Under the pieces are notes generated by a model. It searched no databases. It saw only the letters and a list, made by a program, of their open reading frames with translations, and had not been told where the DNA came from. A program made the translations under genes and the position numbers. This document shows, one piece after another, positions 1 to 64,000 of a DNA stretch of 64,000 bases. The stretch covers positions 143,665 through 207,664 of the forward strand of contig CAWHSF010000003.1 in the NCBI GenBank assembly GCA_963832025.1. Direction: 5' to 3'. The DNA comes from Candidatus Nomurabacteria bacterium (GTDB taxonomy: Bacteria > Patescibacteriota > Minisyncoccia > Phycocordibacterales > UBA9973). How positions within the stretch are numbered: the stretch's first letter is position 1; each line of letters opens with the position of its first letter.

Positions 1-1
1 T

Positions 2-1060
2 GTCACCATTGCTTCCACTGGAAATACTTCTGCCAATCCAAATGCAAAAAGAACCGTTACGGTAAAATACGGAGTTCCGTCTTTAGCTGTTTATTCTTTT
101 CTCAGCAATGACATTATTTGGATCGGTCCTTCGGAGACAGTCAATGGAGAAATGCAATCCAACAATGGAATTCGTTTTGACGGAGTTGGTAATGCTCCAA
201 TCATGTCTGCAAAATCTACCTACACTTGTTCTTCCGGACAAGGTAGCCCTTGCCCGCATACTGAAAACGGAGTGTGGGGTAGCGCAAGTCAGGCCGTGCA
301 AAGTTTTTGGCAATACCCTGTTCCATCAGTCGATTTTTCCGCACTTACTTCAAACTTGGCTAGCTTAAAAAGCTCAGCTCAAAGTGGAGGAATTTATTTA
401 CCACCTTCAAATACAAATGGTTATTCTTTAGTCTTTAATAGTAATGGAACGGTTTCAGTTTATAAAGTTACTTCTTTAGTAAATGATCCAACGGGCTGGG
501 ATGTATACAACAATGCTCATAATGAAAATATTGATTATGCTAATAGAACTTTACAATACACAGTCGCCATACCGAGTAATGGAATCATTTATATCGAAGA
601 CAACACTTGGGTAGAGGGAGTGGTAAATGGCCGAGTGATGTTGGCAGCAGCTAGTTTACCCTATGTCCCAAGTACCGCTCCGAATATTTACATCCAAAAT
701 AATTTAACCTATCAAGCAAAAGACGGCACAGATGTTTTGGGGCTACTCGCGCAAAACAGCATCGTGGTCAGTTATGGAGCGCCTTCAAATTTAGAAATTG
801 ACGGAGCCTTGATAGCGCAAAACGGAAGTGCGGAAATGTATTATTATCCAAGTGGCGCAATAAAAAATAATATTTCTATCTACGGAGCAATCATGACTTT
901 TGGACAATGGACTTGGAATTGGGTTGATGGAAACAACAATAATGTCTCGGGTTATGCAACAACCAGTGATACCTATGACAATAATCTCTTGTATGGCCCG
1001 CCTCCCGGCTTCCCTCTTTCTTCTTCCGGATACAAACAAATAAGCTGGATTAGTAATTAA
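2..1060 (+). CDS. 3' part of a large secreted/surface protein (5' end outside window), function unknown; neighbour of type IV pilus genes
   Basis: Frame is open from the window edge (VTIASTGNTSANPNAKRTVTVKYG...) into tracked ORF 152..1060. Asn/Ser/Thr/Gly-rich, no catalytic motif recognised. Confidence 0.5.
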   Translation, partial: VTIASTGNTSANPNAKRTVTVKYGVPSLAVYSFLSNDIIWIGPSETVNGEMQSNNGIRFDGVGNAPIMSAKSTYTCSSGQGSPCPHTENGVWGSASQAVQSFWQYPVPSVDFSALTSNLASLKSSAQSGGIYLPPSNTNGYSLVFNSNGTVSVYKVTSLVNDPTGWDVYNNAHNENIDYANRTLQYTVAIPSNGIIYIEDNTWVEGVVNGRVMLAAASLPYVPSTAPNIYIQNNLTYQAKDGTDVLGLLAQNSIVVSYGAPSNLEIDGALIAQNGSAEMYYYPSGAIKNNISIYGAIMTFGQWTWNWVDGNNNNVSGYATTSDTYDNNLLYGPPPGFPLSSSGYKQISWISN

Positions 1061-1072
1061 CCAAATAAATAT

Positions 1073-1342
1073 ATGAAAGCAATATTTCCAAATGCAAAAT
1101 CATTACAACCGATGCCGAGCCCGGACGTGCACGCAAACATTTCGGGCAACATAAACAGCAATACAACTGCGACACCCGACAACGCACCCGCACAAAATAT
1201 CTCAAGCACTCAAAATAGTACTCCAAACATTACACCACCAAGCACCAGCACAACAAGTAATTTTTTTATTTTTTACTTAATCGGCATCTTGGCAATTGTA
1301 ATAATAATTGTTATTACCTATAAAAAACTCAAGAAAAAATAA
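1073..1342 (+). CDS. small low-complexity protein with C-terminal membrane anchor
   Basis: 89 aa. Thr/Ser/Pro/Asn-rich N-part, hydrophobic stretch FFIFYLIGILAIVIIIVI followed by KKLKKK. Starts 12 nt after the previous stop. Confidence 0.4.
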   Translation: MKAIFPNAKSLQPMPSPDVHANISGNINSNTTATPDNAPAQNISSTQNSTPNITPPSTSTTSNFFIFYLIGILAIVIIIVITYKKLKKK

Positions 1343-1347
1343 AGTAT

Positions 1348-2568
1348 TTAATTGATGCTACCAAGTATTGTATAGAGCGGAGAAATCATGGAAATGGCAA
1401 AAAAGCCCACGCCGGCGCCGATAATGAGCATCAACACCGGCTCGATAATCGTAGACATATTTTTGGTTTTGTTTTCTACTTCTTCTTCGTAAAATAACGC
1501 AATTTGGAGCAACATGTCGGAAAGTTTTCCTGTTTCCTCTCCAACTTGAATCATTTCAGACATCATGATGGGGTAAAGGTTTGTATTCGCTTCAAAAACT
1601 TCCGAAAACGGAGCGCCTTTTTCGATCGCGATTTTTACCTGCTGTAAAACTTTTTTATAATAAATATTTTGAACGACATCTTCGGTAATTTCCACTGCTC
1701 TGGTGATAGAAACTCCGGAAAATAAAAGGGAAGAAACGGTGCGGGCGGTACGGGCAGTATTTAATTCTCTGGTCAAGTTGCTGATAACCGGGATTCTTAA
1801 AATAATAAAATCAATATATTTAGCCATAAATTTGGCGCGAAAAAGTAAAAACATCGAAGCGCCTGCGCCAAAAATAATCAAAAAGGATAAAATTAAATTA
1901 TGAGAGAAAAAATTACCGAAAAATATTAATAGTTGGGTGGACCAAGGGAGTGTTGCGCCAAGTGATTTGAAAGTATTTGCCAAGGTTGGCACTACGAAAG
2001 CAAAAAGCAAAACACCAATTACAATCATTGCCGACATGATTATCCCAGGATAAATAAGCGCACCGGTTATTCTTTTCGTTAAAGCATGTGATTTTTCCAA
2101 ATTTACCCCGATATCGGAGAGTGAATTGGCGAGATTTCCGGATTCTTCCCCTGCCCGCACCATTGAGACAAACAGGTTTGAAAATACTTCCGGAAATTTT
2201 GCAAGAGCAGCGGAAAAAGTTTCACCTGCATTTATGTCACTGGCGATAGATGTCAAAATCACACTGAGCCTGACGTTCTTCGTCTGTTTTTTTAATACTG
2301 ACAAAGCTCTAGAAAGTGGCAGACCTGCTTTCAACATTCCGCTTAAATTTTTTGTAAGAAGAATTTGTTCTGAGACTTTTACTTTGGAAAAAATGCTTGA
2401 AGAAAAATCCGCAAATCTATCGGAAAAATTTTTTCCTTTTTCTTCAATAGTTAAAGGAGTAAAACCGCGAGACCGCAAATCACGAGAAAGCGCAAAACGG
2501 TCCGTGGCTTCCAAAACACTCTCTACGACTTCTCCTTCCTTTGATTTTGCGCTGTATGAAAAAAGCAT
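1348..2568 (-). CDS. pilC: type II secretion / type IV pilus platform protein (GspF/PilC family)
   Basis: 406 aa, duplicated T2SS-F architecture with 3 TM segments. Immediately downstream of the pilB-type ATPase. Confidence 0.85.
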   Translation of the reverse strand: MLFSYSAKSKEGEVVESVLEATDRFALSRDLRSRGFTPLTIEEKGKNFSDRFADFSSSIFSKVKVSEQILLTKNLSGMLKAGLPLSRALSVLKKQTKNVRLSVILTSIASDINAGETFSAALAKFPEVFSNLFVSMVRAGEESGNLANSLSDIGVNLEKSHALTKRITGALIYPGIIMSAMIVIGVLLFAFVVPTLANTFKSLGATLPWSTQLLIFFGNFFSHNLILSFLIIFGAGASMFLLFRAKFMAKYIDFIILRIPVISNLTRELNTARTARTVSSLLFSGVSITRAVEITEDVVQNIYYKKVLQQVKIAIEKGAPFSEVFEANTNLYPIMMSEMIQVGEETGKLSDMLLQIALFYEEEVENKTKNMSTIIEPVLMLIIGAGVGFFAISMISPLYTILGSIN

Positions 2569-2686
2569 CCCGTTAGAAGCAGATCGCGATCAATTCACGT
2601 ACCTGATATTTTATATTATTAATTTTTTTAAAACTTAATTTCATTTTTTTGTTTCTATTTCAATTTGCGATGGGCTTCTAATGGGA

Positions 2687-4447
2687 TTACTCCGAAACTA
2701 CTCTAAATATTTCTTCCAAGGAAATCAAACCCAGAACTGCTTGAAATACCCCATCTTCCAACATCGTCATCATTCCTTCTTTTTTTGCTTGAATCTCTAT
2801 GTCGTCTTGTGAACTACTTTTTAAAATCATTTCTCGAATTGTTTGGGACACGGTCAAGACTTCGTGAATTCCAACTCGACCAGAATAACCATCTTCGGAT
2901 TCTGCAGATTTTACAGGTTTATAAAAAGGGATTTTTTCCCAAGTATCTTTTTCCCCTACAATTTTTTCTATTTTAAGAAAACTAAGAGCTCTATCCAGGT
3001 CAACAATTTTTGCTAAATTTTCTATTTCCGTCGGTGATAAAAAGTATTTTTCTTTACTGGAAGTAAGTCTACGTACCAATCTTTGCGCAATGATTGTCTT
3101 GACGGTGGCAGTTATTAAAAATGGCTCAACCCCCATATCTATAAGCCTGGGAATGGCTCCAGCAGCGGAGTTGGTATGGATGGTTGAAAGTACCAAGTGT
3201 CCGGTGAGCGAAGCGTTGATTGCCAGCGAAGCAGTTTCCCCGTCACGAATCTCTCCCACCATTATCACATCCGGGTCTTGACGTAAAAGTGAGCGAAGGC
3301 CGTTAGCGAAAGATAATCCAATTTCGGGTTTGACTTGAGTTTGGTTTACTCTCGGCATTTGATATTCAACCGGATCTTCCACGGTGGAAATATTTACTTC
3401 AGGTCTATTGAGAATATCCAACATTGTATAAAGAGTGGTCGTTTTTCCGCTTCCAGTCGGACCAGTCGCGAGGACCATGCCTGTTTTTAATTTTAGAGAG
3501 CTATGTATTCTTTCCAATCCTTCTCCATGAAAACCAAGAATTTCCAAAGAAAAACCGTGAGAATTTTCTTTCAAGACTCGAATAACTGTTTTTTCACCAA
3601 AGAAAGTCGGCAAAGTGGAAACACGAAAAGAAATCTTTTCTCCATTTTGTTCTATTTTAAATCTACCGTCTTGTGGTAGTCTTTTTTCATCCAGTTTTAG
3701 ATTGGACAAAACTTTAATGCGAGCCGTAATTCCGGCACAAGCATTTTTATCCAAAACCATCGCATCGTGTAAAATACCATCGATGCGATAACGCACAGTG
3801 AGTTCATTTTCTCCAGGTTCAATGTGAATATCGGATGCATTTTGTAGGATTGCATGAAAAATCAAAGAGTCTACAATTTTTACCACCGGCAAATCCTCCG
3901 CCATTTCTTTCAATTCGGATTCTGATTTTTCGCCATTTTTTTCCCCGTCTTCGGATGCGGAAACTTTAAGTGAGCTTGATTCCTTTTCGATAATATCTTT
4001 AAATTCCGCTTTTAAACTTTGACGATACTGGACCAGCACAAACTTCATCGAAGCAGTATCAGTAAGTCTGGGAAGTATTTTTAACCCTGAACGCTTTTTT
4101 ATAAAATCAATAACCGGTAAATCATCAACATCCAGCATGGCGACTTCTAAGGTATCTGCGTTTTTTTTGTAAGCAACGATATTGTAATTTCGCGCAATCG
4201 GTTCCGGAATGAGAGAAAGAACAGGGAAATCTATTTTCTGATTGATTAAACTTATAAAAGGTATGCCCAACACCGAAGCTTCTGTCTTTTTCAAGTCTGC
4301 TTCGGAAATTTTTCCATCGGAAAGCAAAATATTGCTGACTTTTTGTTTTTTTGCTTCAGCTTTTTTGACCGCATCTTCAAAATCTGTCTTGGAAATAATT
4401 CCGCTTTTTAAAATAAATTTCTTTAACTGTTCTTCATCGATTTGCAT
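2687..4447 (-). CDS. pilB: type IV pilus assembly ATPase (GspE/PilB family)
   Basis: Walker A GPTGSGKTTT, Walker B DPDVIMVGEIRD, His box TGHLVLSTIHTN, N-terminal T2SSE_N-like domain. Confidence 0.9.
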   Translation of the reverse strand: MQIDEEQLKKFILKSGIISKTDFEDAVKKAEAKKQKVSNILLSDGKISEADLKKTEASVLGIPFISLINQKIDFPVLSLIPEPIARNYNIVAYKKNADTLEVAMLDVDDLPVIDFIKKRSGLKILPRLTDTASMKFVLVQYRQSLKAEFKDIIEKESSSLKVSASEDGEKNGEKSESELKEMAEDLPVVKIVDSLIFHAILQNASDIHIEPGENELTVRYRIDGILHDAMVLDKNACAGITARIKVLSNLKLDEKRLPQDGRFKIEQNGEKISFRVSTLPTFFGEKTVIRVLKENSHGFSLEILGFHGEGLERIHSSLKLKTGMVLATGPTGSGKTTTLYTMLDILNRPEVNISTVEDPVEYQMPRVNQTQVKPEIGLSFANGLRSLLRQDPDVIMVGEIRDGETASLAINASLTGHLVLSTIHTNSAAGAIPRLIDMGVEPFLITATVKTIIAQRLVRRLTSSKEKYFLSPTEIENLAKIVDLDRALSFLKIEKIVGEKDTWEKIPFYKPVKSAESEDGYSGRVGIHEVLTVSQTIREMILKSSSQDDIEIQAKKEGMMTMLEDGVFQAVLGLISLEEIFRVVSE

Positions 4448-4460
4448 TAAATATAGTATA

Positions 4461-4490
4461 GCAAAAATTCCCCTGCGGGGGAATTTTTGC
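4461..4490 (-). terminator. 13-bp stem hairpin between the giant surface gene and pilB
   Basis: gcaaaaattcccc tgcg ggggaatttttgc. On the minus strand it is followed by TATACT (4455-4460) 7 nt before the pilB ATG. Confidence 0.5.
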
Positions 4491-4506
4491 TAATTATTTT
4501 TCTTTT

Positions 4507-7500
4507 CTACTGCTCTATATACGTAGGTTTCATCTTGAATATAGAACACGAAGCAGTTGAGCCACTTGGCACACTGTCACAAATCCAAGTCCATTGTGAA
4601 GAGGTACTACTCTCACTAGAAGCATCTAATGTTCCTTGAGTACAAGTATTAATGGTTGTAGTAGAGCAAGAAACACTTCCTCCAGAAGGAGCTGCGTCTT
4701 GGCTAGCTGAACATATGCTGTCTGTGCCACTAGTTACGTGTAAACATTCCCAGTTTGCAGTTCCCCCTGGTGCTGGGAAAGAAATAACTGAAGGACTTTG
4801 GGTTCCTGACTCACAGAAAGTGTCAGAACCATAGCCCGGCCAATTGTAAGGGTAAGTTGTATTGTCTGCTGAACCACAAACTCCGTTAATAGAAGTTGCA
4901 GTAACACAAGTGCTACCATTCCAACTTGTGCCCGAAGTACAAGTGGCAGTCGATAAACTTGTCGCCAGTGATACAGCATTGTTATAAAGATAGAATGTCC
5001 TACCAGCATATGGAACAGCTAAGCCGTTTGCTGTGCCTGATTGAAAACTAGGACTGATTGTATTGGTTACATTTACGTTGGTCATTCCTGTCGCCGTAAT
5101 CGCAGTCGGAGTTCCGATTGGGTTAGTTATACTCCAGTTTAAGTTTACCGTACAAGTACTTGCTCCGGATAAAATGATACAGGAGGTGATGGGTGGAGTG
5201 AGGGTGCCGGACATTCCGACATTCCATTCGGAGAAGAAGAGCAAATACTTCCATTCCAACTTGTTCCCGAAGTACAAGTGGCTGTAGCTGAACTTGTAGC
5301 CAGTGATAGTGCATCATTGTAAAGATAGAATGTCCTACCTAGATATGGCACAACTAAACCGTTTGCTGTGCCTGATTGAAAACTAGGACTGATTGTATTG
5401 GTTACATTTACGTTGGTCATTCCTACTGCTGCAATCGCAGTCGGAGTTCCGATTGGGTTAGTTATACTCCAATTTAAGTTTACCGTGCAAGTACTTGCTC
5501 CGGATAGAATGATACAGGAGGAGGTGGGTGGAGTGAGGGTGCCGGTCATTACTAACTGACTAAACGTCGCGGTAACTGCTTTAGCTGCAGTCATGGTAAG
5601 AGAACATGTGCCTGTTCCGGTGCAAGCTCCAGTCCATCCGGTGAAGGTTGAGCCAGTGGTTGGGGTGGCGGTCAAAACTACTGCTGTGTTGTAGTTGTAA
5701 CTTTGAGAACAGTCAGCACCGCAACTGATACCGGCAGGACTACTGGTGACTGTTCCGGTGCCGGTGCCGGCAGGAGTGACAGTGAGAGCTTCTTGATTTG
5801 GAGAGCAGATAGTTCCGTTCCAAGTTGTGTTGGCGGCACAAGTTGCTGTAGCAACGCTGCTGTCGAGTTGAATAGCATCGTTGTAAAGATAGAATGTTCT
5901 ACCAGGATATGGCACAACTAAACCGGTTGCTGTGCCTGATTGAGGACTAGTTAAAGTTGTTGTTACATTTACGTTGGTCATTCCTGTCGCCGTAATCGCA
6001 GTCGGAGTTCCGATTGGGTTAGTTATACTCCAATTTAAGTTTACCGTACAAGTACTTGCTCCGGATAAGATCGTGCAAGAAATAGTCGCTGGAGTGAGCG
6101 TGCCGGTCATTTGAGTGAAGTTTGCAATCACCGTACAGTTGGCGGTAATTGCTCCGGTGGTATAAGTACTTCCAGACAATGTACCTCCACAAGTGCCGGT
6201 AGTTGTACCGATGGAGTAACCGGTACTGGGGGTGAGGGTGAAAGCTTTGTTGGAATCGTAATTAACTACTTGCACGTTACTTGGAGAGATGGTTCCACTA
6301 CCGGTTCCGACAGAGGGGGTGACGTTGTAGGTGTTGATTGTGAAGTTTGCAATCACCGTACAGTTGGCGGTAATTGCTCCCGTGGTGTAAGTACTTCCAG
6401 ATAGTGTACCTGCAGGACAAGTACCGGTAGTTGTACCGATGGAGTAACCGGTGCTTGCGGTGAGGGTGAAAGCTTTGGTGGAACCGTAATTAACTACTTG
6501 TGCGTTATTTGGAGAAATTGTTCCTCCGGTTCCGGCAGAAGGAGTGACGTTGTAGGTGTTGATTGTGAAGTTTGCAATCACCGTACAGTTGGCGGTAATT
6601 GCTCCCGTGGTGTAAGTACTTCCAGATAGTGTACCTGCAGGACAAGTACCGGTAGTTGTACCGATGGAGTAACCGGTGCTTGCGGTGAGGGTGAAAGCTT
6701 TGGTGGAACCGTAATTAACTACTTGTGCGTTATTTGGAGAAATTGTTCCCTCCGGTTCCGGCAGAAGGGGTGACGGTGTAGGTGTTGATTGTGAAGTTTG
6801 CAATCACCGTACAGTTGGCGGTAATTGCTCCCGTGGTGTAAGTACTTCCAGATAGTGTACCTGCAGGACAAGTACCGGTAGTTGTACCGATGGAGTAACC
6901 GGTACTTGCGGTGAGGGTGAAAGCTTTGGTGGAACCGTAATTAACTACTTGTGCGTTATTTGGAGAAATTGTTCCTCCGGTTCCGGCAGAGGGGGTGACG
7001 TTGTAGGTGTTGATTGTGAAGTTTGCAATCACCGTACAGTTGGCGGTAATTGCTCCCGTGGTGTAAGTACTTCCAGATAGTGTACCTGCAGGACAAGTAC
7101 CGGTAGTTGTACCGATGGAGTAACCGGTACTTGGGGTGAGGGTGAAAGCTTTGGTGGAACCGTAATTAACTACTTGTGCGTTATTTGGAGAAATTGTTCC
7201 TCCGGTTCCGGCAGAAGGAGTGACGGTGTAGGTGTTTAGCGTAAACGTCGCGGTAACTGCTTTAGCTGCAGTCATGGTAAGAGAACATGTGCCTGTTCCG
7301 GTGCAAGCTCCAGTCCATCCGGTGAAGGTTGAGCCAGTGGTTGGGGTGGCGGTCAAAACTACTGCTGTGTTGTAGTTGTAACTTTGAGAACAGTCAGCAC
7401 CGCAACTGATACCGGCAGGACTACTGGTGACTGTTCCGGTGCCGGTGCCGGCAGGAGTGACAGTGAGAGCTTCTTGATTTGGAGAGCAGATAGTTCCGTT

Positions 7501-8985
7501 CCAAGTTGTGTTGGCGGCGCAGGTACAATTAACAGTTAGGCCAGAACCGTTGGGAGAAGTCGGAACAAGCGATTTGGCATTATTGTAAAGATAGAAAGTT
7601 TTACCAGCATATGGGACAGTCGTTGGCACACTAGTTCCAGAATCTCCCAAAAAGACGTTTACACCAGAACTAGTTATAGCAGAACCATTTGGAACTTCTG
7701 GATTTGTAACATTCCAAGTTAAATTTACAGTACCACTACCAGAATTAGCTGGAACAGTACAAGCCGTAGCACTCATCGTACCCGACATAGTACCAACAAT
7801 AATAGTAAATGGTATTTGTGGGCCAAAAGCAGTGCTTCCATTAAACATCTGCCATATTTCTGTGTATGTCTTAGCGGCAGATGGAGCAGTTAAAGAACTT
7901 AAGGAAAAAGTTGTTGTTGCGTTAGAAGCAACATCGGCGCTACCACTAGTAGATTCTGTATATACTGCACTACAGTTGGTATTGCTGTTCCACGTTCCAC
8001 CACATCCAGCCTGACAGACATTGGAACTTGTCCCGCAACCTACGCTTCCATTAACAGTACATGAATTTGCGAGACCATTCCAGCTTCCGCCACACATTCC
8101 ACAATTACTAGCGTTAGCACTACAGTTAAAAGAACCACTAGAAGAACACGAACCCAAACACGATTGAGAGTTATATTTACACGTCTGAGTGGTTGTCTGA
8201 CTATATGGTATGGGATTCGGACTAGAACTAAAGCCTCCAGTAATATCTTTCAGTTTGATTGTGCTTGAATAATTTGTGATCGTGGCTGTACATGTGTCTC
8301 CTAAAGTTGTAGGACAAGAATAGAGACCATCAGTTGCTCCACAGTCTGATGATTTAGAAATCGATTTTTGGTCTGACACCCAATTAGGAGTTGCGCCAGT
8401 GCTGGTATTTTTGATAGTAAATATGTAAGGCCCACTTACTTGGCTTGTGTTCATCTGAGTCGGCATACTCGGAGAAAGTGGAGATACAAAAGAATCATTT
8501 AAGGTAGTTGATGGAGAGCCAAAAGATGCAGTACCGTCTGAAAGATAAGTAACAGAACCCCAAGGCGCATAACCTGGATATGGATTAGAATTTAAAGTAA
8601 AAGAATATGTTCCCTGCTCAGGATGATCACTTGTGCCACAATTATTATAACTTGAATTATAAGCCGTTTGTGTAATGGTAATATTACTAGAAGGAATACT
8701 TCCAGATACTCCATCAATTGTATATGAAAGATAACCACCCGACTCGAAGATGTCTAGTGGAGGACTTAATCCGAGTGTATTATCACATGTGACAGTTTGA
8801 ACGTTATAGCCACTTGAGAAAGTTCCAGAAATGGTAATACTGCTACTAGTAGAACTGGCACCCACGGTGACATTGGAAGTACAGCCACTGCCAGTGCATG
8901 ATGCTTTTGTCGTGGAAACATTAAAGAGAGCAAATAGAGCAATAACTGCTATAAGCAAACCAGAAACAAAAATTTTCTTTTTCAT
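4507..8985 (-). CDS. giant repeat-rich secreted surface protein (adhesin-like, InlB-B-repeat-like modules); reading frame interrupted twice
   Basis: Signal peptide MKKKIFVSGLLIAVIALFALF. Three tracked ORFs (6730..9021, 5145..6803, 4507..5277) join at protein-repeat level. They are broken by an extra C at 6748-6750 and an 8-bp tandem duplication at 5210-5225. The first and third ORFs share a frame (9021-5277=3744). Confidence 0.75.
5210..5225. repeat. perfect 8-bp tandem duplication (gacattcc x2) causing a frameshift in the surface protein gene
   Basis: Read directly. Deleting one unit restores ...CSSSPNGMSGTLTPPITSC..., which matches the other module junctions. Confidence 0.85.
5561..5837. 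repeat. 277-bp direct repeat, copy 1 (partner at 7242-7518)
   Basis: taaacgtcgcggtaactgctttagctgcagtcatgg...ccaagttgtgttggcggc appears identical by eye in both places. Confidence 0.85.
6115..7240. repeat. tandem array, 5 x 225 bp (75-aa module FTINTYxVTPSAGTGGTISPNNAQVVNYGSTKAFTL...CTVIAN)
   Basis: The marker gtgaagtttgcaatcaccg recurs at 6115, 6340, 6565, 6791 and 7016. The single 226-bp period contains the extra C. Confidence 0.9.
7242..7518. repeat. 277-bp direct repeat, copy 2
   Basis: See the partner at 5561-5837. Encodes the same ...EALTVTPAGTGTGTVTSSPAGISCGADC... module. Confidence 0.85.
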
Positions 8986-9139
8986 ATTTATTTTTTGATT
9001 AGTAAAAAAGATTAACTCCAATAATTATAATATATATAACAACTTAAGTAAAATATTTTGGTGTGTATAACCCATCTATGAACTTTTTTGAGCACCTTGT
9101 CTTGAAATAATTTTTATGATAGACTGCTTTATGTATGGA

Positions 9140-9164
9140 GTCCTGTCAAAACAGGGCTTTTTTT
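9140..9164 (+). terminator. intrinsic terminator-like hairpin plus T7 run in the nusA leader
   Basis: gtcctgt caaa acagggc followed by ttttttt, ending 27 nt before the nusA ATG. No upstream plus-strand gene. Confidence 0.45.
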
Positions 9165-9190
9165 AATAAAAAACTTAATACAATAATTAT

Positions 9191-10408
9191 ATGTTGGACC
9201 TAAAAACATTTAAATCGGCCTTAGAGCAGTTAGAGGAAGAAAGGAAAATTCCAAAAGAAAAAATATTGGAAGCCATTGAGCAAGCGATGGCTGCAGCTTA
9301 TAAAAAAGATTACGGCAAGAAGGGGCAAATCATCCGCGCCAAGTTTGACCTGGACACAGGCAAAACAGATTTTTTTCAAGTCAAAATCGTGGTTGATGAA
9401 ACTATCGCTATTTTGGATCACGAAAATTCTCTCGGCCATAGCCAAATAGGCGAAACACAAAAAAAACACGAAGAAGAATATTCTGTAAAAGATGCGGGAG
9501 ATGAACGCGTACATTTTAATGCCGAACATCACATTCTGCTCGAAGACGCAAAAAAAATAAAAAAAGGGGTAGAACTCAATGATGAAATTATTTTTCCGTT
9601 GGAACAAAAAGATGATTACGGACGTATCGCTGCGCAAACTGCCAAGCAAGTCATCATTCAAAAAATCCGCGAAGCAGAACGCACTTCCATTATCGATGAA
9701 TATGGCACCAAAGAAGGTGAGATTATTTCCGGTGTCGTGCAAAAAGTTGAACGAGGAAATGTTTATGTCGATTTCAACCGAGCGACAGGTATTTTGCCGG
9801 CCGAAGAACAAATTCCCGGAGAATACTGGCAACGTGGTCAACGCATTAGAGCTTACCTATATAGCGTAGAAGATACACCGCGTGGCATAAATTTGCGCCT
9901 TTCTCGCACCCATCCGAAATTTATAGAACGTCTTTTTGCCATGGAAGCTCCAGAAATAGAAAATGGAGTCGTGGAAATAAAAGGAGTAGCCCGCGAAGCC
10001 GGAGCACGTTCAAAAATTTCAGTTTACTCCAGCGATGAGCATATTGATGCTGTCGGTTCTTGTGTCGGGCAAAAAGGCACCCGAGTAAATACTATCACCG
10101 GAGAACTGTCCGGAGAAAAAATTGATATCATCCCGTGGTCGGCAGATGCCAAACAATTTGTCGCAAGCGCTCTTTCTCCAGCCAAAGTTATTTCCATTGA
10201 AATGGATGAAGGCGAACACAAAGCAATAGTAGAAGTAGGAAACGACCAGCTTTCACTAGCCATCGGCAAGGGTGGACAAAATGTGCGCTTGGCGGCTAAA
10301 CTAACCGGATGGAGAATAGATATAAAAGGCGACGGAAAAGAAATGGCCACAACCAATGGAGATAAAGTAGAAGTGAAACCTGCCCACGCAGGTGAGAAAG
10401 AAGAATAA
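9191..10408 (+). CDS. nusA: transcription termination/antitermination factor NusA
   Basis: N-terminal domain, S1 and two KH regions (GxxGQNVRLAAKLTGW). Confidence 0.9.
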   Translation: MLDLKTFKSALEQLEEERKIPKEKILEAIEQAMAAAYKKDYGKKGQIIRAKFDLDTGKTDFFQVKIVVDETIAILDHENSLGHSQIGETQKKHEEEYSVKDAGDERVHFNAEHHILLEDAKKIKKGVELNDEIIFPLEQKDDYGRIAAQTAKQVIIQKIREAERTSIIDEYGTKEGEIISGVVQKVERGNVYVDFNRATGILPAEEQIPGEYWQRGQRIRAYLYSVEDTPRGINLRLSRTHPKFIERLFAMEAPEIENGVVEIKGVAREAGARSKISVYSSDEHIDAVGSCVGQKGTRVNTITGELSGEKIDIIPWSADAKQFVASALSPAKVISIEMDEGEHKAIVEVGNDQLSLAIGKGGQNVRLAAKLTGWRIDIKGDGKEMATTNGDKVEVKPAHAGEKEE

Positions 10409-10456
10409 AAAATTATTATTAAGTAATTTGTCCTGCCTTAGCGGGAAATAAAAAAT

Positions 10457-12481
10457 ATGAGTAACTTTTTATTGTTTGCAATGTTGAGTGCGGTGATAGC
10501 TATCGTTTACGGTTTATTTTTAGCGAAAACAATATTAAAAAAGAGCGCCGGTAATGCTCGTATGCAAGAAATCGCCAAAGCGATTCAAGAAGGCGCGAGT
10601 GCTTATTTAAATAAACAATATAAAACTATCGGCATGATTGCGGTAGTTCTTTTTTTTATCATCGGCTCGGTGCCAAAACTCGGCTGGACGATGGCTTGTG
10701 GATTTTTAGTTGGAGCAGTCTTTTCTGCTTTGGCTGGATACATCGGTATGAATGTTTCCGTTCGAGCAAATGTTCGCACCACCGAAGCCGCTCGCGGTGG
10801 AATCAATGAAGCTCTTTCTCTCGCTTTCAAGGGTGGCACAGTTACCGGACTTTTAGTCGTTGGCCTGGCTCTGCTTGGAGTAACCGTTTTTTATGCAATT
10901 ACCAAAGATGTGACAGCCCTTGTCGGACTTGGTTTTGGCGCTTCGCTCATCTCGGTTTTTGCCAGACTGGGTGGAGGAATTTTTACTAAAGCAGCGGATG
11001 TCGGCGCGGACCTCGTGGGAAAACTCGAAGCTGGAATTCCGGAAGATGATCCTAGAAATCCAGGGGTGATTGCGGACAATGTCGGAGACAACGTCGGAGA
11101 CTGTGCAGGAATGGCCGCTGACTTGTTTGAAACTTATGCGGTCACTTCCGTCGCCACAATGCTCTTGGGCTCACTTATTTTTGCCGGTTTTCAAAATGCA
11201 CTTGTCTACCCTCTCGTGATTGGTGGTATTGCAATTTTTGCATCCATCATCGGAACTTGGTTTGTTCGATTGAGTAAAAAAGGGAATCAGTCAGACAACA
11301 TCATGGGAGCTTTATATAAAGGACTAATCGCTGCTGGAGTAATCGCTGCTATAGCATTCTATCCTGTTACAAAACTATTGATGTCAGGCAACGGCAGATA
11401 CTCTGTAATGAATTTATTCATCTGCTCTCTGGTTGGTCTTTTTGTCACCGGAGCTCTCGTCGTAATCACCGAATATTTTACTTCTACAAAATATTCTCCT
11501 GTTAAATCCATTGCAAAGGCATCCGTCTCCGGACACGGAACAAATGTGATTCAAGGATTAGCTGTTTCCATGAAATCTACCGCGTTGCCATTAATCACGA
11601 TTGTTCTAGGGATCATCATAAGTTATTACTACGGCGGACTTTACGGTATTGCTGTCGCTGCCATGTCCATGCTTTCTATGACCGGTATTGTTGTGGCAAT
11701 TGATGCATATGGTCCAATTACCGATAACGCCGGAGGAATTGCCGAAATGGCTGAACTTCCAAAGGAAGTTCGTGATGTGACTGATCCACTCGATGCTGTC
11801 GGTAATACCACTAAAGCTGTTACTAAAGGTTATGCAATCGGTTCCGCAGGACTCGCATCTCTCGTGCTCTTTGCTTCTTACACCGAAGAAATTGTAAAAG
11901 CTGGAAAAAGTATTTCCTTTGATTTAAGTAATCCTTATGTAATTGTCGGTCTCTTCTTGGGTGGGTTATTACCATATTATTTCGGCGCACTCTGCATGGA
12001 AGCTGTCGGAAAAACTGCCGGCAAAGTAGTGGAAGAAATTCGCCGACAGTTTAGAGAAATAAAAGGAATCATGGAAGGTAGCGCAAAACCAGATTATGCA
12101 AAAGCTGTCTCCATTATCACAGGTGAAGCGATACACCAAATGATTCTGCCTGCATTGATTCCCGTTCTTGCGCCAATTTTAGTAATTTTAATTTTCGGAA
12201 AAACTAACGGTTTAATAGTTTTGGGTGGATTGTTGGTTGGTTCCATTATCACCGGACTATTCGTCGCAATCTCCATGACTTCCGGTGGAGGTGCTTGGGA
12301 TAATGCAAAAAAATATATTGAACAAGGAAATTTTGGCGGCAAAGGCAGTGAAGCGCACAAGGCCGCAGTCACCGGAGACACCGTGGGTGACCCCTACAAA
12401 GACACCGCCGGTCCGGCCATCAACCCGATGATTAAAATCTTGAACATCGTGGCCTTGCTTTTAGTCATCTTCTTAATCTAA
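10457..12481 (+). CDS. hppA: membrane-bound ion-translocating pyrophosphatase
   Basis: 674 aa polytopic. Motifs [18 protein letters not shown] and [17 protein letters not shown]. Confidence 0.9.
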
Positions 12482-12500
12482 ATAAAAATTGTCGAAGGTG

Positions 12501-12616
12501 TAGTTTTTATGAAACTTTGTGCAGGTCATTCGACTCTGAGAGTCTCAGACTCGATGAGCGGGTAGCCGAGCAAAGCAAAAATTCAGCAGAATTTTATGCG
12601 TGTTGAATAAAAACTA
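12501..12616. repeat. family-B palindromic element, 116 bp (inverted twin at 54417-54532)
   Basis: The reverse complement matches 54417-54532 at 114/116 positions. Core gcgggtagccgagca, outer arms tagtttttatgaaac / gttgaataaaaacta. Confidence 0.9.
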
Positions 12617-12646
12617 TACCGAGAAAGATTTTTATTTAAACAACAT

Positions 12647-13741
12647 ATGCAAATAAAAATAACAAAATTACCAAAAAGTGAAATAGAAATTGAAGGAGAG
12701 CTGGAAGCAGATATTTTTGAGACTTATTTTTCCAAAGCGGTAAAAAGAATCGGAGAAACAATAAAAATTGATGGCTTTCGCCCTGGAAAAATTCCAGAAA
12801 GCGTTTTGCTTTCCAAAGTCCCAGAATCTCAAATCTTAGAAGAGATGGCAGAGCTCGCTTTGAATGAACACTATCCTAAAATTATTGATGAAAATAAAAT
12901 TGACGCAATCAGTCGTCCGGAAATTTCTATCCTAAAACTAGCTAGAAAAAACCCGCTCGGTTTTAAAATCAAAACCGCAGTAATACCGGAGATGAAACTT
13001 CCTGACTACAAAAAAATTGCCAAGGAAATAATTTCTAAAATTACCGACGAAGAAAAAAATGTCGCAGTCACGGATGAAGATTTAGAAAATACTATAATGG
13101 ATATACGAAAATCTCGCGCTCCAAAAATACATATGGCAGAAGTGGCAGTCCAGACGTCCGACGTTAAAGATGCCCCAACGTCGGACGTCGAGAATACCGA
13201 AATCAAAACAGAAACCAAAGAAGAACTTCCCGAATTCAATGATGAATTTGTGCAGGCGCTCGGACCTTTTAAAGATGTTAAGGACTTTAAAGAAAAATTA
13301 AAGGAAAATCTTAAACTGGAAAAAGAAAATGCTCAAAAAGAAAAAACCAGAATAAAAATAATTGAAAAAATAATTGAGGAGAGCGCAATAGAGACGCCTG
13401 AAATTTTAATTGAAGTTGAGCTAGATAAAATTTTATATCGAATGGAATCAGATATTACCCAGATGGGTCTCAAGTTTGAAGATTATTTAAAACATCTTAA
13501 TAAAACAATTGATGATTTGAGAAAAGAATTTCGCGGAGATGCTGAGAAAAAAGCGAAACTTGCCCTTGTGTTAAATGAAATAGCAAAAGAGGAAAAAATT
13601 ACTGCCGATCCCGAACAAGTTGCACGCGAAGTCGCTGCCATTTTGGAACATTACAAGGAAGCGGACCCGGAACGCGCAGCAATGCACGCCGAGAACGTGC
13701 TCACCAACGAAAAAATCTTTCAGTTTTTGGAAAATCAATAA
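12647..13741 (+). CDS. tig: trigger factor
   Basis: N-terminal GFRPGKIP motif and overall TF architecture. PPIase region short or divergent. Confidence 0.8.
   Translation: MQIKITKLPKSEIEIEGELEADIFETYFSKAVKRIGETIKIDGFRPGKIPESVLLSKVPESQILEEMAELALNEHYPKIIDENKIDAISRPEISILKLARKNPLGFKIKTAVIPEMKLPDYKKIAKEIISKITDEEKNVAVTDEDLENTIMDIRKSRAPKIHMAEVAVQTSDVKDAPTSDVENTEIKTETKEELPEFNDEFVQALGPFKDVKDFKEKLKENLKLEKENAQKEKTRIKIIEKIIEESAIETPEILIEVELDKILYRMESDITQMGLKFEDYLKHLNKTIDDLRKEFRGDAEKKAKLALVLNEIAKEEKITADPEQVAREVAAILEHYKEADPERAAMHAENVLTNEKIFQFLENQ
13153..13189. repeat. family-A-like hairpin inside tig coding sequence
   Basis: Perfect 13-bp arms gacgtccgacgtt / aacgtcggacgtc, 11-nt loop. Translated as TSDVKDAPTSDV. 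Confidence 0.8.
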
Positions 13742-13744
13742 AGG

Positions 13745-14662
13745 TTATAAACCAAACACGTAAAGAAATAACGCCATGCGCACATAGAGACCGTTTTGCG
13801 CTTGACGGAAGTAATCAGCGCGTGGGTCAGCATCAACCTCCAATTCAATCTCGTTTATTTTCGGCAAGGGATGCATGATGATTGCATTATTTTTCAAGTT
13901 TTTTAAGTGAGATTTTTTCAAAATAAATAAATCTTTGACTTTTTCATAGTCGGCAAGGTTTGCAAAACGTTCTTTCTGCACTCTGGTCATATAAAGCACA
14001 TCCAGGTCCGGTAAGGCTTCTTCTAAACTTTGCATCTCTTTGAATTCAACATTGGCATCTTTCAGTTCTTGAATAAATTCTTTCGGCAATTTTAATTCTT
14101 TCGGTGAAATAAAGTAAAATTTATTACCTTCGTAAAATCGCAAAAACGGAACGAGAGATTTTAATGTTCGACTGTTTAACAAATCTCCACCAAAGCCAAT
14201 ATTTAAATTGGTGAGTCGTCCATGCTCTTTTTTGATAGTATAAAGATCCAAAAGTCCTTGTGATGGATGTTGATTGGCTCCATCGCCAGCGTTGATTAAA
14301 GGTTTAGTAGCTACTTTGGAGGCATTTTCTAGGATACCTTCTTTAGGATGACGCATCACAATAACATCCGCATAAGCACAAAGCATTCTAGTGGTGTCCT
14401 CAATGCTTTCACCTTTATAGGACGAAGAATTAGCCGTGGCATTTTCTGCGGAAATAACTTGCGCCCCGAGTTTTAAGGCAGCTGTCTCAAAAGACAAACG
14501 AGTGCGGGTTGAAGGCTCAAAAAAAATACATGCCACAATCTTATCTGTTAATAATTTTTGTACTTTATTGCTTTTGCATTCTTGTTCCATCTTTTCTGCT
14601 GTAGCTAGAATCTTTTCTACATCTTCTTTTTTAAATTGCCTGGCTGAAATAATGTTTTTCAT
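13745..14662 (-). CDS. pyrB: aspartate carbamoyltransferase catalytic subunit
   Basis: FFEPSTRTRLSFE and HPSQGLLD motifs. Confidence 0.9.
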   Translation of the reverse strand: MKNIISARQFKKEDVEKILATAEKMEQECKSNKVQKLLTDKIVACIFFEPSTRTRLSFETAALKLGAQVISAENATANSSSYKGESIEDTTRMLCAYADVIVMRHPKEGILENASKVATKPLINAGDGANQHPSQGLLDLYTIKKEHGRLTNLNIGFGGDLLNSRTLKSLVPFLRFYEGNKFYFISPKELKLPKEFIQELKDANVEFKEMQSLEEALPDLDVLYMTRVQKERFANLADYEKVKDLFILKKSHLKNLKNNAIIMHPLPKINEIELEVDADPRADYFRQAQNGLYVRMALFLYVFGL

Positions 14663-17600
14663 AAATATTCTTTGTAAGACTTAATTTCTAAATTTTCAAC
14701 CGGGTAATGCGCTAGGGCTTTAATAAAAGCGCGGGCTAGATGTAAATCGGTAAATAAAGGAATCTGGCTATCAACGGTGGCTCGACGGATATGGAAGCCG
14801 TCACTCTCCACATGCCCTCCTTTTTCTTTTCCATTTTCTATTGTATTTCCTGTCTTGCTCAAAGAAACAACAAAGGAAACTTTTTTGCTTTCTATTATAT
14901 TAATCGCATTCGGAAGTTGTTGATATGCTTTGCGAACTGTTTCACACTTTATATTATACTTCTTTAAAAACAGAGCAGTGGTGTCTGTCGCAAAAATATT
15001 ATAGCCCATGGAAATTAAAATATTGGCTGCTTCCAGAAATTTAGCTTTATTTAATTCTCCGCCCAGTGAAAGTAAGACATTTTTATTTTTAAAATCAAAT
15101 TTATTGGTACTCAAAATTGATTTTAATAAAGCTTCATCGTAATCTCTCCCAAAACAAGCCGCCTCGCCGGTTGAAGACATTTCCACTCGCAATATTGGGT
15201 CGGCGCCAAGCAATCTGGAAAAGGAAAATTGTGGACTTTTTACAATCACGCTTTTCGGATAGATAAATTGATGGGGCTTGGCTTTCCCAAAAAAACTATC
15301 AACGGCAAATTCCGCAAAGTTCGTATCCATGGCTTTTGATAAAAGCGGGAAAGTACGACTGGCTCGCACATTTACTTCAATCACAAAAGGACGATTGTCC
15401 TTTACTAAAAATTGAATATTAAATGGTCCGGTTATGGAAAGTTCCTGCGCAATTTTTTTGGCAATTTCTCTCAATTGAAACTCGGTGGAAGCATATACTC
15501 TCTGTGATGGATAGACAATTGTCGCATCTCCGGAGTGTACTCCGGCATTTTCAACATGTTCTGAAATACCATAAATCATCAATGCGCCGTTTTGCGCGAC
15601 CGCATCAAATTCAAGTTCCTTGGCACTTTCTATATATTTAGAAATAGTTACGGGATGAAGCGGAGAAAGCACGGCAGCTTTGTTTATAAAATTATATAAT
15701 TGTTCCTTGTTGTAACACACTCGCATGGCCGAACCGGAAAGAACATAAGAGGGCCTAACCAAAACCGGGAAACCTTCGCGCTCAGTAAATTTTTCGGCTT
15801 CTTGACGCGAGGTAAAACTCTGCCATTTTGGTTGCAAGATGTTCAGTTTGTCCAGTAAAGCAGAAAACAAATTGCGGTCTTCTGCCCTGTCAATATCTAC
15901 CGCCTTGGTTCCTAAAATATTAAAACCGGCTTCTGCAATTTGCTTGGCTAAATTATTTGGCCTTTGTCCGCCGACAGAAATAATTAGTCCATCCGCTTTC
16001 TCAAATTCAAAAATATCTGCGACCGTTTCAAAAGATAAGTTTTCGAAATACAATCTATCTGACATATCATAATCAGTCGAAACAGTTTCCGGATTGCAAT
16101 TTATGATGATGGATGCTTTTTTGTGTCTACGAAGTGCAAGCCCGGCATGTACACATGACCAATCAAATTCTACGGAAGAACCAATATGATATGGCCCACT
16201 ACCCAACACAACAATTGCATTCTTTCCTATTGGAGAGACATCATTGTGCATGCCGTGATATGTCAGATATAAATAATTGGTTTTAGCTGGCACCTCTCCC
16301 GCCAAAGTATCAATCGCAAAAATAAATGGTTTAACTCCCAAACTGATACGTAATTTACGAATTTCCAATTCTTTTTTACCACACAAAGTTCCAATTTTTT
16401 TATCCGAAAAACCATTCTGTTTTAAAAGGAGGATACTTTCTTTATTAAAAGAATGTAAACGATTTTTGATAAAATTTTTCTCTATATTTACGATATTTTC
16501 TATTCTATATAAAAACCACAAATCGATGCCTGTTATTTTATGAATTTCTTTCACTGTCATGCCTTTTTTTATACTTTCGGCCACTGCAAATATTCTCCTA
16601 GGGGTTGGCGTTTTCAGAAAGAAATTTAGTTCCTGCTTATTTTTAAAACCATTGTCAGTGACACTTTCGGTGTTGCCGGATTGCATGCGAATTGCTTTCC
16701 CTAGTGCCTCTTCAAAACTTCGCCCGATTCCCATCACTTCCCCGACGGATTTCATAGCACTACCTATCTTTTCCACTGCGCCGACAAATTTTACTAAATC
16801 CCATCGAGGTATTTTTACCACCACGTAGTCCAGCGCCGGTTCAAAAAAACTTTGGGTAACTTTTGTGATTTTGTTCTCTATCTCAAGCAGAGTTTTCCCC
16901 AAAGCAAGTTTTGCGGCAACATAAGCCAGCGGATATCCGGTAGCTTTGGATGCCAAAGCGCTTGAGCGAGAAAGACGCGCATTTACTTCAATCACAAAAT
17001 AATCTACTCCACCCTTCGCCCTCCCCTTATTAAGGGGAGGGTTGGGAGGGGTCGGATTTAAGGCAAATTGTACGTTGCACTCACCGACTATTTTTAAACT
17101 TTGCACAATTTTAATGCTTGCTTCTCGCAATCTATGATATTCTTCGTTGTTTAATGTTTGGCTCGGAGCAACAACAATCGAATCTCCGGTATGAATGCCA
17201 AGTGGGTCTAAGTTTTCCATATTACAAACCGTCACAGTGTTGCCAGAAGTATCACGCACCACCTCGTATTCAATTTCTTTAAAATGGTGCAAGTACTTTT
17301 CAATTAAAACCTGCGGGGAAACAGACAATGCTCCTTTGACGATTTCCTCCAGTTCTTTTTCGTCATGGGCAACTCCGGACTTTTGCCCACCCAAAGCAAA
17401 AGCCGCCCGCACCATCAGAGGAAAACCGATTTTTTTCGCAACAACTTGCGCTTCTTTTAAATTCACAGCGCTACCGGAAGGTGGCACCGGAACATCAATA
17501 CTTCTTAGGTGTCTCGCAAACTCTTCTCGGTCTTCGGTTAAAATGATGGAAGAAATGGGACTGCCTAAAACTTCTATCCCGTATTTTTTAAAAACACCTT

Positions 17601-17922
17601 TTTTGAAAAGCGCCAACCCGCAATTTAAAGCTGTTTGGCCACCGAAAGAAAGCATGATACCGTCTGGTCGTTCTTTTTCTATGACTTTTTCCACAAAATA
17701 TTCGTCCACCGGCAAAAAATAAACTTGGTCGGCCAGAGTTTTGGAAGTTTGAAAAGTGGCAATGTTTGGATTCACTAAAATAATCTCCTTCTTTTCTTCT
17801 TTCAAGGCTTTAATTGCTTGACTGCCGGAATAATCAAATTCACCGGCCTCGCCGATTTTCAAAGCGCCTGAACCCAGGATTAATATTTTTTTCATTAATT
17901 TTAATTTTTTATTTTTCTCCAT
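14659..17922 (-). CDS. carB: carbamoyl-phosphate synthase large subunit
   Basis: 1087 aa, duplicated ATP-grasp halves, SRSSALASKATGYP motif, C-terminal MGS-like domain. The start could also be 17895. Confidence 0.92.
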   Translation of the reverse strand: MEKNKKLKLMKKILILGSGALKIGEAGEFDYSGSQAIKALKEEKKEIILVNPNIATFQTSKTLADQVYFLPVDEYFVEKVIEKERPDGIMLSFGGQTALNCGLALFKKGVFKKYGIEVLGSPISSIILTEDREEFARHLRSIDVPVPPSGSAVNLKEAQVVAKKIGFPLMVRAAFALGGQKSGVAHDEKELEEIVKGALSVSPQVLIEKYLHHFKEIEYEVVRDTSGNTVTVCNMENLDPLGIHTGDSIVVAPSQTLNNEEYHRLREASIKIVQSLKIVGECNVQFALNPTPPNPPLNKGRAKGGVDYFVIEVNARLSRSSALASKATGYPLAYVAAKLALGKTLLEIENKITKVTQSFFEPALDYVVVKIPRWDLVKFVGAVEKIGSAMKSVGEVMGIGRSFEEALGKAIRMQSGNTESVTDNGFKNKQELNFFLKTPTPRRIFAVAESIKKGMTVKEIHKITGIDLWFLYRIENIVNIEKNFIKNRLHSFNKESILLLKQNGFSDKKIGTLCGKKELEIRKLRISLGVKPFIFAIDTLAGEVPAKTNYLYLTYHGMHNDVSPIGKNAIVVLGSGPYHIGSSVEFDWSCVHAGLALRRHKKASIIINCNPETVSTDYDMSDRLYFENLSFETVADIFEFEKADGLIISVGGQRPNNLAKQIAEAGFNILGTKAVDIDRAEDRNLFSALLDKLNILQPKWQSFTSRQEAEKFTEREGFPVLVRPSYVLSGSAMRVCYNKEQLYNFINKAAVLSPLHPVTISKYIESAKELEFDAVAQNGALMIYGISEHVENAGVHSGDATIVYPSQRVYASTEFQLREIAKKIAQELSITGPFNIQFLVKDNRPFVIEVNVRASRTFPLLSKAMDTNFAEFAVDSFFGKAKPHQFIYPKSVIVKSPQFSFSRLLGADPILRVEMSSTGEAACFGRDYDEALLKSILSTNKFDFKNKNVLLSLGGELNKAKFLEAANILISMGYNIFATDTTALFLKKYNIKCETVRKAYQQLPNAINIIESKKVSFVVSLSKTGNTIENGKEKGGHVESDGFHIRRATVDSQIPLFTDLHLARAFIKALAHYPVENLEIKSYKEYL
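17009..17055. repeat. family-C palindromic element inserted in frame in carB
   Basis: Contains cctcccctta t taaggggagg. The coding strand gives PTPPNPPLNKGRAKGG between the conserved NVQFALNP and VIEVNAR motifs. Confidence 0.8.
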
Positions 17923-17923
17923 A

Positions 17924-19003
17924 TTATTTTATAAGACCAGATTTTTTTAAAAAATAATCAAAAATCCAATCCGTATCAAGCGGTCCCGGGGAACTCTCAG
18001 GGTGAAATTGCACGGACATAAAAGGTAAATTTTTGTGGATAATGCCTTCATTTGTTTGATCATTCGCATTATAAAACCATTTATTGAAACCTTCTGGAAT
18101 TTTATCTACCGCAAATCCGTGATTTTGCGTTGTGAGATAACATTTATTTGTGCCCATCTCCACCACTGGTTGATTTTGACTACGATGACCAAATTTCATT
18201 TTGTAAGTCGTCCCTCCGCAGGCTAGCGTCAAAATTTGATTTCCTAAACAGATGCCAAGAGTTGGAATATTTTTAGCAATTATTTTTTTTACATTATTAA
18301 TGGTAATTTTTACTTTTTGGGGATCTCCGGGACCATTGGAGATTACCACGGCGGCAAAAGGGAAATTCAATTTTGTTATATCTGTATTAAATGGCACTAT
18401 GGCAACTCTAAAACCTTTCGCCACCAATCTCCTGATAATATTTTTCTTTACACCGCAATCTAAAAGGACTATGGTGTTCTCCCCTTTCCCGATAAAAGAT
18501 ATTTTTTTGGTACTAACTTCCGCTACCAAGTTTTTCAAATTTGGGTCAACAAAAACAGTATTTTTCCCCCCGATAATTAGCTTGCCCAGACTGACACCTT
18601 CGCTACGTAATTTTTGAGTTAACATCCTGGTATCTTTTATTTCAATTAACGGAACATTTTCTTTTTTAAACCATTCACCTAGTGTCATAACGCTCGCATG
18701 ATGTGAGGGTGTATCTATATAATTGCAAACGATTAGCCCGGACACTTGAATTTTTTCTGATTCCCATGAATCTTTCTTCGGCACACCATAATTCCCAATT
18801 AACGGAAAAGTTAAAACTAGTATTTGTCCTTTAAAAGAAGGGTCGGTCAGAGCTTCGGGATAGCCCACCATTCCTGTCGCGAAAACTACTTCTCCGGCAA
18901 CGGATTTTTCTCCACCAAAAGATTGCCCTTCAAATGAAGTACCATCTTTTAATATTAATTTTGCTTGCCCCGCCAATGCGTGGGCTATTTTCTTATTTGG
19001 CAT
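17924..19003 (-). CDS. carA: carbamoyl-phosphate synthase small (glutaminase) subunit
   Basis: GATase triad region GICLGNQIL and HPE near the C-terminus. Confidence 0.9.
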   Translation of the reverse strand: MPNKKIAHALAGQAKLILKDGTSFEGQSFGGEKSVAGEVVFATGMVGYPEALTDPSFKGQILVLTFPLIGNYGVPKKDSWESEKIQVSGLIVCNYIDTPSHHASVMTLGEWFKKENVPLIEIKDTRMLTQKLRSEGVSLGKLIIGGKNTVFVDPNLKNLVAEVSTKKISFIGKGENTIVLLDCGVKKNIIRRLVAKGFRVAIVPFNTDITKLNFPFAAVVISNGPGDPQKVKITINNVKKIIAKNIPTLGICLGNQILTLACGGTTYKMKFGHRSQNQPVVEMGTNKCYLTTQNHGFAVDKIPEGFNKWFYNANDQTNEGIIHKNLPFMSVQFHPESSPGPLDTDWIFDYFLKKSGLIK

Positions 19004-20240
19004 TGTAAATTTCCCCTTTAATTATGGTCATTGCGACACTGCCTGGAAAAGTCACTCCTTCAAAAGGTGACCATTTACATTTTGTTTTTAATTTTTCTTT
19101 TGTAATCGTTACTGGTTCATTCATATCAAGAACAGTTAAAGATCCAGCAAAACCTTCTTTAATTTCCCCATATTGATTGTCTGTGAATTGGTTTATAAAA
19201 TTACCTGCATTGCAACTACAAATTTTCGCAATAATTTCTGGAGTAAAATTTTTTTCTTTCATGAGCCAAGTCACAAAAGGTCCATAAGTATCCAGCTGGG
19301 GCGTGCCGGAAGTCCCTTTTATTTTTTCCTCTTTGGTGTGCGGAGCATGATCCGTGGCCAGAAAATCAATCGTTCCGTTCCTTAAAGATTCAATCAAAAA
19401 ATCTCTATCTTCTTTGCTTCGAAGTGGCGGATTCATTTGCAGCCATTTACGATTTTTCTCTGTTAACATTTCGGAATCATAATATAAATGATGTGGGGAA
19501 ACTTCTGCCACAACTTTAACTCCACGAATTTTCGCATTTCTTATTTTTTCGATTCCTTCTCTGGTGGAGCAATGACAAATTTTCCCTTGCAGATTGTATT
19601 TTTCAATCATTTGAAGCGCAAAATCTATGGCTTTGGTTTCTGCTTCTTTTGGTCGACGTTTTTCATGTAGAATTTCATTTTTATTTTCTTCTAATATTTT
19701 TGGGTCTTCACAATGAAAACTTACCGAACAATTTTTGTATTGAGCTAAAACTTTTTCTAAGTCCACAAGTGAGTGAAAAAATAAATCCCCAACGGAAGGC
19801 CCCATGAAAACTTTATAAGGCACGTTTTGAGACAACGGTTTAGTGTTTTCTCCAATCCCCGCATAAATCACAACTTCCACTTTAGCATTTTTAGTTAATT
19901 TTTTTTTGTTTTTATAACTTTCATCATCAACTGGTGGGATTGGATTGTTTGGCATTTCCATAAAAGCTATCACACCACCATTTATTGCTGCTTCACTTGC
20001 TGTCCTAAAATCTTCCTTGTAATCTTGGGTATGACTCGTGTCTTCTCTTGCATGCACATGTAAATCCACGAACCCCGGAAAAATTAATTCGCCTTTATTA
20101 AATACTAAATCGGCGACTCCTGTCGGCTCACCAATTTTGGTAATAATTCCAACCTCTTGGTCGATTTCAATTCGGCCTTTTTTACATTCTCGTGTATTCA
20201 CAATAATGCCTTCTATGCTAAGCATAAATTTTATATTCAC
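18993..20240 (-). CDS. pyrC: dihydroorotase (amidohydrolase family)
   Basis: DLHVHAR metal-binding motif and position in the pyr block. Start is GTG 20240 or ATG 20225. Confidence 0.8.
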   Translation of the reverse strand: MNIKFMLSIEGIIVNTRECKKGRIEIDQEVGIITKIGEPTGVADLVFNKGELIFPGFVDLHVHAREDTSHTQDYKEDFRTASEAAINGGVIAFMEMPNNPIPPVDDESYKNKKKLTKNAKVEVVIYAGIGENTKPLSQNVPYKVFMGPSVGDLFFHSLVDLEKVLAQYKNCSVSFHCEDPKILEENKNEILHEKRRPKEAETKAIDFALQMIEKYNLQGKICHCSTREGIEKIRNAKIRGVKVVAEVSPHHLYYDSEMLTEKNRKWLQMNPPLRSKEDRDFLIESLRNGTIDFLATDHAPHTKEEKIKGTSGTPQLDTYGPFVTWLMKEKNFTPEIIAKICSCNAGNFINQFTDNQYGEIKEGFAGSLTVLDMNEPVTITKEKLKTKCKWSPFEGVTFPGSVAMTIIKGEIYNAK

Positions 20241-20254
20241 CTACTCGTTTGGAC

Positions 20255-20280
20255 AAAAAAATAACCCCTCTAGGGGCTTT
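20255..20280 (-). terminator. short GC hairpin plus U7 directly upstream of pyrC (terminator or attenuator candidate)
   Basis: Minus strand reads aaagCCCCtagaGGGGttaTTTTTTT, ending about 15 nt before the pyrC start. Lies in the 175-nt pyrF-pyrC gap. Confidence 0.35.
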
Positions 20281-20415
20281 AATAACAGAAAGTATATTGG
20301 GAGTGCGAAAGAAGAAAATATAAAATAGAGAGTTTGTCAGGTTTTTAAAATTTTTCTTTATTCTTTGCATTAGGAGAAATGGTAGCATTTTAAAAACTAG
20401 AAGCAAGTGGATAAC

Positions 20416-21222
20416 TTAAAGGGAAATATTCATATCTTTTCTGATTCCCTCACAAAGTTTTTTCGCTTCATTTTTGGGATTTTTAGAAAAAATAATTCCG
20501 CGTGAAGAGTTTATGATTAGTCCAAGTCCGTTTTTATTTAATCCTGCTTTTATCACAGCTTTGAGGTCTCCCTGTTGTGCTCCAATTCCGGGAACCAAAA
20601 AAATCATCTCGCCCACGATAGAACGTATTTTTTTCATCTCTTTCGGATAAGTCGCTCCCACCACGAGCATGCAATTGTTATTTTTATTCCATTGTTTTGA
20701 AACTCTTTCTGCGACAATTTGCCAAAGTTTTTTCGTGCCAACGTCTAAATCCTGAAACTCTTTCGCTCCTTCGTTTGATGTTCGGCAAAGAATTATGCAA
20801 GCTTTATCTTTCCTCTCCAAAAATGGTTGTAACGCTTCTTGTCCTAAATATGGATGTAGCGTCACGGCGTCGAAGCCGAGCCAGTCAAAAATCGCAGTCA
20901 CATAACCGTTGTTTGTGTTTCCAATATCTGCTCTTTTTGCATCCAAAATAGTAAAAATTTCTGGATAATTTTTATTTAAAAAATCCATCGTCATTTTTAA
21001 TTCTCGTATTCCTTTTTCTCCACGCGCTTCGTAAAATGCGCTGTTTGGTTTATAAGCGGAAGCATATTCATGAGTTTCTTTTATAATCCATTTATTAAAC
21101 TCGAACTGTGGAAACTTTTTCTGCAAAAATCTTTTAGGAATTTTATTAAAATCAGTATCGAGCCCTACGCAAAGCAGGGATTCTATTTTTTTTGCTCTTT
21201 TGTTGTATTTATCAATAATCAT
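20416..21222 (-). CDS. pyrF: orotidine 5'-phosphate decarboxylase (type 2)
   Basis: DAKRADIGNT motif, 268 aa. Confidence 0.85.
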   Translation of the reverse strand: MIIDKYNKRAKKIESLLCVGLDTDFNKIPKRFLQKKFPQFEFNKWIIKETHEYASAYKPNSAFYEARGEKGIRELKMTMDFLNKNYPEIFTILDAKRADIGNTNNGYVTAIFDWLGFDAVTLHPYLGQEALQPFLERKDKACIILCRTSNEGAKEFQDLDVGTKKLWQIVAERVSKQWNKNNNCMLVVGATYPKEMKKIRSIVGEMIFLVPGIGAQQGDLKAVIKAGLNKNGLGLIINSSRGIIFSKNPKNEAKKLCEGIRKDMNISL

Positions 21223-21851
21223 TTTTTATTTTTCTGCTCTTCTAAAAATTTTTTACCGTGTCCAAATTGTGTGTTTACAGTTATTCCAGCCTTGCACAGC
21301 GGACAATTTTTTGCTTCATAGGAAGGAACTTTCAAAACTCCAAGTGAATAAAATGGAGCACCGATACTTTTTGTATTAACCAATTTGGGATCCCGATTTA
21401 TCATCACACCGACGGCAACAACTTTGCCTCCGGCTTTCTTCACACTTTGTATTAATTTTTTGACTGAGCTGCCAACGGTTGTGGTATCTTCCACCACCAA
21501 AACCCGCTTACCTTTCACAGCAAAGTCATAACCGCGTTTAAATATTTGATCATTTTCAGAAGTTTTTTCGGTAAATGCACTCAGAACTTCTTTTTTAGTA
21601 ACATTGCTTAGGTGATACGCAGTCCATTGAGAAAACGGAATACCTGCGACAGCAGGAGCTACAACAATTTCTATTTTTTTATTTTTAAATTTTTGGGCAA
21701 ACAATTTGCCGATTTTCGATACATCTTTCGTGTGGAGTAAAAGTGCATCTTTATTGACATATACCGACATGTGTCTGCCGGAAGTACCAACAAAATGACT
21801 TTCTCTCTTGATTGCGCCAACTTTTTCTAAAATATTTATTACATTTCGCAT
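21219..21851 (-). CDS. pyrE: orotate phosphoribosyltransferase
   Basis: PRPP-binding motif VLVVEDTTTVGSS. Overlaps pyrF by 4 nt. Confidence 0.8.
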   Translation of the reverse strand: MRNVINILEKVGAIKRESHFVGTSGRHMSVYVNKDALLLHTKDVSKIGKLFAQKFKNKKIEIVVAPAVAGIPFSQWTAYHLSNVTKKEVLSAFTEKTSENDQIFKRGYDFAVKGKRVLVVEDTTTVGSSVKKLIQSVKKAGGKVVAVGVMINRDPKLVNTKSIGAPFYSLGVLKVPSYEAKNCPLCKAGITVNTQFGHGKKFLEEQKNKK

Positions 21852-21855
21852 AAAT

Positions 21856-22929
21856 TTATCTTAACCTTTCTTTTATCTCCCGCGCAAGGTAAGGATTCCA
21901 CATCGCTCCGGTCGCCGACATGACGATATCCGCTCCGGCATTTCGGTATTCAAAAAAATCATCAGGAGTGGTTACTCCACCGACTCCTATAATAGTGTAT
22001 GAGTAGCCCAACTCCTCTCGTAGTTTTTTTAATCTTTTCACCATATCCAATCCAGCCCATTTCACTGCATGCCCACACAAACCGCTTATCAATCTACCCT
22101 CGCCTGGTAAAGCTTGTTCGTTGTTTTCATCCAAAACTTTAGCCGACATAGTATTTATAGAGGAAATTCCTTGAACTAAATCCCCCATTTCTTTTACTAG
22201 ATTCTTAAGACTTTCTGTATCTGAAAAATATGCAATTTTAGCGATTAACGGGATTAACCCAATTTCCTCTTTAATTGCTTTTATTATTTTTATGGTTTTT
22301 CCTGCATCAAAACAAAGCAAGTGGCTAGAACCTTCATTTGGACAACTCAAATTCACTTCCATAACTTTTACCCCTGTTTCTTTTAACAGCCTTGCGCACA
22401 ATACAAAATCCGCAATATATGCTTCTGTATTTCCTTTTTCCCAACTTGTCCCCTGGAAACTTCCAACTACGATTTGTCCCAAACGAGTATTTTGTATTAA
22501 TTTATTCAAATCTTTTTGCCAAAATTCTGGAGCAAAAGACGGCACCCCAAAAGAATTGGTAATAAGTTCGGGAATTTTTTCATTATTTTTATCTACAAAA
22601 ACACCATCTTTCATTTTCTGTAATGTTAGATCACCTTCAATTTTAATTGCTAGCACATTCGGCCAAGGATGGCATGGATACTTTTGCGTCCGGACAGTTT
22701 TATAAACACAAATATCAAAACCTTTATCCAATGCAGCTTGAACAAATTTACCGTTTATTAATGGACCAGCAGGAATCCCAAAAGGTGAAAAAACTTTGTG
22801 GCCAAAAAAATTGAACATCGGTTCGCCTTTATCTTCCAAAATTTCGCCGTCGGCAAAAGCGCCAAATGGTCCTTGTTCAAAATTTTCTTCGTAAGACTTT
22901 TCAGGGTCATAAAATGGCGTAAGAAGCAT
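21856..22929 (-). CDS. pyrD: dihydroorotate dehydrogenase (class 1-like, Cys active site)
   Basis: NLSCPN motif. Start trimmed to the ATG at 22929, because the tracked N-terminal extension runs into the clpP promoter. Confidence 0.8.
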   Translation of the reverse strand: MLLTPFYDPEKSYEENFEQGPFGAFADGEILEDKGEPMFNFFGHKVFSPFGIPAGPLINGKFVQAALDKGFDICVYKTVRTQKYPCHPWPNVLAIKIEGDLTLQKMKDGVFVDKNNEKIPELITNSFGVPSFAPEFWQKDLNKLIQNTRLGQIVVGSFQGTSWEKGNTEAYIADFVLCARLLKETGVKVMEVNLSCPNEGSSHLLCFDAGKTIKIIKAIKEEIGLIPLIAKIAYFSDTESLKNLVKEMGDLVQGISSINTMSAKVLDENNEQALPGEGRLISGLCGHAVKWAGLDMVKRLKKLREELGYSYTIIGVGGVTTPDDFFEYRNAGADIVMSATGAMWNPYLAREIKERLR

Positions 22930-22962
22930 GATTGTATAGTAGCAAAAATTTTTTCTAATGTC

Positions 22963-22991
22963 TTGATTTAATAAAAAAACGAGTGTATTAT
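22963..22991 (+). promoter_or_regulatory. clpP promoter, apparently leaderless
   Basis: TTGATT, 17-nt spacer, TATTAT; 6 nt separate the -10 box from the ATG at 22998. No SD. Confidence 0.5.
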
Positions 22992-22997
22992 AGACGC

Positions 22998-23603
22998 ATG
23001 TTAATCCCAACCGTAATTGAAAAAAGCCAGTTTGGCGAAAGAGCTTACGATATTTACTCTCGCCTTTTACGTGAGCGTATTGTCTTTTTAGCTGGGCCAA
23101 TAGACGATAACACTGCAAATATCATTATTGCTCAGCTTTTGTTTTTGGAATCCGAAGATTCAAAGAAAGATATTTCACTTTATATAAATTCTCCTGGTGG
23201 CTCTGTCACTTCTACGATGGCAATAGTAGACACCATGAACCATGTCCGCCCGGATGTATCTACTTTTTGCGTTGGCCTTGCCGCTTCTGGCGCAGCCATT
23301 GTTCTCTCTGCAGGAAAAAAGGGCAAGAGATTTATTTTACCGAATGCTGAAGTCATGATTCATCAACCGATGGGCGGAGTAGAAGGGCAAGCATCAGACA
23401 TAGCCATCACGGCCAAACACATTCTGAAAACGAGAGACAATCTAAATAAACTTTTGGCAAAAAATACTGGCAAATCTTTGGCGCAAGTAGAAAAAGATGT
23501 AGAAAGAGATTTCTTTATGGATTCCGACGAAGCGCAAAAATACGGAATCATTGACGAGATTGTCACCAAATCCAAAACTCCAACTACGAAAAGTCAGGAT
23601 TAA
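22998..23603 (+). CDS. clpP: ATP-dependent Clp protease proteolytic subunit
   Basis: [26 protein letters not shown] and MIHQP motifs. Confidence 0.92.
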
Positions 23604-23663
23604 TATTTATATTTAAAAGGCTTTTTTGCAATTCTAGCTCTTTAATTTTGACCGTTTTATCTA

Positions 23664-23692
23664 TTGACAGATAGACAATATTCTGCTATAAT
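23664..23692 (+). promoter_or_regulatory. perfect sigma70-consensus promoter of the GC-rich island gene
   Basis: TTGACA (23664-23669), 17-nt spacer, TATAAT (23687-23692). Confidence 0.65.
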
Positions 23693-23752
23693 TATATACG
23701 TAACGCGTTCCGTCAAAATTCAATAAGATGTATGCTCGGAGGAGCAAAGACA

Positions 23753-24643
23753 ATGAAGAAATGGGGTTCGTTCGCCACCAGACTTGCCGCAACGCTTCTA
23801 ATCGTTGTCTTGACTGCCTGCACTTCGCAGGTGTCGAGCAGCAAGACATTCACCGTCCTCCCCACACAAAGCTACGACCAGTACAAACAGATGGTCGTCG
23901 ATGGAACAACGTGGACGATCCCAATGGGCATTGATTTCGTGCCTGTCGGACATCCCTTGTCTGAACACGAAGCTCGCTTACTCAAGCTCCACAAGGAGAC
24001 GCTGAAGTATCGCGGCTTCTTCTACAACGAGCTCCGCAGCCGGCACACCTTCGAGGCTAAATATCTTGAGGTAGGTACTGAAGTGTGGGCCGATGAAACC
24101 GACAGACCCAGGTATCTGGTGTCTTGTGGGAATCAGATCTCGATTGTTCCAATGGGAGTAACCTGCCCCAACACAGTATCGTATCCTAAGACAGAAGGCG
24201 CAGGGACCTTTGACTTGCAAGAGAAATTACTCGCTTTCTTGTTGGCACTTGCAGCCTTGATTGCGATTGGAATGATGCTCTTTGCTGCTATCGTCTGGCT
24301 GGCAGGAGCAATAGCCAGATTGCTATCACCAACTCCGCCGGTTCAAGAAACGACACCAACTCCTGAGGCACCTCCAACGCCTGCCCCAGTTCCTGTTGCA
24401 CCAACATCTACGCCAGCTCAGGTGCCAGTAGCGCCAGCTACTTCTCAGGAAACCCCGGCTTCTACGGTAACAATGCGCAGGTTTGGTCCGTTCAAAACGA
24501 CCACGACAAGTGACCGTCAGGAGGACGGGTTTCATGTTGTCGGAGATGGTCGAGAACTTGGGGTGTTCACAACACCTGTGACCACCGAGGACGCGGGAGA
24601 ACGCGGACACTTCGTCGTGCACACCACGACTACTACATCTTAA
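23753..24643 (+). CDS. hypothetical lipoprotein with internal TM helix and Pro/Thr-rich region; compositionally foreign
   Basis: GGAGG SD 10 nt upstream. Lipobox LTAC in MKKWGSFATRLAATLLIVVLTAC. Visibly much higher GC than its flanks. Confidence 0.7.
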   Translation: MKKWGSFATRLAATLLIVVLTACTSQVSSSKTFTVLPTQSYDQYKQMVVDGTTWTIPMGIDFVPVGHPLSEHEARLLKLHKETLKYRGFFYNELRSRHTFEAKYLEVGTEVWADETDRPRYLVSCGNQISIVPMGVTCPNTVSYPKTEGAGTFDLQEKLLAFLLALAALIAIGMMLFAAIVWLAGAIARLLSPTPPVQETTPTPEAPPTPAPVPVAPTSTPAQVPVAPATSQETPASTVTMRRFGPFKTTTTSDRQEDGFHVVGDGRELGVFTTPVTTEDAGERGHFVVHTTTTTS

Positions 24644-24680
24644 ATCAATCCCCTCTTGGCCCCAAGCCAAGAGGAAAACC

Positions 24681-24712
24681 AAAGGGCGGACGCGCAATGC
24701 GTCCGCCCTTTT
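24681..24712. terminator. bidirectional intrinsic terminator
   Basis: aaagggcggacgc gcaat gcgtccgcccttt flanked by A/T runs. Lies between convergent genes. Confidence 0.75.
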
Positions 24713-24723
24713 AAAATTATTTT

Positions 24724-26613
24724 TTAAAGTATTTTTATACTGCCTCCGGTGTTGCCAGCCATGATGTATTCGGCTACTTTGTTTTCCACAATTTGTTCCA
24801 TCGCACGTTTGATTGGACGAGCGCCAAATTCCGGGTCATATCCCGCAGATGCGACTTTTTCAATCAAAGCGTCGGTAATCTCTAACGTAATTTTTTTATC
24901 ATTCAAAAGATTTTGCGCAAACTCATTCAGCAACAATGTGGTTATTTTTCTGGCTTCGTCTTGGTTGAGTGGTTTAAAAAGCACGATACTGTTAAATCTG
25001 TTTAAAAATTCCGGAGCAAATATTCCGTTTCTTATCAAATCGTTAATTAATATTTTTTTATCAATTTCTGGACTAGCGATAATTTCTGCACTCCCGGCAT
25101 TGGATGTGGCAATAATTATCGCGTCTTTAAAACTTGCCTCCCTGCCAGAAGAGCGAGTCAAGCGCCCCTCATCAAGCACTTGCAAAAGTAAGTTATGAAT
25201 TAAAGAATTTGCTTTCTCAAGCTCATCAAAGAAAATCAAAGAGAGTGGCGCTTCTTCAACAGCAGAAGTCAATCTTTCAGTAAAAGCAGTCATGGAACTT
25301 CCGCTTGAAAATTCACTCATATCAAAACGAATCATGGCGTTTTTTCTGCCGAAATAACTTTCCGCCAAAATTTTTGCCGTATAAGTTTTTCCAACTCCCG
25401 TCGGCCCCAAGAAAAGGAAGCTCCCGGCTGGCTTGGTGTGATCGGCAATACCGGTACGTAAACGTCGCAATGCCTCGGCCACATCTTTGACTGCTTCATC
25501 TTGGCCAATAATCTTTTTTTCCATTGAAGCTTCAAGTTCTACGAGTACTTTCTTTTCATCGGTACCGATATCTCCGATTGGTATGTTTGTCTTGTCAGAT
25601 ACGACTTGTCTCACATCGGAAATAGTTATTCTCTTTCTCATGGTTTGTAACTCTTCCAAGACGGAAATAGATTTCAAGGGTTCTGCTTGATTGCCAATCA
25701 AACGGTCAGTCAATTTTACTATTTCTTCTACCGCATCTTGGTCTATTCTCACATGCATTTTTTGAGCGTTATTTAAAAGAATTGCCACCGTATCTTCTTC
25801 GTCTGTTTCCAGAATGTCCACTTTTTCAAATTTTGAAAGAAATTCTGGATAATTTTTTAACACTTGGTCGTAATTTGATAAATCAGTCGTGACGATTATT
25901 CCCAAATGAGGCATGTGTAGATAAGGCATGAGCTTTTCATACAAGGCTTCATAAGAATGTATATTTTCTATCACGAGAATTACATTGCCCGCAGAGGCTG
26001 CCTCCTTTAAACATTTTTCAAAATCTATTAAATTAATTCCTTCGACAAACAATTCCACCACTCGATGTTGGCGAATCTCCGGAGAAGACAAGCCTGACTG
26101 GCCCAAACGTCCGAGATAAGCTATCAAAGTTGACTTACCAACCCCCGTATCTCCCACCAAAAGAACATTGCGGTTGCTTTCTTTGGAAAGTCCTCGTTCA
26201 ATCATGCGAAGCGCTTTTTCTTTGCCATAAATTTTTTGTGAACTGGGAGAAATTACATCTTTACTGTGCAGAAAGAGAGTATAAGTATCTCCATAGGAAA
26301 GCGATGAACCTACACTCCCCAAATTTTTTAGATATTCAATACTAATATTTATCGGCAAAATTAAAAATATTGGAAAAGTTAAAATAATCAGAATGGTAAA
26401 AATTAAACCAAAAACTATCAAAATTATTCGAGCAATTAACCCTAAAAACCGGGAGAAAATAGAAAAAATGATTTTTTCAAAAAAAGATAAGTGGTCGCCG
26501 GAACCTTTGTCCATTTTCCAGGGCGAGAAAAGAGTTTTGACGAGAAGAGGAATAGAAAAAGCATTAAACGCATAAATGACTAGGTTCTTCCACGAACGTA
26601 TTCCTGAGTGCAT
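24724..26613 (-). CDS. Clp/Hsp100-type double AAA+ ATPase with N-terminal membrane anchor
   Basis: TM region at the N-terminus. D1 has Walker A GDTGVGKS but Walker B VILVIENIH. D2 has GPTGVGKT and IFFDELEKA. C-terminal ClpB_D2-small-like FGARPIKR. Confidence 0.8.
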   Translation of the reverse strand: MHSGIRSWKNLVIYAFNAFSIPLLVKTLFSPWKMDKGSGDHLSFFEKIIFSIFSRFLGLIARIILIVFGLIFTILIILTFPIFLILPINISIEYLKNLGSVGSSLSYGDTYTLFLHSKDVISPSSQKIYGKEKALRMIERGLSKESNRNVLLVGDTGVGKSTLIAYLGRLGQSGLSSPEIRQHRVVELFVEGINLIDFEKCLKEAASAGNVILVIENIHSYEALYEKLMPYLHMPHLGIIVTTDLSNYDQVLKNYPEFLSKFEKVDILETDEEDTVAILLNNAQKMHVRIDQDAVEEIVKLTDRLIGNQAEPLKSISVLEELQTMRKRITISDVRQVVSDKTNIPIGDIGTDEKKVLVELEASMEKKIIGQDEAVKDVAEALRRLRTGIADHTKPAGSFLFLGPTGVGKTYTAKILAESYFGRKNAMIRFDMSEFSSGSSMTAFTERLTSAVEEAPLSLIFFDELEKANSLIHNLLLQVLDEGRLTRSSGREASFKDAIIIATSNAGSAEIIASPEIDKKILINDLIRNGIFAPEFLNRFNSIVLFKPLNQDEARKITTLLLNEFAQNLLNDKKITLEITDALIEKVASAGYDPEFGARPIKRAMEQIVENKVAEYIMAGNTGGSIKIL

Positions 26614-26974
26614 TTATATATTCTAGCATATATAGACAAAATTTCAGCAATCTGTTATACTGAAAAAGTTGAAATTTACAAATTTTTTCGCTTAATTTAA
26701 GTCGGTTCTCAGGAATATTCCATATATTATGAAGTTTCAAGAAAAAATGTTAAGAAGAAATTTTCAAATCTTTACTAGTGTTTTTGCTAAAGGAGAAGTA
26801 AGGCCAAAAATATAATGGTTTGTTCTTGTAAGCTGGCTATCTAGCTTATGAGCATAACAATAATAATTTTAATCGGAGTCGTAGTACTCCTTTTGGGCGT
26901 CGGGATCAGGATACTATCTTCGCCTAATCATCGCGCTGGGCAAGAGAAGGTCCATAGAAATAGACATCAAGCAA

Positions 26975-28378
26975 ATGATGGTCGGCGCAAAAGAAGAGGC
27001 GCAAAAAATTACCGATGAAGCCAAAAAGGCTTCGGAGGCCAAACTCACCGAGCTTCGCGAAGAAGAGAAAAAGAAAGAGAATGAGTTTAAGGAAACCGAA
27101 AAACGCCTCATAAAAAAGGATGAGTTTTTGGATGCGAGACAATTGGAAGTAGATAAGGAGGTTGAAAATATAAAAGTGAAAGTAGAGGAAGTAAAAAAGA
27201 TTCAGGAAAAAGTTTCCAAAATAGAAGAAGAAAAGAAAGTTGAATTGGAAAGAGTCGCAAAATTGACGGAGCTGGAAGCCAAAGATGAACTCTTGAAAGA
27301 TATTGAAAAAAAATACGAGGAAGATATTCTCATTAGAATTCAAAAACTGGAAAATACCAATGAGGAGAAATTGGACCGCCGAGCCAAAGACATTTTGGCT
27401 ACCACTATTCAACGTTTGGCTTCAAGTACAGCATCTGAATTGATGACAACCATCGTTTCCATTCCAAACAATGAAATCAAGGGTAAAATTATCGGAAAAG
27501 AAGGCCGAAATATCCGTGCTTTTGAAAGAGCGGCTGGCGTGGAATTGATTGTGGACGACACACCTGGCTCAATCGTTATCTCTTCATTTGACCCCATCCG
27601 AAGGCAAGTTGCTCGCTTGGCATTGGAGAACCTTATTTTAGACGGACGTATTCAACCAGCCAAGATTGAAGAGCTAGTAGAAAAAGCTAAAGAGGAAATC
27701 AATAAAATAATCAAAGAAAAAGGAGAGCAAGCTGTTTACGAATGCGGAATCTTTAACTTTGACCCGCGTATCGTGGCAATTATCGGACGATTGTATTTCC
27801 GCACCAGTTACGGACAAAATGTTCTTCAGCACTCCATCGAAATGGCACACATCGCTGGCATGCTCGCAGAAGAGCTCGGTGCAGATGTCGCCATCGCCAA
27901 AGCCGGAGCTTTGGTGCATGACATCGGTAAAGCTCTGGACCACGAAGTGCAAGGCACCCATATTGAAATCGGTATGCGCATCTTGCAAAAGTTCGGTGCG
28001 GATGAACGCATCGTGACTGCTATGAAGTCCCACCATGAAGATTATCCTTATGAAACGATTGAATCAGTCATCGTACAAACTGCCGACGCCATCTCTGGCG
28101 GCCGGCCTGGTGCACGCCGAGACTCAGTAGAGAACTACTTGAAGCGTTTACAAGAGCTTGAAGCACTGGTAAACACTTTCCCTGCTGTAGAAAAATCATA
28201 TGCATTGCAAGCTGGCCGTGAAATCCGCATCTTTGTAACCCCTGAAAAGATTTCCGACGCTGAAGCAAAGCTCATGGCTCGTGATATTGCTCTAAAAATA
28301 GAACAAGAACTCAAATATCCTGGAGAAATTAAAGTAACAATGATTCGCGAAACAAGAATTATTGAATACGCTAGATAA
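26975..28378 (+). CDS. rny: ribonuclease Y (KH + HD domains)
   Basis: KH GKEGRNIRAFE, HD HDIGKA. The expected N-terminal TM helix is encoded from the ATG at 26848 in another frame. Confidence 0.9.
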   Translation: MMVGAKEEAQKITDEAKKASEAKLTELREEEKKKENEFKETEKRLIKKDEFLDARQLEVDKEVENIKVKVEEVKKIQEKVSKIEEEKKVELERVAKLTELEAKDELLKDIEKKYEEDILIRIQKLENTNEEKLDRRAKDILATTIQRLASSTASELMTTIVSIPNNEIKGKIIGKEGRNIRAFERAAGVELIVDDTPGSIVISSFDPIRRQVARLALENLILDGRIQPAKIEELVEKAKEEINKIIKEKGEQAVYECGIFNFDPRIVAIIGRLYFRTSYGQNVLQHSIEMAHIAGMLAEELGADVAIAKAGALVHDIGKALDHEVQGTHIEIGMRILQKFGADERIVTAMKSHHEDYPYETIESVIVQTADAISGGRPGARRDSVENYLKRLQELEALVNTFPAVEKSYALQAGREIRIFVTPEKISDAEAKLMARDIALKIEQELKYPGEIKVTMIRETRIIEYAR

Positions 28379-28390
28379 AAATCACTCAGA

Positions 28391-28437
28391 AAAGGCGGGT
28401 TTGGTAAATATTATTACCAAACCCGCCTTTTCTTTTG
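28391..28437 (+). terminator. intrinsic terminator after rny
   Basis: aaaggcgggtttggtaa ... ttaccaaacccgccttt followed by tcttttg. Confidence 0.75.
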
Positions 28438-28553
28438 CTACTTGCCTTAAAAAACCCTTGATATATAATGTATAGGTAGTATTTATATAGGTTAAACGGT
28501 CGAAACATTACAAATTTTGTCTAACTTGTCCCGCGTTAGTGGGAAAATATCAT

Positions 28554-28826
28554 ATGAACAAACAAGCATTAGCTGAATGGGTACATGGAAAGCTCGGTGG
28601 CACAAAGGTGCAAGCAGAAGAAATCGTCGACGGATTGTTTGAAGCTATCATTTCAACTTTGAAAAAAGGTGGTGAAGTTTCAATCGCTGGCTTCGGAATC
28701 TTTTCCGTAAAGGCTCGCGCTGCTCGCATGGCTCGCAATCCAAAAACTGGTGAGCAAGTCAAAGTAGCTGCAAAGAAAGTTCCAAAATTCCGACCTGCAA
28801 AAGGTTTGAAGGACACTATTGCATAA
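28554..28826 (+). CDS. hup: HU/IHF-family DNA-binding protein
   Basis: FGIFSVKARAARMARNPKTGEQVKVAAKKVPKFRPAKGLK. Confidence 0.9.
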   Translation: MNKQALAEWVHGKLGGTKVQAEEIVDGLFEAIISTLKKGGEVSIAGFGIFSVKARAARMARNPKTGEQVKVAAKKVPKFRPAKGLKDTIA

Positions 28827-28845
28827 CTTTTAATCTCGAGATTAA

Positions 28846-28880
28846 AAAACAAAAACACCCTAATCGGGTGTTTTTGTTTT
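28846..28880. terminator. bidirectional hairpin between hup and lexA
   Basis: aaaacaaaaacaccc taatc gggtgtttttgtttt. Confidence 0.65.
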
Positions 28881-28885
28881 GGTAC

Positions 28886-29452
28886 TCAATATTTCCTTAT
28901 CACCGCCTTTAGTATAGCTATCACGTTCAAGGAATGTTCCGGATGAATAGGTTTGTAATTTTTGTTTGCGGGTTCGAGCCAACGTTTGCTTCCTTTCTCA
29001 CGAAGATATTTCATGGTGAATTCTCCATCCACTTCGGCAATGATTATCTGTCCGTCTTTCGCATGATTTGTTTTCTCTACCAGCACCATGTCTCCCTTTT
29101 CTATATGCGCATCTATCATGGAGTCACCATCAACCTCAAGCATGTAAGTCAGCGGTTTATTTTTGATCAGAAGATCATCCAAGTTTACCGTATCTGCGAG
29201 CTCTTCTTCAACGGTCGCCGGAAAGCCAGCTGTAACGTATCCAAGCATCGGTACTTCTCCAAATGTTTCGGATGGCATTAATCTGCCAAGATGGTCCTTG
29301 GCTACGAATCCTGCTTCTATAAGTTTTTCTACAATTTTAAAAACCGCATTCTTGGATTTGAAACCGAAAAGTTTCAGCATCTCAGAGTATGTCGGCATTC
29401 TTTTGTTGTCGCTGTAAAAGGATTCTATTTTTGTTTGATAAATGTTTTTCAT
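28886..29452 (-). CDS. lexA: LexA-type repressor (wHTH + S24 peptidase)
   Basis: GDSM serine motif and downstream Lys (FTMKYL). 188 aa. Confidence 0.8.
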   Translation of the reverse strand: MKNIYQTKIESFYSDNKRMPTYSEMLKLFGFKSKNAVFKIVEKLIEAGFVAKDHLGRLMPSETFGEVPMLGYVTAGFPATVEEELADTVNLDDLLIKNKPLTYMLEVDGDSMIDAHIEKGDMVLVEKTNHAKDGQIIIAEVDGEFTMKYLREKGSKRWLEPANKNYKPIHPEHSLNVIAILKAVIRKY

Positions 29453-29497
29453 TTGATTTTACGAAATCATGTCGCGCAACCGTCCTCTAAGCGCGAC

Positions 29498-29710
29498 CTA
29501 GAAGGAAAATTTCGTAACTGAAGAAGTGGGTCGGCTGAAAAACCGACTGAAAAAACTTCTTCTAGTATGATAACGAACTTTCTTCAAGAGCAACTTGTGC
29601 TCTCTTGCTTCCTTGGCATACTTTTCTCCCTCCAAAATCTTCAAGTCAATCTTCTTGTTAATCTTTTGTATTTCCCTCTCTAACATTTTTAAATATTGCG
29701 ATTGTGACAT
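29498..29710 (-). CDS. small basic coiled-coil protein, first gene of the lexA operon
   Basis: 70-aa ORF downstream of the SOS-box promoter. No homology recognised. Confidence 0.4.
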   Translation of the reverse strand: MSQSQYLKMLEREIQKINKKIDLKILEGEKYAKEAREHKLLLKKVRYHTRRSFFSRFFSRPTSSVTKFSF

Positions 29711-29759
29711 AAAATTTATTTATTATTTACTAATCCCGACCCGACTTGGTCTTACAGAT

Positions 29760-29788
29760 AGTATAAGTGAACGCTCGTTCACTGTCAA
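29760..29788 (-). promoter_or_regulatory. SOS-regulated promoter: -35 TTGACA, LexA (Cheo-type) box in the spacer, -10 TATACT
   Basis: Minus strand reads TTGACAgtGAACgagcGTTCacTTATACT. The GAAC-N4-GTTC box lies at 29769-29780. Confidence 0.6.
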
Positions 29789-29810
29789 CAACCCCACCTG
29801 TGGATAACTC

Positions 29811-29856
29811 TCCAGACGTTGGACGTCTGTGTTCTTACAGACGTCCAACGTCTGGA
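29811..29856. repeat. family-A nested palindrome
   Basis: Arms tccagacgttggacgtctg / cagacgtccaacgtctgga (19 bp, 8-nt loop). Each arm is itself palindromic (cagacgt tgg acgtctg). Confidence 0.9.
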
Positions 29857-29871
29857 ATTCTGTCGTTTATT

Positions 29872-30453
29872 TTAAGGTCTGAACAATTCTTTCAATTCTT
29901 CCATTTTTCGGGGGTCAAGTTTTGCCTCAAAAAAGTAATAAGCAATTTCCCTCTCGGAAAAATTTTTATCTAGTGCTATATTTATCAATTCATCAAACGT
30001 TACCGTAAATAATTTTATTTTTTCTCCAGCATCGAGGTTCATCTCGGCAACTTTTTTTAAACCCTTAGCAATAAAAGTGTACACCACCCAATCAATCTTG
30101 CCGACAGGCTGTGTAGTATCCCATAAAATAAACTCTTCTGCTTCGTAACCACTTTCTTCTAAAAGTTCACGTTTAGCAGCATCAAGTATTTCCTCCCCTT
30201 TATCAACCCTACCACCAGTAGTGCCGACAAAAGGTTCTTTAGCCGGTTGTTCTTGCTGTGTCAAGATAATTCTTCCGTCTGGTAAAACAGGAAAAACGAC
30301 GACGGTGTCTGGACGTTTTAATTTCTCAAAAGTTTCCTTAGTGTCGTCAAACATTTCTTGCTCCCACTGGTAAACATCAAAAAGCACACCCTCGAATACC
30401 TTCTTGGCATTCTCGGGAATCGGCTGTTTAGATTTTGGACGTTCGATTTTCAT
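29872..30453 (-). CDS. NUDIX hydrolase
   Basis: Nudix box GGRVDKGEEILDAAKRELLEESG. Confidence 0.85.
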   Translation of the reverse strand: MKIERPKSKQPIPENAKKVFEGVLFDVYQWEQEMFDDTKETFEKLKRPDTVVVFPVLPDGRIILTQQEQPAKEPFVGTTGGRVDKGEEILDAAKRELLEESGYEAEEFILWDTTQPVGKIDWVVYTFIAKGLKKVAEMNLDAGEKIKLFTVTFDELINIALDKNFSEREIAYYFFEAKLDPRKMEELKELFRP

Positions 30454-30540
30454 GAGCTAAGTATACCAACAAAAAGGTTATTCAAAAAACAGTTCCTGTG
30501 TGATGTTTTGCTCATCCACCGATTAACAGTTGTATTTGTT

Positions 30541-32133
30541 TTATGTATTCACTTTCGGCCGATATTGCAACGCTTCCAAAATGTGATTTTCCTCAATCTC
30601 CGGAGAGTTTTCTAGGTCGGCAATTGTGCGGGCAATTTTGATTACCCGATGATAAGCGCGAGCGGAGAGTCCAAGCCGTTCCGCACTGTCATCGAGCATA
30701 TCTCGCACCTTGCCGTTCAGATGTATCATACTTCCTAAGTCTTTTACATTCATTTCGCTATTACTTGTGATGTCTTTGCCAAATTTTTTAAATCTATTTT
30801 TTTGAACCTCTCGCGCTTTTTCTACTCTCTCTTTTATTTTTTCGCTTCGCTCACCGTTTCCTTCTCCGCCCAATTTTTTATAATCCACACTGCCGACGGA
30901 AACCCAAAGATCAATCCGATCAATAATCGGACCGGAAAGTTTTCTTTTATATCTATCCAAGTCGGACGGTTTACAGATGCAAGCTTTTTGTTTATTTCCA
31001 GCGTTGCCACAAGGGCAAGGATTCATCGCTGCCACTAAAATAAAATTTGAAGGAAAAATTGCGGTGCCCTTGGCACGAGAAATGGAGACAATATTGTCTT
31101 CGAGTGGTTGGCGCAAAGATTCAATTACTCTCTTTTCAAACTCTGGAAATTCATCCAGAAAAAGAACTCCCTTATGTGCCAGTGTAACCTCTCCGGGTTT
31201 CGGATAAGTTCCTCCGCCAATAATAGAAACATAAGATGAAGTATGATGCGGAGCGCGAAATGGTGGAAAGCAAACTAGCCCACCTTCTGTGTTTCCCGTC
31301 ACTGAATGAATCCCTGTTATTTCTAAAACTTCTTCAATCTCTAAATCCGGCAAGAGTTGCGAGAAAGCTCGAGCGAGCATCGTCTTGCCGGTTCCCGGCG
31401 GACCATACATCGCGATGTTGTGTCCGCCAGCCGCTGCGATTTCCAATCCACGTTTGGCACCTTCTTGCCCACGAATATCTCGAAAATCTGTCCGCGCCGG
31501 TTCTTTTTTATAGTTTACTTTGGTTTGTGGCTGGACTGGAATTTTCTTCTCTTGTCGGACAACAAAAGAATCCCCGTTGTCCGACAAGTCCGCGTTTTTG
31601 TTTAAGCGCTTTTTTGTTTCATCAATATGCTCCACCACTTCCTTTAAACTACCCGCTCCAAAAATTTTTATTCCTTCCACCAAAGCTGCTTCAACCGCAT
31701 TTTCTTTCGGCAAAAATATTTCTTCAAAACCCATACGCTTGGCTTCCTGGGCCAGCGGTAAAGCTCCACGAATTCTACGCAAAGTTCCGTCGAGTCCGAG
31801 CTCTCCTAAAAAAATCTTTTTCTCTGAATTAAATTTAATATCACCGGTGGCGAGCATATAAGAAATAGCAATCGCAAGATCAAAAAACGGCCCTTCTTTT
31901 TTTAAATCCGCCGGTGAAAGCGAAACAATTATTTTTTGATTTTTTGCTTTGGGAGATTTGAACCCGGAATTTTTTATCGCGCCACTTACTCGGTCTTTCG
32001 ATTCATCCACTGCTTTATCTGGAAGACCGACGATATTAAAAGAATGAAGACCTTTAGATAAATCTACTTCAATTGTGACTACTGCTCCCCGTAATAAATT
32101 AACTTGCGCTGAATAAACCTTAGCGAAGCTCAT
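30541..32133 (-). CDS. comM: Mg-chelatase-like AAA+ protein YifB/ComM
   Basis: Lon-like N-domain, GPPGTGKTMLA, C-terminal ChlI-type domain. Confidence 0.85.
   Translation of the reverse strand: MSFAKVYSAQVNLLRGAVVTIEVDLSKGLHSFNIVGLPDKAVDESKDRVSGAIKNSGFKSPKAKNQKIIVSLSPADLKKEGPFFDLAIAISYMLATGDIKFNSEKKIFLGELGLDGTLRRIRGALPLAQEAKRMGFEEIFLPKENAVEAALVEGIKIFGAGSLKEVVEHIDETKKRLNKNADLSDNGDSFVVRQEKKIPVQPQTKVNYKKEPARTDFRDIRGQEGAKRGLEIAAAGGHNIAMYGPPGTGKTMLARAFSQLLPDLEIEEVLEITGIHSVTGNTEGGLVCFPPFRAPHHTSSYVSIIGGGTYPKPGEVTLAHKGVLFLDEFPEFEKRVIESLRQPLEDNIVSISRAKGTAIFPSNFILVAAMNPCPCGNAGNKQKACICKPSDLDRYKRKLSGPIIDRIDLWVSVGSVDYKKLGGEGNGERSEKIKERVEKAREVQKNRFKKFGKDITSNSEMNVKDLGSMIHLNGKVRDMLDDSAERLGLSARAYHRVIKIARTIADLENSPEIEENHILEALQYRPKVNT
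31551..31588. repeat. family-A-like hairpin inside the comM linker
   Basis: Perfect 13-bp arms cttgtcggacaac / gttgtccgacaag, 12-nt loop. Translated as LSDNGDSFVVRQE. Confidence 0.8.
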
Positions 32134-32142
32134 AATTATTTT

Positions 32143-32499
32143 TTAATTTTCTAAATGTTTTTTACAAGTTTGCGCTGCTGGGTTTACTTCCAATCTCGCC
32201 ATTTCGATATCTTTTTTACAAACGATACATTTGCCAAAAGAATCTCTGTTCAATCCTTTGAGTGCTTTTAAAATAGTTTTTAATCTTGGTTCTAAGGTTC
32301 TCATCACAGAACTTCTCGCTTCAAAGTCTTCAAAGCGGTCCGCTTTGTCATTTTCATCCGATTCCGGAAAATCCAACTCCTCCGGAGTTGTTTCCCACTC
32401 GCCCGTGTCCGTGTTCAATTTACCCATACCTTTCATCTGTTCAAGCAAGCCATCTCTTTCTTTTTCTAATTTTTCTTTTATTTTTTTCTTGTCCAACAT
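32143..32499 (-). CDS. DksA/TraR-type zinc-finger protein
   Basis: C-terminal CIVCKKDIEMARLEVNPAAQTCKKH and an acidic coiled-coil N-part. Confidence 0.65.
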   Translation of the reverse strand: MLDKKKIKEKLEKERDGLLEQMKGMGKLNTDTGEWETTPEELDFPESDENDKADRFEDFEARSSVMRTLEPRLKTILKALKGLNRDSFGKCIVCKKDIEMARLEVNPAAQTCKKHLEN

Positions 32500-32542
32500 G
32501 ACCGCATGATAGCAATATTCTTTTTTTATAGCAAGGGATTAA

Positions 32543-32604
32543 CCTCCAGACGTCCAACGTCTGGAGGAGATGTTGGACACCTGCTTTGCAGATGTCCAAC
32601 ATCT
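32543..32604. repeat. two adjacent family-A hairpins upstream of metK
   Basis: cctccagacgt cca acgtctggagg (32543-32567). agatgttggaca ... tgtccaacatct (32568-32604); the latter is an inverted relative of 43673-43709. Confidence 0.9.
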
Positions 32605-32622
32605 AGTGTTATACTCAAAACT

Positions 32623-33693
32623 ATGTTTTACAAGCACAACAACAACTATACTGTTGAGAGCGTTACGTCAGGCCATCCTGATAAAATCTGCGACCAAATT
32701 TCAGATGCTATTTTAGATGCTTATTTAAAGGTAGATCCAAAAAGCCGAGTTGCGGTAGAAACATTTGGTGGACATGGCAAGCTCGTCATCGGAGGAGAAG
32801 TCACGTCAACAGGGAAAGTAGACTATGTGAAAATTGCCAGAAAAGTCTACGAAAAAATTGGCTACAAAGACAAACTAGAAATTTCTGCGCATATCGTGAC
32901 TCAATCGCCCGAAATAGCCATGGGGGTGGACATTGGTGGAGCCGGAGATCAGGGAATAATGTATGGTTTCGCTACCGATGAAACTCCGGAATTTTTACCG
33001 AAGGGAGTTGTTTTGGCGCATAAACTGGCAAAAAAATTAGAAGAAACCAGAAAAAATGGAAAAATAAAATGGCTCAAGCCGGACGGCAAAACACAAGTGA
33101 CGTATGTAAATGGAAAATTACACACTGTGCTCATAAGTACACAACATTCTCAAAATATAAAAATTGAAGAAATAAAAAAAGAAATTACAAAAAAAATAAT
33201 CGACCCTTTACTCTCCCCTTCCGAAAGAAAAACGGTAAAAATATTGGTAAATCCTACCGGTAAATTTATTACCGGCGGTTTTGCCGCAGATACAGGACTG
33301 ACTGGGCGCAAGATTATGGTAGACACTTATGGTGGCTTGATTCCACATGGAGGCGGATGTTTTTCTGGGAAAGATGCGACAAAGGTAGACCGTTCTGGCG
33401 CATACATGGCACGTTTTGTAGCAAAGAATTTAGTGGCCAAAAGATATGGTAAGGAAGTTTTGGTTTCCGTTGCCTATGCTATCGGCATGGCTGAGCCTTT
33501 AATGATAGAAGCAATCAACGAAAAAGGAGAGGATTTGTCAAAAATTGTCCGCAAAAATTTTGATTTTAGTCCACTCGCCATCATTAAACGTTTAAATCTT
33601 CGCAAACCGATTTTTGAGCAAACAGCCACTTATGGACACTTCGGTAAAAAAAATCTCCCATGGGAGAAAATTGAAAAAAACTTTAAAAAATAA
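32623..33693 (+). CDS. metK: S-adenosylmethionine synthetase
   Basis: GHPDKICDQISDAILD motif. Start trimmed to the ATG at 32623, because the tracked N-extension translates the palindromes. Confidence 0.9.
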   Translation: MFYKHNNNYTVESVTSGHPDKICDQISDAILDAYLKVDPKSRVAVETFGGHGKLVIGGEVTSTGKVDYVKIARKVYEKIGYKDKLEISAHIVTQSPEIAMGVDIGGAGDQGIMYGFATDETPEFLPKGVVLAHKLAKKLEETRKNGKIKWLKPDGKTQVTYVNGKLHTVLISTQHSQNIKIEEIKKEITKKIIDPLLSPSERKTVKILVNPTGKFITGGFAADTGLTGRKIMVDTYGGLIPHGGGCFSGKDATKVDRSGAYMARFVAKNLVAKRYGKEVLVSVAYAIGMAEPLMIEAINEKGEDLSKIVRKNFDFSPLAIIKRLNLRKPIFEQTATYGHFGKKNLPWEKIEKNFKK

Positions 33694-33704
33694 AAGTTAA
33701 AAAT

Positions 33705-34620
33705 TTATTGTTGCAATTGACTAGCAGCCAGACGTAAGATTATTTCTTTAGCAGCATTTTGCGAATCGGTGATCACGACAGAATTATCGTCTGCAAAGAC
33801 ATACATCAAAACAATATTTCCATTTTGATCATAGAGAATGCGTGCATTTTTATTATCTATAATACCGTCCGTAAAATTTTTCGTAAAAAGATAATTGCTG
33901 GCACTGGAAATATTTAATCCCAAAAATCCATGTAGGTCGGTCAACATGTTTGGCTCCCAAGAACGTAAACTATTAAATACATCGGTAATTGAACGGACTT
34001 TAATTAAAATAAAAAATCCCGTGCCCGAATTGGCAAGAGCATTCGGCTGGTTTTTGACTACTCCCATTAGAAAATTATCACTAACTAAAAGAGGGTTACT
34101 GTCCGGAACAAAATGACCGTCAATTAAAGCGATAAACCTGCGCAGTCCTATTGCTTGTTTATTTTCCGTCGGATAAATTCCCTCCATGCCACCAGGGATT
34201 TACCGTAGTATTGTTAATTTCGCTCAATACCGCCCCTGCAATGTCATCCGGTTTCATCCCTCCGATTTCCAACGAAGTGCTTTTGTCGGTAAAGACCAAA
34301 GGAATAAATTGTGGTTGCACTTGGACCGTATCTGTTTTTTTTGTAGAAATTAAGAAAACTGTAACTGCTAAAGCAATGATTAAAAGCAAGAAGCTGCTAA
34401 ACAGAAACAGCTTATTTTTTTTTGACTGGGGAGATAAATTTTTTTTCTCCAATTCATGTTCTTCTTCGGAATGAATTATTTTTTTTACTATTCCTCCGGC
34501 ATCAGCTCCGATAGCTTCTGCCATGTCTTCAGCATAAGTTTCCACCAGCACACCGTGTGTTGGTTTGGGAACAGGGATTGTCGTTGGTTTTATTTCTTTT
34601 TTTTTATTGTCCTCCTCCAT
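33705..34620 (-). CDS. hypothetical single-pass membrane protein, split by a frameshift
   Basis: ORFs 34159..34620 and 33705..34187 join as ...EINNTTVN/PGGMEGIYPTENK at the G3/C3 run 34195-34197. Confidence 0.5.
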
Positions 34621-36742
34621 GATTATTTTTGAAGAAATCTTTATCGGCTTCTTTAATAGATAATCCTATTCTCCCTTTTTCAGTATCAATGTTTATGATT
34701 TTTACCGGCACAATCATTCCTTCCTTTATTATATCGCTAACTCTCTCTACGCGAAATGGTGCAATTTCAGAAATGTGAACCATCCCATCGGTAAAAGGAT
34801 TTAAGCGCACGAAGGCTCCAAAGTCAGCAACTTTGACGATTTCCCCTTTCAACATTTCTCCAACTTTAAATTCATGGGTCATTTCTTCTACGACAGCTTT
34901 TGCGATATTCACCGAATCTCCTTTTCCGGTAAAGTAAACTGTTCCATCATCTTCAATCGTTATTTCCGCACCAGATTTTTCTTTTATTTCTTTGATGGTT
35001 TTTCCACCACCACCGATCACCAAACCAATTTTTTCCGGATTGATTTTGATAATTAAAATTTTCGGAGCATTTGCGGAAATGTTTGCTCTGGGTTTTGGAA
35101 TCTCTTTTTCAATTCTATCAAGAATAGAAACTCTGGCGGTTTTTGATTGTCTCATAGCTTCACCCAATATTTTAACTGGCACACCTTCCACTTTTACATC
35201 TAGCTGTATTGCGGTCACCCCTTCTCTCGTACCGGCAATTTTAAAATCCATATCGCCATGATGGTCTTCCGGTCCTTGAATGTCTGTCAAAATTTTATAT
35301 CTAGTTTCATCTTCGTACATCAGTCCCATTGCGATACCCGCCACCGGCGCTTTGATTGGCACTCCACCATCCATCAAGGCCAAAATTGACGCACAAATAG
35401 AAGCTTGAGAAGTTGAACCATTTGAAGCCATTGATTCGGAAACAATTCTCATAGTATATGGAAAATCTATTTTTTTCGGCAACACCATCGCAAGCGCTTT
35501 TTCGGCTAGTGCTCCATGCCCGACTTCTCGACGATTCGTAAAACCCGCTCGGCCGACTTCTCCGGCAGAATAAGGAGGAAAATTGTAATGGTGCATAAAC
35601 CTTTTTTCTATTTTCAACTGTAAACCATCGACTAAATTTCTTTCTTCTGGACCTCCCAAAGTCAAAACAGAAAGAACATGCGTTCCTCCACGATAAAAAA
35701 TTCCCGAACCATGTAAGATAGTTGAAATTCCTCCGGCTTGCGCAAATAAGTCGCGAAGCTCGTCCATTTTTCTGCCATCAGCTCTTTTATTTTCCTTGAT
35801 TGCTTTTTGGTGTAAAATTTCATTTTCTGTTTCATCAAACAAATCGTCCTCCAGCGCAAAATCTTCTCTGTCCGGAAAATTATCTTTGACTAAATTATTC
35901 CAAACGTTATGTAAAGCGTCTATTTTTTCTTTTCCAGCTCCAGAGAAAAGCGCATCTTCTATTTTCGGCAAAATATTTTCTTTAAATAATTTTACGGACT
36001 CTGCGGAAATTTTTTCTTTTTCAATAATTCTCTTTTCTTTGCCTATTTCAACCACAATTTTTTTCTGAAAATCTTCTAATTTGGTTATCTCCAGGCTGGC
36101 AACCTTGAGCGCTTCTTCCAATTCATCTTCTTTTACTTCTCGAGCAGAAGCTTCAATCATGTTTATATTTCCGTCTTTACCACAAACAGTTAAATCAAAT
36201 TTGTATTCTGCATCTTCATCCAAGCGCAAACTCTGCGCAGGATTTACTGTGAGTTTTTCATTGTTTGTATCTGTGTATTTCCCGATACGTACCGCACCGA
36301 CGGGACCGGCCCATGGGATATTGGAAACTGCCAAAGCAAGTGATGCTGCATTTATAGCCAAAACGGTCGGATCATTTTCATCCACCGAAAGAACCGTGAC
36401 AATTAATTGCACCGCGTGTCGCATGGATTGGTCAAAAAGCGGACGCAAGGTGCGGTCGATTACTCGGCTCGCCAAAATTGCTTCTTCAGAAGGCTTTCCC
36501 TCTCTTCGCACAAAACGAGAACCCAAGATTTTTCCAGCTGCGTAAAATTTTTCTACATAATCAACCGTCAAATTAAAAAATCCCAAGCCTTTTTGTTTGT
36601 CGTGAGACATGCAAGCAGTCGCAAGCACTATCGTCTCACCATATTTTAAGATTACTGAACCTTGTGCTTGTTCTGCTAAGTCAGTAAAAATAGCAGTTAA
36701 TGTCTTCCCACCAATCTCTACACTATATTCTTTTTTTTGCAT
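34604..36742 (-). CDS. pnp: polyribonucleotide nucleotidyltransferase (PNPase)
   Basis: Two RNase PH domains, KH (GGGGKTIKEI) and S1 (GEIVKVADFGAFV). Confidence 0.93.
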   Translation of the reverse strand: MQKKEYSVEIGGKTLTAIFTDLAEQAQGSVILKYGETIVLATACMSHDKQKGLGFFNLTVDYVEKFYAAGKILGSRFVRREGKPSEEAILASRVIDRTLRPLFDQSMRHAVQLIVTVLSVDENDPTVLAINAASLALAVSNIPWAGPVGAVRIGKYTDTNNEKLTVNPAQSLRLDEDAEYKFDLTVCGKDGNINMIEASAREVKEDELEEALKVASLEITKLEDFQKKIVVEIGKEKRIIEKEKISAESVKLFKENILPKIEDALFSGAGKEKIDALHNVWNNLVKDNFPDREDFALEDDLFDETENEILHQKAIKENKRADGRKMDELRDLFAQAGGISTILHGSGIFYRGGTHVLSVLTLGGPEERNLVDGLQLKIEKRFMHHYNFPPYSAGEVGRAGFTNRREVGHGALAEKALAMVLPKKIDFPYTMRIVSESMASNGSTSQASICASILALMDGGVPIKAPVAGIAMGLMYEDETRYKILTDIQGPEDHHGDMDFKIAGTREGVTAIQLDVKVEGVPVKILGEAMRQSKTARVSILDRIEKEIPKPRANISANAPKILIIKINPEKIGLVIGGGGKTIKEIKEKSGAEITIEDDGTVYFTGKGDSVNIAKAVVEEMTHEFKVGEMLKGEIVKVADFGAFVRLNPFTDGMVHISEIAPFRVERVSDIIKEGMIVPVKIINIDTEKGRIGLSIKEADKDFFKNNHGGGQ

Positions 36743-36752
36743 ATGATTTCTT

Positions 36753-36773
36753 GCGTTAGGTCTTGCCTAACGC
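36753..36773 (-). promoter_or_regulatory. 8-bp stem hairpin in the pnp 5' leader
   Basis: gcgttagg tcttg cctaacgc, ending about 10 nt upstream of the pnp ATG. Confidence 0.35.
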
Positions 36774-36903
36774 TAGTTCCCCTTCAGAATAAAGTATTGT
36801 TCCACTCAAAAGTGATACATTATCTCTATCTAAAGGCGAACTTTTTATTAATTGATAAACCTGAGTTTATCCTAGCATTTTACGGCTAAAATGCAAAAAA
36901 TAT

Positions 36904-37416
36904 TTAGAACTTGCCACGCATTAAATATTTCTCTGGGTCCAAAGATAAATCCACAAAATCATCCACCGCTTCGCGAAGTTTTCCAGAAGTTGATTTGCCG
37001 AAAGAAACTACTTCCACTTGCACACCATTGGTCTGTAAATATTCCACCAGCGGAACAAAATCTCCATCACCGGAAACTATCACGACAGAATCCAATCGAG
37101 GTGACATTTTGATTGCATCCACAGCTAGGCCCACATCCCAATCTGCCTTTTTCGCACCACCGGCAAATATTTGCAAGTCTTTGGTTTTTGTTTCAATTCC
37201 TAATTTTGCCAAAGCTTCAAAAAAGTTTTTTTCATCTCCTGCTTCTGTGGTGATCACATAAGCTACCGCACGAACGAGCTTTCTGCCAGCGACTGCATCT
37301 TTCAAAACCGCGCCGAAATTCACTCGCGCCTGATAAAGGTTGCGAGCTGAGTGATATAAATTTTGAGTATCGATAAAAACACCTACTCTCTGTTCTTTAT
37401 GTTTTATAACTGTCAT
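36904..37416 (-). CDS. NYN/LabA-like domain protein (predicted RNase)
   Basis: RVGVFIDTQNLYHSAR ... VIVSGDGDFVPLVEYLQ. Confidence 0.75.
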   Translation of the reverse strand: MTVIKHKEQRVGVFIDTQNLYHSARNLYQARVNFGAVLKDAVAGRKLVRAVAYVITTEAGDEKNFFEALAKLGIETKTKDLQIFAGGAKKADWDVGLAVDAIKMSPRLDSVVIVSGDGDFVPLVEYLQTNGVQVEVVSFGKSTSGKLREAVDDFVDLSLDPEKYLMRGKF

Positions 37417-37450
37417 ATATATATTGTAGCAGATTTTTAAACTTGTTGCA

Positions 37451-37543
37451 GGCGTGCTTTTTAGAAAGCCTTGCGTAGGCGGACGCGCCGAGCAGTTCGC
37501 TGGCGTAGCAACGCCAGATAGATTGCTTTATAAAAAGCACGCC
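37451..37543. repeat. family-B palindromic element (diverged copy)
   Basis: Outer arms ggcgtgctttttagaaagc / gctttataaaaagcacgcc, core ccttgcgtaggcgg..gccgagcagttcgc, inner hairpin ctggcgt agca acgccag. Confidence 0.85.
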
Positions 37544-37568
37544 AAGAAAGAGTTTATAAATCTTCCTC

Positions 37569-37832
37569 TTATGCGAGATCCATTTTCTTCATCAAGGCAA
37601 GGTAACGAGGCTTACTTTTTCGTTCCAAATATTTCAAATGAGTACGTCGGTCTGCCACCATTTTGATAAGCCCTCGGCGAGAATGATTATCTTTTTTGTG
37701 TTTTTTTAAATGTTTGGCCAAGGCATCAATTTGGCTGGACAAAACAGCCACTTGAACTTCCGGAGAACCTGTATCTTTCTCGTGAATTTGGCTTTTCTTT
37801 ATAATTGCTTGCTTTTTCTTAGTTGCTAACAT
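37569..37832 (-). CDS. rpsO: 30S ribosomal protein S15
   Basis: [38 protein letters not shown]. Confidence 0.93.
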
Positions 37833-37890
37833 GCTTCAAATATTAGCATAAATAAGGGAAAAATGCAAGTCCTAAGGGCCATCAAGGGAA

Positions 37891-37980
37891 ATTGTTGTTT
37901 TAGAAAGCCTTGCGCAGGCGGGTAGCCGAGCAGTTCGCTCCGCAAGCTTGCGGAGATAGATTGCTTTATAAAATAACAAT
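37891..37980. repeat. family-B palindromic element (diverged copy)
   Basis: Arms attgttgttttagaaagc / gctttataaaataacaat, core ccttgcgcaggcgggtagccgagcagttcgc, inner perfect palindrome ctccgcaagcttgcggag. Confidence 0.85.
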
Positions 37981-38023
37981 TCCCGAAGATGGAAAATATT
38001 GTGCGACATGCTAAAATGAACAG

Positions 38024-38977
38024 ATGGTCACGGAAATGGACAAACTGAAGCGTGAATTTTTGGAATACATTGAAATTGAAAAAGGTAGAGCTATCCGCAC
38101 GGTGGAAAATTATGAACATTATCTCACTGTCTTTTTTGAATTTGCAAAAATTAAAAGTCCAAGTGATATTACCGATGCCTCGGTACGAGAATTTCGTCTG
38201 TGGCTAAACAGACAATCCACTGGCAATAATAGGTTGACTGGGAACACTGTTTCCAAAAAAACTCAAAATTATTACATGATAGCTCTGCGAGTTTTTTTGA
38301 AGTATTTAAACAAACGTGGTATTAAATCCATGCCGAGAGACCAAATAGAATTGGCCAAAACTCCAGAGCGTTCGCTCGACCTCATCTCCCCCGAAGAACT
38401 GACTAGATTACTAAAATCCCCTAGCGGAAATGATATAAAAGACCTACGCGACAAGGCTATTCTTGAGTTGCTTTTCTCTACTGGCCTGCGCGTATCCGAA
38501 CTCTGTTCACTAACCAATGATTTTGATTTTAAAAGAGACGAAATTTCTATCCGCGGAAAAGGTGGCAAGGTACGCGTCGTTTTTATTTCCGACGAAGCAA
38601 AAACCGCTGTAAGAAAATATCTGGACGCGCGGAAGGATATGAATGATGCGCTATTTGTTCAAGTAGATACTGAAAAGTTTCCCCAAAAAGAGAATATGAG
38701 AAACAAAAAAGAACTAAAGGATAAAAACGGAGCACTGACCAGAAGATCGATCGAAAGAATTGTGAAACAACACGCAATCAAAGCTGGCATCACAAAAAAA
38801 GTCACTCCGCACGTCATTCGCCACTCTTTTGCCACCGATTTATTAAACAACGGAGCCGACATTCGTTCGGTGCAAGTAATGCTTGGCCATTCAAGTATTT
38901 CCACTACACAAATTTATACCCACGTGACCGACAAACAGTTACGTGAAATACATAAAAAATTTCACAACAAAAACTAG
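38024..38977 (+). CDS. tyrosine recombinase XerC/XerD family
   Basis: RHSFATDLL and LGHSSISTTQIYTH catalytic motifs. The start may be the ATG at 38036. Confidence 0.85.
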   Translation: MVTEMDKLKREFLEYIEIEKGRAIRTVENYEHYLTVFFEFAKIKSPSDITDASVREFRLWLNRQSTGNNRLTGNTVSKKTQNYYMIALRVFLKYLNKRGIKSMPRDQIELAKTPERSLDLISPEELTRLLKSPSGNDIKDLRDKAILELLFSTGLRVSELCSLTNDFDFKRDEISIRGKGGKVRVVFISDEAKTAVRKYLDARKDMNDALFVQVDTEKFPQKENMRNKKELKDKNGALTRRSIERIVKQHAIKAGITKKVTPHVIRHSFATDLLNNGADIRSVQVMLGHSSISTTQIYTHVTDKQLREIHKKFHNKN

Positions 38978-39025
38978 GAGAAATTTTTTATTAATTATCA
39001 TAATTTCGTGTTATGATTAATTATC

Positions 39026-39814
39026 ATGAAAATCATAAGTTGGAACGTAAATGGAATACGCGCAGTGCATAAAAAGGGGTTTTTCGTGCCATTCATTGAA
39101 AAATACAAACCCGATATTTTGTGTCTACAAGAAACGAAAGCCGAACAACACCAAAACGAAGTGGTTTTAGATGATTATGAAGAATATTGGAACTCCGCCA
39201 TCAAAAAAGGTTACAGTGGAACTGCAATTTTCACCAAAGAAAAACCTATCGCGGTAATGTTAAATATTCCAGAGAGAATTCTAAAAAAGTACAACCTAAA
39301 AGATAGATACGGAGACCCAAACACTGAAGGAAGAATTGTTTCCGCTGAGTTTAAACATTTCTATGTAGTAAGTGTTTACACTCCGAATGCCAAAGACGAT
39401 CTTACGAGAATTCCTCTTCGTCACAAGCAATGGGATCCGGCATTTTTGGAGTATGTAAAAGAATTGGAAAAAAATAAACCTGTAATATTTTGCGGGGATT
39501 TAAACGTTGCGCATACTGCAGATGACCTCGCAAATCCAAAGCCAAATGAAGGGAAAAAGGGGTTCACGGTTGAAGAGCGTGAAGGAATAGACAACATTAT
39601 AAAAGCCGGTTTTGTTGATACTTTTCGCATGTTTACCAAGGGAAATGGACATTATACTTGGTGGAGTCATTTTGCCAATTCAAGAGCGCGAAACGTCGGC
39701 TGGAGAATTGATTATTTTTTCGTCAGTCAAAAACTCGACAAAAAAGTGAAGAAAGCCGAAATTTTGCCAGAAGTTTTAGGCTCAGACCATTGTCCAATTT
39801 TATTAGAACTTTAG
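39026..39814 (+). CDS. xth: exodeoxyribonuclease III
   Basis: MKIISWNVNGIR and the C-terminal SDHCP motif. Confidence 0.9.
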   Translation: MKIISWNVNGIRAVHKKGFFVPFIEKYKPDILCLQETKAEQHQNEVVLDDYEEYWNSAIKKGYSGTAIFTKEKPIAVMLNIPERILKKYNLKDRYGDPNTEGRIVSAEFKHFYVVSVYTPNAKDDLTRIPLRHKQWDPAFLEYVKELEKNKPVIFCGDLNVAHTADDLANPKPNEGKKGFTVEEREGIDNIIKAGFVDTFRMFTKGNGHYTWWSHFANSRARNVGWRIDYFFVSQKLDKKVKKAEILPEVLGSDHCPILLEL

Positions 39815-39933
39815 AAGCTTTGTGAATTATAATTTTTAAGAGACTTTGCGCAGGCGGGTAGCCGAGCAGGAACAAATTTTCAACAGAAAATTATGTGTGT
39901 CGATTAAAAATTGATAATTCATGAAGCTTTGTG
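39814..39933. mobile_element. family-B MITE-like element with terminal inverted repeats and an 11-bp flanking direct repeat
   Basis: The direct repeat gaagctttgtg at 39814-39824 and 39923-39933 flanks TIRs gaattataatttttaagagac / gtcgattaaaaattgataattc and the core gcgcaggcgggtagccgagca. Confidence 0.7.
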
Positions 39934-39946
39934 TTAAAATTTAGAC

Positions 39947-40609
39947 ATGAACCACAATAGATTAGATCAATTAGCTGATGGAATTTTTGCCATCGTGATG
40001 ACGATTCTCGTTTTTGAGATTAAAGTGCCGATCATTTGGGGGCCAATAGACAACGCAGGCCTTTGGCTCCAGATCAAACAACTTGCTCCGGTTTTCTTGA
40101 GTTATCTTTTGAGTTTCTCGCTTCTTTTCACTTACTGGCGCGCTCATCATTTTTTTATTTCCATCTACGCAAAAAACATCGACGCCATGCTCACCAATAT
40201 CAATGCTTTGTTTTTCATGCTGATTAGCTTAATTCCTTTTTCCGCCAGCTTGCTCGGCCAATATAGCAGAAATGAATTATCGGTGGTGATTTTTAGCATT
40301 CACACAATTTTAATCGGACTTACCTTGTACTGGATGCGCCGATATGTTTTCTATTCCCCATCAATTAAAAATCCCGAAATTACCAAACGGGAAATCCGCG
40401 GAAGTGTGATTCGCACCCTGGTTCCCGTCTTTTTCGCGCTCGTCGCCATTCTCCTTTGCTTCTGGAGTATAAAAGTTTCTATCGTAATGCTTACCTTGGC
40501 GGTACTCTTCAATCTTTCCACTTATAGCACTCGCCTCTTTGAGAATATCTTAAAATTTCTCCACAAATTCTTTTTTGGAGAAGATGTAAAAGGCCACTTT
40601 GCGGACTAG
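39947..40609 (+). CDS. TMEM175/DUF1211-family membrane protein (putative K+ channel)
   Basis: RLDQLADGIFAIVMTILVFEI signature, 6 predicted TM segments. Confidence 0.7.
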   Translation: MNHNRLDQLADGIFAIVMTILVFEIKVPIIWGPIDNAGLWLQIKQLAPVFLSYLLSFSLLFTYWRAHHFFISIYAKNIDAMLTNINALFFMLISLIPFSASLLGQYSRNELSVVIFSIHTILIGLTLYWMRRYVFYSPSIKNPEITKREIRGSVIRTLVPVFFALVAILLCFWSIKVSIVMLTLAVLFNLSTYSTRLFENILKFLHKFFFGEDVKGHFAD

Positions 40610-41385
40610 GGTTTAATTTCCTTTAAACTTTTTGCTCCGAGCCAAGCTAGTTCGTAGATCTTTTTCATCGCATCGGCAATTTCCGCGCTTTCAATAATGA
40701 TTCCGAGTTTTTCTCGCCAAGAAGCAATCATAATTTTATTGTCATAGATATTTACTTCCGGGATAAAGTTATATTTATCTATTGGAACAAGAATGGTTGT
40801 TCTTTTTTCTTTCTCATCCTCGCCAGCCCGAAATCTTCCAATCGGTGAATCGGGAATAATTGCTCTGATTGAAATTCCCTTACCCGCTCTCCTTTCATAA
40901 TATTTAGGGAAATATCCTGTGAGTCCTTGGTGCATCTGATCCACATTCGCAAAGGCTAAAATTTCTTCATGAGAAGTAAGCGTATCTTCATAAACATCCC
41001 TGAGCCCATCTACTCCTTCGTAAAATCGAACCCTTGGTCTGCCCGCAACGTTGTGAATTGATTTTAATGTAGGAATAATTTTTTTTATATCAGAAATTTT
41101 TTTAGTAGTTTCGTCTAACTCATCTTCAAACATAGTTAAAATTTTATCTGGAGATTCTACCAAGTATTCTTGTTTGGGTTCTTTCCCGGAAACACTGGCT
41201 AAACCTTTTGAAACCAAAGAATCTAAAATATCATAACCGGTAGTTCTGTTGAGTCCTGCCTTTCTGGTAATCTGGCTGACCGTGCCCTTCCCCAATTCAA
41301 ACAATGCCAACAAGACAGCTGATTCATTTTTTGAGAATCCAGCTTTGATTAGAACTTCGCTAATTTCTTGTGTCTCTTTATTCAT
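40606..41385 (-). CDS. TrmB-family transcriptional regulator
   Basis: N-terminal wHTH (LFELGKGTVSQITRKAGLNRTTGYDILDSLVSKGL) plus a C-terminal TrmB-type domain. Confidence 0.6.
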   Translation of the reverse strand: MNKETQEISEVLIKAGFSKNESAVLLALFELGKGTVSQITRKAGLNRTTGYDILDSLVSKGLASVSGKEPKQEYLVESPDKILTMFEDELDETTKKISDIKKIIPTLKSIHNVAGRPRVRFYEGVDGLRDVYEDTLTSHEEILAFANVDQMHQGLTGYFPKYYERRAGKGISIRAIIPDSPIGRFRAGEDEKEKRTTILVPIDKYNFIPEVNIYDNKIMIASWREKLGIIIESAEIADAMKKIYELAWLGAKSLKEIKP

Positions 41386-41479
41386 AAAACCATTATATTC
41401 CTTAATTAAAATTGTGTCAAACTACCTCCACAATTTTTATATTAAATAGAAAATATAAGGCTTTTTTAGTAATATATGC

Positions 41480-41507
41480 TTGACAATATTTTTACAATTG
41501 CTATAAT
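41480..41507 (+). promoter_or_regulatory. consensus promoter upstream of ORF 41598
   Basis: TTGACA (41480-41485), 16-nt spacer, TATAAT (41502-41507). Confidence 0.55.
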
Positions 41508-41557
41508 GTACGAGTAAATTTAAGTTCCTTGGCAACAAGTCTGTAAAACCGAAAGGT

Positions 41558-41582
41558 TCCCTCATCCGAAAGGAGAGGTTGG
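41558..41582. repeat. family-C palindromic element, non-coding copy in a 5' leader
   Basis: ccctcatcc gaa aggagagg ttggg. Compare carB ccctcccctt..aaggggagggttggg. Confidence 0.6.
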
Positions 41583-41597
41583 GCTGGAGAAAAGACA

Positions 41598-41897
41598 GTG
41601 AAGATCATCTTGTGTGGTCTAGACAATAATAGTTTTAATGAACCAGAAACTGATGTTGTTAGAGTCATTGAGATCTCTGGCTGCTGCTATGCAACTTTTT
41701 TGGCAGACGGTGAAGCAGAGAAAAAAATGGCCGAACATGGGCTAGAGTGGAATTTTAATTTCCCCTCTCCAGCAAGCATGCTAGGTAAGTTTGTAATAAG
41801 AGGTCTTGAGTTGAAGGGTCATTATGAGTCAGCTATTGAAATTCTTAAAAAGGCCCTGGGCGAAGACACAAAAGTCGATCTATCTCGTGTCGAGTAG
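41598..41897 (+). CDS. hypothetical protein (99 aa, GTG start)
   Basis: ORF between a consensus promoter and a terminator-like hairpin. No motif recognised. Confidence 0.45.
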   Translation: MKIILCGLDNNSFNEPETDVVRVIEISGCCYATFLADGEAEKKMAEHGLEWNFNFPSPASMLGKFVIRGLELKGHYESAIEILKKALGEDTKVDLSRVE

Positions 41898-41926
41898 ACT
41901 TCGAGAACATTCACAGTTACCAACAA

Positions 41927-41975
41927 TAGCCAGCAGACCGAAGGGAGGAAAAGTGCTGGCTATATAATTTTTTGA
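41927..41975 (+). terminator. hairpin plus T-run after ORF 41598
   Basis: tagccagca ...18 nt... tgctggcta followed by tataatttttt. Confidence 0.45.
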
Positions 41976-42014
41976 TTATGCTTGCTATAATTATTATTAA
42001 TATATTAAATAAAT

Positions 42015-43667
42015 ATGCAAAAAGTTTGTAAAACCTGCGAAAAAGATTTTGAAATAAGAAAAGAAGATCTGATTTTTTACGAACAGGTAAAAACTATTCC
42101 CCCAGTTGATTGTCCGGATTGTCGCGCAATGAAACGCCTCGCGTTTAGAAACGAACGGACTTTTTACAAGAGGCCGTGTGACATGTGCAAAAAAGACATG
42201 GTATCTTTATACCCGGCTGATTCTCCATACCAAATTTACTGCAACGAATGTTGGTGGAGTGATAAGTGGGACCCCAAAGATTTTGGACAAGAATATGATT
42301 TGAGTAAAACATTTTTTGAACAATACGCAGAGTTACAAAAAAAAGTACCCCGATTATCATTGATGAACCTTAATGCGGTGAGAACTGAGTATGCAAACGG
42401 GACATCGGACAACAAAGACAGTTATTTGATTTTTGCCGGAGAATATAACGAAGATTGCATGTATAGTAGGCTGGTTCAAAAATGCAAAGGCTGCGTCGAT
42501 TGCGCTTTTATTCACCAATCAGAATTATGTTACGAGTGCATAGACACTCGAGAGTGTTTTAAATGCATGTACTGCGAACAATGTCAGACTTCTACTGACC
42601 TTATTTTTTGTTACAATATGCGCAATTCAAACAATTGTATTTTTTGTACGAATGGAAGAAATGTTTCAAATTCAATACTGAACGTAAAATACAACAAAGA
42701 GGAATTTGAAAAGAAAAAAGCAGAAATTTTTTCTAGTTACGAAAATATTGAAAAAGCAAAAGAAGATTTTAAGAAATTAAAAGACAGTATAGTTGTAAAA
42801 TTTTCCGCGCAAACAAAATGCAACAATGTGACCGGTGACTATTTACATAATTGTTATGATGGTGTAAGGGTTTTTGATACAACAGGAGCTAAAAATTGTT
42901 CTTATGTGGCAGACACTGAAGAATCGATAGATAGCCAGGATTGTAATAATTTTTATTACAAAAATGAACTTTGTTACAACATTATGGGCGTATTACAGTG
43001 CAGTAAATCAAAAAATTGCGCCTTCGTTTTTTATTCTAATGAAGTAGAATATTCTGAAAATTGTCATAATCTCACCAGCGGTCTCGGCTGCAATGCCATA
43101 CGCAAGGGTGAATATATGATTTTAAATAAAGAATATTCCAAAGAAGAATATTATGCCTTAAAGGAAAAAATCAAAGAACAAATGAAAAGAGATGGTGTTT
43201 TTGATCAGTTTTTTCCTCCAAAACTTTCTCCATTTGGATTTAATGAATCCCTCGGATATGATTATTATCCTATAACCAAAGAATGGGCAACACAAAAAAG
43301 CTTTAATTGGCAAGATAAAACAACCGGGACATACGGAAAGGAAACAATTAAAGAAGCAGAAATACCGAAAACTATCGACGAAGTTACCGAAGACATTTTA
43401 AATCAGATTTTAGTTTGTAAGGAATGTAAAAAGAACTTTCGTATTACAAAAGGAGAATTAGATTTTTATAAAAAGATGGGTATTCCTTTGCCCCATAAAG
43501 ATTTCGAATGCAGATACCAAGAAAAAATGTCTGAAAGAAATCCTCGCAAACTTTGGCATCGCAAATGCATGAATGATGGATGCAAAAACGAATTTGAAAC
43601 AGCCTACTCCCCCGATCGACCAGAAATAGTTTACTGCGAAACTTGTTACAACCAAGAAGTATATTAG
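42015..43667 (+). CDS. cysteine-rich protein with near-duplicate N- and C-terminal zinc ribbons
   Basis: CKTCEKDFEIRKEDLIFYEQVKTIPPVDCPDCR at the N-terminus and CKECKKNFRITKGELDFYKKMGIPLPHKDFECR near the C-terminus. Two central blocks of regularly spaced Cys. Confidence 0.7.
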   Translation: MQKVCKTCEKDFEIRKEDLIFYEQVKTIPPVDCPDCRAMKRLAFRNERTFYKRPCDMCKKDMVSLYPADSPYQIYCNECWWSDKWDPKDFGQEYDLSKTFFEQYAELQKKVPRLSLMNLNAVRTEYANGTSDNKDSYLIFAGEYNEDCMYSRLVQKCKGCVDCAFIHQSELCYECIDTRECFKCMYCEQCQTSTDLIFCYNMRNSNNCIFCTNGRNVSNSILNVKYNKEEFEKKKAEIFSSYENIEKAKEDFKKLKDSIVVKFSAQTKCNNVTGDYLHNCYDGVRVFDTTGAKNCSYVADTEESIDSQDCNNFYYKNELCYNIMGVLQCSKSKNCAFVFYSNEVEYSENCHNLTSGLGCNAIRKGEYMILNKEYSKEEYYALKEKIKEQMKRDGVFDQFFPPKLSPFGFNESLGYDYYPITKEWATQKSFNWQDKTTGTYGKETIKEAEIPKTIDEVTEDILNQILVCKECKKNFRITKGELDFYKKMGIPLPHKDFECRYQEKMSERNPRKLWHRKCMNDGCKNEFETAYSPDRPEIVYCETCYNQEVY

Positions 43668-43672
43668 CAACC

Positions 43673-43709
43673 AGACGTTGGACATCTGCAAAGCAGGTGT
43701 CCAACGTCT
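43673..43709. repeat. family-A hairpin just after the Cys-rich gene stop
   Basis: agacgttggaca tctgcaaagcagg tgtccaacgtct. The loop is the reverse complement of the 32580-32592 loop. Confidence 0.9.
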
Positions 43710-43713
43710 CAAA

Positions 43714-45360
43714 TTAGTTTACTCCGTGTTTTTGGTGAAGTTTGGCAACTTCTTCTTCCTCAAGCTCTTCTTTTTTTTCTTTCCCTCGCTCGCCGAGAGT
43801 TTTTAGCTCATCGTCTCCGAGCATATTTAGAGATTTTACCAAGTGCTGAAAGATGTTCTACGGTATTTTTCTCTGGCGCATCCAAAACTTCTTCAAGTAA
43901 AGCGTGTAAAATCCATCCCATGCGTGGTCCAGGCGTAATTCCGAGTTCTTTTATCATAAATTCTCCATTTATTTTCAATTGTCCGACAGAAATTGGGTCG
44001 CGAAGTGCTTCTTCGATCATTGCAAAATATTTTCGCAATCGATAGGTGCTTCTTTTTTCTTCATCCCCACCCTGTCACACTCACGGACATTCATCAGAGC
44101 CCAAATATTTTCTTTTCCGACTTTGGCAATAATTCTTCGCACAGCGGAAAGCGTAATCAGTTCTGTATCGGAAAAAAACATATGATTATGAACAAGTTTT
44201 TCCACCAACTCAATTTCTTTTTTGGGAAATTTTAATCTCTCCATTATTTTTTTTGTCATCCGCGCACCGATAACTTCATGACCGTAAAAAGTATATTGCT
44301 TTTTTGGCTGTCGAGATGTAGGAGAATTCTGCTGGCGGAAGGTTCCGGCCGAAGGCTGGAGAAAAGCCGAAGAATTTTTCTGCATCTCGACAGCCTCACG
44401 TCTACTTCTTGGCTTTCCAATATCATGAAAAAGTGCTGCGAGCCTTATTTCCAAAGGCCAATTTTTGTCTGCTGCATGTTGCACCGCGTGTAATAAATGA
44501 TTCCAAACATCATAAATATGTTCCCCCGATTGTTCGCAATTTATTCCCTCTTCCAATTCCGGAATTATATTTTTTAGCAAACCAAATTTTTGCAACATCA
44601 AAATTCCACTCGCAGGATTTTTTGATAAAATTATTTTTTCAAATTCATCACGAATTCTTTCTTCCGATATTTTTTTTATTAATTCAGAATTTTTTAAAAT
44701 ACTTTCCATTGTTTCATACGACACAGAAAAATCTAGTTGGCAAGCAAAGCGCACAGCTCGCAACATACGTAGTGCATCTTCTTTAAATCTATCATCTGGA
44801 TTTCCTACCGCTCTAATGGTTTTGTTTTCAATGTCCTTTATCCCGTTATATAAATCTACAATATGTCTTTTATCTTGTCCTTTATACTTGCCTGCCAAAG
44901 CTTTAGCGTCGGCAGGTCCAAAGCCATCGCATTAACTGTGAAATCACGTCTTTTAAGATCATCTTCAAGCTTATCACTGAAAATTACTTCATCTGGATGC
45001 CTAAAATCAGTATATTTTGTTTCAATTCTATAAGGAGTGACTTCAATGATCATATATTCTGATGTTTCACGAGAAACATCTTCAATTTGTGTTACATGTG
45101 GAACATCAGTCTGTTTAGGCAGGCACAACTCCAACAGTTCCAAAGTTATTTTCATATATAGTTTTTTCAAATAAATCAATAATTTGTTCTGGCTTAGCAT
45201 CAGTGGTAACATCCCAATCCTTTGGCTCTCTACCATTAACAAGATCACGAACACATCCACCGACTAGGTACGCCTCAAAACCAGCTTCTTCTAATCTATC
45301 TGTTACTTGTGAAACTTCTTTGGGGATTTTCGATATTAAATTTTTTACGTCTTTTTCCAC
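43714..45360 (-). pseudogene. cca: CCA-adding tRNA nucleotidyltransferase with HD domain; frame broken about 4 times (error versus pseudogene unresolved)
   Basis: Segments [20 protein letters not shown]..., [11 protein letters not shown], ...RFKEDALRMLRAVRFACQL, LAALFHDIGKP and the C-terminal tail lie in different frames. Breaks are near 45120, 44930, the T6 run at 44052-44057 and the T4 run at 43834-43837. The GTG start at 45360 is tentative. Confidence 0.75.
44306..44395. repeat. family-B-like element, exactly 90 nt, in frame inside cca
   Basis: Perfect 13-bp terminal inverted repeats ggctgtcgagatg / catctcgacagcc. Interior has gaattctgctg and gccgaag. Encodes AVEMQKNSSAFLQPSAGTFRQQNSPTSRQP. 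Confidence 0.8.
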
Positions 45361-45372
45361 TTTGGAAATATG

Positions 45373-45443
45373 TGCGGCTAGGGAGAATCGAACTCCCGTC
45401 TCATCCTTGGCAAGGACGTGTTCTACCACTAAACCATAACCGC
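45373..45443 (-). tRNA. tRNA-Gly (GCC)
   Basis: GCGGTTA acceptor, anticodon loop TTGCCAA, GTTCGATTC T-loop. No encoded CCA. Confidence 0.85.
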
Positions 45444-45562
45444 TAATTTATGATTAATAAAACAATTATATATTATATTCAGGATATTGCAATTTATACG
45501 AATAGTGCTTAAAAATAAGGACATTTTGCAAATACTAAATAAGGTGTATAATAAAGTTTATT

Positions 45563-45634
45563 GCACCCGTAGTGAAATGGATATCACAACAGTCTTCGGA
45601 ACTGTCGTTGGGGGTTCGAATCCCTCCGGGTGCA
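45563..45634 (+). tRNA. tRNA-Arg (TCG)
   Basis: GCACCCG acceptor, anticodon loop CTTCGGA, GGTTCGAATCC T-arm. Extended -10 promoter TGtATAAT at 45545-45552. No encoded CCA. Confidence 0.85.
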
Positions 45635-45901
45635 CAAAAGATCAACAATCAGCTGTCCTTGATGCTTTAGCTTTGTTTATAAGGATTTTTGTTAAAAATG
45701 TGGATAACTATGTTAGTAATGTTTATAAAGGACACAATAAATTTCTGTCTTTAAGGCACTTTTTTTCAAAATATCATTATAAAATAAGGATATTATGTTA
45801 AAAGACACCTAATTATTGATTTTTGTTTCATGTGAAACAAAAATGAATAATGTTATTTATGAAACGTTAAAAAATCAGTATAAATAAGCCTACTTTCAAT
45901 T

Positions 45902-46291
45902 ATGCCTAAAGTATTTACATCAGAAAAACAAAAAATAGGAGAACTTGGAGAAAACATAGCAGTCAAATTTCTCACGAAAAAAGGTTTTTTTATATCAGAG
46001 AGAAATTATACTAAAAAATGGGGTGAGATAGATATTATAGCTGAGAAAAATAATAAGTTATATTTTATAGAAGTAAAATCTTGTTAACATATGTCCAAAC
46101 CTCATAACTATCGACCGGAAGACAACATGCACCCATGGAAATTAAAAAGACTCTCAAGGACAATCCAAACATATCTTTTATCTAAAAACGTACCGGATGA
46201 AAAAGAGTGGCAAATGGATTTATTGCTAGTTTTTCTTGATATAAAAAACAAAAAGGCAAAAATAAAAGTAGTCAGTGATATTATACTGTGA
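45902..46291 (+). pseudogene. yraN: YraN/UPF0102-family endonuclease-like protein interrupted by an in-frame TAA
   Basis: WGEIDIIAEKNNKLYFIEVKSC-TAA-HMSKPHNYRPEDNMHPWKLKRL. Both tracked ORFs are in the same frame; the stop is at 46085-46087. Confidence 0.65.
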
Positions 46292-46315
46292 ATATGACTA
46301 GCGCTATTATTCTAG

Positions 46316-46386
46316 TGCGGGATGGGAGAATCGAACTCCCAACCTCAGTTTGGAAAACTGACGTTTTACCATTAAACTAATCCCGC
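46316..46386 (-). tRNA. tRNA-Gly (TCC)
   Basis: GCGGGAT acceptor, anticodon loop TTTCCAA, GTTCGATTC T-loop. No encoded CCA. Confidence 0.85.
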
Positions 46387-46416
46387 AATGTTAAAAATCC
46401 TGAATTTACTGAAGGG

Positions 46417-46487
46417 TCGGGCTGCTGGGAGTCGAACCCAGCCTAAATGCTCCCAAAGCACTTGTACAACCGATATACTACAGCCCG
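46417..46487 (-). tRNA. tRNA-Pro (TGG)
   Basis: CGGGCTG acceptor, anticodon loop TTTGGGA with G37, GGTTCGACTCC T-arm. No encoded CCA. Confidence 0.8.
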
Positions 46488-46524
46488 TTGTTTTGACAAC
46501 TGAGTTTTATCTTAACATAACAAA

Positions 46525-47604
46525 TTAGTAATTCCAAGGTTTCCAGGAATCATTTGCTCCTGGATTTTGAGCACCATGGACTTCAAAGTGTAGATGAGGG
46601 CCGGTTGCATGACCGGTTTCTCCGACAAGACCTATGACATCTCCCTGAGAGACTTCTGCCCCTGTTTCGGTGAGTATTTTTGACTGGTGAGCATATAAAG
46701 TCTGTGTTCCATTTGAATGATCAATAATTACAACATTTCCAAAACCTCCATTATATCCATATCTAGCAAGGATAACTTTCCCGTCAGCGGCGGCGTGGAT
46801 TGGAGTTCCAGTTGGTACTGCCAAGTCTACTGCGTTGTTGTCGTGAATACCTTGACTTAACCTGTAACCAGGTACAGGGTCAATATAATAGTCAGCAAAA
46901 TTTTGCGTAGGATGCTGTTCATAATACAACTTATCTTTAGCAATACTTGCGCCCAATTCTTTCTCTGGGATAGGCGTACCACTTTCCGCAGAAGATTCTT
47001 CGGCATTTGGAATAATAAGAGTTTCACCGGCAATTAGGGGGGTATCTAAGGTTATGTCGTTGGATTGAACAATATCACTTACATTAACTTTATAAATTTT
47101 TGCAATACTTTGTAAAGTGTCCTTTGTTTTAACGGTATATTCAAGTCCAGAACATGGGAGAATCAAAAGAACTTCGCCGGTGGTGATAGTGTCTCCTTTT
47201 TTCATATCGTTAGCCCAAAGAATAGTATTCACTGATACATTAAAAGTCTTAGCTATCCAGGCTAGAGAATCACCACTTTTTACTACATAGTTAGAATCAT
47301 TTCCGGAACAATCGAGTGTATCTGCTCCATTTGAAACGCCCATTGGTCCAGTGGGAGCAGCAATAGCCGTACCTGTACTGTCAATGGTTGTAGGAGAAAA
47401 GTCGTCATTGACATCTTGACTATCACTGACCTGAGAAGAATCGCTAACTTGAAGAGCTAAATCCGAACTTTGAGAATTACTACCGACTTGGAGGGTAGTA
47501 GTGGCTGTTGAACTAGAATCAGCAAAGGCTGGACCTCCGATAAATAAGGAAGAAAAAATATTAGCTTGAGCTACCCCTACGGGCACAAAAAGTGTTCCAA
47601 ACAA
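46525..47604 (-). CDS. secreted peptidoglycan hydrolase, 2 x LysM + M23 peptidase
   Basis: YVVKSGDSLAWIAKTFNVSVNTILWAN and YTVKTKDTLQSIAKIYKVNVSDIVQSN (LysM). GHATGPHLHFEV (M23). The signal-peptide region continues upstream without an in-frame ATG. Confidence 0.85.
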   Translation of the reverse strand: MFGTLFVPVGVAQANIFSSLFIGGPAFADSSSTATTTLQVGSNSQSSDLALQVSDSSQVSDSQDVNDDFSPTTIDSTGTAIAAPTGPMGVSNGADTLDCSGNDSNYVVKSGDSLAWIAKTFNVSVNTILWANDMKKGDTITTGEVLLILPCSGLEYTVKTKDTLQSIAKIYKVNVSDIVQSNDITLDTPLIAGETLIIPNAEESSAESGTPIPEKELGASIAKDKLYYEQHPTQNFADYYIDPVPGYRLSQGIHDNNAVDLAVPTGTPIHAAADGKVILARYGYNGGFGNVVIIDHSNGTQTLYAHQSKILTETGAEVSQGDVIGLVGETGHATGPHLHFEVHGAQNPGANDSWKPWNY

Positions 47605-47900
47605 CAGGAAAAAAGAGACAAGAGATCTTAATTTTTTAAATTTAGGCTTTATATAACAAACTAAATACCATGAGATTTCCTTTTCTGTCCTTATTTTATA
47701 AGGCTAGAATGACAGGACGACCTATAAGGTACTGTATCCGCCGAAGGCGGAGAAGGTTTCTCACGATGTTACTGTCTACTCTATAATTCGGTCAGCTAGT
47801 ACCATACTTCTGTTCAGGACTATACAGAAATGGTATCTCAAAAACACCTAAAAGTCAATTTAGTAAGAGGTGGGTGTGGAAAAGTATTTTGGACTAAAAT

Positions 47901-47929
47901 TTGACAAACTTTGTAAAATATTTGATAAT
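47901..47929 (+). promoter_or_regulatory. promoter upstream of gene 47988
   Basis: TTGACA, 17-nt spacer, GATAAT. A second TATAAT at 47975-47980 lies 7 nt before the ATG. Confidence 0.45.
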
Positions 47930-47987
47930 ATATGAAATTTTCAATAAAAATTAGTCTTAAAAACTAAAAAGAAATATAATAAAGGAC

Positions 47988-49415
47988 ATGAGAGAACGAA
48001 AATTGCCCAGGAGAGTACAAGAAAAAATAGACAGAGGGGGCTTTAGTCATCCAGATATTGATGCCGCTAATTATCCAGTCTCCACGCAAGATATAAATCC
48101 AGAACCACACACAGGACTAGAGAAAACGCCAGGAACAAAAACCTTTGGAACTAAATTTATAAGTCAGCAAATTAAAACCTTGCTTGAAAGCCAAGAAAAG
48201 ATACAAGAAATAAAGAGTTTAAATGTTGTGGGTTCTGGCGGTGAGATAAGATTAGATACTTTTGTAAAGGCCAAAGATATAATAACAGCCACTGTCGGTA
48301 TACAAGCAGTTCTTGAAAACAAGAATGGTTCCTTGGCTGTAAAAAGTTATGAAATTGATGCTCCAATTTACGCAAAAGGGACAGTGGAAAAAATTATAGC
48401 CCCAAAGCTTGGTGAAGTTTCAGAATTATTAAAATCATACGTAGAAAAACAAGAGGGTAGGAAGGTAGCAAAAATTGAAATTGAAAACGGAGAGTTAAAA
48501 GTAACTTTTGCCAAACAAACAACAGTTCCTGTGGCAAAAAAGGAGGCGCCGGTTTTAGAAGCAACACAAGCAATACCTAAAGATCAGGTTGCACCAATCA
48601 CAGCAGAAACTATTGCAACACTTAAAAAAACAATAGAACACACTCAGGAGACACTTGAAAAAATTAAGGAAGAAAGAGCAGCATATAAAAAATTAATGGA
48701 AGATATGCGTAGAGAATTGGAAACACTGGAAAAAGAAGAGGGGACCACCGAGTCTGAAGCTCAACAAGTTGCTGTTCAAACACACAAAGAGATTTCAAAT
48801 GCTGATAAAACAAAAGTTGAACAGAGCAAAGATTCTACTGGATCTTTCACAAAAGAAGAAAAAGATAAAGAGGCTGATCCTATATATGAAGAGGCTAAGG
48901 CTTTAGTCCTAGAATTTGGAATAGCTTCTACTTTACTTCTACAAGGAAGATTAAGAATTAGATACAGTAGAGCTGCCAACCTGATAGAGATGATGGAAGA
49001 ACGCGGAGTTATAGGTCCAACGGATGGCATTAAGCCAAGAGAAATTTTAGAAAAAGTCACTCAAGCTAAGAACCCTACTAAATCCTTAGGAAAAGAACAA
49101 AAAATAACGGAGATTGGAAGAAAGTGGAAAGCAGAAATAGACAGCATGGAGGAAATTAAAAAAGAAAAAAGTTATTTAACAAGGAAAATTGAATCTGCAA
49201 TAGGAATCGAAAAAAAATACGCAGCCGAGTATCTTGAGATGCTTAACAATTCACCACTGGAATTTTATACAAAAAGATTAGGACACGCTACAATAACATT
49301 TTCTCAACAATGGGCTAAGGAAGAAGTTGAAAAAATTCAGAAAACAATTGATGAAATCAACACAATAAATACAAGGTACAGCAACATGCTTGAAAATTTA
49401 GAAAAAGAATCTTAA
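47988..49415 (+). CDS. coiled-coil protein with a stand-alone FtsK-gamma (KOPS-type winged-helix) domain
   Basis: DPIYEEAKALVLEFGIASTLLLQGRLRIRYSRAANLIEMMEERGVIGPTDGIKPREIL (nt about 48876-49056). No translocase motor motifs. Confidence 0.7.
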   Translation: MRERKLPRRVQEKIDRGGFSHPDIDAANYPVSTQDINPEPHTGLEKTPGTKTFGTKFISQQIKTLLESQEKIQEIKSLNVVGSGGEIRLDTFVKAKDIITATVGIQAVLENKNGSLAVKSYEIDAPIYAKGTVEKIIAPKLGEVSELLKSYVEKQEGRKVAKIEIENGELKVTFAKQTTVPVAKKEAPVLEATQAIPKDQVAPITAETIATLKKTIEHTQETLEKIKEERAAYKKLMEDMRRELETLEKEEGTTESEAQQVAVQTHKEISNADKTKVEQSKDSTGSFTKEEKDKEADPIYEEAKALVLEFGIASTLLLQGRLRIRYSRAANLIEMMEERGVIGPTDGIKPREILEKVTQAKNPTKSLGKEQKITEIGRKWKAEIDSMEEIKKEKSYLTRKIESAIGIEKKYAAEYLEMLNNSPLEFYTKRLGHATITFSQQWAKEEVEKIQKTIDEINTINTRYSNMLENLEKES

Positions 49416-49438
49416 ATTATTAATAATCTGTAAATTTT

Positions 49439-50050
49439 ATGGATAGACCACTAAAACCAGAAGAGAGAAGTGAAAAACAAAAAAGAATAGAGGCTATAAG
49501 AGCAACACTTCTCGAGGCAAAAGAAAGAGATAGACAAGCAGAAAACAGAGAGCTGGAAATACAAGAAAACTTAAGAATAGCTACTGATGCTTTAAATGCT
49601 GCTACCAGCAAAAAACCTGAAGTCTCCCTACAGGAACCAGTACCAAAACCAGAAGAAGGATACAAAGTCATTACACATCCAGACGGAACTCAAGAAATAT
49701 TTTCAAAAAGAGATGGGGAACCAATAAAAAGAGTATTTCCTGATGGCCAAGAGTATTATCCTCAGGAAAAAATAATCAAACATCCAAGTGGAGTTATAGA
49801 CTATCTTTACTACGCTGATGAAAAAAAGATTGTAAGAAGAGAATATCCCTCTGGGGTCATAGACTATGCGGGCTCGGGCCCTGAGGATAAATTTTTCAGT
49901 AGGAGGGTATATCCTGACCAAACAGAAGATAGGTTCAACCCGCAAACCGGAGAGTCATGGGGTAGTTTTGATAAAGACGGTAACAAAATAGGAATTCCCC
50001 CTCGAGCAACCGGTAAAAGCCGAAGAGCAATCACCGAAAAAGGAAATTGA
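49439..50050 (+). CDS. hypothetical protein with MORN/YwqK-like short repeats; probably fused to the next ORF
   Basis: Repeats of the type HPDGTQEIFSKRDGEPIKRVFPDGQEYY / HPSGVIDYLYY / YPSGVIDYAG. The downstream frame is open from 49992. Confidence 0.55.
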   Translation: MDRPLKPEERSEKQKRIEAIRATLLEAKERDRQAENRELEIQENLRIATDALNAATSKKPEVSLQEPVPKPEEGYKVITHPDGTQEIFSKRDGEPIKRVFPDGQEYYPQEKIIKHPSGVIDYLYYADEKKIVRREYPSGVIDYAGSGPEDKFFSRRVYPDQTEDRFNPQTGESWGSFDKDGNKIGIPPRATGKSRRAITEKGN

Positions 50051-50108
50051 ACAAGAAATAAAAAATCTTCCAGAGAAAGACAAAAAAAGGCTTGGTCATG
50101 GACTGAAA

Positions 50109-52247
50109 TTGTGGGGACTGGCGGTGGAAGAAATGAAGAACAATTTTTGGGCTGTGGCATTAACGCCATTAGCAAAAAATAAGAAAGAAAATCTTACAGG
50201 AAAAGGGAAATTCTTTACAGAGCTAAGAGATTCTTTTATCAGAGATAGAGATGAGGCAATAAAAAAACAGTGGGAAATTCAGGAAGGGAAAGACGCCGGC
50301 AAATTAGCCAAAACAAAAGGCGTTGTTTCAATTGTAGGAAATGTCGCAAAGTATGGAAGAATTGTCGCGGATGTAACAGGCGCTTCAATAGCAAATCCGT
50401 TTAGATACGTAATGATGTCGGGAATGGCAGCTGGCCGTATGGCTGAAGCCGGCAAAGAAACACGATTCAAAAATGCAAAACTTATAGAAAAAACTAGAAT
50501 TCAAGATGCTGAAAAAGCAGCCGAAGAAGCTTGGAAGATATATGAGAGAGCAGGCGGAAAAATTGATGAAAGTGGAAATATAAGTGGCGCTTCTGTTGAA
50601 GATATAAGTAAGGCTTATTTAGCAAGTATGCCAGAAGATCTTAAAAAGAGATTAGAAAGTCCAAAAGTGGCCTTAAACTTTGTACAAAAAGCATTAATAA
50701 AAAATATTGATATCAGGATTTCTAGGTTAAACAAGAAAATAGAAGAAATAGAAAATAGTGTAGGAGGCTCTAATTTTGATGCTTGGCAAAAAATAGAAAA
50801 AGAAAAACTTTTAAAAAAATGGGGAAAAGAATTAAAGGACTATGACCGTGTACTTGATCAATATGGAGCTGTTGACCAGATAGCGATGGGAGCTAGATAT
50901 GCACAGGTAATAAGTAAGGCAGTCGTAGTTGGAATGCAAATTGAAACAATTGCGGTTTCTTTGCCCCACCTACTTCATGGATTGCATATAATTTCTAGCC
51001 ATCATGACACAACAAATCACCACACAGAAAGTATTGACCTAAAAATACAACCACACCACACCCCAGAAATACCAAAAGACTATGCCACAAATCCTGCATA
51101 TTCCGCGCATGATATTTTGAATGAACCGGATTCTGCCCTTGTAAATAATTTTCCAGAAACACATATAACTATCGACCACGGACATGGTTTGATTTGGGGA
51201 ATCAGACACGCCCAAGAAGATTATTTGAAACATCTGCAAGCAAATCATATAGACCCATCCAAGGCGCCGGCTTGGACGCATGAAGACCCGACAAAACTGG
51301 CGAGAGACTTGGGAGGATATGACCCCAATGCGACAGATGGGAAAGAAAGTTTATTGGTTGGCAACGGTTCGATTTTAAATATAGATGCTCATGGACAACT
51401 TTCCTTGCACGATGCATTGACGGGAAAAGATAATATTTTAATCCATGGAGACACTTTTCAAGAGGAACAAATTCACGGAACGATGTTTCATTCAGAGTTT
51501 GGTCAGGCGGGAGGAGAACATGTTGCAGGACCTGCTCATTCTCTTACAGAATCTTCAGTTGGGCAAACACCTGAAGGAATCTCACATTTAGGCCCGACAA
51601 AAATAGAGTCAGATTTGAATGCATTACATGCATCGGATATGCACAGAGAACACGCCGAACAATTGGCAAAAATACAGGAAAACATACGACAAAAAATGGC
51701 GACAATGGAAGCACACAAACCAAAAACTAATACTACTCCTGGACCAGGACATACGAACCCTGCAGGGGAAAATTCTCATTCTGACTTAAAAACAACAGAA
51801 ATTTATAAACACACCACCATGGGACATGGACATATGCCTATTTTCCCGGACATCACCCCTGAACAAAATGAATATTTAAGTCATTATCCGGAAATTGTTG
51901 GAAACAATTCTTTTCACCTGTCAGGAGTAAAATTGCTTGAAGTTTGCGAGGCAAGCCAAAAGGATAGAACTTTTCTATTTGGCAACCAATCAGCAAGTTT
52001 ATGGGAAGGTTTGAGTAAATTAAAAGCTGGCACAGTATTGGAACATGCAAGTTCAGTTAGAAATGTTCCTGGCTCTGATGGCTTAAGTAAATATTTAGAA
52101 GTATTGAGAAATTTCTCAAAAATAAAACCAGGAAAGGGATTATTTGGAATAGGTGGTGAAAAAACTGGACAATACATGGGACGCGCTTTGCAAAAACTGG
52201 CATATGAAGGAAAATTAAGAGATTTTGAAGAGAGCATAAGAAAATAA
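50109..52247 (+). CDS. large hypothetical protein with a histidine-rich central region
   Basis: 712-aa ORF (TTG 50109 or ATG 50133). HLLHGLHIISSHHDTTNHHTESIDLKIQPHHTP... No motif recognised. Confidence 0.6.
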   Translation: MWGLAVEEMKNNFWAVALTPLAKNKKENLTGKGKFFTELRDSFIRDRDEAIKKQWEIQEGKDAGKLAKTKGVVSIVGNVAKYGRIVADVTGASIANPFRYVMMSGMAAGRMAEAGKETRFKNAKLIEKTRIQDAEKAAEEAWKIYERAGGKIDESGNISGASVEDISKAYLASMPEDLKKRLESPKVALNFVQKALIKNIDIRISRLNKKIEEIENSVGGSNFDAWQKIEKEKLLKKWGKELKDYDRVLDQYGAVDQIAMGARYAQVISKAVVVGMQIETIAVSLPHLLHGLHIISSHHDTTNHHTESIDLKIQPHHTPEIPKDYATNPAYSAHDILNEPDSALVNNFPETHITIDHGHGLIWGIRHAQEDYLKHLQANHIDPSKAPAWTHEDPTKLARDLGGYDPNATDGKESLLVGNGSILNIDAHGQLSLHDALTGKDNILIHGDTFQEEQIHGTMFHSEFGQAGGEHVAGPAHSLTESSVGQTPEGISHLGPTKIESDLNALHASDMHREHAEQLAKIQENIRQKMATMEAHKPKTNTTPGPGHTNPAGENSHSDLKTTEIYKHTTMGHGHMPIFPDITPEQNEYLSHYPEIVGNNSFHLSGVKLLEVCEASQKDRTFLFGNQSASLWEGLSKLKAGTVLEHASSVRNVPGSDGLSKYLEVLRNFSKIKPGKGLFGIGGEKTGQYMGRALQKLAYEGKLRDFEESIRK

Positions 52248-52267
52248 ATCTGTGTTATATTGGACAG

Positions 52268-54391
52268 GTGACAGATGAGACAAAACATTTGGAAGGATTA
52301 AACCCTGAGCAAAAAGAGGCGGCGCTTCATATGAAGGGTCCGCTTCTTATTGTGGCTGGAGCGGGAGCGGGCAAGACTAAAACTATTACGCACAGAATTG
52401 TGAATCTGATAAAGAATGGCGTTCCTCCAGAAAAAATATTGGCGGTGACATTTACCAACAAGGCTGCGAAGGAAATGCGAGAGAGAGTCATTGCAGAAAT
52501 TAATAAAAACTTCGTCGGCAATGCCTTTTCTCAGGTCCTCGGTTCTCCGGGTCCCTATCCCGGCCAGACCATTCCAAAAGGCCTTGCCGACTTCGTAAAT
52601 AAGGCACCTTTTGTCAGCACCTTTCATTCTTTGGGAGTTTTTATTATAAAAGAAAACGCCAGATTGCTTGGGCTGACTAGGTATTTCACGATTTTGGATG
52701 AGGGAGATTCGACAGGAATGATAAAAGAAATAATGAAAAGCTTGGGGATAGACCCAAAACAATACGATCCGAAAAAAATAAAAAATATTATTTCGCGCGA
52801 GAAAGGAAAATTTGTTTATTTAACGGAATACACGGAAAGAGAAAATAGCAGTCTGGGAAGAATTGTAGCCCAAATCTGGAATTTATATGAGAAACAAAAA
52901 ATGAAGGAAAATTCTTTGGATTTTGACGATTTACTTTTAAAAGCGACAAAATTGTTAAAAGACAACAAGGAAATTAGGGAACTTTATCAAGATAAATGGG
53001 AATATATTCATATAGACGAATATCAAGACACCAATGAAGTGCAATATTTGATGACCAAATTGCTTTCCGAAAAATACAAAAATATTTGCGTGGTCGGGGA
53101 TGCAGACCAGAATATTTATTCTTGGCGCGGAGCAAATTTAAAAAATATTTTGAGTTTTGAGAAAGATTATCCGAATGCAAAAATAATTTTATTGGAGCAA
53201 AATTATCGCTCGACCAAAAATATTCTGGAAGCGGCAAATGAAATCATTAAAAAAAATAAATATAGACCGGATAAAAATTTATTTACAAAAAATGTTGTCG
53301 GAGAAAAAATCGGCTTGTATGAAGCATTGGATGAAACCGACGAAGCGGATTTTGTAGCGACAAAAATTTTAGAACTAATGGACAAGGGAAAAGATTTGTT
53401 TTTGCGGGGTCTCTCGCAGGCCGACGGGCCGAGAGGGAACGCTGTGCGAGCACGCACAGACAGTGACCTCGCAAAAACAGAATCTTTTTCTTTGTCCGAA
53501 ATCGCCCTGTTATATCGCGCAAATTTTCAATCGCGCGCGCTGGAAGAAGCCATGCTTCGCTACAACATTCCATACCAAGTTTTGGGTGTTAAGTTTTTTG
53601 AAAGAAAAGAAATCAAAGACACTTTGGCATATCTGCGCGCAGCGCTGAATCCGGAAAGTTTGTCCGACATAAAAAGAATAATAAATTTCCCGGCGCAGAG
53701 GCATCGGCAAGGTTACATTATTGAAAATATTTGCCGGAGAACGGGAAACTTTACCGATAAAAGTAAGAATTAAAGTTGATAATTTTTATACAACATTGGA
53801 AGAAATAAAAGAAAAAATATTAAAAGTGAAAAAACGAGCGAGGTAATAAAATTTGTAGTGAAAAAATCCGGCATTGAACAAGAATTGAGTAGCGGGGGAG
53901 ATGAAGATATTGAAAGATTGGAAAACATAAAAGAGCTTGCGACCTTGGCATTAAAATATGATAATTTAGAAAATGGAGCCGGTGTAGAAAAACTTTTAGA
54001 AGATGCATCATTGGCATCGGACCAAGATTCACTGATGATAAATCAAGAGAAGAAAGAAAGAAAAGAAGTAAATGCAGTGAAATTAATGACCGTGCATGCG
54101 TCAAAAGGCCTTGAATTCAAATACGTTTTTGTCACTGGTTTGGAAGATGGACTTTTCCCGCACGAAAGACAAAATGAAGGACAGAGTGGTGAAGACAGAG
54201 AAGAAGAACGCAGACTTTTTTACGTGGCGCTGACCAGAGCTAAAGAAAAATTATTTTTATCTTTAGCAAATTTCCGTACAATTTTCGGCTCACGCAACAT
54301 AAACGCACCATCAGAATTTATTAGCGACATACCGGCAGATTTATTAGAAAAAGAAGGAGAGGGGCACGGCATAAAAACAATTTATTTATGA
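52268..54391 (+). CDS. pcrA: UvrD/PcrA-family superfamily-1 DNA helicase; a 140-nt internal segment lies in a shifted frame
   Basis: AGAGAGKTKTITHR, TFTNKAAKEM, HIDEYQDTN, VGDADQNIYSWRGA, YRSTKNIL, LLYRANFQSR and VKLMTVHASKGLEF motifs. The motif RGIGKVTLLKIF is readable only in the +1 frame between about 53696 and 53834. Confidence 0.88.
53391..53487. repeat. family-B-like element in frame inside pcrA
   Basis: Arms agatttgtttttgcg / cgcaaaaacagaatct. Interior tcgcaggccgacgggccgagag resembles the core gcgcaggcgggtagccgagca. Encodes DLFLRGLSQADGPRGNAVRARTDSDLAKTESF. Confidence 0.7.
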
Positions 54392-54416
54392 TGGAGAACA
54401 AAATTCTTTCTTGGTA

Positions 54417-54532
54417 TAGTTTTTATTCAACACACATAAAATTCTGCTGAATTTTTGCTTTGCTCGGCTACCCGCTCATCGAGTCTGAGACTCTCAGAGT
54501 CGAATGACCTGCGCAAAGTTTCATAAAAACTA
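54417..54532. repeat. family-B palindromic element, 116 bp (inverted twin of 12501-12616)
   Basis: 114/116 identical to the reverse complement of 12501-12616. Confidence 0.9.
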
Positions 54533-54563
54533 CACCTGCAACGAATTTTGTTTAACAAAGAAG

Positions 54564-55508
54564 ATGCAACATAAAGCAAAAAAAACATTGGGGCAAAACT
54601 TTTTAAAATCGGAGCTAGCTCTGCGAAAGATTATTGAAGTCGGTGAAATAAAACCTGATGATATTATTTTAGAAATTGGTCCAGGAAAAGGTGCGCTGAC
54701 AAAAAAAATTTTAGAAAAAGCTGGAACGGTAATCGCTGTTGAAAAAGACCGTGAGTTGATAGAATTTTTGAAAACAAAATTTGCAAAAGAAATCACGACA
54801 AAAAAAATAATTTTGGTTGAAGATGATATTTTAAAATTTAATCTGGAGCAAGATATTCTCGAGCGAACCCTTGGTAGGAGCGACGGCGACGGACAGAGAA
54901 AATTTTCAGCAGAAAATTTTCGTGGTGAGTCCGAGAATATTTTGCTCCCGATTTCCTATAAAATTATTGCAAACATTCCATACAATATTACCGGCGCAAT
55001 CTTGAAAAGATTTTTGACAGAAAAAAACCAGCCGGAGCGCATGGTCTTGATGGTCCAAAACGAAGTGGCAAAAAGAATCGTGGCTTCCGACAAAAAAGAA
55101 AGTGTTCTTTCCATCTCCGTGAAAGCTTACGGTGAACCAAAAATGGTGATGAAGGTGCCAGCTCGATATTTTTCTCCAGAACCCAAGGTGGACTCCGCCA
55201 TAATTATTATAAAAAATATTTCTCGCAGACTTTTTGAAAAAAATAATACCTCACCCCAACCCTCTCCTTGCCAAGGAGAGGGGGGCAACGGGACTGTCCA
55301 AAATAAAATTTTGGACAGTCAGGCATTTGAAGAAAAATTTTGGGAAATAGTAAAAACCGGGTTTGCTCATAAGAGAAAAAAACTATCTGGCAACTTAAAA
55401 TCTCTCAAAAATTACGAAGTTTTAACAAAAAATGACTTTATGCAAACTTTGGGGAATAAAAGAGCGGAAGATTTGACGCTGGAGGATTGGATTTCGTTGA
55501 CTAAATAG
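54564..55508 (+). CDS. rsmA: 16S rRNA (adenine1518/1519-N6)-dimethyltransferase
   Basis: LGQNFL, EIGPGKGALT and ANIPYNIT motifs. Start trimmed to the ATG at 54564. Confidence 0.9.
   Translation: MQHKAKKTLGQNFLKSELALRKIIEVGEIKPDDIILEIGPGKGALTKKILEKAGTVIAVEKDRELIEFLKTKFAKEITTKKIILVEDDILKFNLEQDILERTLGRSDGDGQRKFSAENFRGESENILLPISYKIIANIPYNITGAILKRFLTEKNQPERMVLMVQNEVAKRIVASDKKESVLSISVKAYGEPKMVMKVPARYFSPEPKVDSAIIIIKNISRRLFEKNNTSPQPSPCQGEGGNGTVQNKILDSQAFEEKFWEIVKTGFAHKRKKLSGNLKSLKNYEVLTKNDFMQTLGNKRAEDLTLEDWISLTK
54853..54940. repeat. family-B-like element in frame inside rsmA/ksgA
   Basis: Terminal inverted repeats atattctcg / cgagaatat. Interior aaaattttcagcagaaaattttc matches the cagcagaa(a)tt signature of the intergenic copies. 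Encodes ILERTLGRSDGDGQRKFSAENFRGESENI. Confidence 0.7.
55248..55320. repeat. compound insertion in rsmA/ksgA: family-C palindrome plus a 13-bp-stem hairpin
   Basis: ccctctccttg c caaggagaggg (55260-55282) and gactgtccaaaat aaa attttggacagtc (55292-55320). Encodes TSPQPSPCQGEGGNGTVQNKILDSQ. Confidence 0.8.
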
Positions 55509-55510
55509 CT

Positions 55511-55556
55511 TCCAGACGTTGGACGTCTGTATCCGTCCAGACGTCCAACGTCTGGA
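55511..55556. repeat. family-A nested palindrome just after the ksgA stop
   Basis: Arms are identical to 29811-29856 (tccagacgttggacgtctg / cagacgtccaacgtctgga); the loop differs. Confidence 0.9.
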
Positions 55557-55638
55557 GATGCTCATAAACCTTGTTGGACTTGTTTTTTATTGATATAATC
55601 AAGCTATAAATAAATTATTTTGGTCAAAACACAAGAGG

Positions 55639-56556
55639 GTGGTTTGGGTTGCTGCTGCAATCGTGTGTATCGTCGTAATTTTTTTTATAAAAAACAAAAA
55701 TCTGTTTGAAGGGACTATAAAATATCTAGGAGGCACTCAAAAAACCGGACTGACTTATAATCCCAATGATACAGTGGCAGATTTGATAAACAAAAGCACG
55801 ACAGGGGACGGCATCCCGGATTGGGAAAAGATTTTATTAGGACTTGACCCCACCAAAACAGAAAATGTTCCAGGTGTTCCAGACAGTGTCACAATCCAAA
55901 AGATGATGCAGGCCAACACAGCAAGTGGGCAAACAGCAACAGACAACTCTAACTTATCTCAAACTGATCAAGTGTCCAGGGAATTCTTTGCCACCGTCAC
56001 CAGCCTAGAAGAAAGTGGCGCGATAGATGCAAATGGAAATATGGATCAGGACACGCAAGATCAACTTACCAATTCTCTGATAAACAATATTCAAAATTCT
56101 CCACAAAGAAAAATATACCAACTTTCTGATATCAACATAATAAATGACAACAGCATCGCAGCCATAAAAGATTATAATACGACCTTAAATATTATTTTCC
56201 CAAAAACAACTCTTAATTATAGTGTTGTGGATGTATTACAAAAATTTGCTCCTGACGATACTGGCAATAATACCGACCCATCTGTGTTGCCAGAACTTAC
56301 ACCAATTATCAGACAAATGAATGCTTCTTTATTTGGACTGCTAGCAATACCCGTGCCACAATCTTTAGCCACACTACATTTGGATGCCATAAACTCGACC
56401 GAGAGCGTAATTGAAAATTTAAATGATATACAACTTTACACTACTGATTCTATTGTTGCTTTTAGTGGAATGAGTAAATACGGACAAAATTCCACTGCCA
56501 TGTCGACCGCTTTTCAGAACCTTGCTAGTGCAATCGATCAGAAATTGAGTAATTAA
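55639..56556 (+). CDS. hypothetical N-terminally anchored membrane protein, first gene of the T4SS-like cluster
   Basis: TM VWVAAAIVCIVVIFFI, DGIPDWEKILLGLDP motif. GTG start. Confidence 0.55.
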   Translation: MVWVAAAIVCIVVIFFIKNKNLFEGTIKYLGGTQKTGLTYNPNDTVADLINKSTTGDGIPDWEKILLGLDPTKTENVPGVPDSVTIQKMMQANTASGQTATDNSNLSQTDQVSREFFATVTSLEESGAIDANGNMDQDTQDQLTNSLINNIQNSPQRKIYQLSDINIINDNSIAAIKDYNTTLNIIFPKTTLNYSVVDVLQKFAPDDTGNNTDPSVLPELTPIIRQMNASLFGLLAIPVPQSLATLHLDAINSTESVIENLNDIQLYTTDSIVAFSGMSKYGQNSTAMSTAFQNLASAIDQKLSN

Positions 56557-56587
56557 AAGATAAATTGTATAATACTACTATAAAAAA

Positions 56588-59488
56588 ATGAGGGGGAATA
56601 AAAAAACAACAAAATTTATTTTATATTTCTTAATTATCTTAGTAATCATACCAACTGTCATATTTTCTGCACCTCAAAAAACATATGCGGATCCAGCCTG
56701 TAGTGAAATTGTTGCTGCGGTGGATGTAGAGTTGGCTGAAGTAAAAGCAGATGCATTAACAGTGGCAGTCTCAGCAGAGAATGGGTGTTCTTTTGACGCT
56801 GGTTGTGCTCAGTCAGCCAGAAATATTTATGATGCTGCTGTTTCAACAGCAACGATAGGGGCAAGTGACGAGAAGAAGTCTATCTTAGCGACATGTAAAG
56901 ACCCACCCGCATCTGGTTGGATAGCAAGAACTGCTGCGTGGATAAATAATGTTAATACGCACTTAATCGCAGTATATGATGGGCAAGATCTTGGAATCGA
57001 TCTTGCAAGGGTAGGTAAAGAAGTTCTGAGACAGGCCTTAATCGCTCTCGGGCATCAACTTTTATCTCAGATGACCCAAAGCACTGTAAACTGGATCAAT
57101 TCCGGTTTTCATGGCTCGCCACTTTTCGTGCAAAATCCGGACCAATTTTTTAGTAACATCGCAGAGTCTGAAGTAAAAAATATTATCAACGAAGTGGGCT
57201 ATGATCCGAGGCAACCTTTTGGTCAACAATATGCTTTAAATTTGATAAATCAGTATAAAGCTAGTTCTGCTAGAGATGAGCAATACAGCTTAAGCCAAGT
57301 TACCAATAATCCTACTCTTTTGAATAGTTATATGAATAATTTTAGTAGCGGTGGCTGGAATGCATTTTTATTAAATACTCAGTATCCGCAAAATAATTAT
57401 ATTGGGTATACCATGATGATGAATCAAAACCTGGCTGCACAACTGGCAGGTAGTCCTGTTCAAAACACCATACAAAAAGCCACAACATTACTCAGCCAGG
57501 GTAATGGATTTTTGTCTCCGACAATGTGTCCAGCAAGTATAAATCCGAATTACAATACTGTTACGAATGAATTCAATCCTCCAGTCTTTAATGCCTCTGC
57601 AGCAAACGAAAAGGATTATAGCAACATACCTGATTGTATCCCTGCTTGTTCCAACCAAGCAGCAATAGACAATGAGCAGAAAAATGGTCTTATAGTAGAA
57701 CAATGTATTCAGGAGTTTGGAGTGTGTTCTAACCAAGCAGCCATAGATGCAGCTAATGCTGCTGGTGATACTGCATATGCTGCCGACCAAGCTGCTTTCA
57801 ACAAAACAAGTGCTTGTATCAATCCTGCAACTGGTAAAAGCGCTTTAGTTGCTACAACTCCTGGTGCAGTGGTTGGTAATCAAATAATGACAGCTCTGAA
57901 TTTAAAAACTGGGGTAGCCGGTTTGGATGCAGCTTTAGGAAATAGCATGTCGGCAATTCTAAATACATTGATGAATCATTTCTTGAGCGAGGGTTTGAGC
58001 GGACTTTCTACTGCAGTTCAATCTGAACCTCCGCTAGACAACTGGAGTTACAACGGGCAAAGTCTGGACGGCACAAATACTTTAGGAGCTTTAAATATCC
58101 CGACAAATGTTTCTTTGAATGCTGGAGACACGACAAGTACCGCTATTTCTGGAGGCACTGCGCCGTATAGTGTAGAAACACAATCTGCTGCTAGTTTGCA
58201 AATAGCCACAGCCACAATTTCTGGTAGCACTCTTAGCGTCACTGGAATCTCACAAGGGACGACTTCGATCACAGTGCAAGATTCTACTTCAGCAAACCAA
58301 GTCACGACTCCGGTTCCGATAGCGCAAGTAAGCACGATCACTATAGGGGGCGCCATCGGCACAGCGGGAACACTGAGCGCCACTATCAACAGCGTAGTGA
58401 CGAGTGTGTTAGTAACTTCAAATGACACTCCTATTACTGCAACTACCAGCTTGGCAAACGCCATTAATGCAAATAGTAAGATCAATGCTACCGTCATTGC
58501 GGCAAACAACACTCCCGGCACAATCACCATAACTTCAAAAGTTGCCGGCACAGCTGGAGTATTTTCTCTAACGTCTGCAAACACTACCACGTTGCTCACT
58601 GCGACTTCTGCTATCACCACTCCAGCTTCAGACGGACAAACCAACCAAAATCAAACTGCCATCGTCACGATAACGGTCGGAACAAATGGAAACATACTTC
58701 TAAATTTCAACAACCTTGCAAGCAATCCAAAAAATATTTCTGCCAGTGTCGGAAATTCAATGAACTTGACTCTCTCTGGTGGCACACAACCTTACAATGT
58801 ACAAACTGAACCAGACTCCACTATCGCGCTAGCTCTCATAAATAACAACACTCTCACTGTCGTCGGAGTAGGCCCTGGAATCACTTCGCTCTCGCTTCAA
58901 GATTCAAATGGAATCACAATAAATCTAGGCGTTACAGTGGGGAACGAAACGCCACTCGTCGCTTCACCTAGTTCTGTCTCTACAAATGTTTCCGGTACTA
59001 GTACTGCAACTATATCAGGAGGCACGCCACCTTACAACATAACCACAAATTCTTCCGACATAGCATCAGTAAGTGTTTCTGGTAACACCATCACGACTAC
59101 AGGTTCTGTAGAAGGAAATACTTCAGTAACAATCCAAGATTCTTATTCGCCAGCAGAAAGTATTACTGTGCCAATAAATATCGGCGCTACTACTGTTACA
59201 CTAAATAATACCAACGGCATATCTCCACAAAGTGTAACAATAAATACTGGTGGTTCAACAAATATAACAATGTCTTCAGTGATGTCTAACGGTACAGCAC
59301 CATATAGTATACAAACACCACCAAACAGTTCAGTGGCAAATGCTAGTATTTCAAATGGTGTTCTCACAATCACCGGCGTTGGAGCAGGGGCTACTACAGT
59401 AGTAGTCCAAGATTCTTCAACTCCCGCGCAAACAACCACTTTCAACATCACCATCACACAACCAGCCGGAGTAAATACGACGTTTTAG
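56588..59488 (+). CDS. large secreted protein with four Ig-like (Big-type) repeats
   Basis: Signal/TM at the N-terminus. Repeats of the type SGGTxPYxxxTxxxSxAxxxISGNTLTxTGxxxGxTxxxxQDSxxP occur four times. Confidence 0.65.
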   Translation: MRGNKKTTKFILYFLIILVIIPTVIFSAPQKTYADPACSEIVAAVDVELAEVKADALTVAVSAENGCSFDAGCAQSARNIYDAAVSTATIGASDEKKSILATCKDPPASGWIARTAAWINNVNTHLIAVYDGQDLGIDLARVGKEVLRQALIALGHQLLSQMTQSTVNWINSGFHGSPLFVQNPDQFFSNIAESEVKNIINEVGYDPRQPFGQQYALNLINQYKASSARDEQYSLSQVTNNPTLLNSYMNNFSSGGWNAFLLNTQYPQNNYIGYTMMMNQNLAAQLAGSPVQNTIQKATTLLSQGNGFLSPTMCPASINPNYNTVTNEFNPPVFNASAANEKDYSNIPDCIPACSNQAAIDNEQKNGLIVEQCIQEFGVCSNQAAIDAANAAGDTAYAADQAAFNKTSACINPATGKSALVATTPGAVVGNQIMTALNLKTGVAGLDAALGNSMSAILNTLMNHFLSEGLSGLSTAVQSEPPLDNWSYNGQSLDGTNTLGALNIPTNVSLNAGDTTSTAISGGTAPYSVETQSAASLQIATATISGSTLSVTGISQGTTSITVQDSTSANQVTTPVPIAQVSTITIGGAIGTAGTLSATINSVVTSVLVTSNDTPITATTSLANAINANSKINATVIAANNTPGTITITSKVAGTAGVFSLTSANTTTLLTATSAITTPASDGQTNQNQTAIVTITVGTNGNILLNFNNLASNPKNISASVGNSMNLTLSGGTQPYNVQTEPDSTIALALINNNTLTVVGVGPGITSLSLQDSNGITINLGVTVGNETPLVASPSSVSTNVSGTSTATISGGTPPYNITTNSSDIASVSVSGNTITTTGSVEGNTSVTIQDSYSPAESITVPINIGATTVTLNNTNGISPQSVTINTGGSTNITMSSVMSNGTAPYSIQTPPNSSVANASISNGVLTITGVGAGATTVVVQDSSTPAQTTTFNITITQPAGVNTTF

Positions 59489-59502
59489 TTTTACAAAAAT
59501 AA

Positions 59503-61965
59503 ATGAACACAAAAATAAAAAAAATAATTCCGTATTTCTTGACACTGATAATTTTAGTTGGAATTTTTGTTTTTGTGCCAACAAAGCAAGCGAAGGCAGA
59601 TAATCCAGGAGACAAGGGAACGTGTGTTTTAAATTGGTCATATAAATCTTGTACTGCCAAAAATGGCGCATCTACCTTACCACCAACTTCACCAGACAAC
59701 ATAAATGGACAATGTACCATGTCTGGATGGACGCGCAGTTCTTGTACTTCAAATTCTGCTCCTGCTGCGCCCAATTTCACCTTAACACAGTCATTAGTCA
59801 CAGGTTGTGTTAATCAAAGTGATGTTCTTGATCCCACAATAACAAGTAGCCCAAATTGCGTTTCCCCAAATGTCTGGGGACCAACTTATACAGATCCAGG
59901 AACGGCAGCAGCGCTTGCATCAAATACCCCACCACCTTCTGGGCAAACAGGGAATCAAGCAATTGATGGATATTTGCAAAAAAATACTTGCAATAATTTG
60001 TCGAATTTTTCTTTTTCAGGATGCATGGTGTTGGCTAGTTATTATTTATTTATTCCAATTCCAGCTTTACTGCTCACTGGCACTGCTTACTTTTTTAATT
60101 TCCTAGCGTCCATCACACTGTATAGCAATATATATTCTGGTTCCACTTTTATCCCCACAGCTTGGGGAGTGGTGCGAGACTTGTCTAATATTTTCTTTAT
60201 ACTCATTTTACTTTACATCTCCATTAGGTTGATTTTGGGAATAGACAGTCATGGGGTAAAACAAATGATAGGAAAAGTTGTAATTATTGCCCTCTTGATA
60301 AACTTTTCTATGTTTTTCACAGAAGTGATTATTGATTCTTCAAATATTTTGGCTTTGATTTTTTATAATAAAATGAGTGTGAGCACCACTGTGAACGGAG
60401 CGTCTACGCCGTATCAATCCGCAAACGGAGAAAAAGATATTGCTGGTGGAATGACAGCTGCTTTCAATCCTTTGTCATTATTAAAACCTGATTTTTTTTC
60501 ACCAATAACCGTGCCGGGACAGCCGCCGATACCAGGACAAACAGCATCACCATCAACAATAATGGGTATATTGATAATAGCAGGAGCACTGATGTGCTTT
60601 GCCGCCTATGCATTTTTTATCGCTGGTTTAAGCTTTGTCGGCCGCATGATTGAGCTTTTCATTTTAATTATATTTTCTCCTTTTGCTTTTATGTCCTCAA
60701 CTGTTCCTCTGTTAAATGGCATAGAAGACATAGGATGGAAAAGCTGGAGTCATAAATTGATAACATCGTCTTTCATGGCGCCAATTTTTATGTTCTTTAT
60801 GTATTTCATATTTCTTTTGATTCACGCAAATATGTTTAACACCTTATTGTCAAATACAAATCCAGGCTTCATGGTAAATTTGTTATATGTATTAATTCCC
60901 GCAATATTTATTTTAGTCCTACTCCTCAAAGCAACAAAATATGCCAAAAAGGGTTCTGGAGCATTCGGAGAATATGTGATGAAGGGCGCAAGTATGGTGG
61001 GTGGACTTGCCTTGGGGGCAGCGACGGGTGGTGCATCTGTTGTGGGCACAGCTACTTTAGGTAGAGCTGGTTCTGCCTTGGCAAACTCCGAGTGGGCAAA
61101 AACACACGGTGCAGTCGGAAGAGGATTGCAAAATGTTGGTAAGTTCGCTGGTTCTAGTAACTTTGACATTCGTGGTGTAAAAATTGGAGGAAAAACTCTC
61201 GCTTCGGCAACGGGTATGAATCTTGGTGAGGCAAAGAAGGGTGGATTCACCGAAAGAAGAAAGGAAGACGTAGAAAAAAGGAGAAAGAGGGCAGACGAAT
61301 TGAAGGTTGGAGAAGATGAAGAATTAACACAAACATTACACACACACGAAAACGCATTGCAAGATTTAAGAGCAGAAGGTTCACATGAAATTGAAGAAAT
61401 AGATAAGAGAATTGAGGGTGCAATTAAAGCAGATAAGGCAGCTCAATCTGCCCTAAATGCAGCACGGGGAACACCAGCTGAGGCAGCTGCACGAGCAGTA
61501 GCTTTAACAGCATCAAATAGGGTAAATGATTTAAGAGGACAAAGGGGTGCCATCAAAAACGCAACTGGTGATCAAGCAAACATGACAGATCTAAACACAA
61601 ATTTGACCAACAGGCAAAATTTCCTTCAATTAGCACAACAAGCTGGAAACCCAAGAGATATTGCCCAAGCTGAAGCTGACTTGCACAGCGCTCAAGTGGC
61701 ACTGAACGTAGCTGCAGTAGCTGCCCAAAATGGCAATAGGTCAATGAATAACTACGAAGATACTATTATTCCAGAAGCACACCACGCAATAGAAAATGAA
61801 AGCAGGAGAAGAAAAAGAATTTATGCCGATTCAGTAGAAGGTGGTGCTAGTAGAGTAAAAAACTTTATATTAAGTGGAGGACAATCTAGCCATAAAGGTT
61901 CAGTGGAGGCTGCGCATAAAATAAGAATGGAGGCAAAAATAGAAGAAAAGGGTAGTGGACATTAA
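59503..61965 (+). CDS. polytopic membrane protein, VirB6/TrbL-like topology, with a long charged C-terminal tail
   Basis: Signal plus Cys-rich ectodomain, at least 6 hydrophobic helices (aa about 180-480), Gly-rich segment, coiled-coil tail. Assignment by architecture and context only. Confidence 0.5.
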   Translation: MNTKIKKIIPYFLTLIILVGIFVFVPTKQAKADNPGDKGTCVLNWSYKSCTAKNGASTLPPTSPDNINGQCTMSGWTRSSCTSNSAPAAPNFTLTQSLVTGCVNQSDVLDPTITSSPNCVSPNVWGPTYTDPGTAAALASNTPPPSGQTGNQAIDGYLQKNTCNNLSNFSFSGCMVLASYYLFIPIPALLLTGTAYFFNFLASITLYSNIYSGSTFIPTAWGVVRDLSNIFFILILLYISIRLILGIDSHGVKQMIGKVVIIALLINFSMFFTEVIIDSSNILALIFYNKMSVSTTVNGASTPYQSANGEKDIAGGMTAAFNPLSLLKPDFFSPITVPGQPPIPGQTASPSTIMGILIIAGALMCFAAYAFFIAGLSFVGRMIELFILIIFSPFAFMSSTVPLLNGIEDIGWKSWSHKLITSSFMAPIFMFFMYFIFLLIHANMFNTLLSNTNPGFMVNLLYVLIPAIFILVLLLKATKYAKKGSGAFGEYVMKGASMVGGLALGAATGGASVVGTATLGRAGSALANSEWAKTHGAVGRGLQNVGKFAGSSNFDIRGVKIGGKTLASATGMNLGEAKKGGFTERRKEDVEKRRKRADELKVGEDEELTQTLHTHENALQDLRAEGSHEIEEIDKRIEGAIKADKAAQSALNAARGTPAEAAARAVALTASNRVNDLRGQRGAIKNATGDQANMTDLNTNLTNRQNFLQLAQQAGNPRDIAQAEADLHSAQVALNVAAVAAQNGNRSMNNYEDTIIPEAHHAIENESRRRKRIYADSVEGGASRVKNFILSGGQSSHKGSVEAAHKIRMEAKIEEKGSGH

Positions 61966-61977
61966 AATAAAAAATTT

Positions 61978-62478
61978 ATGACTGATAAATTAAAACAAAT
62001 AATTAAAGAAGAAACAGAGAAACTCCCAAAAGAAAACCAAGAAGCAATCAGCGCTTTGGATTGGGTAAAAATTGTGGAAGAGATAGGAAAAAAATATTCT
62101 TTGGAAGAAAACCAAATAAATGATTTAGAGACAGAAACACTTTTGGTTTTAGTCGGAATAAATGACCCACAATTTTTTGCAGTCAATGTTGAAAATCAAG
62201 TAGAAACTATCAAAGATTATGCCAAAAAAATTTCTGAGGAAATTACTAAGAAAATATTTATACCAGTCAATGAAGCTCTAGTAGAAAAAATTAAAAAAAG
62301 CGACAAGGTAAAAAAAGCAGGGGCAGAACAAAATCTTAATTTCATTTTATCAGGCGGGGATTATTCTGCTTTTCTAGATGAAAGTGATAATGCAAACATG
62401 CAAGAATCAACAGCCGAAGACGCAGTTGTTCCAGTTTTTTCTATCACGGAAGAAAATTTAAAAAAATCTAGTGTATAA
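61978..62478 (+). CDS. hypothetical protein, paralog of 62809..63456
   Basis: Shared N-domain: AISALDWVKIV...LETETLLVLVGINDP versus AINAVDWKDAI...LETETELVLCGLLNP. Confidence 0.55.
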   Translation: MTDKLKQIIKEETEKLPKENQEAISALDWVKIVEEIGKKYSLEENQINDLETETLLVLVGINDPQFFAVNVENQVETIKDYAKKISEEITKKIFIPVNEALVEKIKKSDKVKKAGAEQNLNFILSGGDYSAFLDESDNANMQESTAEDAVVPVFSITEENLKKSSV

Positions 62479-62794
62479 CCCCGTAGTAGAATTTTGATTT
62501 AATTATGTTCTATATATATTGTTTAGAAAGTTTAAAAAATAAAGAATTGTATATAGGTTTTACTAAAGACTTAAGAAAAAGATTGTTGGAACATAATCAG
62601 GGATTAAATTTTTCTACAAAAAGATATCTGCCGTGGAAAGTGATATACTATGAGGGATGTATTGAAGAAAGTGATGCGAAAAGAAGGGAAAAATATTTAA
62701 AAACGACACAAAGTGGAAGATTGTTAAAAAGAAGAATGAAAGATTATTTATATAAGAGTCGAAAAATTTAATTAATTAAAATTTCACTACAGGG
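62479..62794 (+). mobile_element. GIY-YIG gene cassette bounded by imperfect 17-bp inverted repeats
   Basis: ccccgtagtagaatttt (62479-62495) versus aaaatttcactacaggg (62778-62794), 14/17 complementary. Sits between two paralogous genes. Confidence 0.45.
62505..62771 (+). CDS. GIY-YIG nuclease-domain protein (UPF0213/YhbQ-like)
   Basis: FYIYCLES...ELYIGFTKDLRKRLLEHN. Confidence 0.8.
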   Translation: MFYIYCLESLKNKELYIGFTKDLRKRLLEHNQGLNFSTKRYLPWKVIYYEGCIEESDAKRREKYLKTTQSGRLLKRRMKDYLYKSRKI

Positions 62795-62808
62795 TATAAT
62801 AAAGGAAT

Positions 62809-63456
62809 ATGGAAGAGACAACTATAGACTTGTTACAAATAAAAATAGAAAAAGCAAAATCTCAACTTACAGATGAGACGTTGAATGCTATAAATGCCGT
62901 AGATTGGAAAGATGCCATTTTGAAAATGAGAACGAGCAAGGGTTACAGCTTTGAGCAATTGGGTGTCCTTGAGACAGAAACAGAATTAGTACTTTGTGGA
63001 CTTTTAAATCCCAGAGATTATTCCAAAGAACTAGAAAACAGAATGGGGATTTCAAAACAAGAAACGAATGAATTGGTGAACAAGATGAACGAACAAGTTT
63101 TTTCAAAAATTAAAGAAGAATTGATTAAATCTAGTGAAAGAAAGAGCACACCCCTGCCAACACAAATACCGTCAGCGATAGAAAAACCTGCAGAACAAAA
63201 AAACGATAACAACATACTAAGCAACGCTGGCATTGAAATACTACCAGAAGAAAATAATTTACCCGTTCCGGAAAAATTGGAAATTAATACTGCTCCAAAG
63301 ACAATAACTCAAACTCCTTCCATCTCGGCACAAAAATTGTCCGCCCCTGTGCAAACACCGGCAGTTCAGACAAATCATACTTTGGAAAATATTACAAAAA
63401 CCGTTCCCACTACCTATCCAAAAAATGGCGATCCGTATCGTTTGCCACCAGAGTAA
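62809..63456 (+). CDS. hypothetical protein, paralog of 61978..62478, with a Pro/Thr/Gln-rich tail
   Basis: See the paralog. TATAAT lies 8 nt upstream of the ATG. Confidence 0.55.
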   Translation: MEETTIDLLQIKIEKAKSQLTDETLNAINAVDWKDAILKMRTSKGYSFEQLGVLETETELVLCGLLNPRDYSKELENRMGISKQETNELVNKMNEQVFSKIKEELIKSSERKSTPLPTQIPSAIEKPAEQKNDNNILSNAGIEILPEENNLPVPEKLEINTAPKTITQTPSISAQKLSAPVQTPAVQTNHTLENITKTVPTTYPKNGDPYRLPPE

Positions 63457-63539
63457 AGAAAACAACACTTTAAAGTTATGAAAAACATAATTTTAAGGTT
63501 ATAATTAAATTGGCTTTTCTTGGTTTTAAGGCCGACCTT

Positions 63540-63975
63540 ATGCAATTTAAAGTTCCACAATTTTTAGACATAGAAGATAAAATTTTCGGACCCTTTACTT
63601 TTAGGGAATTTGTCTATTTAGCTGGCGCGGCTGGTCTGTGTTATGTATTTTACAAATGGTTCGGTTTGCTTCTCGGCATCGTGCCCATGCTCATCATGGC
63701 TGGCATTTGCATTGCTCTTAACTTTTTATCGCCCCAACAATAAGCCTTTGATTTTTATGCTGGAAGCGGGATTTAAATATTTCACCCAAAATAAGCTTTA
63801 CATTTGGAAAAAAGACAGTAAGAAAATTACTAATAATAAATCAAAAACTGCAAGTGAAGATAAAAATACAACAAAGCAGGAATATGGAAATAGGGTAAGC
63901 GGAAGCAAGCTACGAGATTTGGCTTGGAGTTTGGATGTTTTGGATTTAAGTAAAAATAAAAATAGTAATTCGTAA
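63540..63975 (+). CDS. PrgI-family (VirB3-like) small membrane protein, frameshifted at a T5 run
   Basis: MQFKVPQFLDIEDKIFGPFTFREFVYLAGAAGL is the typical PrgI N-terminus. It continues in another frame (...YRPNNKPLIFMLEAGFKYFTQNKLYIWKK) after 63723-63727. Confidence 0.6.
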
Positions 63976-63982
63976 AAATATT

Positions 63983-64000
63983 ATGGCTTTAAAAGCAAAA
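63983..64000 (+). CDS. start of the next gene (truncated by the window edge)
   Basis: ATG 8 nt after the previous stop (MALKAK...). By synteny a VirB4-type ATPase would be expected, but this cannot be seen. Confidence 0.3.

What the first reader, a model, noticed from the sequence alone, without database searches (positions are those of the whole stretch)
29811..29856. Family-A nested palindromes (CCAGACGTTGGACGTCTGG type) at gene boundaries
Identical 19-bp arms occur at 29811-29856 and 55511-55556 with different loops.

Related hairpins occur at 32543-32567, 32568-32604 and 43673-43709. The last two are inverted versions of each other, loop included.

Each 19-bp arm is itself a palindrome (cagacgt-tgg-acgtctg), so the DNA could form cruciform or alternative hairpin states.

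All copies sit immediately after stop codons (NUDIX, the Cys-rich gene, ksgA) or before metK. None is followed by a clear U-tract.
Basis: seen in the sequence. Interest (0 to 1): 0.55.

Follow-up and report, generated by a model that had tools for sequence, protein, structure and literature searches.

The report
REP-like mobile palindromes in a Patescibacterium
The hairpins are copies of a small mobile palindromic repeat (REP/REPIN type) that is tied to its own HUH tyrosine transposase gene in this group of ultra-small bacteria, and that inserts both next to genes and, in frame, inside them.

Summary

The unit is CAGACGT-TGG-ACGTCTG. Its exact 19-mer occurs only in nine Patescibacteria/Paceibacterota species genomes out of 185,579 scanned.

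In two relatives, and in a short assembly from the window's own sample, the units flank a 220-aa Y1/HUH transposase. That protein scores at Pfam's Y1_Tnp threshold, and its predicted fold best matches the E. coli REP-associated transposase (PDB 4ER8).

Across 80 metagenomic homologues the flanking palindrome changes with lineage (43 different stems). It stays the same on both sides of the gene and, unexpectedly, also inside the transposase ORF.

About a fifth of the copies in relatives sit in frame inside housekeeping genes such as PurH, GuaA, MnmA and a Mur ligase.

Many copies carry a 12-nt tag, TGTGGATAAMCC, instead of the classical GTAG. Its first nine bases equal the DnaA-box consensus.

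Verdict: a REP/REPIN–RAYT system, which is a known kind of element, in a new phylum and with unusual features. A terminator role is at most secondary.

The parts
29799..29810 (+). 12-nt tag TGTGGATAACTC directly 5' of the hairpin. Bases 29799-29807 are the reverse complement of the DnaA-box consensus TTATCCACA.
   Evidence: The same tag (TGTGGATAAMCC, at most 1 mismatch in the 9-mer) abuts units at 17 further places in related genomes.
29811..29856 (.). Type-A REP dimer (REPIN-like): unit CAGACGT-TGG-ACGTCTG and its inverse, with a 6-nt loop. It lies 15 nt downstream of the NUDIX stop and upstream of the lexA-like promoter.
   Evidence: DNA fold -25 kcal/mol, z = -10.
32536..32544 (+). Degenerate tag GGATTAACC (AAGGGATTAACC matches 8 of 12 positions of TGTGGATAAACC).
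   Evidence: The orthologous position in L029 reads GGTTAATCC.
32543..32567 (.). Single type-A unit in CCA orientation, with the stem extended to 11 bp (CCTCCAGACGT-CCA-ACGTCTGGAGG). It sits just upstream of the -35 of the dksA-like gene.
32568..32604 (.). Type-B variant hairpin AGATGTTGGACACCTGC-TTT-GCAGATGTCCAACATCT. It is fully paired, with one G·T, on the - strand, and overlaps the -35 region of the metK promoter (TATACT at 32610-32615).
   Evidence: The orthologous site in L029 carries a perfect type-A dimer instead.
43671..43711 (.). Type-B variant hairpin (arms 43673-43689 and 43693-43709), fully paired with one G·T on the + strand. It lies 5 nt after the stop of the Cys-rich ORF 42015-43667, in a convergent intergenic region.
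   Evidence: The orthologous site in L018 carries a type-A dimer.
55511..55556 (.). Type-A REP dimer with an 8-nt loop, 2 nt after the stop of the ksgA-type rRNA dimethylase gene.
13144..13198 (.). Decayed palindrome of the same family (CCAGACGTCCGACGTT ... AACGTCGGACGTCGAG), in frame in the linker of the trigger-factor gene 12647-13741. It encodes VAVQTSDVKDAPTSDVENT.
   Evidence: It is absent from the closest trigger-factor homologues and from the MAG_BO118 orthologue P0162.

Best explanation
The hairpins are members of a family of repetitive palindromic elements of the REP/REPIN kind.

**Anatomy.** The monomer is a 17-19-nt perfect palindrome with a 7-8-bp stem and a 3-nt TGG/CCA loop. A 12-nt tag, TGTGGATAAMCC, often precedes it.

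**Proposed mechanism (inferred).** By analogy with E. coli TnpA-REP and with IS200/IS605 transposases, the units are recognised as folded single-stranded DNA hairpins. A cognate Y1/HUH tyrosine transposase (RAYT) would cut and rejoin them. That gene appears vertically inherited and sits elsewhere on the same chromosome, itself bracketed by the same units. This would spread the units to new sites.

**Why insertion is tolerated in genes.** The unit has no stop codon in any of its six frames. In-frame insertions of 14-19 codons can therefore persist in loops and linkers of proteins.

**Why copies sit near stops.** In this gene-dense genome, copies persist where they do least harm, mostly within 20 nt of stop codons. 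There the hairpin may also stabilise or end transcripts.

**Shown versus inferred.** Shown here: the repeat family, its restriction to one clade, its association and covariation with the RAYT gene, the RAYT fold, the in-frame insertions, and occupancy of orthologous sites. Inferred: the catalysis itself and any effect on RNA.
For: **1. Repeat family, not chance.**
- There are 82 units (at most 2 mismatches) in 290 kb of window plus related loci.
- Of 29 neighbouring unit pairs, 28 are inverted.

**2. Clade restriction.**
- The exact 19-mer was found in 29 stretches from 9 species-level MAGs, all Patescibacteria/Paceibacterota or unnamed bins of that kind, out of 185,579 species genomes.
- No match was found in viral contigs.

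**3. Cognate transposase.**
- L010:1076-1741 (MAG_BO118) and L015:2253-2909 are 69% identical and share a homologous neighbouring gene.
- Both are flanked on both sides by type-A units with the tag.
- They score 26.4 and 23.5 bits on Pfam Y1_Tnp (cut-off 23) and match NCBIfam REP_Tyr_transpos.

**4. The window's own organism.**
- Ten window proteins lie on a contig recorded as 430,556 nt long.
- The RAYT homologue P0006 is also recorded on a contig of 430,556 nt. It occurs in the same run, ERR11523672, as the window's NUDIX protein.
- That short contig (L030) starts with AGACGTCCAACGTCTGGAGGGTTATCCACA upstream of the gene.

**5. Fold.**
- The AlphaFold model of P0006 has pLDDT 75.8 and pTM 0.74.
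- Its best PDB match is 4ER8, 'REP associated tyrosine transposase bound to a REP hairpin' (E 2.4e-4), followed by IS608 and ISDra2 TnpA.
- The HUH histidines (H84, H86) and Tyr137/Tyr144 are invariant in 43 sequences.

**6. Covariation.**
- In 80 metagenomic RAYT loci, perfect 7-3-7 palindromes lie upstream in 48 of 69 and downstream in 50 of 72.
- There are 43 different stems among all such palindromes in these loci.
- The stems flanking one gene are usually the same on both sides.

**7. Vertical inheritance.**
- The order FtsK ... RAYT, 208-aa gene, surface protein, rplJ, rplL is conserved in L031-L039, and from RAYT onward in L010.

**8. Insertions.**
- In-frame copies occur in PurH (twice), GuaA, MnmA, a Mur ligase (same site in two species), cysteine desulfurase (same site in two species) and a DUF4147/MOFRL protein.
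- One PurH copy is a 16-residue gap against the PurH of another Paceibacterota contig (L037).

**9. Known precedent.** REPs lie mostly within 20 bp of 3' ends and occasionally inside genes (PMC3733652).
Against: - The defining GTAG or CGTC tetranucleotide of described REP superfamilies is absent. The tag here is different and is present on only about a third of the clusters.
- Copy density is modest: 5 loci in 64 kb, against hundreds of copies per genome in classical cases.
- NCBIfam's RAYT equivalog cut-off is not reached (30 versus 80 bits). A sequence profile of the family finds no PDB relative.
- No filled-versus-empty site pair was resolved at DNA level, so no insertion junction or cleavage dinucleotide is known.
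- The two syntenic sites compared with MAG_BO118 are occupied in both species. Those insertions are therefore old, and recent mobility is not demonstrated.
- The RAYT gene is not in the 64-kb window itself.
Confidence: 0.85

Rival explanations
1. They are primarily factor-independent, bidirectional transcription terminators or 3'-end RNA stabilisers. Their similarity to each other would reflect selection for a good hairpin.
For: - Three of the four window loci start 2-15 nt after a stop codon.
- In relatives, 20 of 34 gene 3' ends that face a unit are within 20 nt of it.
- The hairpins are very stable, -17 to -25 kcal/mol as DNA, z about -9 to -10.
- REPs are known to affect mRNA ends (PMC3733652, PMC8266576).
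Against: - No T-run follows any copy. The only terminator-scan hit among them is an artefact: it takes one arm (29813-29829) as the hairpin and the dimer's own loop as the T-rich tail.
- The same genome has canonical hairpin plus T-tract terminators, such as 28388-28433.
- One locus lies between divergent promoters (32543-32604).
- 11 of 46 clusters fall inside called ORFs, and nine of these were checked by hand as in-frame insertions.
- Selection for 'a good hairpin' does not explain an identical 19-mer in nine other species, or its bracketing of a transposase gene.
- The spread over tandem, convergent and divergent intergenic regions (22/4/2) does not differ from the background of 72/14/14%.
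Confidence: 0.06
2. They are binding sites for a host protein: either a dimeric regulator that recognises the 19-bp palindrome, or DnaA through the adjoining TTATCCACA box. The sites would serve regulation or DnaA titration rather than mobility.
For: - An 8-bp inverted repeat with a 3-bp spacer is a typical operator layout (general knowledge).
- 27 perfect DnaA-box 9-mers occur in 290 kb against 3.6 expected from base composition, and 11 of them abut a unit.
- At 29799-29807 the box lies 11 nt upstream of the -35 of the lexA-like promoter.
Against: - Copies lie after stop codons and inside coding regions rather than at promoters.
- The tag has no orientation preference relative to neighbouring genes: 6 same, 7-10 opposite.
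- The tag is confined to one sub-clade: 5 of 45 TGG/CCA-loop units and 0 of 140 other units in the metagenomic RAYT loci.
- Stems change freely between lineages while remaining palindromic. This fits hairpin recognition better than a fixed operator sequence.
Confidence: 0.05
3. They are DNA uptake sequences of naturally competent Patescibacteria. Like Neisseria DUS, they would often be arranged as inverted pairs behind genes and kept uniform by biased uptake and recombination.
For: - The identical 19-mer is shared by nine species-level genomes of one clade and is found nowhere else.
- Copies occur both between and inside genes.
- Neisseria DUS pairs form terminator-like hairpins (general knowledge).
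Against: - Density is about one locus per 6-13 kb. That is one to two orders of magnitude below DUS/USS.
- Intragenic copies are whole 14-19-codon insertions rather than motif-like substitutions.
- The sequence changes with the RAYT lineage and brackets that gene.
Confidence: 0.02

Closest known systems
REP/REPIN-RAYT systems (REPtrons) of gamma-proteobacteria: E. coli REP/BIME with TnpA-REP, Pseudomonas REPINs
   Same: - Short palindromic units, mostly extragenic and close to 3' ends of genes.
- Units commonly paired in inverted orientation.
- A conserved unpaired tag beside the stem.
- A Y1/HUH transposase gene in conserved gene order, bracketed by the cognate units.
- Unit sequence co-varies with the transposase lineage (PMC8266576, PMC3333891).
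   Different: - The tag is a 12-mer, TGTGGATAAMCC, not GTAG.
- The units are perfect 7-8-bp stems with a 3-nt loop, and the dimer nests them.
- Copy density is lower.
- About a fifth of copies are in frame inside genes.
- A cognate unit lies inside the transposase ORF in 47 of 80 loci.
- The host is a Patescibacterium (CPR).
- The protein misses NCBIfam's RAYT cut-off (30 versus 80 bits).
Rickettsia palindromic elements (RPE) and intragenic REPs (Ogata 2000; Di Nocera 2013, PMC3733652)
   Same: - Palindromic repeats inserted in frame into housekeeping genes of a reduced-genome bacterium.
- They add short peptide segments in loops and linkers.
- The same gene can be hit twice, as PurH is here.
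   Different: - RPE-1 type elements are 100-150 bp and have no identified transposase.
- The CGTC-tagged families have a different consensus: a CGTC tag, a stem starting with AT, a 4-5-nt loop and a CCA tail.
- No sequence relation to those elements is seen here.
IS200/IS605 insertion sequences and their miniature derivatives (PATEs)
   Same: - A Y1/HUH transposase fold. IS608 and ISDra2 TnpA are the next-best structural matches.
- Subterminal hairpins on both sides of the gene, in the same orientation.
   Different: - The gene keeps a conserved chromosomal neighbourhood across the contigs examined, so it does not behave as a mobile IS.
- The dispersed copies are bare hairpins, not gene-less IS ends.
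Intrinsic terminators, and Neisseria DUS pairs behind genes
   Same: A G+C-rich hairpin a few nucleotides after the stop codon.
   Different: - No U-tract follows the hairpin.
- The sequence is identical across loci and across species.
- Copies also occur inside ORFs and between divergent promoters.

Membership tests
REP/REPIN-RAYT (REPtron) | Short (20-50 nt) palindromic unit repeated through the genome, mostly extragenic | tested here: met
   - 5 loci in the 64-kb window.
- 82 units in 290 kb of window plus related loci.
- 35 of 46 clusters lie outside called ORFs.
REP/REPIN-RAYT (REPtron) | Conserved tetranucleotide GTAG (or CGTC) at one end of the palindrome | tested here: not met
   The flanks shown have no GTAG or CGTC tag. 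Instead, TGTGGATAAMCC abuts the unit at 18 places (at most 1 mismatch in the 9-mer), and the other copies are untagged.
REP/REPIN-RAYT (REPtron) | Units paired in inverted orientation (REPIN/BIME) | tested here: met
   28 of 29 neighbouring unit pairs are inverted. The modal start-to-start spacing is 25 nt.
REP/REPIN-RAYT (REPtron) | Cognate transposase gene bracketed by the units | tested here: met
   - L010 units at 957-1020 and 1775-1833 bracket the gene at 1076-1741.
- L015 units at 3029-3142, 2915-2953 and 2159-2231 bracket the gene at 2253-2909.
- L030, from the window's own sample, has the unit and tag upstream.
- 33 of 80 metagenomic loci have the lineage's unit upstream, inside and downstream of the gene.
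REP/REPIN-RAYT (REPtron) | The transposase is a Y1/HUH enzyme of the RAYT type | tested here: inconclusive
   - Pfam Y1_Tnp scores 23.0-27.5 bits against a cut-off of 23.
- HUH and Tyr residues are invariant.
- The best structural match is the E. coli RAYT, 4ER8.
- The NCBIfam RAYT equivalog scores 30 bits against a cut-off of 80.
- A sequence profile finds no PDB relative.
REP/REPIN-RAYT (REPtron) | Single-copy, vertically inherited transposase gene | tested here: inconclusive
   Gene order around the gene is conserved across the contigs examined. Copy number per genome could not be counted, because only fragments of each genome were available.
REP/REPIN-RAYT (REPtron) | The enzyme cleaves and rejoins the single-stranded unit | not testable with these tools
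   This needs a cleavage and strand-transfer assay as in PMC8266576.
Intrinsic (Rho-independent) terminator | G+C-rich hairpin immediately followed by a run of T | tested here: not met
   There is no T-run after any of the four loci. The only scan hit takes one arm as the hairpin and the dimer's own loop as the tail.
Rickettsia palindromic elements | In-frame insertion of a palindromic repeat into protein-coding genes | tested here: met
   Nine in-frame copies lie in Pfam-supported ORFs of relatives. The window has a decayed copy in the trigger-factor gene, 13144-13198.
Rickettsia palindromic elements | Sequence and size of the described RPE families (about 100-150 bp, or the CGTC-tagged RPE-4/-6) | tested here: not met
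   The unit is 17-19 nt and the dimer 44-46 nt. The consensus differs from the CGTC families as described in PMC3733652.
DnaA box | 9-mer TTATCCACA (TTWTNCACA) that is bound by DnaA | tested here: inconclusive
   - The sequence criterion is met at 29799-29807 and at 10 further unit-adjacent places.
- Binding cannot be tested here.
- The tag is limited to one sub-clade.
- The RAYT has no DnaA domain IV-like region.
DNA uptake sequences (DUS/USS) | About one copy per kb, scattered through coding and non-coding DNA | tested here: not met
   There is about one locus per 13 kb in the window. Even in blocks chosen because they contain the element, there is about one cluster per 6 kb.

The most novel reading that the evidence does not exclude
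This may be a distinct class of REPtron, special to Patescibacteria, with two unusual properties.

- **The transposase gene carries its own cognate palindrome in frame.** Its presence is shown here: 47 of 80 loci carry it, at codons ~55-65 in most and also around codon 150 in some lineages, and it co-varies with the flanking units. Its function is unknown. It could be an autoregulatory hairpin, or a protected master copy that reseeds the family.
- **In the window's sub-clade the 9-nt tag may be a working DnaA box.** DnaA binding beside the palindrome could help open the duplex so that the hairpin extrudes for the transposase. Alternatively, the dispersed copies could titrate DnaA in a very small genome.

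The probability given applies to DnaA binding with a functional consequence.
Probability: 0.15. Interest if true: 0.8.

Novelty: new variant of a known kind. Interest (0 to 1): 0.55.

Why it matters
- **Host range.** REPIN-RAYT systems are discussed as long-lived, vertically inherited replicators, mainly in proteobacteria with normal-sized genomes. Finding one in ultra-small, streamlined Patescibacteria shows that such elements persist even where non-coding DNA is scarce. The transposase family here has over 3,400 homologues in the protein search.
- **Protein evolution.** The system shows how the elements persist in such genomes: by sitting within a few nucleotides of stop codons and by inserting in frame into protein loops. 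That makes them a source of linker variation in essential proteins.
- **Experimental handle.** The co-varying copy inside the transposase ORF and the DnaA-box-like tag give two concrete handles on the open question of how RAYTs choose and spread their substrates.
- **Practical consequences.** These repeats break short-read assemblies: two Logan contigs end at them. They can also be mistaken for terminators or regulatory sites in CPR genome annotation.

Tried and rejected
- **Rfam, gathering thresholds:** only four tRNAs in the window, nothing at the hairpins.
- **Viral contigs:** no match to the 19-mer.
- **RAYT in the window:** tblastn with the two RAYT proteins found none in the 64 kb.
- **PDB by sequence:** neither the single RAYT nor a 9-sequence profile gave a significant match. 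Only the fold comparison reached the RAYT and IS608 structures.
- **DnaA domain IV in the RAYT C-terminus:** this was tested because some Y1 transposases carry a Bac_DnaA_C-like domain (PMC6006769).
- **Orientation of the tag relative to neighbouring genes, as a proxy for replication direction:** no bias.
- **Distribution over intergenic classes:** the tandem/convergent/divergent split is not different from background.
- **Solo tags in the window:** AGTTATCCAC at 20407 and 45700, and GGTTATACAC at 9063 and 62471, have no adjacent hairpin.
- **Exact look-up of the ksgA-type product:** failed, probably because the called start differs.
- **DNA of the 430-kb contig:** not retrievable, so no whole-genome census was made.
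- **TIGR/CRISPR-like array reading:** considered for the 72-nt-spaced units in bin-9791 (L024, L026, L028). Dropped because the sequence between the units is itself conserved rather than variable.
- **Literature:** no paper describing REPs in Patescibacteria was found. The library is incomplete.

Full report
**1. Observation**

- 29811-29856 and 55511-55556 are perfect hairpins. They share the 19-mer TCCAGACGTTGGACGTCTG and have different loops.
- 32543-32567 is one unit with an 11-bp stem. 32568-32604 and 43673-43709 are variant hairpins with 17-nt arms. They are reverse complements of each other apart from one compensated base pair.
- Each arm is itself a palindrome, CAGACGT-TGG-ACGTCTG.
- The family is far beyond chance. 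The 17-mer with up to 3 mismatches gives 13 hits against 0.05 expected, and CGTTGGACR gives 7 against 0.42.
- As single-stranded DNA the loci fold at -17 to -29 kcal/mol, with z about -9 to -10.

**2. Context in the window**

Pfam identifies the neighbours.
- A NUDIX gene (- strand) has its stop 15 nt from the first hairpin. Downstream lies a LexA-like gene with a Peptidase_S24 domain.
- A DksA/TraR zinc-finger gene and metK are divergent around the 32543-32604 pair.
- A 550-aa Cys-rich ORF stops 5 nt before 43673.
- A KsgA-type dimethylase gene stops 2 nt before 55511.

No copy is followed by a T-run. The genome does have canonical hairpin plus T-tract terminators, for example 28388-28433.

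- A decayed copy lies in frame in the linker of the trigger-factor gene, at 13144-13198.
- TGTGGATAA at 29799-29807, 3 nt upstream of the first hairpin, is the reverse complement of the DnaA-box consensus. It begins the 12-nt tag that abuts the hairpin.

**3. Distribution**

- The exact 19-mer was found in only 29 stretches of the 185,579-species genome collection. All are from nine MAGs of Patescibacteria/Paceibacterota or unnamed bins of that type. MAG_BO118 (JARLIG01) has at least 24 arms.
- The window is about 78% identical in DNA to two MAG_BO118 blocks.
- At both syntenic sites the element is present in both species, but in a different form. The window has a single unit plus type B, or type B alone. 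MAG_BO118 has perfect type-A dimers.
- The window's proteins lie on a contig recorded as 430,556 nt, seen in NCBI, ENA and Logan.

**4. Anatomy of the family**

- In 290 kb (window plus 29 loci) there are 82 units with at most 2 mismatches. Of 29 neighbouring pairs, 28 are inverted, and the most common spacing is 25 nt.
- A 12-nt tag, TGTGGATAAMCC, abuts the unit at 18 places.
- Perfect TTATCCACA 9-mers number 27, against 3.6 expected from composition, and 11 of them abut a unit.
- The unit has no stop codon in any of its six frames. This can be read directly from the sequence.

**5. Copies inside genes**

- 11 of 46 clusters fall inside called ORFs.
- Nine were checked by hand in ORFs with Pfam support.
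  - PurH carries two, both with the tag, each 19 codons long.
  - GuaA carries PDVGRLEASRRPTSG within the GATase domain.
  - MnmA carries one.
  - A Mur ligase carries one at the same site in two species, with the first unit flipped.
  - A cysteine desulfurase carries one at the same site in two species, type A in one and type B in the other.
  - A DUF4147/MOFRL protein carries one.
- Against the PurH of another Paceibacterota contig (L037), the first insertion is a clean 16-residue gap.
- Among 120 trigger-factor homologues the linker is hypervariable in length. It often encodes peptides that read as palindromes at DNA level, such as TSDIKNPMSDVK. The closest homologues, and the MAG_BO118 orthologue, lack the window's insertion.
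- This matches what is known for RPEs and for some REPs (PMC3733652; PMC10969869).

**6. The transposase**

- In MAG_BO118 (L010:1076-1741) and in JBAYFP (L015:2253-2909) a 218-221-aa ORF is bracketed by type-A units with tags.
- It matches Pfam Y1_Tnp at the cut-off. It also matches NCBIfam's REP-associated tyrosine transposase, but below that model's cut-off.
- It has 3,440 homologues with E of 0.001 or better. Sources that name the best-scoring ones place them in Paceibacterota, Nomurabacteria or Parcubacteria, and JGI labels many of them RayT.
- Homologue P0006 (81% identical) is recorded on a 430,556-nt contig. It occurs in the same sequencing run as the window's NUDIX protein.
- That short contig starts with a type-A unit plus GGGTTATCCACA upstream of the gene. 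A different hairpin plus GGTTATCCACA lies downstream.
- The window itself has no such gene.
- An AlphaFold model of P0006 (pLDDT 75.8) matches best the E. coli RAYT-REP complex 4ER8, then IS608 and ISDra2 TnpA.
- The HUH histidines and two tyrosines on the following helix are invariant.

**7. Covariation and inheritance**

- The gene sits in a conserved neighbourhood: FtsK ... RAYT, a ~208-aa gene, a large surface protein, rplJ, rplL. This holds in L031-L039, and from RAYT onward in L010.
- Different lineages carry different units of the same design: CGGGTGT-tgg-ACACCCG, TAGACGT-tgg-ACGTCTA, CAGGTAT-ccg-ATACCTG.
- In 80 further metagenomic loci a perfect 7-3-7 palindrome lies upstream in 48 of 69 and downstream in 50 of 72. 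The loci hold 43 distinct stems.
- Unexpectedly, 47 of 80 ORFs also contain such a palindrome, against 13 of 1,600 shuffled ORFs. In 44 of these the stem is the same as a flanking stem.
- The internal copy lies at codons ~55-65 in most loci, a low-confidence loop in the model. Some lineages have a further copy around codon 150.

**8. Interpretation**

- The simplest reading is a REP/REPIN population maintained by a domesticated Y1/HUH transposase.
- The classical GTAG tag is absent. The family is therefore filed as working like a REPtron, not as a member of the described GTAG or CGTC superfamilies.
- The DnaA-box-like tag is confined to the window's sub-clade: 5 of 45 TGG/CCA-loop units and 0 of 140 other units.
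- The tag has no orientation bias, and the RAYT has no DnaA-like domain.
- The tag is therefore most likely the lineage's recognition or cleavage tag. A real role for DnaA is possible but unsupported.
- A terminator or RNA-stabiliser effect of the extragenic copies is plausible as a by-product. It cannot explain the family.

**9. Limits**

- No whole-genome census was possible.
- No empty-site comparison was resolved at DNA level.
- No biochemistry could be done.
- Gene calls in the loci are longest-ORF approximations.
- The literature search covers open-access papers only.

Noticed in passing
L035:10182-10198, L037:10188-10204, L042:1682-1698 and 44 further loci among L041-L120: The RAYT ORF itself contains a perfect copy of its lineage's palindrome, in frame. 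It lies at codons ~55-65 in most loci, and some lineages have a second copy around codon 150. It is often part of a longer palindrome of about 37 nt. It occurs in 47 of 80 loci against 13 of 1,600 shuffled ORFs, with the same stem as the flanking units in 44. In the window's lineage (L010, L015, L030) this internal copy has decayed.
   Followed up: partly
window 29760-29788 (- strand): A near-consensus promoter, TTGACA-17-TATACT, precedes the LexA-like gene 28886-29452. Its spacer holds the palindrome GTGAACGAGCGTTCAC. This fits the GAAC-N4-GTTC LexA (Cheo) box of Gram-positive bacteria, which suggests autoregulation.
   Followed up: no
window 12647-13741 and homologues P0147-P0265: This trigger factor lacks the PPIase domain: only the Trigger_N and Trigger_C domains are found. 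Its N-C linker is hypervariable among 120 close homologues (349-379 aa). It carries recurring peptide motifs that look like translated palindromic repeats of several types, such as TSDIKNPMSDVK and SPLQEKAGDEV.
   Followed up: partly
window about 45000-48000: Cumulative GC skew reaches its minimum here, and gene orientation switches from mostly - strand to all + strand. This could be a replication origin, yet there is no dnaA gene. Only one perfect DnaA box is present (45699-45707), and it is conserved in the MAG_BO118 orthologous region (L018:1370).
   Followed up: no
window 52268-53773 and 53858-54391: A UvrD/PcrA-type helicase appears split into two ORFs. The first ends at UvrD_C model position 140 and the second resumes at position 233, with an 84-nt gap between them. 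This could be a split gene, a frameshift or an intervening element.
   Followed up: no
L024:3194-3304 and 7821-7991; L026:6991-7101; L028:5455-5625 and 7729-7911 (bin-9791): In this genome, type-A units occur in short arrays with 72-nt and 30-nt spacing. The sequence between the units is itself conserved (TTTGTTATAAAATAAGGATAT, promoter-like). This looks like a composite repeat built around the units.
   Followed up: no
L001:2165-2206 versus L022:6567-6608; window 32543-32604 versus L029:5459-5522; window 43673-43709 versus L018:3341-3404: At orthologous sites the element differs between species by inversion of the central TGG/CCA triplet of one unit, or by a switch between type A and type B. 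This suggests loop flipping (template switching at the small hairpin) or replacement in place.
   Followed up: partly
L030 (start) and L040 (end): Two short-read Logan contigs from the window's own sample end at or just beside a type-A element (L030 starts inside one; L040 ends about 14 nt after one). The repeats therefore fragment assemblies of this organism.
   Followed up: no
window 20407-20416, 45700-45709, 9063-9072, 62471-62480: Solo tag-like motifs (AGTTATCCAC, GGTTATACAC) occur at or near gene ends without an adjacent hairpin. They could be remnants of lost elements, real DnaA boxes or chance.
   Followed up: partly

What the first reader, a model, noticed from the sequence alone, without database searches (positions are those of the whole stretch)
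39814..39933. One family-B copy shows a target-site-duplication signature and may donate a promoter
The 11-bp direct repeat gaagctttgtg flanks the element on both sides (39814-39824 and 39923-39933). The element itself has terminal inverted repeats gaattataatttttaagagac / gtcgattaaaaattgataattc. This is the classical footprint of a non-autonomous transposon (MITE).

The right end provides TTGATA, an 18-nt spacer and TAAAAT, ending 6 nt before the ATG of the TMEM175-like gene at 39947. The element may therefore supply that gene's promoter.

No transposase is present in the window.
Basis: seen in the sequence. Interest (0 to 1): 0.55.

Follow-up and report, generated by a model that had tools for sequence, protein, structure and literature searches.

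The report
Structured palindromic repeat, not a MITE
The flagged 120 bases are one of at least seven copies in this window of a hairpin-forming repeat that sits between, and even inside, genes of tiny Patescibacteria (CPR) bacteria; the supposed insertion footprint is the base of its stem, and the neighbouring gene uses its own promoter.

Summary
The sequence facts are right. GAAGCTTTGTG occurs exactly at 39814-39824 and 39923-39933. The inverted arms exist, and TTGATA-18-TAAAAT ends 6 nt before the ATG.

The interpretation mostly fails.
- The left 11-mer is fully base-paired inside a 117-nt palindrome (39814-39930).
- Its AAGCTT is self-complementary and belongs to the conserved arms of the same element in two other genomes, which have no direct repeat.
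- None of 57 other copies has a flanking duplication.
- The arms differ between copies while the centre is conserved, which is the opposite of a MITE.
- The centre is a three-way junction with strong covariation and no Rfam match.

The promoter is the gene's own. An extended -10 (TGnTAnnnT) lies 6 nt before the ATG in about 80 orthologous loci, including many without any element.

The window holds seven copies. Two are in frame inside the PcrA and KsgA genes. Eight orthologous PcrA inserts keep their palindrome by compensatory change.

This is best read as a Rickettsia-palindromic-element-like mobile or selfish structured repeat, apparently undescribed, widespread in Patescibacteria. How it moves is unknown.

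The parts
39814..39930 (+). Copy 3, the finding: the complete 117-nt palindromic element lying between the xth stop codon (39812-39814) and the TMEM175-like promoter.
   Evidence: Minimum-free-energy fold with flanks. Stem extension gives 39814-39930. Model hits: R2 92.8 bits, E 5e-29; R1 41.5 bits.
39814..39844 (+). 5' arm of outer helix P1. It contains the whole left 11-mer (39814-39824), with AAGCTT at 39815-39820.
   Evidence: It pairs with 39900-39930. The arm is shared with L076 and L148, with compensatory changes.
39845..39870 (+). P2: the conserved core UUGCGCAGGCGGGUAGCCGAGCAG. It consists of helix P2a, a 3/2 internal loop (GCA/GA), and hairpin P2b (GGC-GGGUA-GCC).
   Evidence: 24/24 nt identical to copy 2. 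P2a and P2b covary in the unbiased sample and in the copy at 53392 (CUCUC/GAGAG).
39872..39896 (+). P3: a variable hairpin (AAAUUUUC-AACA-GAAAAUU) closed by CA/UG, with a 4-nt loop of consensus ARCW.
   Evidence: RNAalifold and pair counts show every pair has compensatory changes.
39900..39930 (+). 3' arm of P1. It contains the -35-like TTGATA (39911-39916), where the G is a bulge, and the first 8 nt of the right 11-mer.
39932..39940 (+). Extended -10 promoter TGtTAAAAT of the TMEM175-like gene, 6 nt before the ATG at 39947 (probably a leaderless mRNA). It lies outside the helix. The right 11-mer ends in its TG.
   Evidence: Promoter scan. It is conserved in about 80 orthologous loci whatever lies upstream. 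The same architecture occurs at 8/48 genes against 1% of all ATGs.
37441..37556 (+). Copy 1: full-length type A form with the extra outer helix AAACUU/GAGUUU and a 6x6 internal loop. It lies between rpsO and the NYN-domain gene, antisense to both.
   Evidence: R1 120.7 bits at 37451-37553. The same outer ends occur at many different loci in other genomes.
37886..37985 (+). Copy 2: type A, with different arms (GGGAAAUUGUUGUUUU / AAAAUAACAAUUCCC). It lies between the divergent rpsO and xerC/D-like promoters.
   Evidence: R1 103.2 bits. Fold.
53380..53497 (+). Copy inside the PcrA/UvrD-like ORF, in frame. It encodes ...LFLRGLSQADGPRGNAVRARTDSD... and is a 118-nt palindrome. P2a here is CUCUC/GAGAG.
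   Evidence: R1 57.4 bits. It is an insertion relative to PcrA 2pjr (query 376->411 against chain 349->353). Eight orthologs show 27/50 pairs with compensatory change.
54845..54948 (+). Copy inside the KsgA/RsmA ORF, in frame (type D core CUUGGUAGGAGCGACGGCGACGGACAGAG). It encodes ...EQDILERTLGRSDGDGQRKFSAENFRGESENILLP...
   Evidence: R2 43.1 bits. It is an insertion relative to KsgA 6ifs (query 99->133 against chain 113->123). Fold. The same peptide is inserted in PcrA of other genomes.
12487..12632 (+). Full-length type B copy with a roughly 34-40-nt extra hairpin nested in the P2b loop. It lies between the H+-pyrophosphatase and trigger-factor genes.
   Evidence: R2 51.7 bits. Sequence, fold.
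54405..54545 (-). Near-twin of the 12487 copy on the minus strand, between the PcrA C-terminal fragment and ksgA.
   Evidence: R2 54.3 bits. Sequence.

Best explanation
The region 39814-39930 is one copy of a dispersed family of 90-135-nt palindromic structured elements found in Patescibacteria (records labelled Nomurabacteria, Paceibacterota and Saccharibacteria).

**Structure (shown).** Each copy folds into a long outer helix (P1) whose sequence is free. P1 closes a conserved three-way junction with two parts:
- a two-part hairpin (P2a, a 3/2 internal loop, then P2b with a GNNG-type or GGGUA loop);
- a variable hairpin (P3) with an ARCW tetraloop.

**Distribution (shown).** The family has several subtypes. 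It occupies the tight junctions between genes in either orientation, inserts in frame into ORFs, and is present, absent or replaced at orthologous sites in close relatives. It behaves like the Rickettsia palindromic elements: a non-autonomous mobile or selfish palindrome, not a TIR-plus-TSD transposon.

**The 11-mer repeat (shown).** It is a by-product of three things:
- G, the last base of the xth stop codon;
- the self-complementary AAGCTT at the end of both arms;
- TGTG, which on the left is in the arm and pairs with CATG through two G-U pairs, and on the right is the TRTG part of the gene's extended -10.

**The promoter (shown).** The TMEM175-like gene is driven by its own leaderless extended -10 promoter.

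**Inferred.**
- The element spreads through a single-stranded folded intermediate (DNA or RNA of the + strand as defined here), in which the conserved junction rather than the ends is recognised.
- The arms are kept complementary in place, either by arm-to-arm templated correction or by selection for the hairpin.
- Locally the hairpin at most insulates xth from the downstream promoter, and its TTGATA may add a weak -35.
For: **Family and structure.**
- Three strict-core copies and seven model hits occur in 64 kb.
- About 58 copies were found in Patescibacteria genomes, and 38 more in loci chosen only by a neighbouring protein.
- Covariation: type B has 18/26 pairs with double changes and type A 14/29.
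- In the unbiased set, 93.5% of cells pair against 63.8% in shuffles and 38-52% when partners are slid; 24/26 pairs have double changes.
- All subtypes fold to the same architecture, with z-scores of -4.7 to -7.6.
- G-U exceeds A-C in paired columns by 57:10, 51:10 and 50:6.

**Not a target-site duplication.**
- The stem runs 39814-39930.
- L076 and L148 carry the same element at the same site without a direct repeat.
- Repeats at the ends of 58 copies fit the null, with adjacent duplication of 0-3 nt (one exception of 6 nt).

**Mobility.**
- In-frame inserts lie in PcrA and KsgA.
- The PcrA site carries this or other palindromes, 1-3 in tandem, or none, among 120 homologs.
- The xth/murI-TMEM175 junction is empty in more than 20 loci and filled by types A, B, C or D in others. 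The closest relative (L119, 91% identity) has a different subtype.

**Maintenance in place.** Eight orthologous PcrA inserts show 27/50 pairs with compensatory change.

**Promoter.**
Against: - No mobilising enzyme is identified. None is in the window, and no longer autonomous version was found.
- No filled and empty pair from one population fixes the exact junctions.
- The strong nucleotide conservation of the core at orthologous sites, including inside an ORF, is more than a dead selfish insertion should show. It could mean a host or RNA function.
- The 11-mer is rarer than the simple null. Removing the element plus one 11-mer would recreate a plausible empty site resembling L120 and L121.
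- In the outer arms the G-U excess is weak (124:91), so the folded strand is not settled.
- Alignments fitted to a covariance model lean towards its structure.
Confidence: 0.7

Rival explanations
1. Classical MITE. An element with terminal inverted repeats inserted into GAAGCTTTGTG, duplicated those 11 bp, and brought a promoter for the TMEM175-like gene.
For: - The exact 11-mer flanks the arms, and such a repeat is rare under the empirical null.
- Excising the element plus one 11-mer leaves xth stop, 8 nt, then TGtTAAAAT. This resembles the empty junctions in L120, L121 and L147.
- TTGATA-18-TAAAAT scores 10/12.
Against: - The left 11-mer is base-paired in the helix.
- AGCTT and GAAGCT are arm ends of the same element in L076 and L148, where no direct repeat exists.
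- The other 57 copies lack duplications.
- The arms are not conserved between copies.
- The -10 and its TG are conserved at empty sites.
- No transposase is in the window.
Confidence: 0.04
2. A family of functional structured RNAs. The three-way junction would be a protein- or ligand-binding module transcribed from the + strand, either as small RNAs or as parts of mRNAs (stability, processing or termination signals). Covariation would reflect selection on RNA structure at each locus.
For: - Covariation is strong in every helix, including among orthologs.
- G-U exceeds A-C by about 5:1 in paired columns.
- The + strand is 4-6 kcal/mol more stable than the - strand in copies 1-3.
- Loop and junction nucleotides are conserved.
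- The core is conserved at orthologous sites.
Against: - Orientation relative to flanking genes is random: 15 convergent, 12 sense, 16 antisense, 12 divergent.
- Copies sit upstream of leaderless promoters, so they are not in 5' UTRs.
- There are in-frame copies inside essential genes, and presence varies between close relatives.
- No Rfam match at E up to 10.
- No terminator-like U tract.
- No expression data are available.
Confidence: 0.17
3. A DNA-level host site. The palindromes would extrude as cruciforms or hairpins and serve as binding or recombination sites (for a nucleoid protein, gyrase or a Xer-type recombinase). They would be kept perfect by arm-to-arm gene conversion.
For: - Use is independent of orientation.
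- Very long, nearly perfect arms are maintained in place, even at the expense of the encoded peptide.
- A XerC/D-type recombinase gene lies between copies 2 and 3.
- The G-U excess in the outer arms is weak.
Against: - The conserved part is an asymmetric three-way junction with single-strand-specific G-U pairs. This is not expected for duplex or cruciform recognition.
- No conserved outer boxes such as attC or dif were seen.
- The recombinase looks like the ordinary housekeeping Xer enzyme, found in the same context in L080.
- Insertion into ORFs is hard to reconcile with a host function.
Confidence: 0.09

Closest known systems
Rickettsia palindromic elements (RPE; about 105-146 bp, Ogata et al. 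2000, as listed in PMC3184786; other properties from my own knowledge)
   Same: - It is a small palindromic repeat that folds into a long hairpin.
- It has many dispersed copies in a reduced genome.
- It carries no transposase.
- It inserts both between genes and in frame inside protein-coding genes, where it is translated in a preferred frame. Here the type D peptide TLGRSDGDGQRKFSAENFRGESE appears in both KsgA and PcrA.
- Its mobility mechanism is unknown.
   Different: - The host phylum is unrelated (Patescibacteria), and no sequence relationship was tested.
- Here the centre is a conserved three-way junction with covariation, while the arms are free.
- Orthologous in-ORF copies keep their palindrome by compensatory change. 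I do not know whether this has been reported for RPEs.
MITEs (for example Correia/NEMIS, ERIC, RUP), defined by terminal inverted repeats around a core, flanking target-site duplications and no transposase (PMC3184786)
   Same: Small size, no transposase, dispersed copies, a long predicted stem-loop, and possible effects on neighbouring transcription.
   Different: - The arms differ between copies instead of matching an insertion sequence's terminal repeats.
- There are no target-site duplications in 58 copies.
- The conserved part is the centre.
REP/REPIN elements mobilised by RAYT (Y1/HUH) transposases, and IS200/IS605-derived palindrome-associated elements (PMC3116915, PMC3333891)
   Same: Hairpin-forming extragenic repeats with no target-site duplication and no classical terminal repeats. 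Recognition depends on structure in single-stranded DNA, which gives a plausible analogy for how this element could move.
   Different: - In REPINs the arms (the REPs, with a GTAG or CGTC head) are conserved and the loop varies. Here it is the reverse.
- No RAYT or TnpA was seen in the window.
- No conserved flanking tetranucleotide was noticed.
Coding palindromes in mitochondrial genes of Nematomorpha (PMC6649704, title and abstract only)
   Same: Long inverted repeats embedded in protein-coding genes, with both arms translated.
   Different: Those are organellar and much longer, with no conserved structured core and no dispersed family between genes.

Membership tests
MITE (non-autonomous TIR transposon) | Terminal inverted repeats conserved among copies and matching those of a parent insertion sequence | tested here: not met
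   The arms of the 7 window copies and about 95 other copies differ in sequence, while the centre is conserved.
MITE (non-autonomous TIR transposon) | Target-site duplication of fixed length flanking the copies | tested here: not met
   Among 58 copies the longest direct repeat near the ends fits the null, and adjacent duplication is 0-3 nt (one case of 6). Only copy 3 has the 11-mer, and its left copy lies inside the helix. L076 and L148 carry the same element without a direct repeat.
MITE (non-autonomous TIR transposon) | Small, no transposase ORF, multiple dispersed copies, insertion polymorphism | tested here: met
   Elements are 90-135 nt with 7 copies in 64 kb. Orthologous sites are filled, empty or differently filled.
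MITE (non-autonomous TIR transposon) | A cognate transposase elsewhere in the genome | not testable with these tools
   Only 64 kb of the genome is available. There is no transposase domain in 46 ORFs, and no pair of element ends 0.3-4 kb apart that looks like an autonomous copy.
Rickettsia-palindromic-element-like coding palindromes | A 100-150-nt repeat folding into one stable long hairpin | tested here: met
   Minimum free energy is -23 to -57 kcal/mol, with z-scores of -3.7 to -7.6. Median palindrome length is 95 nt.
Rickettsia-palindromic-element-like coding palindromes | In-frame insertion into protein-coding genes, read through without stop codons | tested here: met
   Inserts lie in PcrA (aa 376-411) and KsgA (aa 99-133) relative to solved homologs. 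The same peptides recur in many homologs.
Rickettsia-palindromic-element-like coding palindromes | Sequence homology to the Rickettsia RPE families | not tested
   No RPE sequences were compared. The claim is that it works like an RPE, not that it is a member of that family.
REP/REPIN (RAYT-associated) | Conserved REP arms with a GTAG or CGTC head, variable centre, and a RAYT gene | tested here: not met
   The arms are variable and the centre conserved. There is no Y1/HUH domain in the window. The rest of the genome is not testable.
Known RNA families (Rfam 15), including riboswitches, ribozymes, SRP RNA and tRNA-like RNAs | A match to a curated covariance model | tested here: not met
   At the gathering threshold only 4 tRNAs matched. 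At E up to 10 over 37300-40050 nothing overlapped the copies on their strand. ARAGORN found only the 4 tRNAs.
Cis-regulatory leader or riboswitch of the downstream gene | Fixed orientation upstream of the regulated gene and inclusion in its 5' UTR | tested here: not met
   Orientation is random. The -10 lies downstream of the element, 6 nt before the ATG.
Intrinsic terminator | A G+C-rich hairpin followed by a U tract | tested here: not met
   No terminator-like sites in 39700-40050. About a quarter of copies lie between divergent genes, where nothing needs terminating.
Integron attC site | Conserved outer R''/R' boxes with a variable centre, arranged in arrays next to an integron integrase | tested here: not met
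   The outer ends are variable and the centre conserved. This rests on reading the alignments; no attC model was run.

The most novel reading that the evidence does not exclude
The conserved three-way junction may be the recognition module of an undescribed, structure-guided mobility or repair system in Patescibacteria. In such an element the folded centre, not the ends, would be recognised in a single-stranded intermediate. The arms would be actively copied or corrected against each other. The palindrome would therefore repair itself, extend into flanking sequence (even into mirrored promoters and codons), and persist inside essential genes for long evolutionary times. Alternatively, the module may have been domesticated as an RNA with a dedicated protein partner.
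Probability: 0.25. Interest if true: 0.85.

Novelty: new variant of a known kind. Interest (0 to 1): 0.58.

Why it matters
**For annotation.** The finding as written would mislead: there is no insertion footprint and no donated promoter.

**What the family shows.**
- Candidate-phyla-radiation genomes, usually thought of as streamlined, carry a dense population of hairpin elements, about one per 9 kb here.
- These elements sit exactly between genes and inside essential proteins such as the PcrA helicase and the KsgA methyltransferase.
- As far as I know, protein-coding palindromes of this kind were chiefly known from Rickettsia.
- Here the elements have a conserved three-way-junction core. Orthologous copies inside an ORF keep 25-30-bp stems by compensatory change.

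**Open questions this makes testable.**
- How do elements without terminal repeats or target-site duplications move?
- How are long palindromes maintained?
- Is covariation always evidence of RNA function?

**Practical consequences.**
- These inserts inflate and diversify protein loops.
- They can break assemblies.
- They could confound searches for non-coding RNAs in metagenomes.

Tried and rejected
**Known RNA families.** Rfam at the gathering threshold and at E up to 10, and ARAGORN, found no family match.

**Resemblances recalled from memory.**
- SRP RNA domain IV (CAGG...AGCAG): rejected. The loop variants GGGUA, GACG, GGCG and GUCG fit a GGC(G)/(C)GCC hairpin, not a GNAR tetraloop on a CGG/CCG stem, and Rfam SRP models do not match.
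- Kink-turn in the 3/2 loop: rejected by reading. The tandem G-A pairs are not possible.
- 16S rRNA helix 20 region or an S15-binding mimic next to rpsO: this was only a remembered similarity (AAAGC..GCAGGCGG). It was not tested, and I dropped it because copies lie at many unrelated loci and are antisense to rpsO.
- tRNA-like D arm: not supported.
- Hammerhead and twister cores: absent.

**Other structural classes.**
- Integron attC and intrinsic terminator readings: rejected.

**Searches that found nothing useful.**
- A longer autonomous version (element ends 0.3-4 kb apart) gave only chance matches.
- A solo outer-end motif as a possible target site gave a single case, the L076 remnant.
- The viral-contig scan gave one chance hit in a high-G+C phage.
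- Seven literature searches, including the core sequence itself, found nothing on this element.

**Methodological failures.**
- One preprint could not be opened.
- A first automatic boundary finder mis-set several type B copies and was redone.
- One script printed nothing.
Full report
**1. Observation**

The 11-mer GAAGCTTTGTG is exact at 39814-39824 and 39923-39933 and occurs nowhere else in the window. The inverted arms and the TTGATA (39911) - 18 nt - TAAAAT (ending 39940) motif are as described. TG lies just before the -10, and the ATG is at 39947.

The flanking genes are an exonuclease III family gene (xth, 39026-39814; its stop codon TAG ends at 39814) and a TMEM175-family gene (39947-40609).

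**2. The element is one copy of a family**

- A conserved 24-nt core, TTGCGCAGGCGGGTAGCCGAGCAG, is identical at 37910 and 39846. A near copy lies at 37471.
- The three copies have unrelated flanking arms, yet each set of arms pairs. All three fold as a long outer helix closing a three-way junction. The + strand is 4-6 kcal/mol more stable than the - strand.
- Rfam and ARAGORN do not recognise it.
- A pattern scan of one genome per species found about 58 copies in Patescibacteria records labelled Nomurabacteria, Paceibacterota or Saccharibacteria. The remaining hits were chance matches in high-G+C genomes.
- Two subtypes (A and B) share P1 and P2 and differ around P3. RNAalifold found compensatory double changes in 14/29 pairs (type A) and 18/26 pairs (type B).
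- Covariance models built from these alignments found seven copies in the window: 12501, 37451, 37890, 39826, 53392, 54417(-) and 54851.
- They also found 38 copies in loci chosen only because they encode a TMEM175 ortholog. In that unbiased set:
  - 93.5% of cells pair, against 63.8% in shuffles and 38-52% when partners are slid;
  - 24/26 pairs show double changes;
  - the core helices P2a (G-C, U-A, A-U) and P2b covary as well.
- Further subtypes (C and D) fold to the same architecture.
- G-U outnumbers A-C about five to one in paired columns, but only 124:91 in the outer arms. One strand seems to be the folded one, but this is not settled.

**3. The target-site-duplication claim**

- With flanks included, the helix of copy 3 runs from 39814 to 39930. 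The left 11-mer pairs with 39920-39930. AAGCTT pairs with AAGCTT, and TGTG pairs with CATG through two G-U pairs.
- L076 and L148 carry the same element, with the same inner arms, directly upstream of the orthologous gene. Their arms end in AGCTT...GAAGCT too.
  - The four bases next to these ends covary: TGTG/CATG in the window, CCTA/TAGG in L076 and CATA/TATG in L148.
  - Neither locus has a direct repeat.
- So AAGCTT belongs to the element. Being self-complementary, it is automatically repeated in direct orientation.
- The extra G is the last base of the xth stop codon.
- The right-hand TGTG is the TRTG part of the extended -10. It reads GGTG in L076 and CAGTG in L148, and TTTGTG also occurs at empty sites such as L147.
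- Across 58 copies the longest direct repeat near the ends follows the null distribution. Duplication directly adjacent to the ends is 0-3 nt, with one case of 6.
- I estimate the residual coincidence (5 extra matches) at about 1%. It is unusual, but it was selected after the fact.

**4. The promoter claim**

- In about 80 orthologous loci (72-91% protein identity) a TGnTAnnnT motif lies exactly 6 nt before the ATG. This holds for every upstream context:
  - xth directly (empty sites: L120, L121, L126, L135, L137, L147, L161, L164-166, L177, L180-183 and others);
  - murI directly (L123, L136, L139);
  - a type A, B, C or D element;
  - an unrelated palindrome.
- The same architecture precedes 8 of 48 genes in the window, against 1% of all ATGs. 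It also precedes the neighbours of copies 1 and 2.
- The promoter therefore belongs to the gene and is probably leaderless.
- Only TTGATA lies in the arm, where its G is a conserved bulge. It is 18 nt from the -10 in the window, L076, L148 and L152, but 6 nt away in L186. Any -35 role is optional.

**5. Evidence that the family is mobile or turns over**

- Two window copies are inside ORFs and in frame.
  - In the PcrA-like helicase, query residues 376-411 correspond to chain residues 349-353 of 2pjr.
  - In KsgA, query residues 99-133 correspond to chain residues 113-123 of 6ifs.
  - Both intervals coincide with the model hits.
- Among 120 PcrA homologs the same site shows several states:
  - about 33 residues that translate this element's core (RGVSQADGPRGSAPRARGDSDP);
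  - the type D peptide, also seen in the window's KsgA and in the same frame;
  - other palindrome-encoded peptides;
  - two or three inserts in tandem;
  - or almost nothing.
- At the TMEM175 junction even the closest relative (L119, 91%) has a different subtype and an extra gene (murI).
- L076 keeps a 23-nt remnant between xth and murI, made of the two outer ends of a full-length element without its inner palindrome.
- Orientation relative to neighbouring genes is random.
- No transposase, reverse transcriptase or HUH domain is encoded in the window. The only recombinase is an ordinary XerC/D-type enzyme.
- No autonomous version was found, and the core was not found in viral contigs.

**6. 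Maintenance in place**

- DNA of eight orthologous PcrA inserts aligns without gaps.
- The arms differ between genomes, and so do the peptides they encode. Yet every arm pair remains complementary, with folding energies of -64 to -96 kcal/mol.
- 27 of 50 pairs show compensatory double changes.
- This cannot come only from sampling different master copies. Either the hairpin is selected at the locus, or the arms correct each other through templated repair within the palindrome.
- The second possibility means that covariation here is not by itself proof of an RNA function.

**7. Most likely reading**

- It is a structured palindromic repeat resembling the Rickettsia palindromic elements.
- Shown: family membership, structure, absence of terminal repeats and target-site duplications, insertion polymorphism, in-frame coding copies, and a native promoter.
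- Inferred: spread through a folded single-stranded intermediate recognised at the conserved junction, arm-to-arm maintenance, and at most a minor local effect (insulation between xth and the promoter, and an optional -35).
- Confidence: about 0.9 that the 11-mer is not a target-site duplication; about 0.85 that this is a mobile or turning-over palindromic family; about 0.4 for the proposed mechanism.
- Rivals: a functional RNA module (0.17), a DNA-level host site (0.09) and a classical MITE (0.04).

**8. Comparison and novelty**

- By the definition in PMC3184786, a MITE has terminal inverted repeats and target-site duplications. Both were tested and not met.
- It works like the Rickettsia palindromic elements. 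Membership by sequence was not tested.
- REPINs have the opposite conservation pattern, with conserved arms and a variable centre.
- I found no paper describing this element.
- I rate it a new variant of a known kind. The variant features are the conserved three-way-junction centre, the free arms, and the compensatory maintenance inside ORFs.

Noticed in passing
window 53380-53497 and 54845-54948: Two copies of the same element family lie in frame inside essential genes, a PcrA/UvrD-like helicase and the KsgA/RsmA methyltransferase. Each adds about 33 residues at surface-loop positions relative to solved structures.
   Followed up: yes
PcrA homologs P0001-P0120; loci L200-L207: One site in PcrA is an insertion hot spot across Patescibacteria. 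Protein lengths range from 644 to 752 aa. At least eight different palindrome-encoded peptides occur there (for example FSQVLGSPGPYPGQTI, SNFSSLRPSRSTEWDPREAQ, NGDVAEQDILRK), sometimes 2-3 in tandem.
   Followed up: partly
window 52514-52592: A second, unrelated hairpin insert lies in the N-terminal part of the same PcrA ORF. It encodes ...NAFSQVLGSPGPYPGQTIPKGLADF..., and query residues 75-114 correspond to chain residues 77-87 of 2pjr. The same peptide occurs at the other PcrA site in other genomes.
   Followed up: partly
window 29811-29856 and 55511-55556: Another palindromic repeat family: TCCAGACGTTGGACGTCTG...CAGACGTCCAACGTCTGGA, with 19-21-bp perfect stems and z-scores around -8. One copy lies directly after the ksgA stop codon.
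   Followed up: partly
L122, L124, L127, L144, L151, L176, L192 (about 150 nt before the TMEM175 start): An unrelated palindromic element (CATGAATCCCGTTAGAAGT...ACTTCTAACGGG) is inserted exactly at the start codon. ATGAA(A/Y) is present on both sides. This looks like a genuine short duplication or a strict target preference.
   Followed up: no
window 12524-12560 and 54473-54509: Two full-length copies carry a nested hairpin of about 34-40 nt (TCATTCGACTCTGAGAGTCTCAGACTCGATGAGC) inside the P2b loop. L055, L146, L158, L170 and L191 carry a different long extension at the same place. Hairpin loops seem to accept further palindromes.
   Followed up: partly
L076 (reverse complement) about 4747-4770, between xth and murI: A 23-nt remnant consists of the two outer ends of a full-length element (AAACTTGTTGCA + CCAAAAAAGAGAT) without the inner palindrome. 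It is in the opposite orientation to the intact copy at the same junction in L055. This suggests palindrome deletion and in-place inversion.
   Followed up: partly
L186, L189, L190, L076, L148 (murI-TMEM175 intergenic region): Where murI and the TMEM175 gene are divergent, the palindrome arms extend over both promoters. The two extended -10 boxes are mirror images, each 6 nt from its ATG.
   Followed up: partly
window-wide; examples 37423-37434(-), 38008-38016, 39932-39940: Probable leaderless mRNAs: TGnTAnnnT lies 5-7 nt before the ATG at 8 of 48 gene starts, against 1% of all ATGs.
   Followed up: partly
window 52268-53773 with 53858-54391; 44017-44766 with 44856-45236: PcrA is split into two ORFs, whereas homologs are single proteins of about 700 aa. 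The CCA-adding/poly(A) polymerase-like gene also appears split. These may be pseudogenes, frameshifts or assembly errors.
   Followed up: no
window 4900-7620: Large tandem and dispersed repeats (225-nt and 335-nt periods) lie inside ORFs with divergent InlB B-repeat domains, next to type IV pilus/T2SS genes.
   Followed up: no
window 9191-10408: The NusA N-terminal domain spans residues 7-164 for a 119-position Pfam profile. This suggests a further insertion of about 40 residues. I did not check it for a palindrome.
   Followed up: no

Follow-up and report, generated by a model that had tools for sequence, protein, structure and literature searches.

A palindromic hairpin in frame within cca of a Candidatus Nomurabacteria genome is probably a copy of a dispersed, gene-colonising repeat family

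Analysis of a 64-kb stretch of DNA from Candidatus Nomurabacteria bacterium (hereafter the window) revealed a cca gene on the minus strand whose reading frame passes through a 90-nt hairpin. The gene, the hairpin and their parts are located as follows.

43717-45360, minus strand: whole cca gene, in five reading-frame segments with four frameshifts relative to orthologue P0005.
44017-44898, minus strand: fragment of the cca open reading frame that holds the element, with the Pfam domains PolyA_pol_RNAbd and HD.
44306-44395, minus strand: whole hairpin, 90 nt, in frame in cca; its sense strand encodes (E)AVEMQKNSSAFLQPSAGTFRQQNSPTSRQP.
44306-44318, no strand assigned: outer stem arm, downstream in gene sense, encoding ..TSRQP; site-specific and common to no other copy.
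44383-44395, no strand assigned: outer stem arm, upstream in gene sense, encoding (E)AVEM.
44319-44383, plus strand (the '+' orientation of the family, antisense to cca): conserved family core, matching the nhmmer family profile at E = 2e-20.
44323-44330, plus strand: left subterminal repeat AGAATTCT, self-palindromic; its alignment columns 16-23 are paired with columns 64-71.
44371-44379: the partner of AGAATTCT, AGAATTTTT.
44334-44368, plus strand: structured centre of the core.
44334-44336 and 44366-44368: GGC/GCC helix.
44337-44342: invariant internal loop GGAAGG, opposite AAAA at 44362-44365.
44343-44350 and 44354-44361: apical helix TTCCGGCC/GGCTGGAG.
44351-44353: GAA loop.

The original prediction of perfect 13-bp inverted repeats bounding 90 nt within cca was confirmed in its coordinates, with GGCTGTCGAGATG (44306-44318) and CATCTCGACAGCC (44383-44395) being exact reverse complements, and the arms reach 25 nt at 88% complementarity once mismatches are allowed. 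The hairpin has a GC content of 0.53, compared to 0.39 for the window, and its sense strand folds at −41 kcal/mol (z = −4.7 relative to shuffles). In a 110-nt sliding fold it formed the deepest minimum in the 64-kb window (−60.9, compared to a mean of −21.2 and a standard deviation of 6.9). First-order Markov simulations gave 0.32 expected perfect 13-bp inverted repeats with a loop of at most 100 nt per window, and at least one in 19% of simulations, indicating that such a 13-mer is not very rare alone and that the significance of this one comes from the extended stem and from the family evidence.

The hairpin-encoded segment comes after ...LAALFHDIGKPRSRRE in the variable linker that immediately follows the HD-domain motif HDIGKP and, consistent with the in-frame placement claimed earlier, the minus-strand open reading frame at 44017-44898 stays open throughout, giving AVEMQKNSSAFLQPSAGTFRQQNSPTSRQP. 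Read-through adds approximately 25 residues to Cca (KNSSAFLQPSAGTFRQQNS), for a linker of 38 aa, compared to a linker that is most often 13 aa (n = 44) or 15 aa (n = 22) among 120 orthologues of 71-80% identity. Sequence comparison thus indicates that the segment, which most orthologues lack, was inserted into cca, as had been proposed, and consists of repeated palindromic DNA and not of ancestral protein; this was judged across species, as the best orthologue found by protein search is 80% identical and the same search gave no empty-site relative of the window cca nearer than that. In an AlphaFold model, the insert (residues ~169-198) has pLDDT values of 52-56 and the flanking helices 95-98, and a sequence search found no solved structure covering the HD part of Cca. 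The added residues probably form a polar, disordered loop that makes a surface excursion.

The linker of Cca behaves as a hotspot for insertions, being at least 20 aa long in 21 of the 120 orthologues, with at least eight unrelated types of insert, and the DNA of all five long linkers that were fetched folds as GC-rich hairpins. The intact orthologues P0002 and P0004 have the same insert as the window cca, and where the original prediction had named a homologous 30-aa segment without inverted repeats as the finding that would contradict it, both of these genes have the hairpin as well (loci L001 and L002, respectively), decayed in the case of L002. The four frameshifts in this assembly mean that translation of the window copy itself cannot be taken for granted and, together with frameshifts in the uvrD gene of the window, they suggest indel errors, as might be expected if the hairpin were an artefact of error-prone assembly or sequencing, for instance from a chimeric or fold-back read. 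We give an artefactual origin practically no credence, however, because assemblies made independently (JGI, ENA and NCBI) contain this core in an identical phase, and the same cca site carries the core at L001, L002, L011, L012, L015 and L027.

Searches with the core of the window hairpin (~57-65 nt) revealed that it is common to 39 other copies. Pattern scans recovered 13 genome and 20 metagenome loci, and nhmmer brought the total to 40 distinct copies in approximately 20 assemblies, comprising Nomurabacteria/Paceibacteria-type genomes and metagenomes; viral contigs held no copies of the core. The hosts, assigned by Pfam to 11 gene families (LeuRS, PheT, UvrA, UvrC, LigA, TruB, MnmA, HolB, an RlmI-like methyltransferase, FAD oxidase and Cca), include the genes cca, leuS, pheT, uvrA, uvrC, ligA, truB, mnmA and holB, with at least 37 copies in frame. 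Cores are 80-95% identical between copies, a conservation that is in part ascertainment because 23 core positions were fixed by the search pattern, and the internal loop is kept in the copies found only by nhmmer. When pattern-fixed positions were discounted, core divergence between orthologues was similar to that of the flanking coding DNA, and where copies occupy orthologous sites, they may descend vertically from an old insertion instead of reflecting recent mobility.

In the 64-kb window, no second copy of the family was detected by blastn-short, by pattern matching with mismatches or with the nhmmer family profile, for which the next best match had E = 0.14; the window thus has a single copy, and the family need not be active in the source genome. 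The earlier claim that the hairpin is linked to the intergenic family-B elements (12501-12616 and 39825-39920) and to an insert in ksgA did not hold, since the shared 10-mer is at chance level (blastn-short E = 5.8), and GAATTCTGCTG is present only once in the window. The insert in ksgA is itself a true palindromic element read in frame, but it belongs to another family, which is also found in the Cca hotspot of another organism (P0107, locus L003) and in uvrD and ksgA of L004. The window has a total of five such inserts across cca, ksgA and uvrD.

We propose, with a probability of about 0.8, that the window hairpin is a copy of a dispersed family of non-coding palindromes in Paceibacteria/Nomurabacteria-type Patescibacteria that colonises protein-coding genes and persists where it is harmlessly translated. 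Family-wide, the core is composed in order of AGAATTCT, a 3-bp helix, the internal loop, a 7-8-bp apical helix with a GAA loop, and AGAATTYTT. The internal loop is invariant and asymmetric, with GGAAGG(T) opposite G-N-AA; on inspection, neither a K-turn nor a sarcin-ricin motif fits it cleanly. The helices of the core covary, with 93.3% of cells paired compared to 67.5% in shuffles and 43-56% in slid controls, and with both-sided changes at 28 of 34 pairs; in Helix 1, the outer stem, double changes occurred at 22 of 23 pairs. Wobbles are confined to one strand, as G·T outnumbers A·C by 118 to 24 overall and, leaving out a constant T·G pair, by 44 to 3 in the core alone. The '+' strand gave the better fold in 36 of 38 copies, by 8.9 kcal/mol, and in the window copy the two strands fold at −53.4 ('+') and −33.1.

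Covarying helices around an invariant asymmetric loop, wobbles limited to the more stable strand and a core that stays near consensus across genes and genomes could also indicate a structured nucleic acid that the host uses and selection maintains, for example an antisense small RNA, a protein-binding module of single-stranded DNA or RNA, or an mRNA hairpin that adjusts translation or decay. We consider such a host function improbable, as the substrate of a mobilising enzyme is expected to show the same structural features, and the structured strand is antisense to the gene in ~78% of copies, placing it outside the mRNA. In addition, a scan of Rfam 15 at E values up to 10 returned no family, only generic miRNA-precursor-type hairpins at E > 1 and far below gathering scores, and the copies lie at varied positions and in both orientations in 11 unrelated gene families, with presence or absence differing among close relatives.

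The dispersed-family reading is also consistent with the way the copies are read. Open reading frames of at least 150 aa contain 38 of the 40 copies and, in 37 of these 38, the centre of the palindrome falls at codon position 1, as does that of the window copy (44352). The core occurs in both orientations in this one phase, antisense to the gene in 29 of the 37 and sense in eight. Because three to five of the six frames are usually open through the copies, the single phase is not explained by stop codons. Selection may instead act as a filter, in which a centre at codon position 1 would yield one benign peptide per orientation. The length of exactly 30 codons put forward earlier is not a property of the element, as hairpins in 26 copies range from 76 to 104 nt (divided 10/5/11 among the three length classes modulo 3), and the 90 nt of the window copy are out of register with the codons, the first base being the third base of a GAG codon.

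The long stem, which places the two host junctions side by side as in bulge-helix-bulge introns and RNase III-processed intervening sequences, could suggest that the segment is removed, either by RNA cleavage and ligation at the hairpin base or by translational bypass, leaving a protein without the 30 residues. This explanation is hardly credible, because removal would free the frame, the phase and the stop codons, yet 37 of 38 copies share one phase and are open throughout, and decayed copies (L002, an old copy at L017 and 'QKNS' remnants) still code in frame. Moreover, since hairpin lengths are not restricted to multiples of three, cutting the hairpin out at its base would cause a frameshift. 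The 30-aa peptide lacks intein motifs, and an intein or intron class was rejected on this ground and because the single codon phase argues for read-through.

Comparison of the copies revealed that the outermost 10-20 bp of the hairpin differ at every site, the common part of the stem being only the subterminal AGAATTCT/AGAATTYTT, and among 26 copies there were no direct repeats or target-site duplications at the hairpin boundaries. Empty sites were found for TruB, the methyltransferase, FAD oxidase and MnmA, and in these cases the filled site exceeds the empty one by only 45-66 nt, whereas the hairpins are 80-104 nt long. In TruB, codons homologous to the host flanks lie beneath the outer 10 bp of each arm, and these flanks are not complementary in the empty site. 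Similarly, the upstream arm of L001 encodes LAE, the consensus of the host linker, and that of the window copy encodes A-V, as in the insert-free orthologues with RREAVGAGKKKY (P0043 and P0072). The host-like arm appears to be gene-upstream in Cca (window and L001), downstream in FAD oxidase site a and both in TruB; a rule by which one arm is always host, on a fixed side of the core, was rejected because the sites disagree, and a model in which arms on either side can overlie host codons was preferred. Because the stem differs from site to site, target-site duplications are absent and the arms overlie host codons, these alignments indicate that the 13-bp terminal repeats are not transposon or transposase-binding ends. 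Thus, the idea that the 13-bp repeats are the termini of the element was not upheld; the unit shared by the family is the interior, at approximately 44319-44383, and the outer 13 bp are unique to the window site.

Outer stems that are site-specific and apparently made from local sequence, together with the many unrelated small palindromes in these loops, could in principle arise with no mobility at all, if the loops were hypervariable, the palindromes were formed by local template switching and the similarity between sites were convergent or compositional. We regard this as very improbable. Local template switching cannot repeatedly make one asymmetric sequence, and the family alignment, in which 11 gene families and ~20 assemblies share a ~57-nt core of 80-95% identity whose internal loop is non-palindromic, contradicts it; by chance, the search pattern should match far less than once.

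For the dispersed family, these comparisons suggest that the mobile unit would be the conserved core of ~57-65 nt and that the 13-bp repeat would be an outward, site-specific extension of the stem over host linker codons, most likely formed when one flank served as the template for the other, through hairpin or snap-back copying, while the element inserted or afterwards. Because only the strand antisense to cca has G·T wobbles, the active form may be a single-stranded hairpin of this strand, as either DNA or RNA, with mobilisation either by an enzyme acting in trans or by replication template switching. Tentatively, we suggest that the core could be the substrate of a new kind of single-strand hairpin mobility in CPR bacteria, one that enters dyad-symmetric spots in loops and converts host codons to stem, a possibility well short of even odds. 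Such mobility would involve insertion in either orientation or flipping, and a preference for exposed protein loops. If true, several such families would keep rewriting the surface loops of essential enzymes (Cca, aminoacyl-tRNA synthetases and repair proteins) in organisms with minimal genomes.

Comparison with known systems indicates that the closest are the Rickettsia palindromic elements (RPEs; Ogata et al. 2000 Science 290:347; reviewed in PMC2229807 and PMC10969869). Like the family described here, RPEs are short non-coding palindromes that form long stem-loops and are scattered over a small, AT-rich genome, and several families occur together, in frame inside conserved housekeeping genes, where the extra peptide is tolerated; no transposase is known, and a target-site duplication is not established for RPEs. 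The present copies resemble this class in their occurrence at many unrelated loci, in frame in conserved genes and missing from orthologues. In contrast, the Patescibacteria family belongs to another phylum, and we claim neither a sequence relationship nor membership in RPE-1 to RPE-10. Its core (~57-65 nt) and hairpin (76-104 nt) are shorter than the 105-146 bp of RPEs (PMC2229807), it is conserved at the centre with a variable outer stem and a strand-specific wobble signature, it occurs in both orientations at the same site in loops hit repeatedly by different families, and 38 of its 40 copies are intragenic. A search of the literature available to the analysis found nothing relevant on such in-frame palindromic repeats in CPR/Patescibacteria.

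Bacterial MITEs (Correia/NEMIS, ERIC, RUP, Nezha and others) are also small and non-autonomous with inverted termini, and some have open frames and are fused in frame within genes (PMC2229807). However, MITEs have conserved termini that match a parent insertion sequence and target-site duplications (commonly TA) and are mostly intergenic, and this class was rejected because the copies do not have their termini in common and direct duplication is absent in the 26 copies. REP/BIME sequences with their RAYT (TnpA-REP) enzymes, considered together with single-strand transposition of the IS200/IS605 type, involve short imperfect palindromes recognised as single-stranded hairpins and share with the present family the strand asymmetry, the tolerated G·T pairs and the lack of target-site duplication. 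REPs differ in being extragenic by definition, which rejects this class for copies that are nearly all intragenic, and in having a conserved 5′ tetranucleotide and no site-specific stem extension. The GC clusters of yeast mitochondria, which are strain-polymorphic, are likewise mobile GC-rich palindromes in an AT-rich genome that can lie in frame in a protein gene, VAR1, but they are organellar and eukaryotic, have another sequence and are flanked by duplications at AT-rich targets. Finally, in quasipalindrome template switching (the Ripley model), one hairpin arm is corrected or extended from the other, so that site-specific stems become perfect and changes look compensatory with no selection involved; this is a mutational process and not an element, and it leaves the spread of the asymmetric core to new genes unexplained.

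With their tiny genomes, CPR/Patescibacteria rely on a minimal housekeeping enzyme set. Were several hairpin families to lie in frame in these enzymes, many "lineage-specific insertions" and low-complexity loops would be parasitic DNA and not adaptations, with a bearing on annotation, structure prediction, phylogenetic markers and estimates of protein divergence. Stems built over host codons, hotspots shared by unrelated families and a strand-specific signature may mean a mechanism unlike that of classical MITEs, and empty/filled polymorphisms could serve as strain markers in metagenomes. The family would also provide, beside Rickettsia, a second and much larger natural system for the tolerance of random peptide insertions and the seeding of new loops.

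The 90-nt element in cca is bounded, as the original prediction held, by GGCTGTCGAGATG at 44306-44318 and, at 44383-44395, the exact reverse complement of that sequence, and its arms reach 25 nt when three mismatches are allowed. It lies on the antisense strand of the minus-strand ORF 44017-44898, which has Pfam PolyA_pol_RNAbd and HD matches; since Pfam places a PolyA_pol head and a tRNA_NucTran2_2 tail in the adjoining ORF fragments, the host gene is cca. The proposed in-frame placement was borne out, with the reading continuing ...FHDIGKPRSRRE-AVEMQKNSSAFLQPSAGTFRQQNSPTSRQP-KKQYTFYGHE. The element is GC-richer than the window (0.53 vs 0.39), its sense strand folds at −41 kcal/mol (z = −4.7), and in a 110-nt sliding fold it is the most stable spot of the 64 kb (−60.9 vs a mean of −21.2, sd 6.9). 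A perfect 13-mer inverted repeat is expected by chance 0.32 times per window and is, on its own, only mildly unlikely, so the case for the element rests on insertion, family and structure evidence. In this assembly, cca (43717-45360), compared with orthologue P0005, consists of five reading-frame segments separated by four frameshifts (near 45115-45130, 44898-44930, 44017-44040 and 43808-43840), the first outside any homopolymer, and otherwise has no in-frame stops. A tRNA-Gly(GCC) gene (45372-45443) lies immediately upstream on the same strand, and three further tRNA genes lie at 45563-46487.

Comparison with Cca orthologues, thousands of which were retrieved by protein search from Patescibacteria (Nomurabacteria, Paceibacterota, Parcubacteria and Minisyncoccia), indicates that the cca element is an insertion at a hotspot. 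Among the best 120 orthologues (71-80% identical), the linker from HDIGKP to YTFYGHE is most often 13 aa (44/120) or 15 aa (22/120), compared with 38 aa in the window. Linkers of 20-57 aa occur in 21 of the 120 and represent eight or more unrelated sequence types; of these, P0002 and P0004 alone resemble the window insert. All five insert-bearing orthologues for which DNA was fetched (loci L001-L005) carry long hairpins (−38 to −48 kcal/mol) that are GC-richer than their own locus. In an AlphaFold model of a 293-aa fragment (52-sequence alignment), the window insert appears as a low-confidence excursion (pLDDT 52-56) out of a well-defined HD domain whose flanking helices score 95-98; a search by sequence found no solved structure for the Cca HD domain. 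The 15-aa linkers (P0054, P0062, P0068, P0076, P0081 and others) form a clade reading RR(F/W/Y)D.(T/S)KAGGKGK, which resembles the element's sense-orientation peptide GRFTPKAGGKPK, and may be trimmed, fixed remnants of an old insertion, as may the short 'QKNS' linkers of P0016, P0017, P0029, P0033 and P0044.

The interior of the window element is shared with L001, L002 and L005 (reversed with respect to cca in L005), whereas their outer stems are unrelated (GGCTGTCGAGATG, TTGGCAGAAGTTGTG, GGAGCTAGAGCAGT). Scanning with an interior pattern that fixed 23 core positions identified 13 loci in bacterial genomes (one genome per species) and 20 in JGI/ENA metagenome contigs, eight of them duplicates, and none in viral contigs; adding diverged copies found with an nhmmer profile brought the total to 40 distinct copies, including four in one 14-kb locus (L034). 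Nearly all (38/40) lie inside ORFs of at least 150 aa, and the Pfam-identified hosts are LeuRS, PheT, UvrA, UvrC, LigA, TruB, HolB, Cca, MnmA (two sites), an RlmI-like methyltransferase and an FAD-linked oxidase (two sites). Some copies are tandem or nested within one loop: the Cca linker of L012 (3851-4003) and MnmA site 1 of L019 (456-602) each contain two, and L017 has a decayed old copy next to a young one (285-344, 770-830). Copies at orthologous sites may be old. The LeuRS of L016 and L033 contains an inserted NUDIX domain, and that of L033 also a Ham1-like domain; these are large insertions without relation to the hairpin elements.

The profile found exactly one family copy in the window (44319-44383, E = 2e-20). 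Kinship of the cca element with the intergenic family-B elements (12501-12616, 39825-39920) and the ksgA insert, which had been proposed from shared sequence, is unsupported because the next best window match has E = 0.14 and the shared 10-mer does not exceed chance expectation. Family B corresponds to an apparently intergenic 158-nt element with inverted ends of ~35 nt, present twice in opposite orientation at 94% identity (12479-12636 and 54397-54554), with related fragments at 37431-37563, 37898-37933 and 39834-39869.

The outermost 10-20 bp of family hairpins differ from site to site and are mostly perfectly paired, and no direct target-site duplication was found at hairpin ends. The hairpins measure 76-104 nt and do not come in multiples of three, yet all insertions are in frame, and the net gain of filled over empty orthologous sites is far below hairpin length:

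Net gain at filled versus empty orthologous sites
TruB: +63 nt
RlmI-like methyltransferase: +51 to 66 nt
FAD oxidase site b: +63 nt
MnmA site 2: +45 nt

At the TruB site, both arms cover, along their outer 10 bp (GGCAAATCAG/CTGATTTGCC), codons with homology to flanking host sequence (ANQ vs LNQ, DLP vs EFP), and these flanks lack complementarity in the empty allele. The gene-upstream arm of L001 encodes LAE, part of the host linker consensus RRLAE, and that of the window (E)AV, residues also found in P0043 and P0072 (RREAVGAGKKKY), which have no insert. Because stems are site-unique and lack target-site duplications, net gains are short, arms match host codons, and removing the whole window hairpin would leave a 0-1-residue linker, below every orthologue, we infer that the 13-bp repeats, although an exact match as predicted, are a site-specific extension over host codons rather than transposon ends. 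The likeliest source of this extension would be hairpin-templated copying, either by snap-back synthesis at insertion or by later quasipalindrome template switching, which would also produce "compensatory" changes without selection. The host-derived side of the stem varies between sites.

In an ungapped 38-sequence alignment, the hairpin model paired 93.3% of cells, compared with 67.5% in shuffles and 43-56% in slid controls, and 28 of 34 pairs had changes on both sides. Within the core, a 3-bp helix alternates among GGC/GCC, CGG/CCG, CGC/GCG, CAG/CTG, CAT/ATG and GAC/GTC, and the apical helix covaries too; between them is an asymmetric internal loop, GGAAGG(T) opposite G-N-AA-(A/T), that is invariant even in nhmmer-only copies. 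Non-Watson-Crick pairs on the '+' strand (for the window copy, the window + strand, antisense to cca) are 118 G·T vs 24 A·C, or 44 to 3 in the core with a constant T·G left out. As RNA, the '+' strand is more stable in 36/38 copies (mean difference 8.9 kcal/mol; −53.4 vs −33.1 for the window copy). The structured '+' strand is antisense to the host gene in most copies, and an alternative explanation for the asymmetry is selection that weakens the hairpin in the mRNA. We read the wobble and stability asymmetry as the signature of a single-stranded structure, DNA or RNA, of one strand; no Rfam family matched the element.

Since the palindrome centre falls at codon position 1 in 37 of the 38 copies in ORFs and three to five of six frames are usually open across the element, family copies appear to be translated through, with one polar, Gly/Ser/Asn-rich reading surviving per orientation. 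These are KNSSAFL(H/Q)PS(G/A)GTFRQQNS where the core is antisense to the gene (29 copies) and (S/A)GGRFTPKAGGK(P/Q)KN where it is sense (eight), exactly the two that flipping the core symmetrically would interconvert. Orthologues carry the core in either orientation at the Cca site (window, L001, L002, L012 and L027 vs L011 and L015), MnmA site 1 (L014 and L029 vs L019 and L023) and MnmA site 2 (L024 vs L017, with homologous arms).

Other hairpins also lie in frame in window genes:

Hairpin inserts in uvrD and ksgA
53384-53492 (53378-53503), uvrD: in frame, GC-rich, −70 kcal/mol; L004 has a ksgA-type element there
52508-52609, uvrD: in frame, GC-rich, −38 kcal/mol; absent from L004
54853-54940, ksgA/rsmA (ORF 54504-55508, + strand): in frame, palindromic, encoding TLGRSDGDGQRKFSAENFRGESENIL (DILERTLGRSDGDGQRKFSAENFRGESENILLP)
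55236-55337, second insert in ksgA: in frame, GC-rich double hairpin (NTSPQPSPCQGEGGNGTVQNKILDSQAF); empty site in L004

The first ksgA insert is of a different family from the cca element, and near-identical peptide and DNA occur at the Cca hotspot of P0107 (L003, 1825-1968) and in L004 uvrD and ksgA. This recurrence in cca, uvrD and ksgA provides independent proof that elements of this kind move between genes. The CCAGACGTTGGACGTC palindrome lies in frame at MnmA site 2 of L029 (APDVGRRGNFDVQRLE) and in the window forms intergenic terminator-like hairpins. Perfect hairpins of this family (TCCAGACGTTGGACGTCTG...CAGACGTCCAACGTCTGGA) lie downstream of genes:

Terminator-like perfect hairpins
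29811-29857
55511-55557
32545-32608
43670-43710
13144-13198

Because different hairpin families share cca, uvrD and MnmA sites, exposed loops are repeated targets of unrelated palindromes, which points to either a great scarcity of tolerant positions or preferential insertion at existing dyad symmetry. The uvrD/pcrA-like helicase ORF (52268-54391) stops at 53773 and continues from 53858 in a different frame, a gene with at least one frameshift, whereas its L004 orthologue is unbroken (681 aa); the cca and uvrD frameshifts are probably indel errors of assembly but possibly gene decay. Elsewhere, 4900-7620 contains long direct repeats, tandem and dispersed, with a 225-nt period (five copies, 62-98% identity) plus 335-nt-spaced repeats, probably a gene for a repetitive surface protein.

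The family behaves as Rickettsia palindromic elements do, which are stem-loop repeats of 105-146 bp, fused in frame within 19 conserved genes whose products tolerate them, and for which target-site duplication is unknown (PMC2229807, PMC10969869). It differs from classical MITEs, which have conserved terminal inverted repeats and target-site duplications and lie mostly between genes. REP/BIME elements are extragenic. The full texts searched yielded no relevant report of MITE, palindromic or in-frame elements in CPR/Patescibacteria/Parcubacteria. What distinguishes the family is a structured centre that is conserved while the stems are specific to each site, the use of both orientations in one phase, hotspots shared by several families, and wobbles on one strand.
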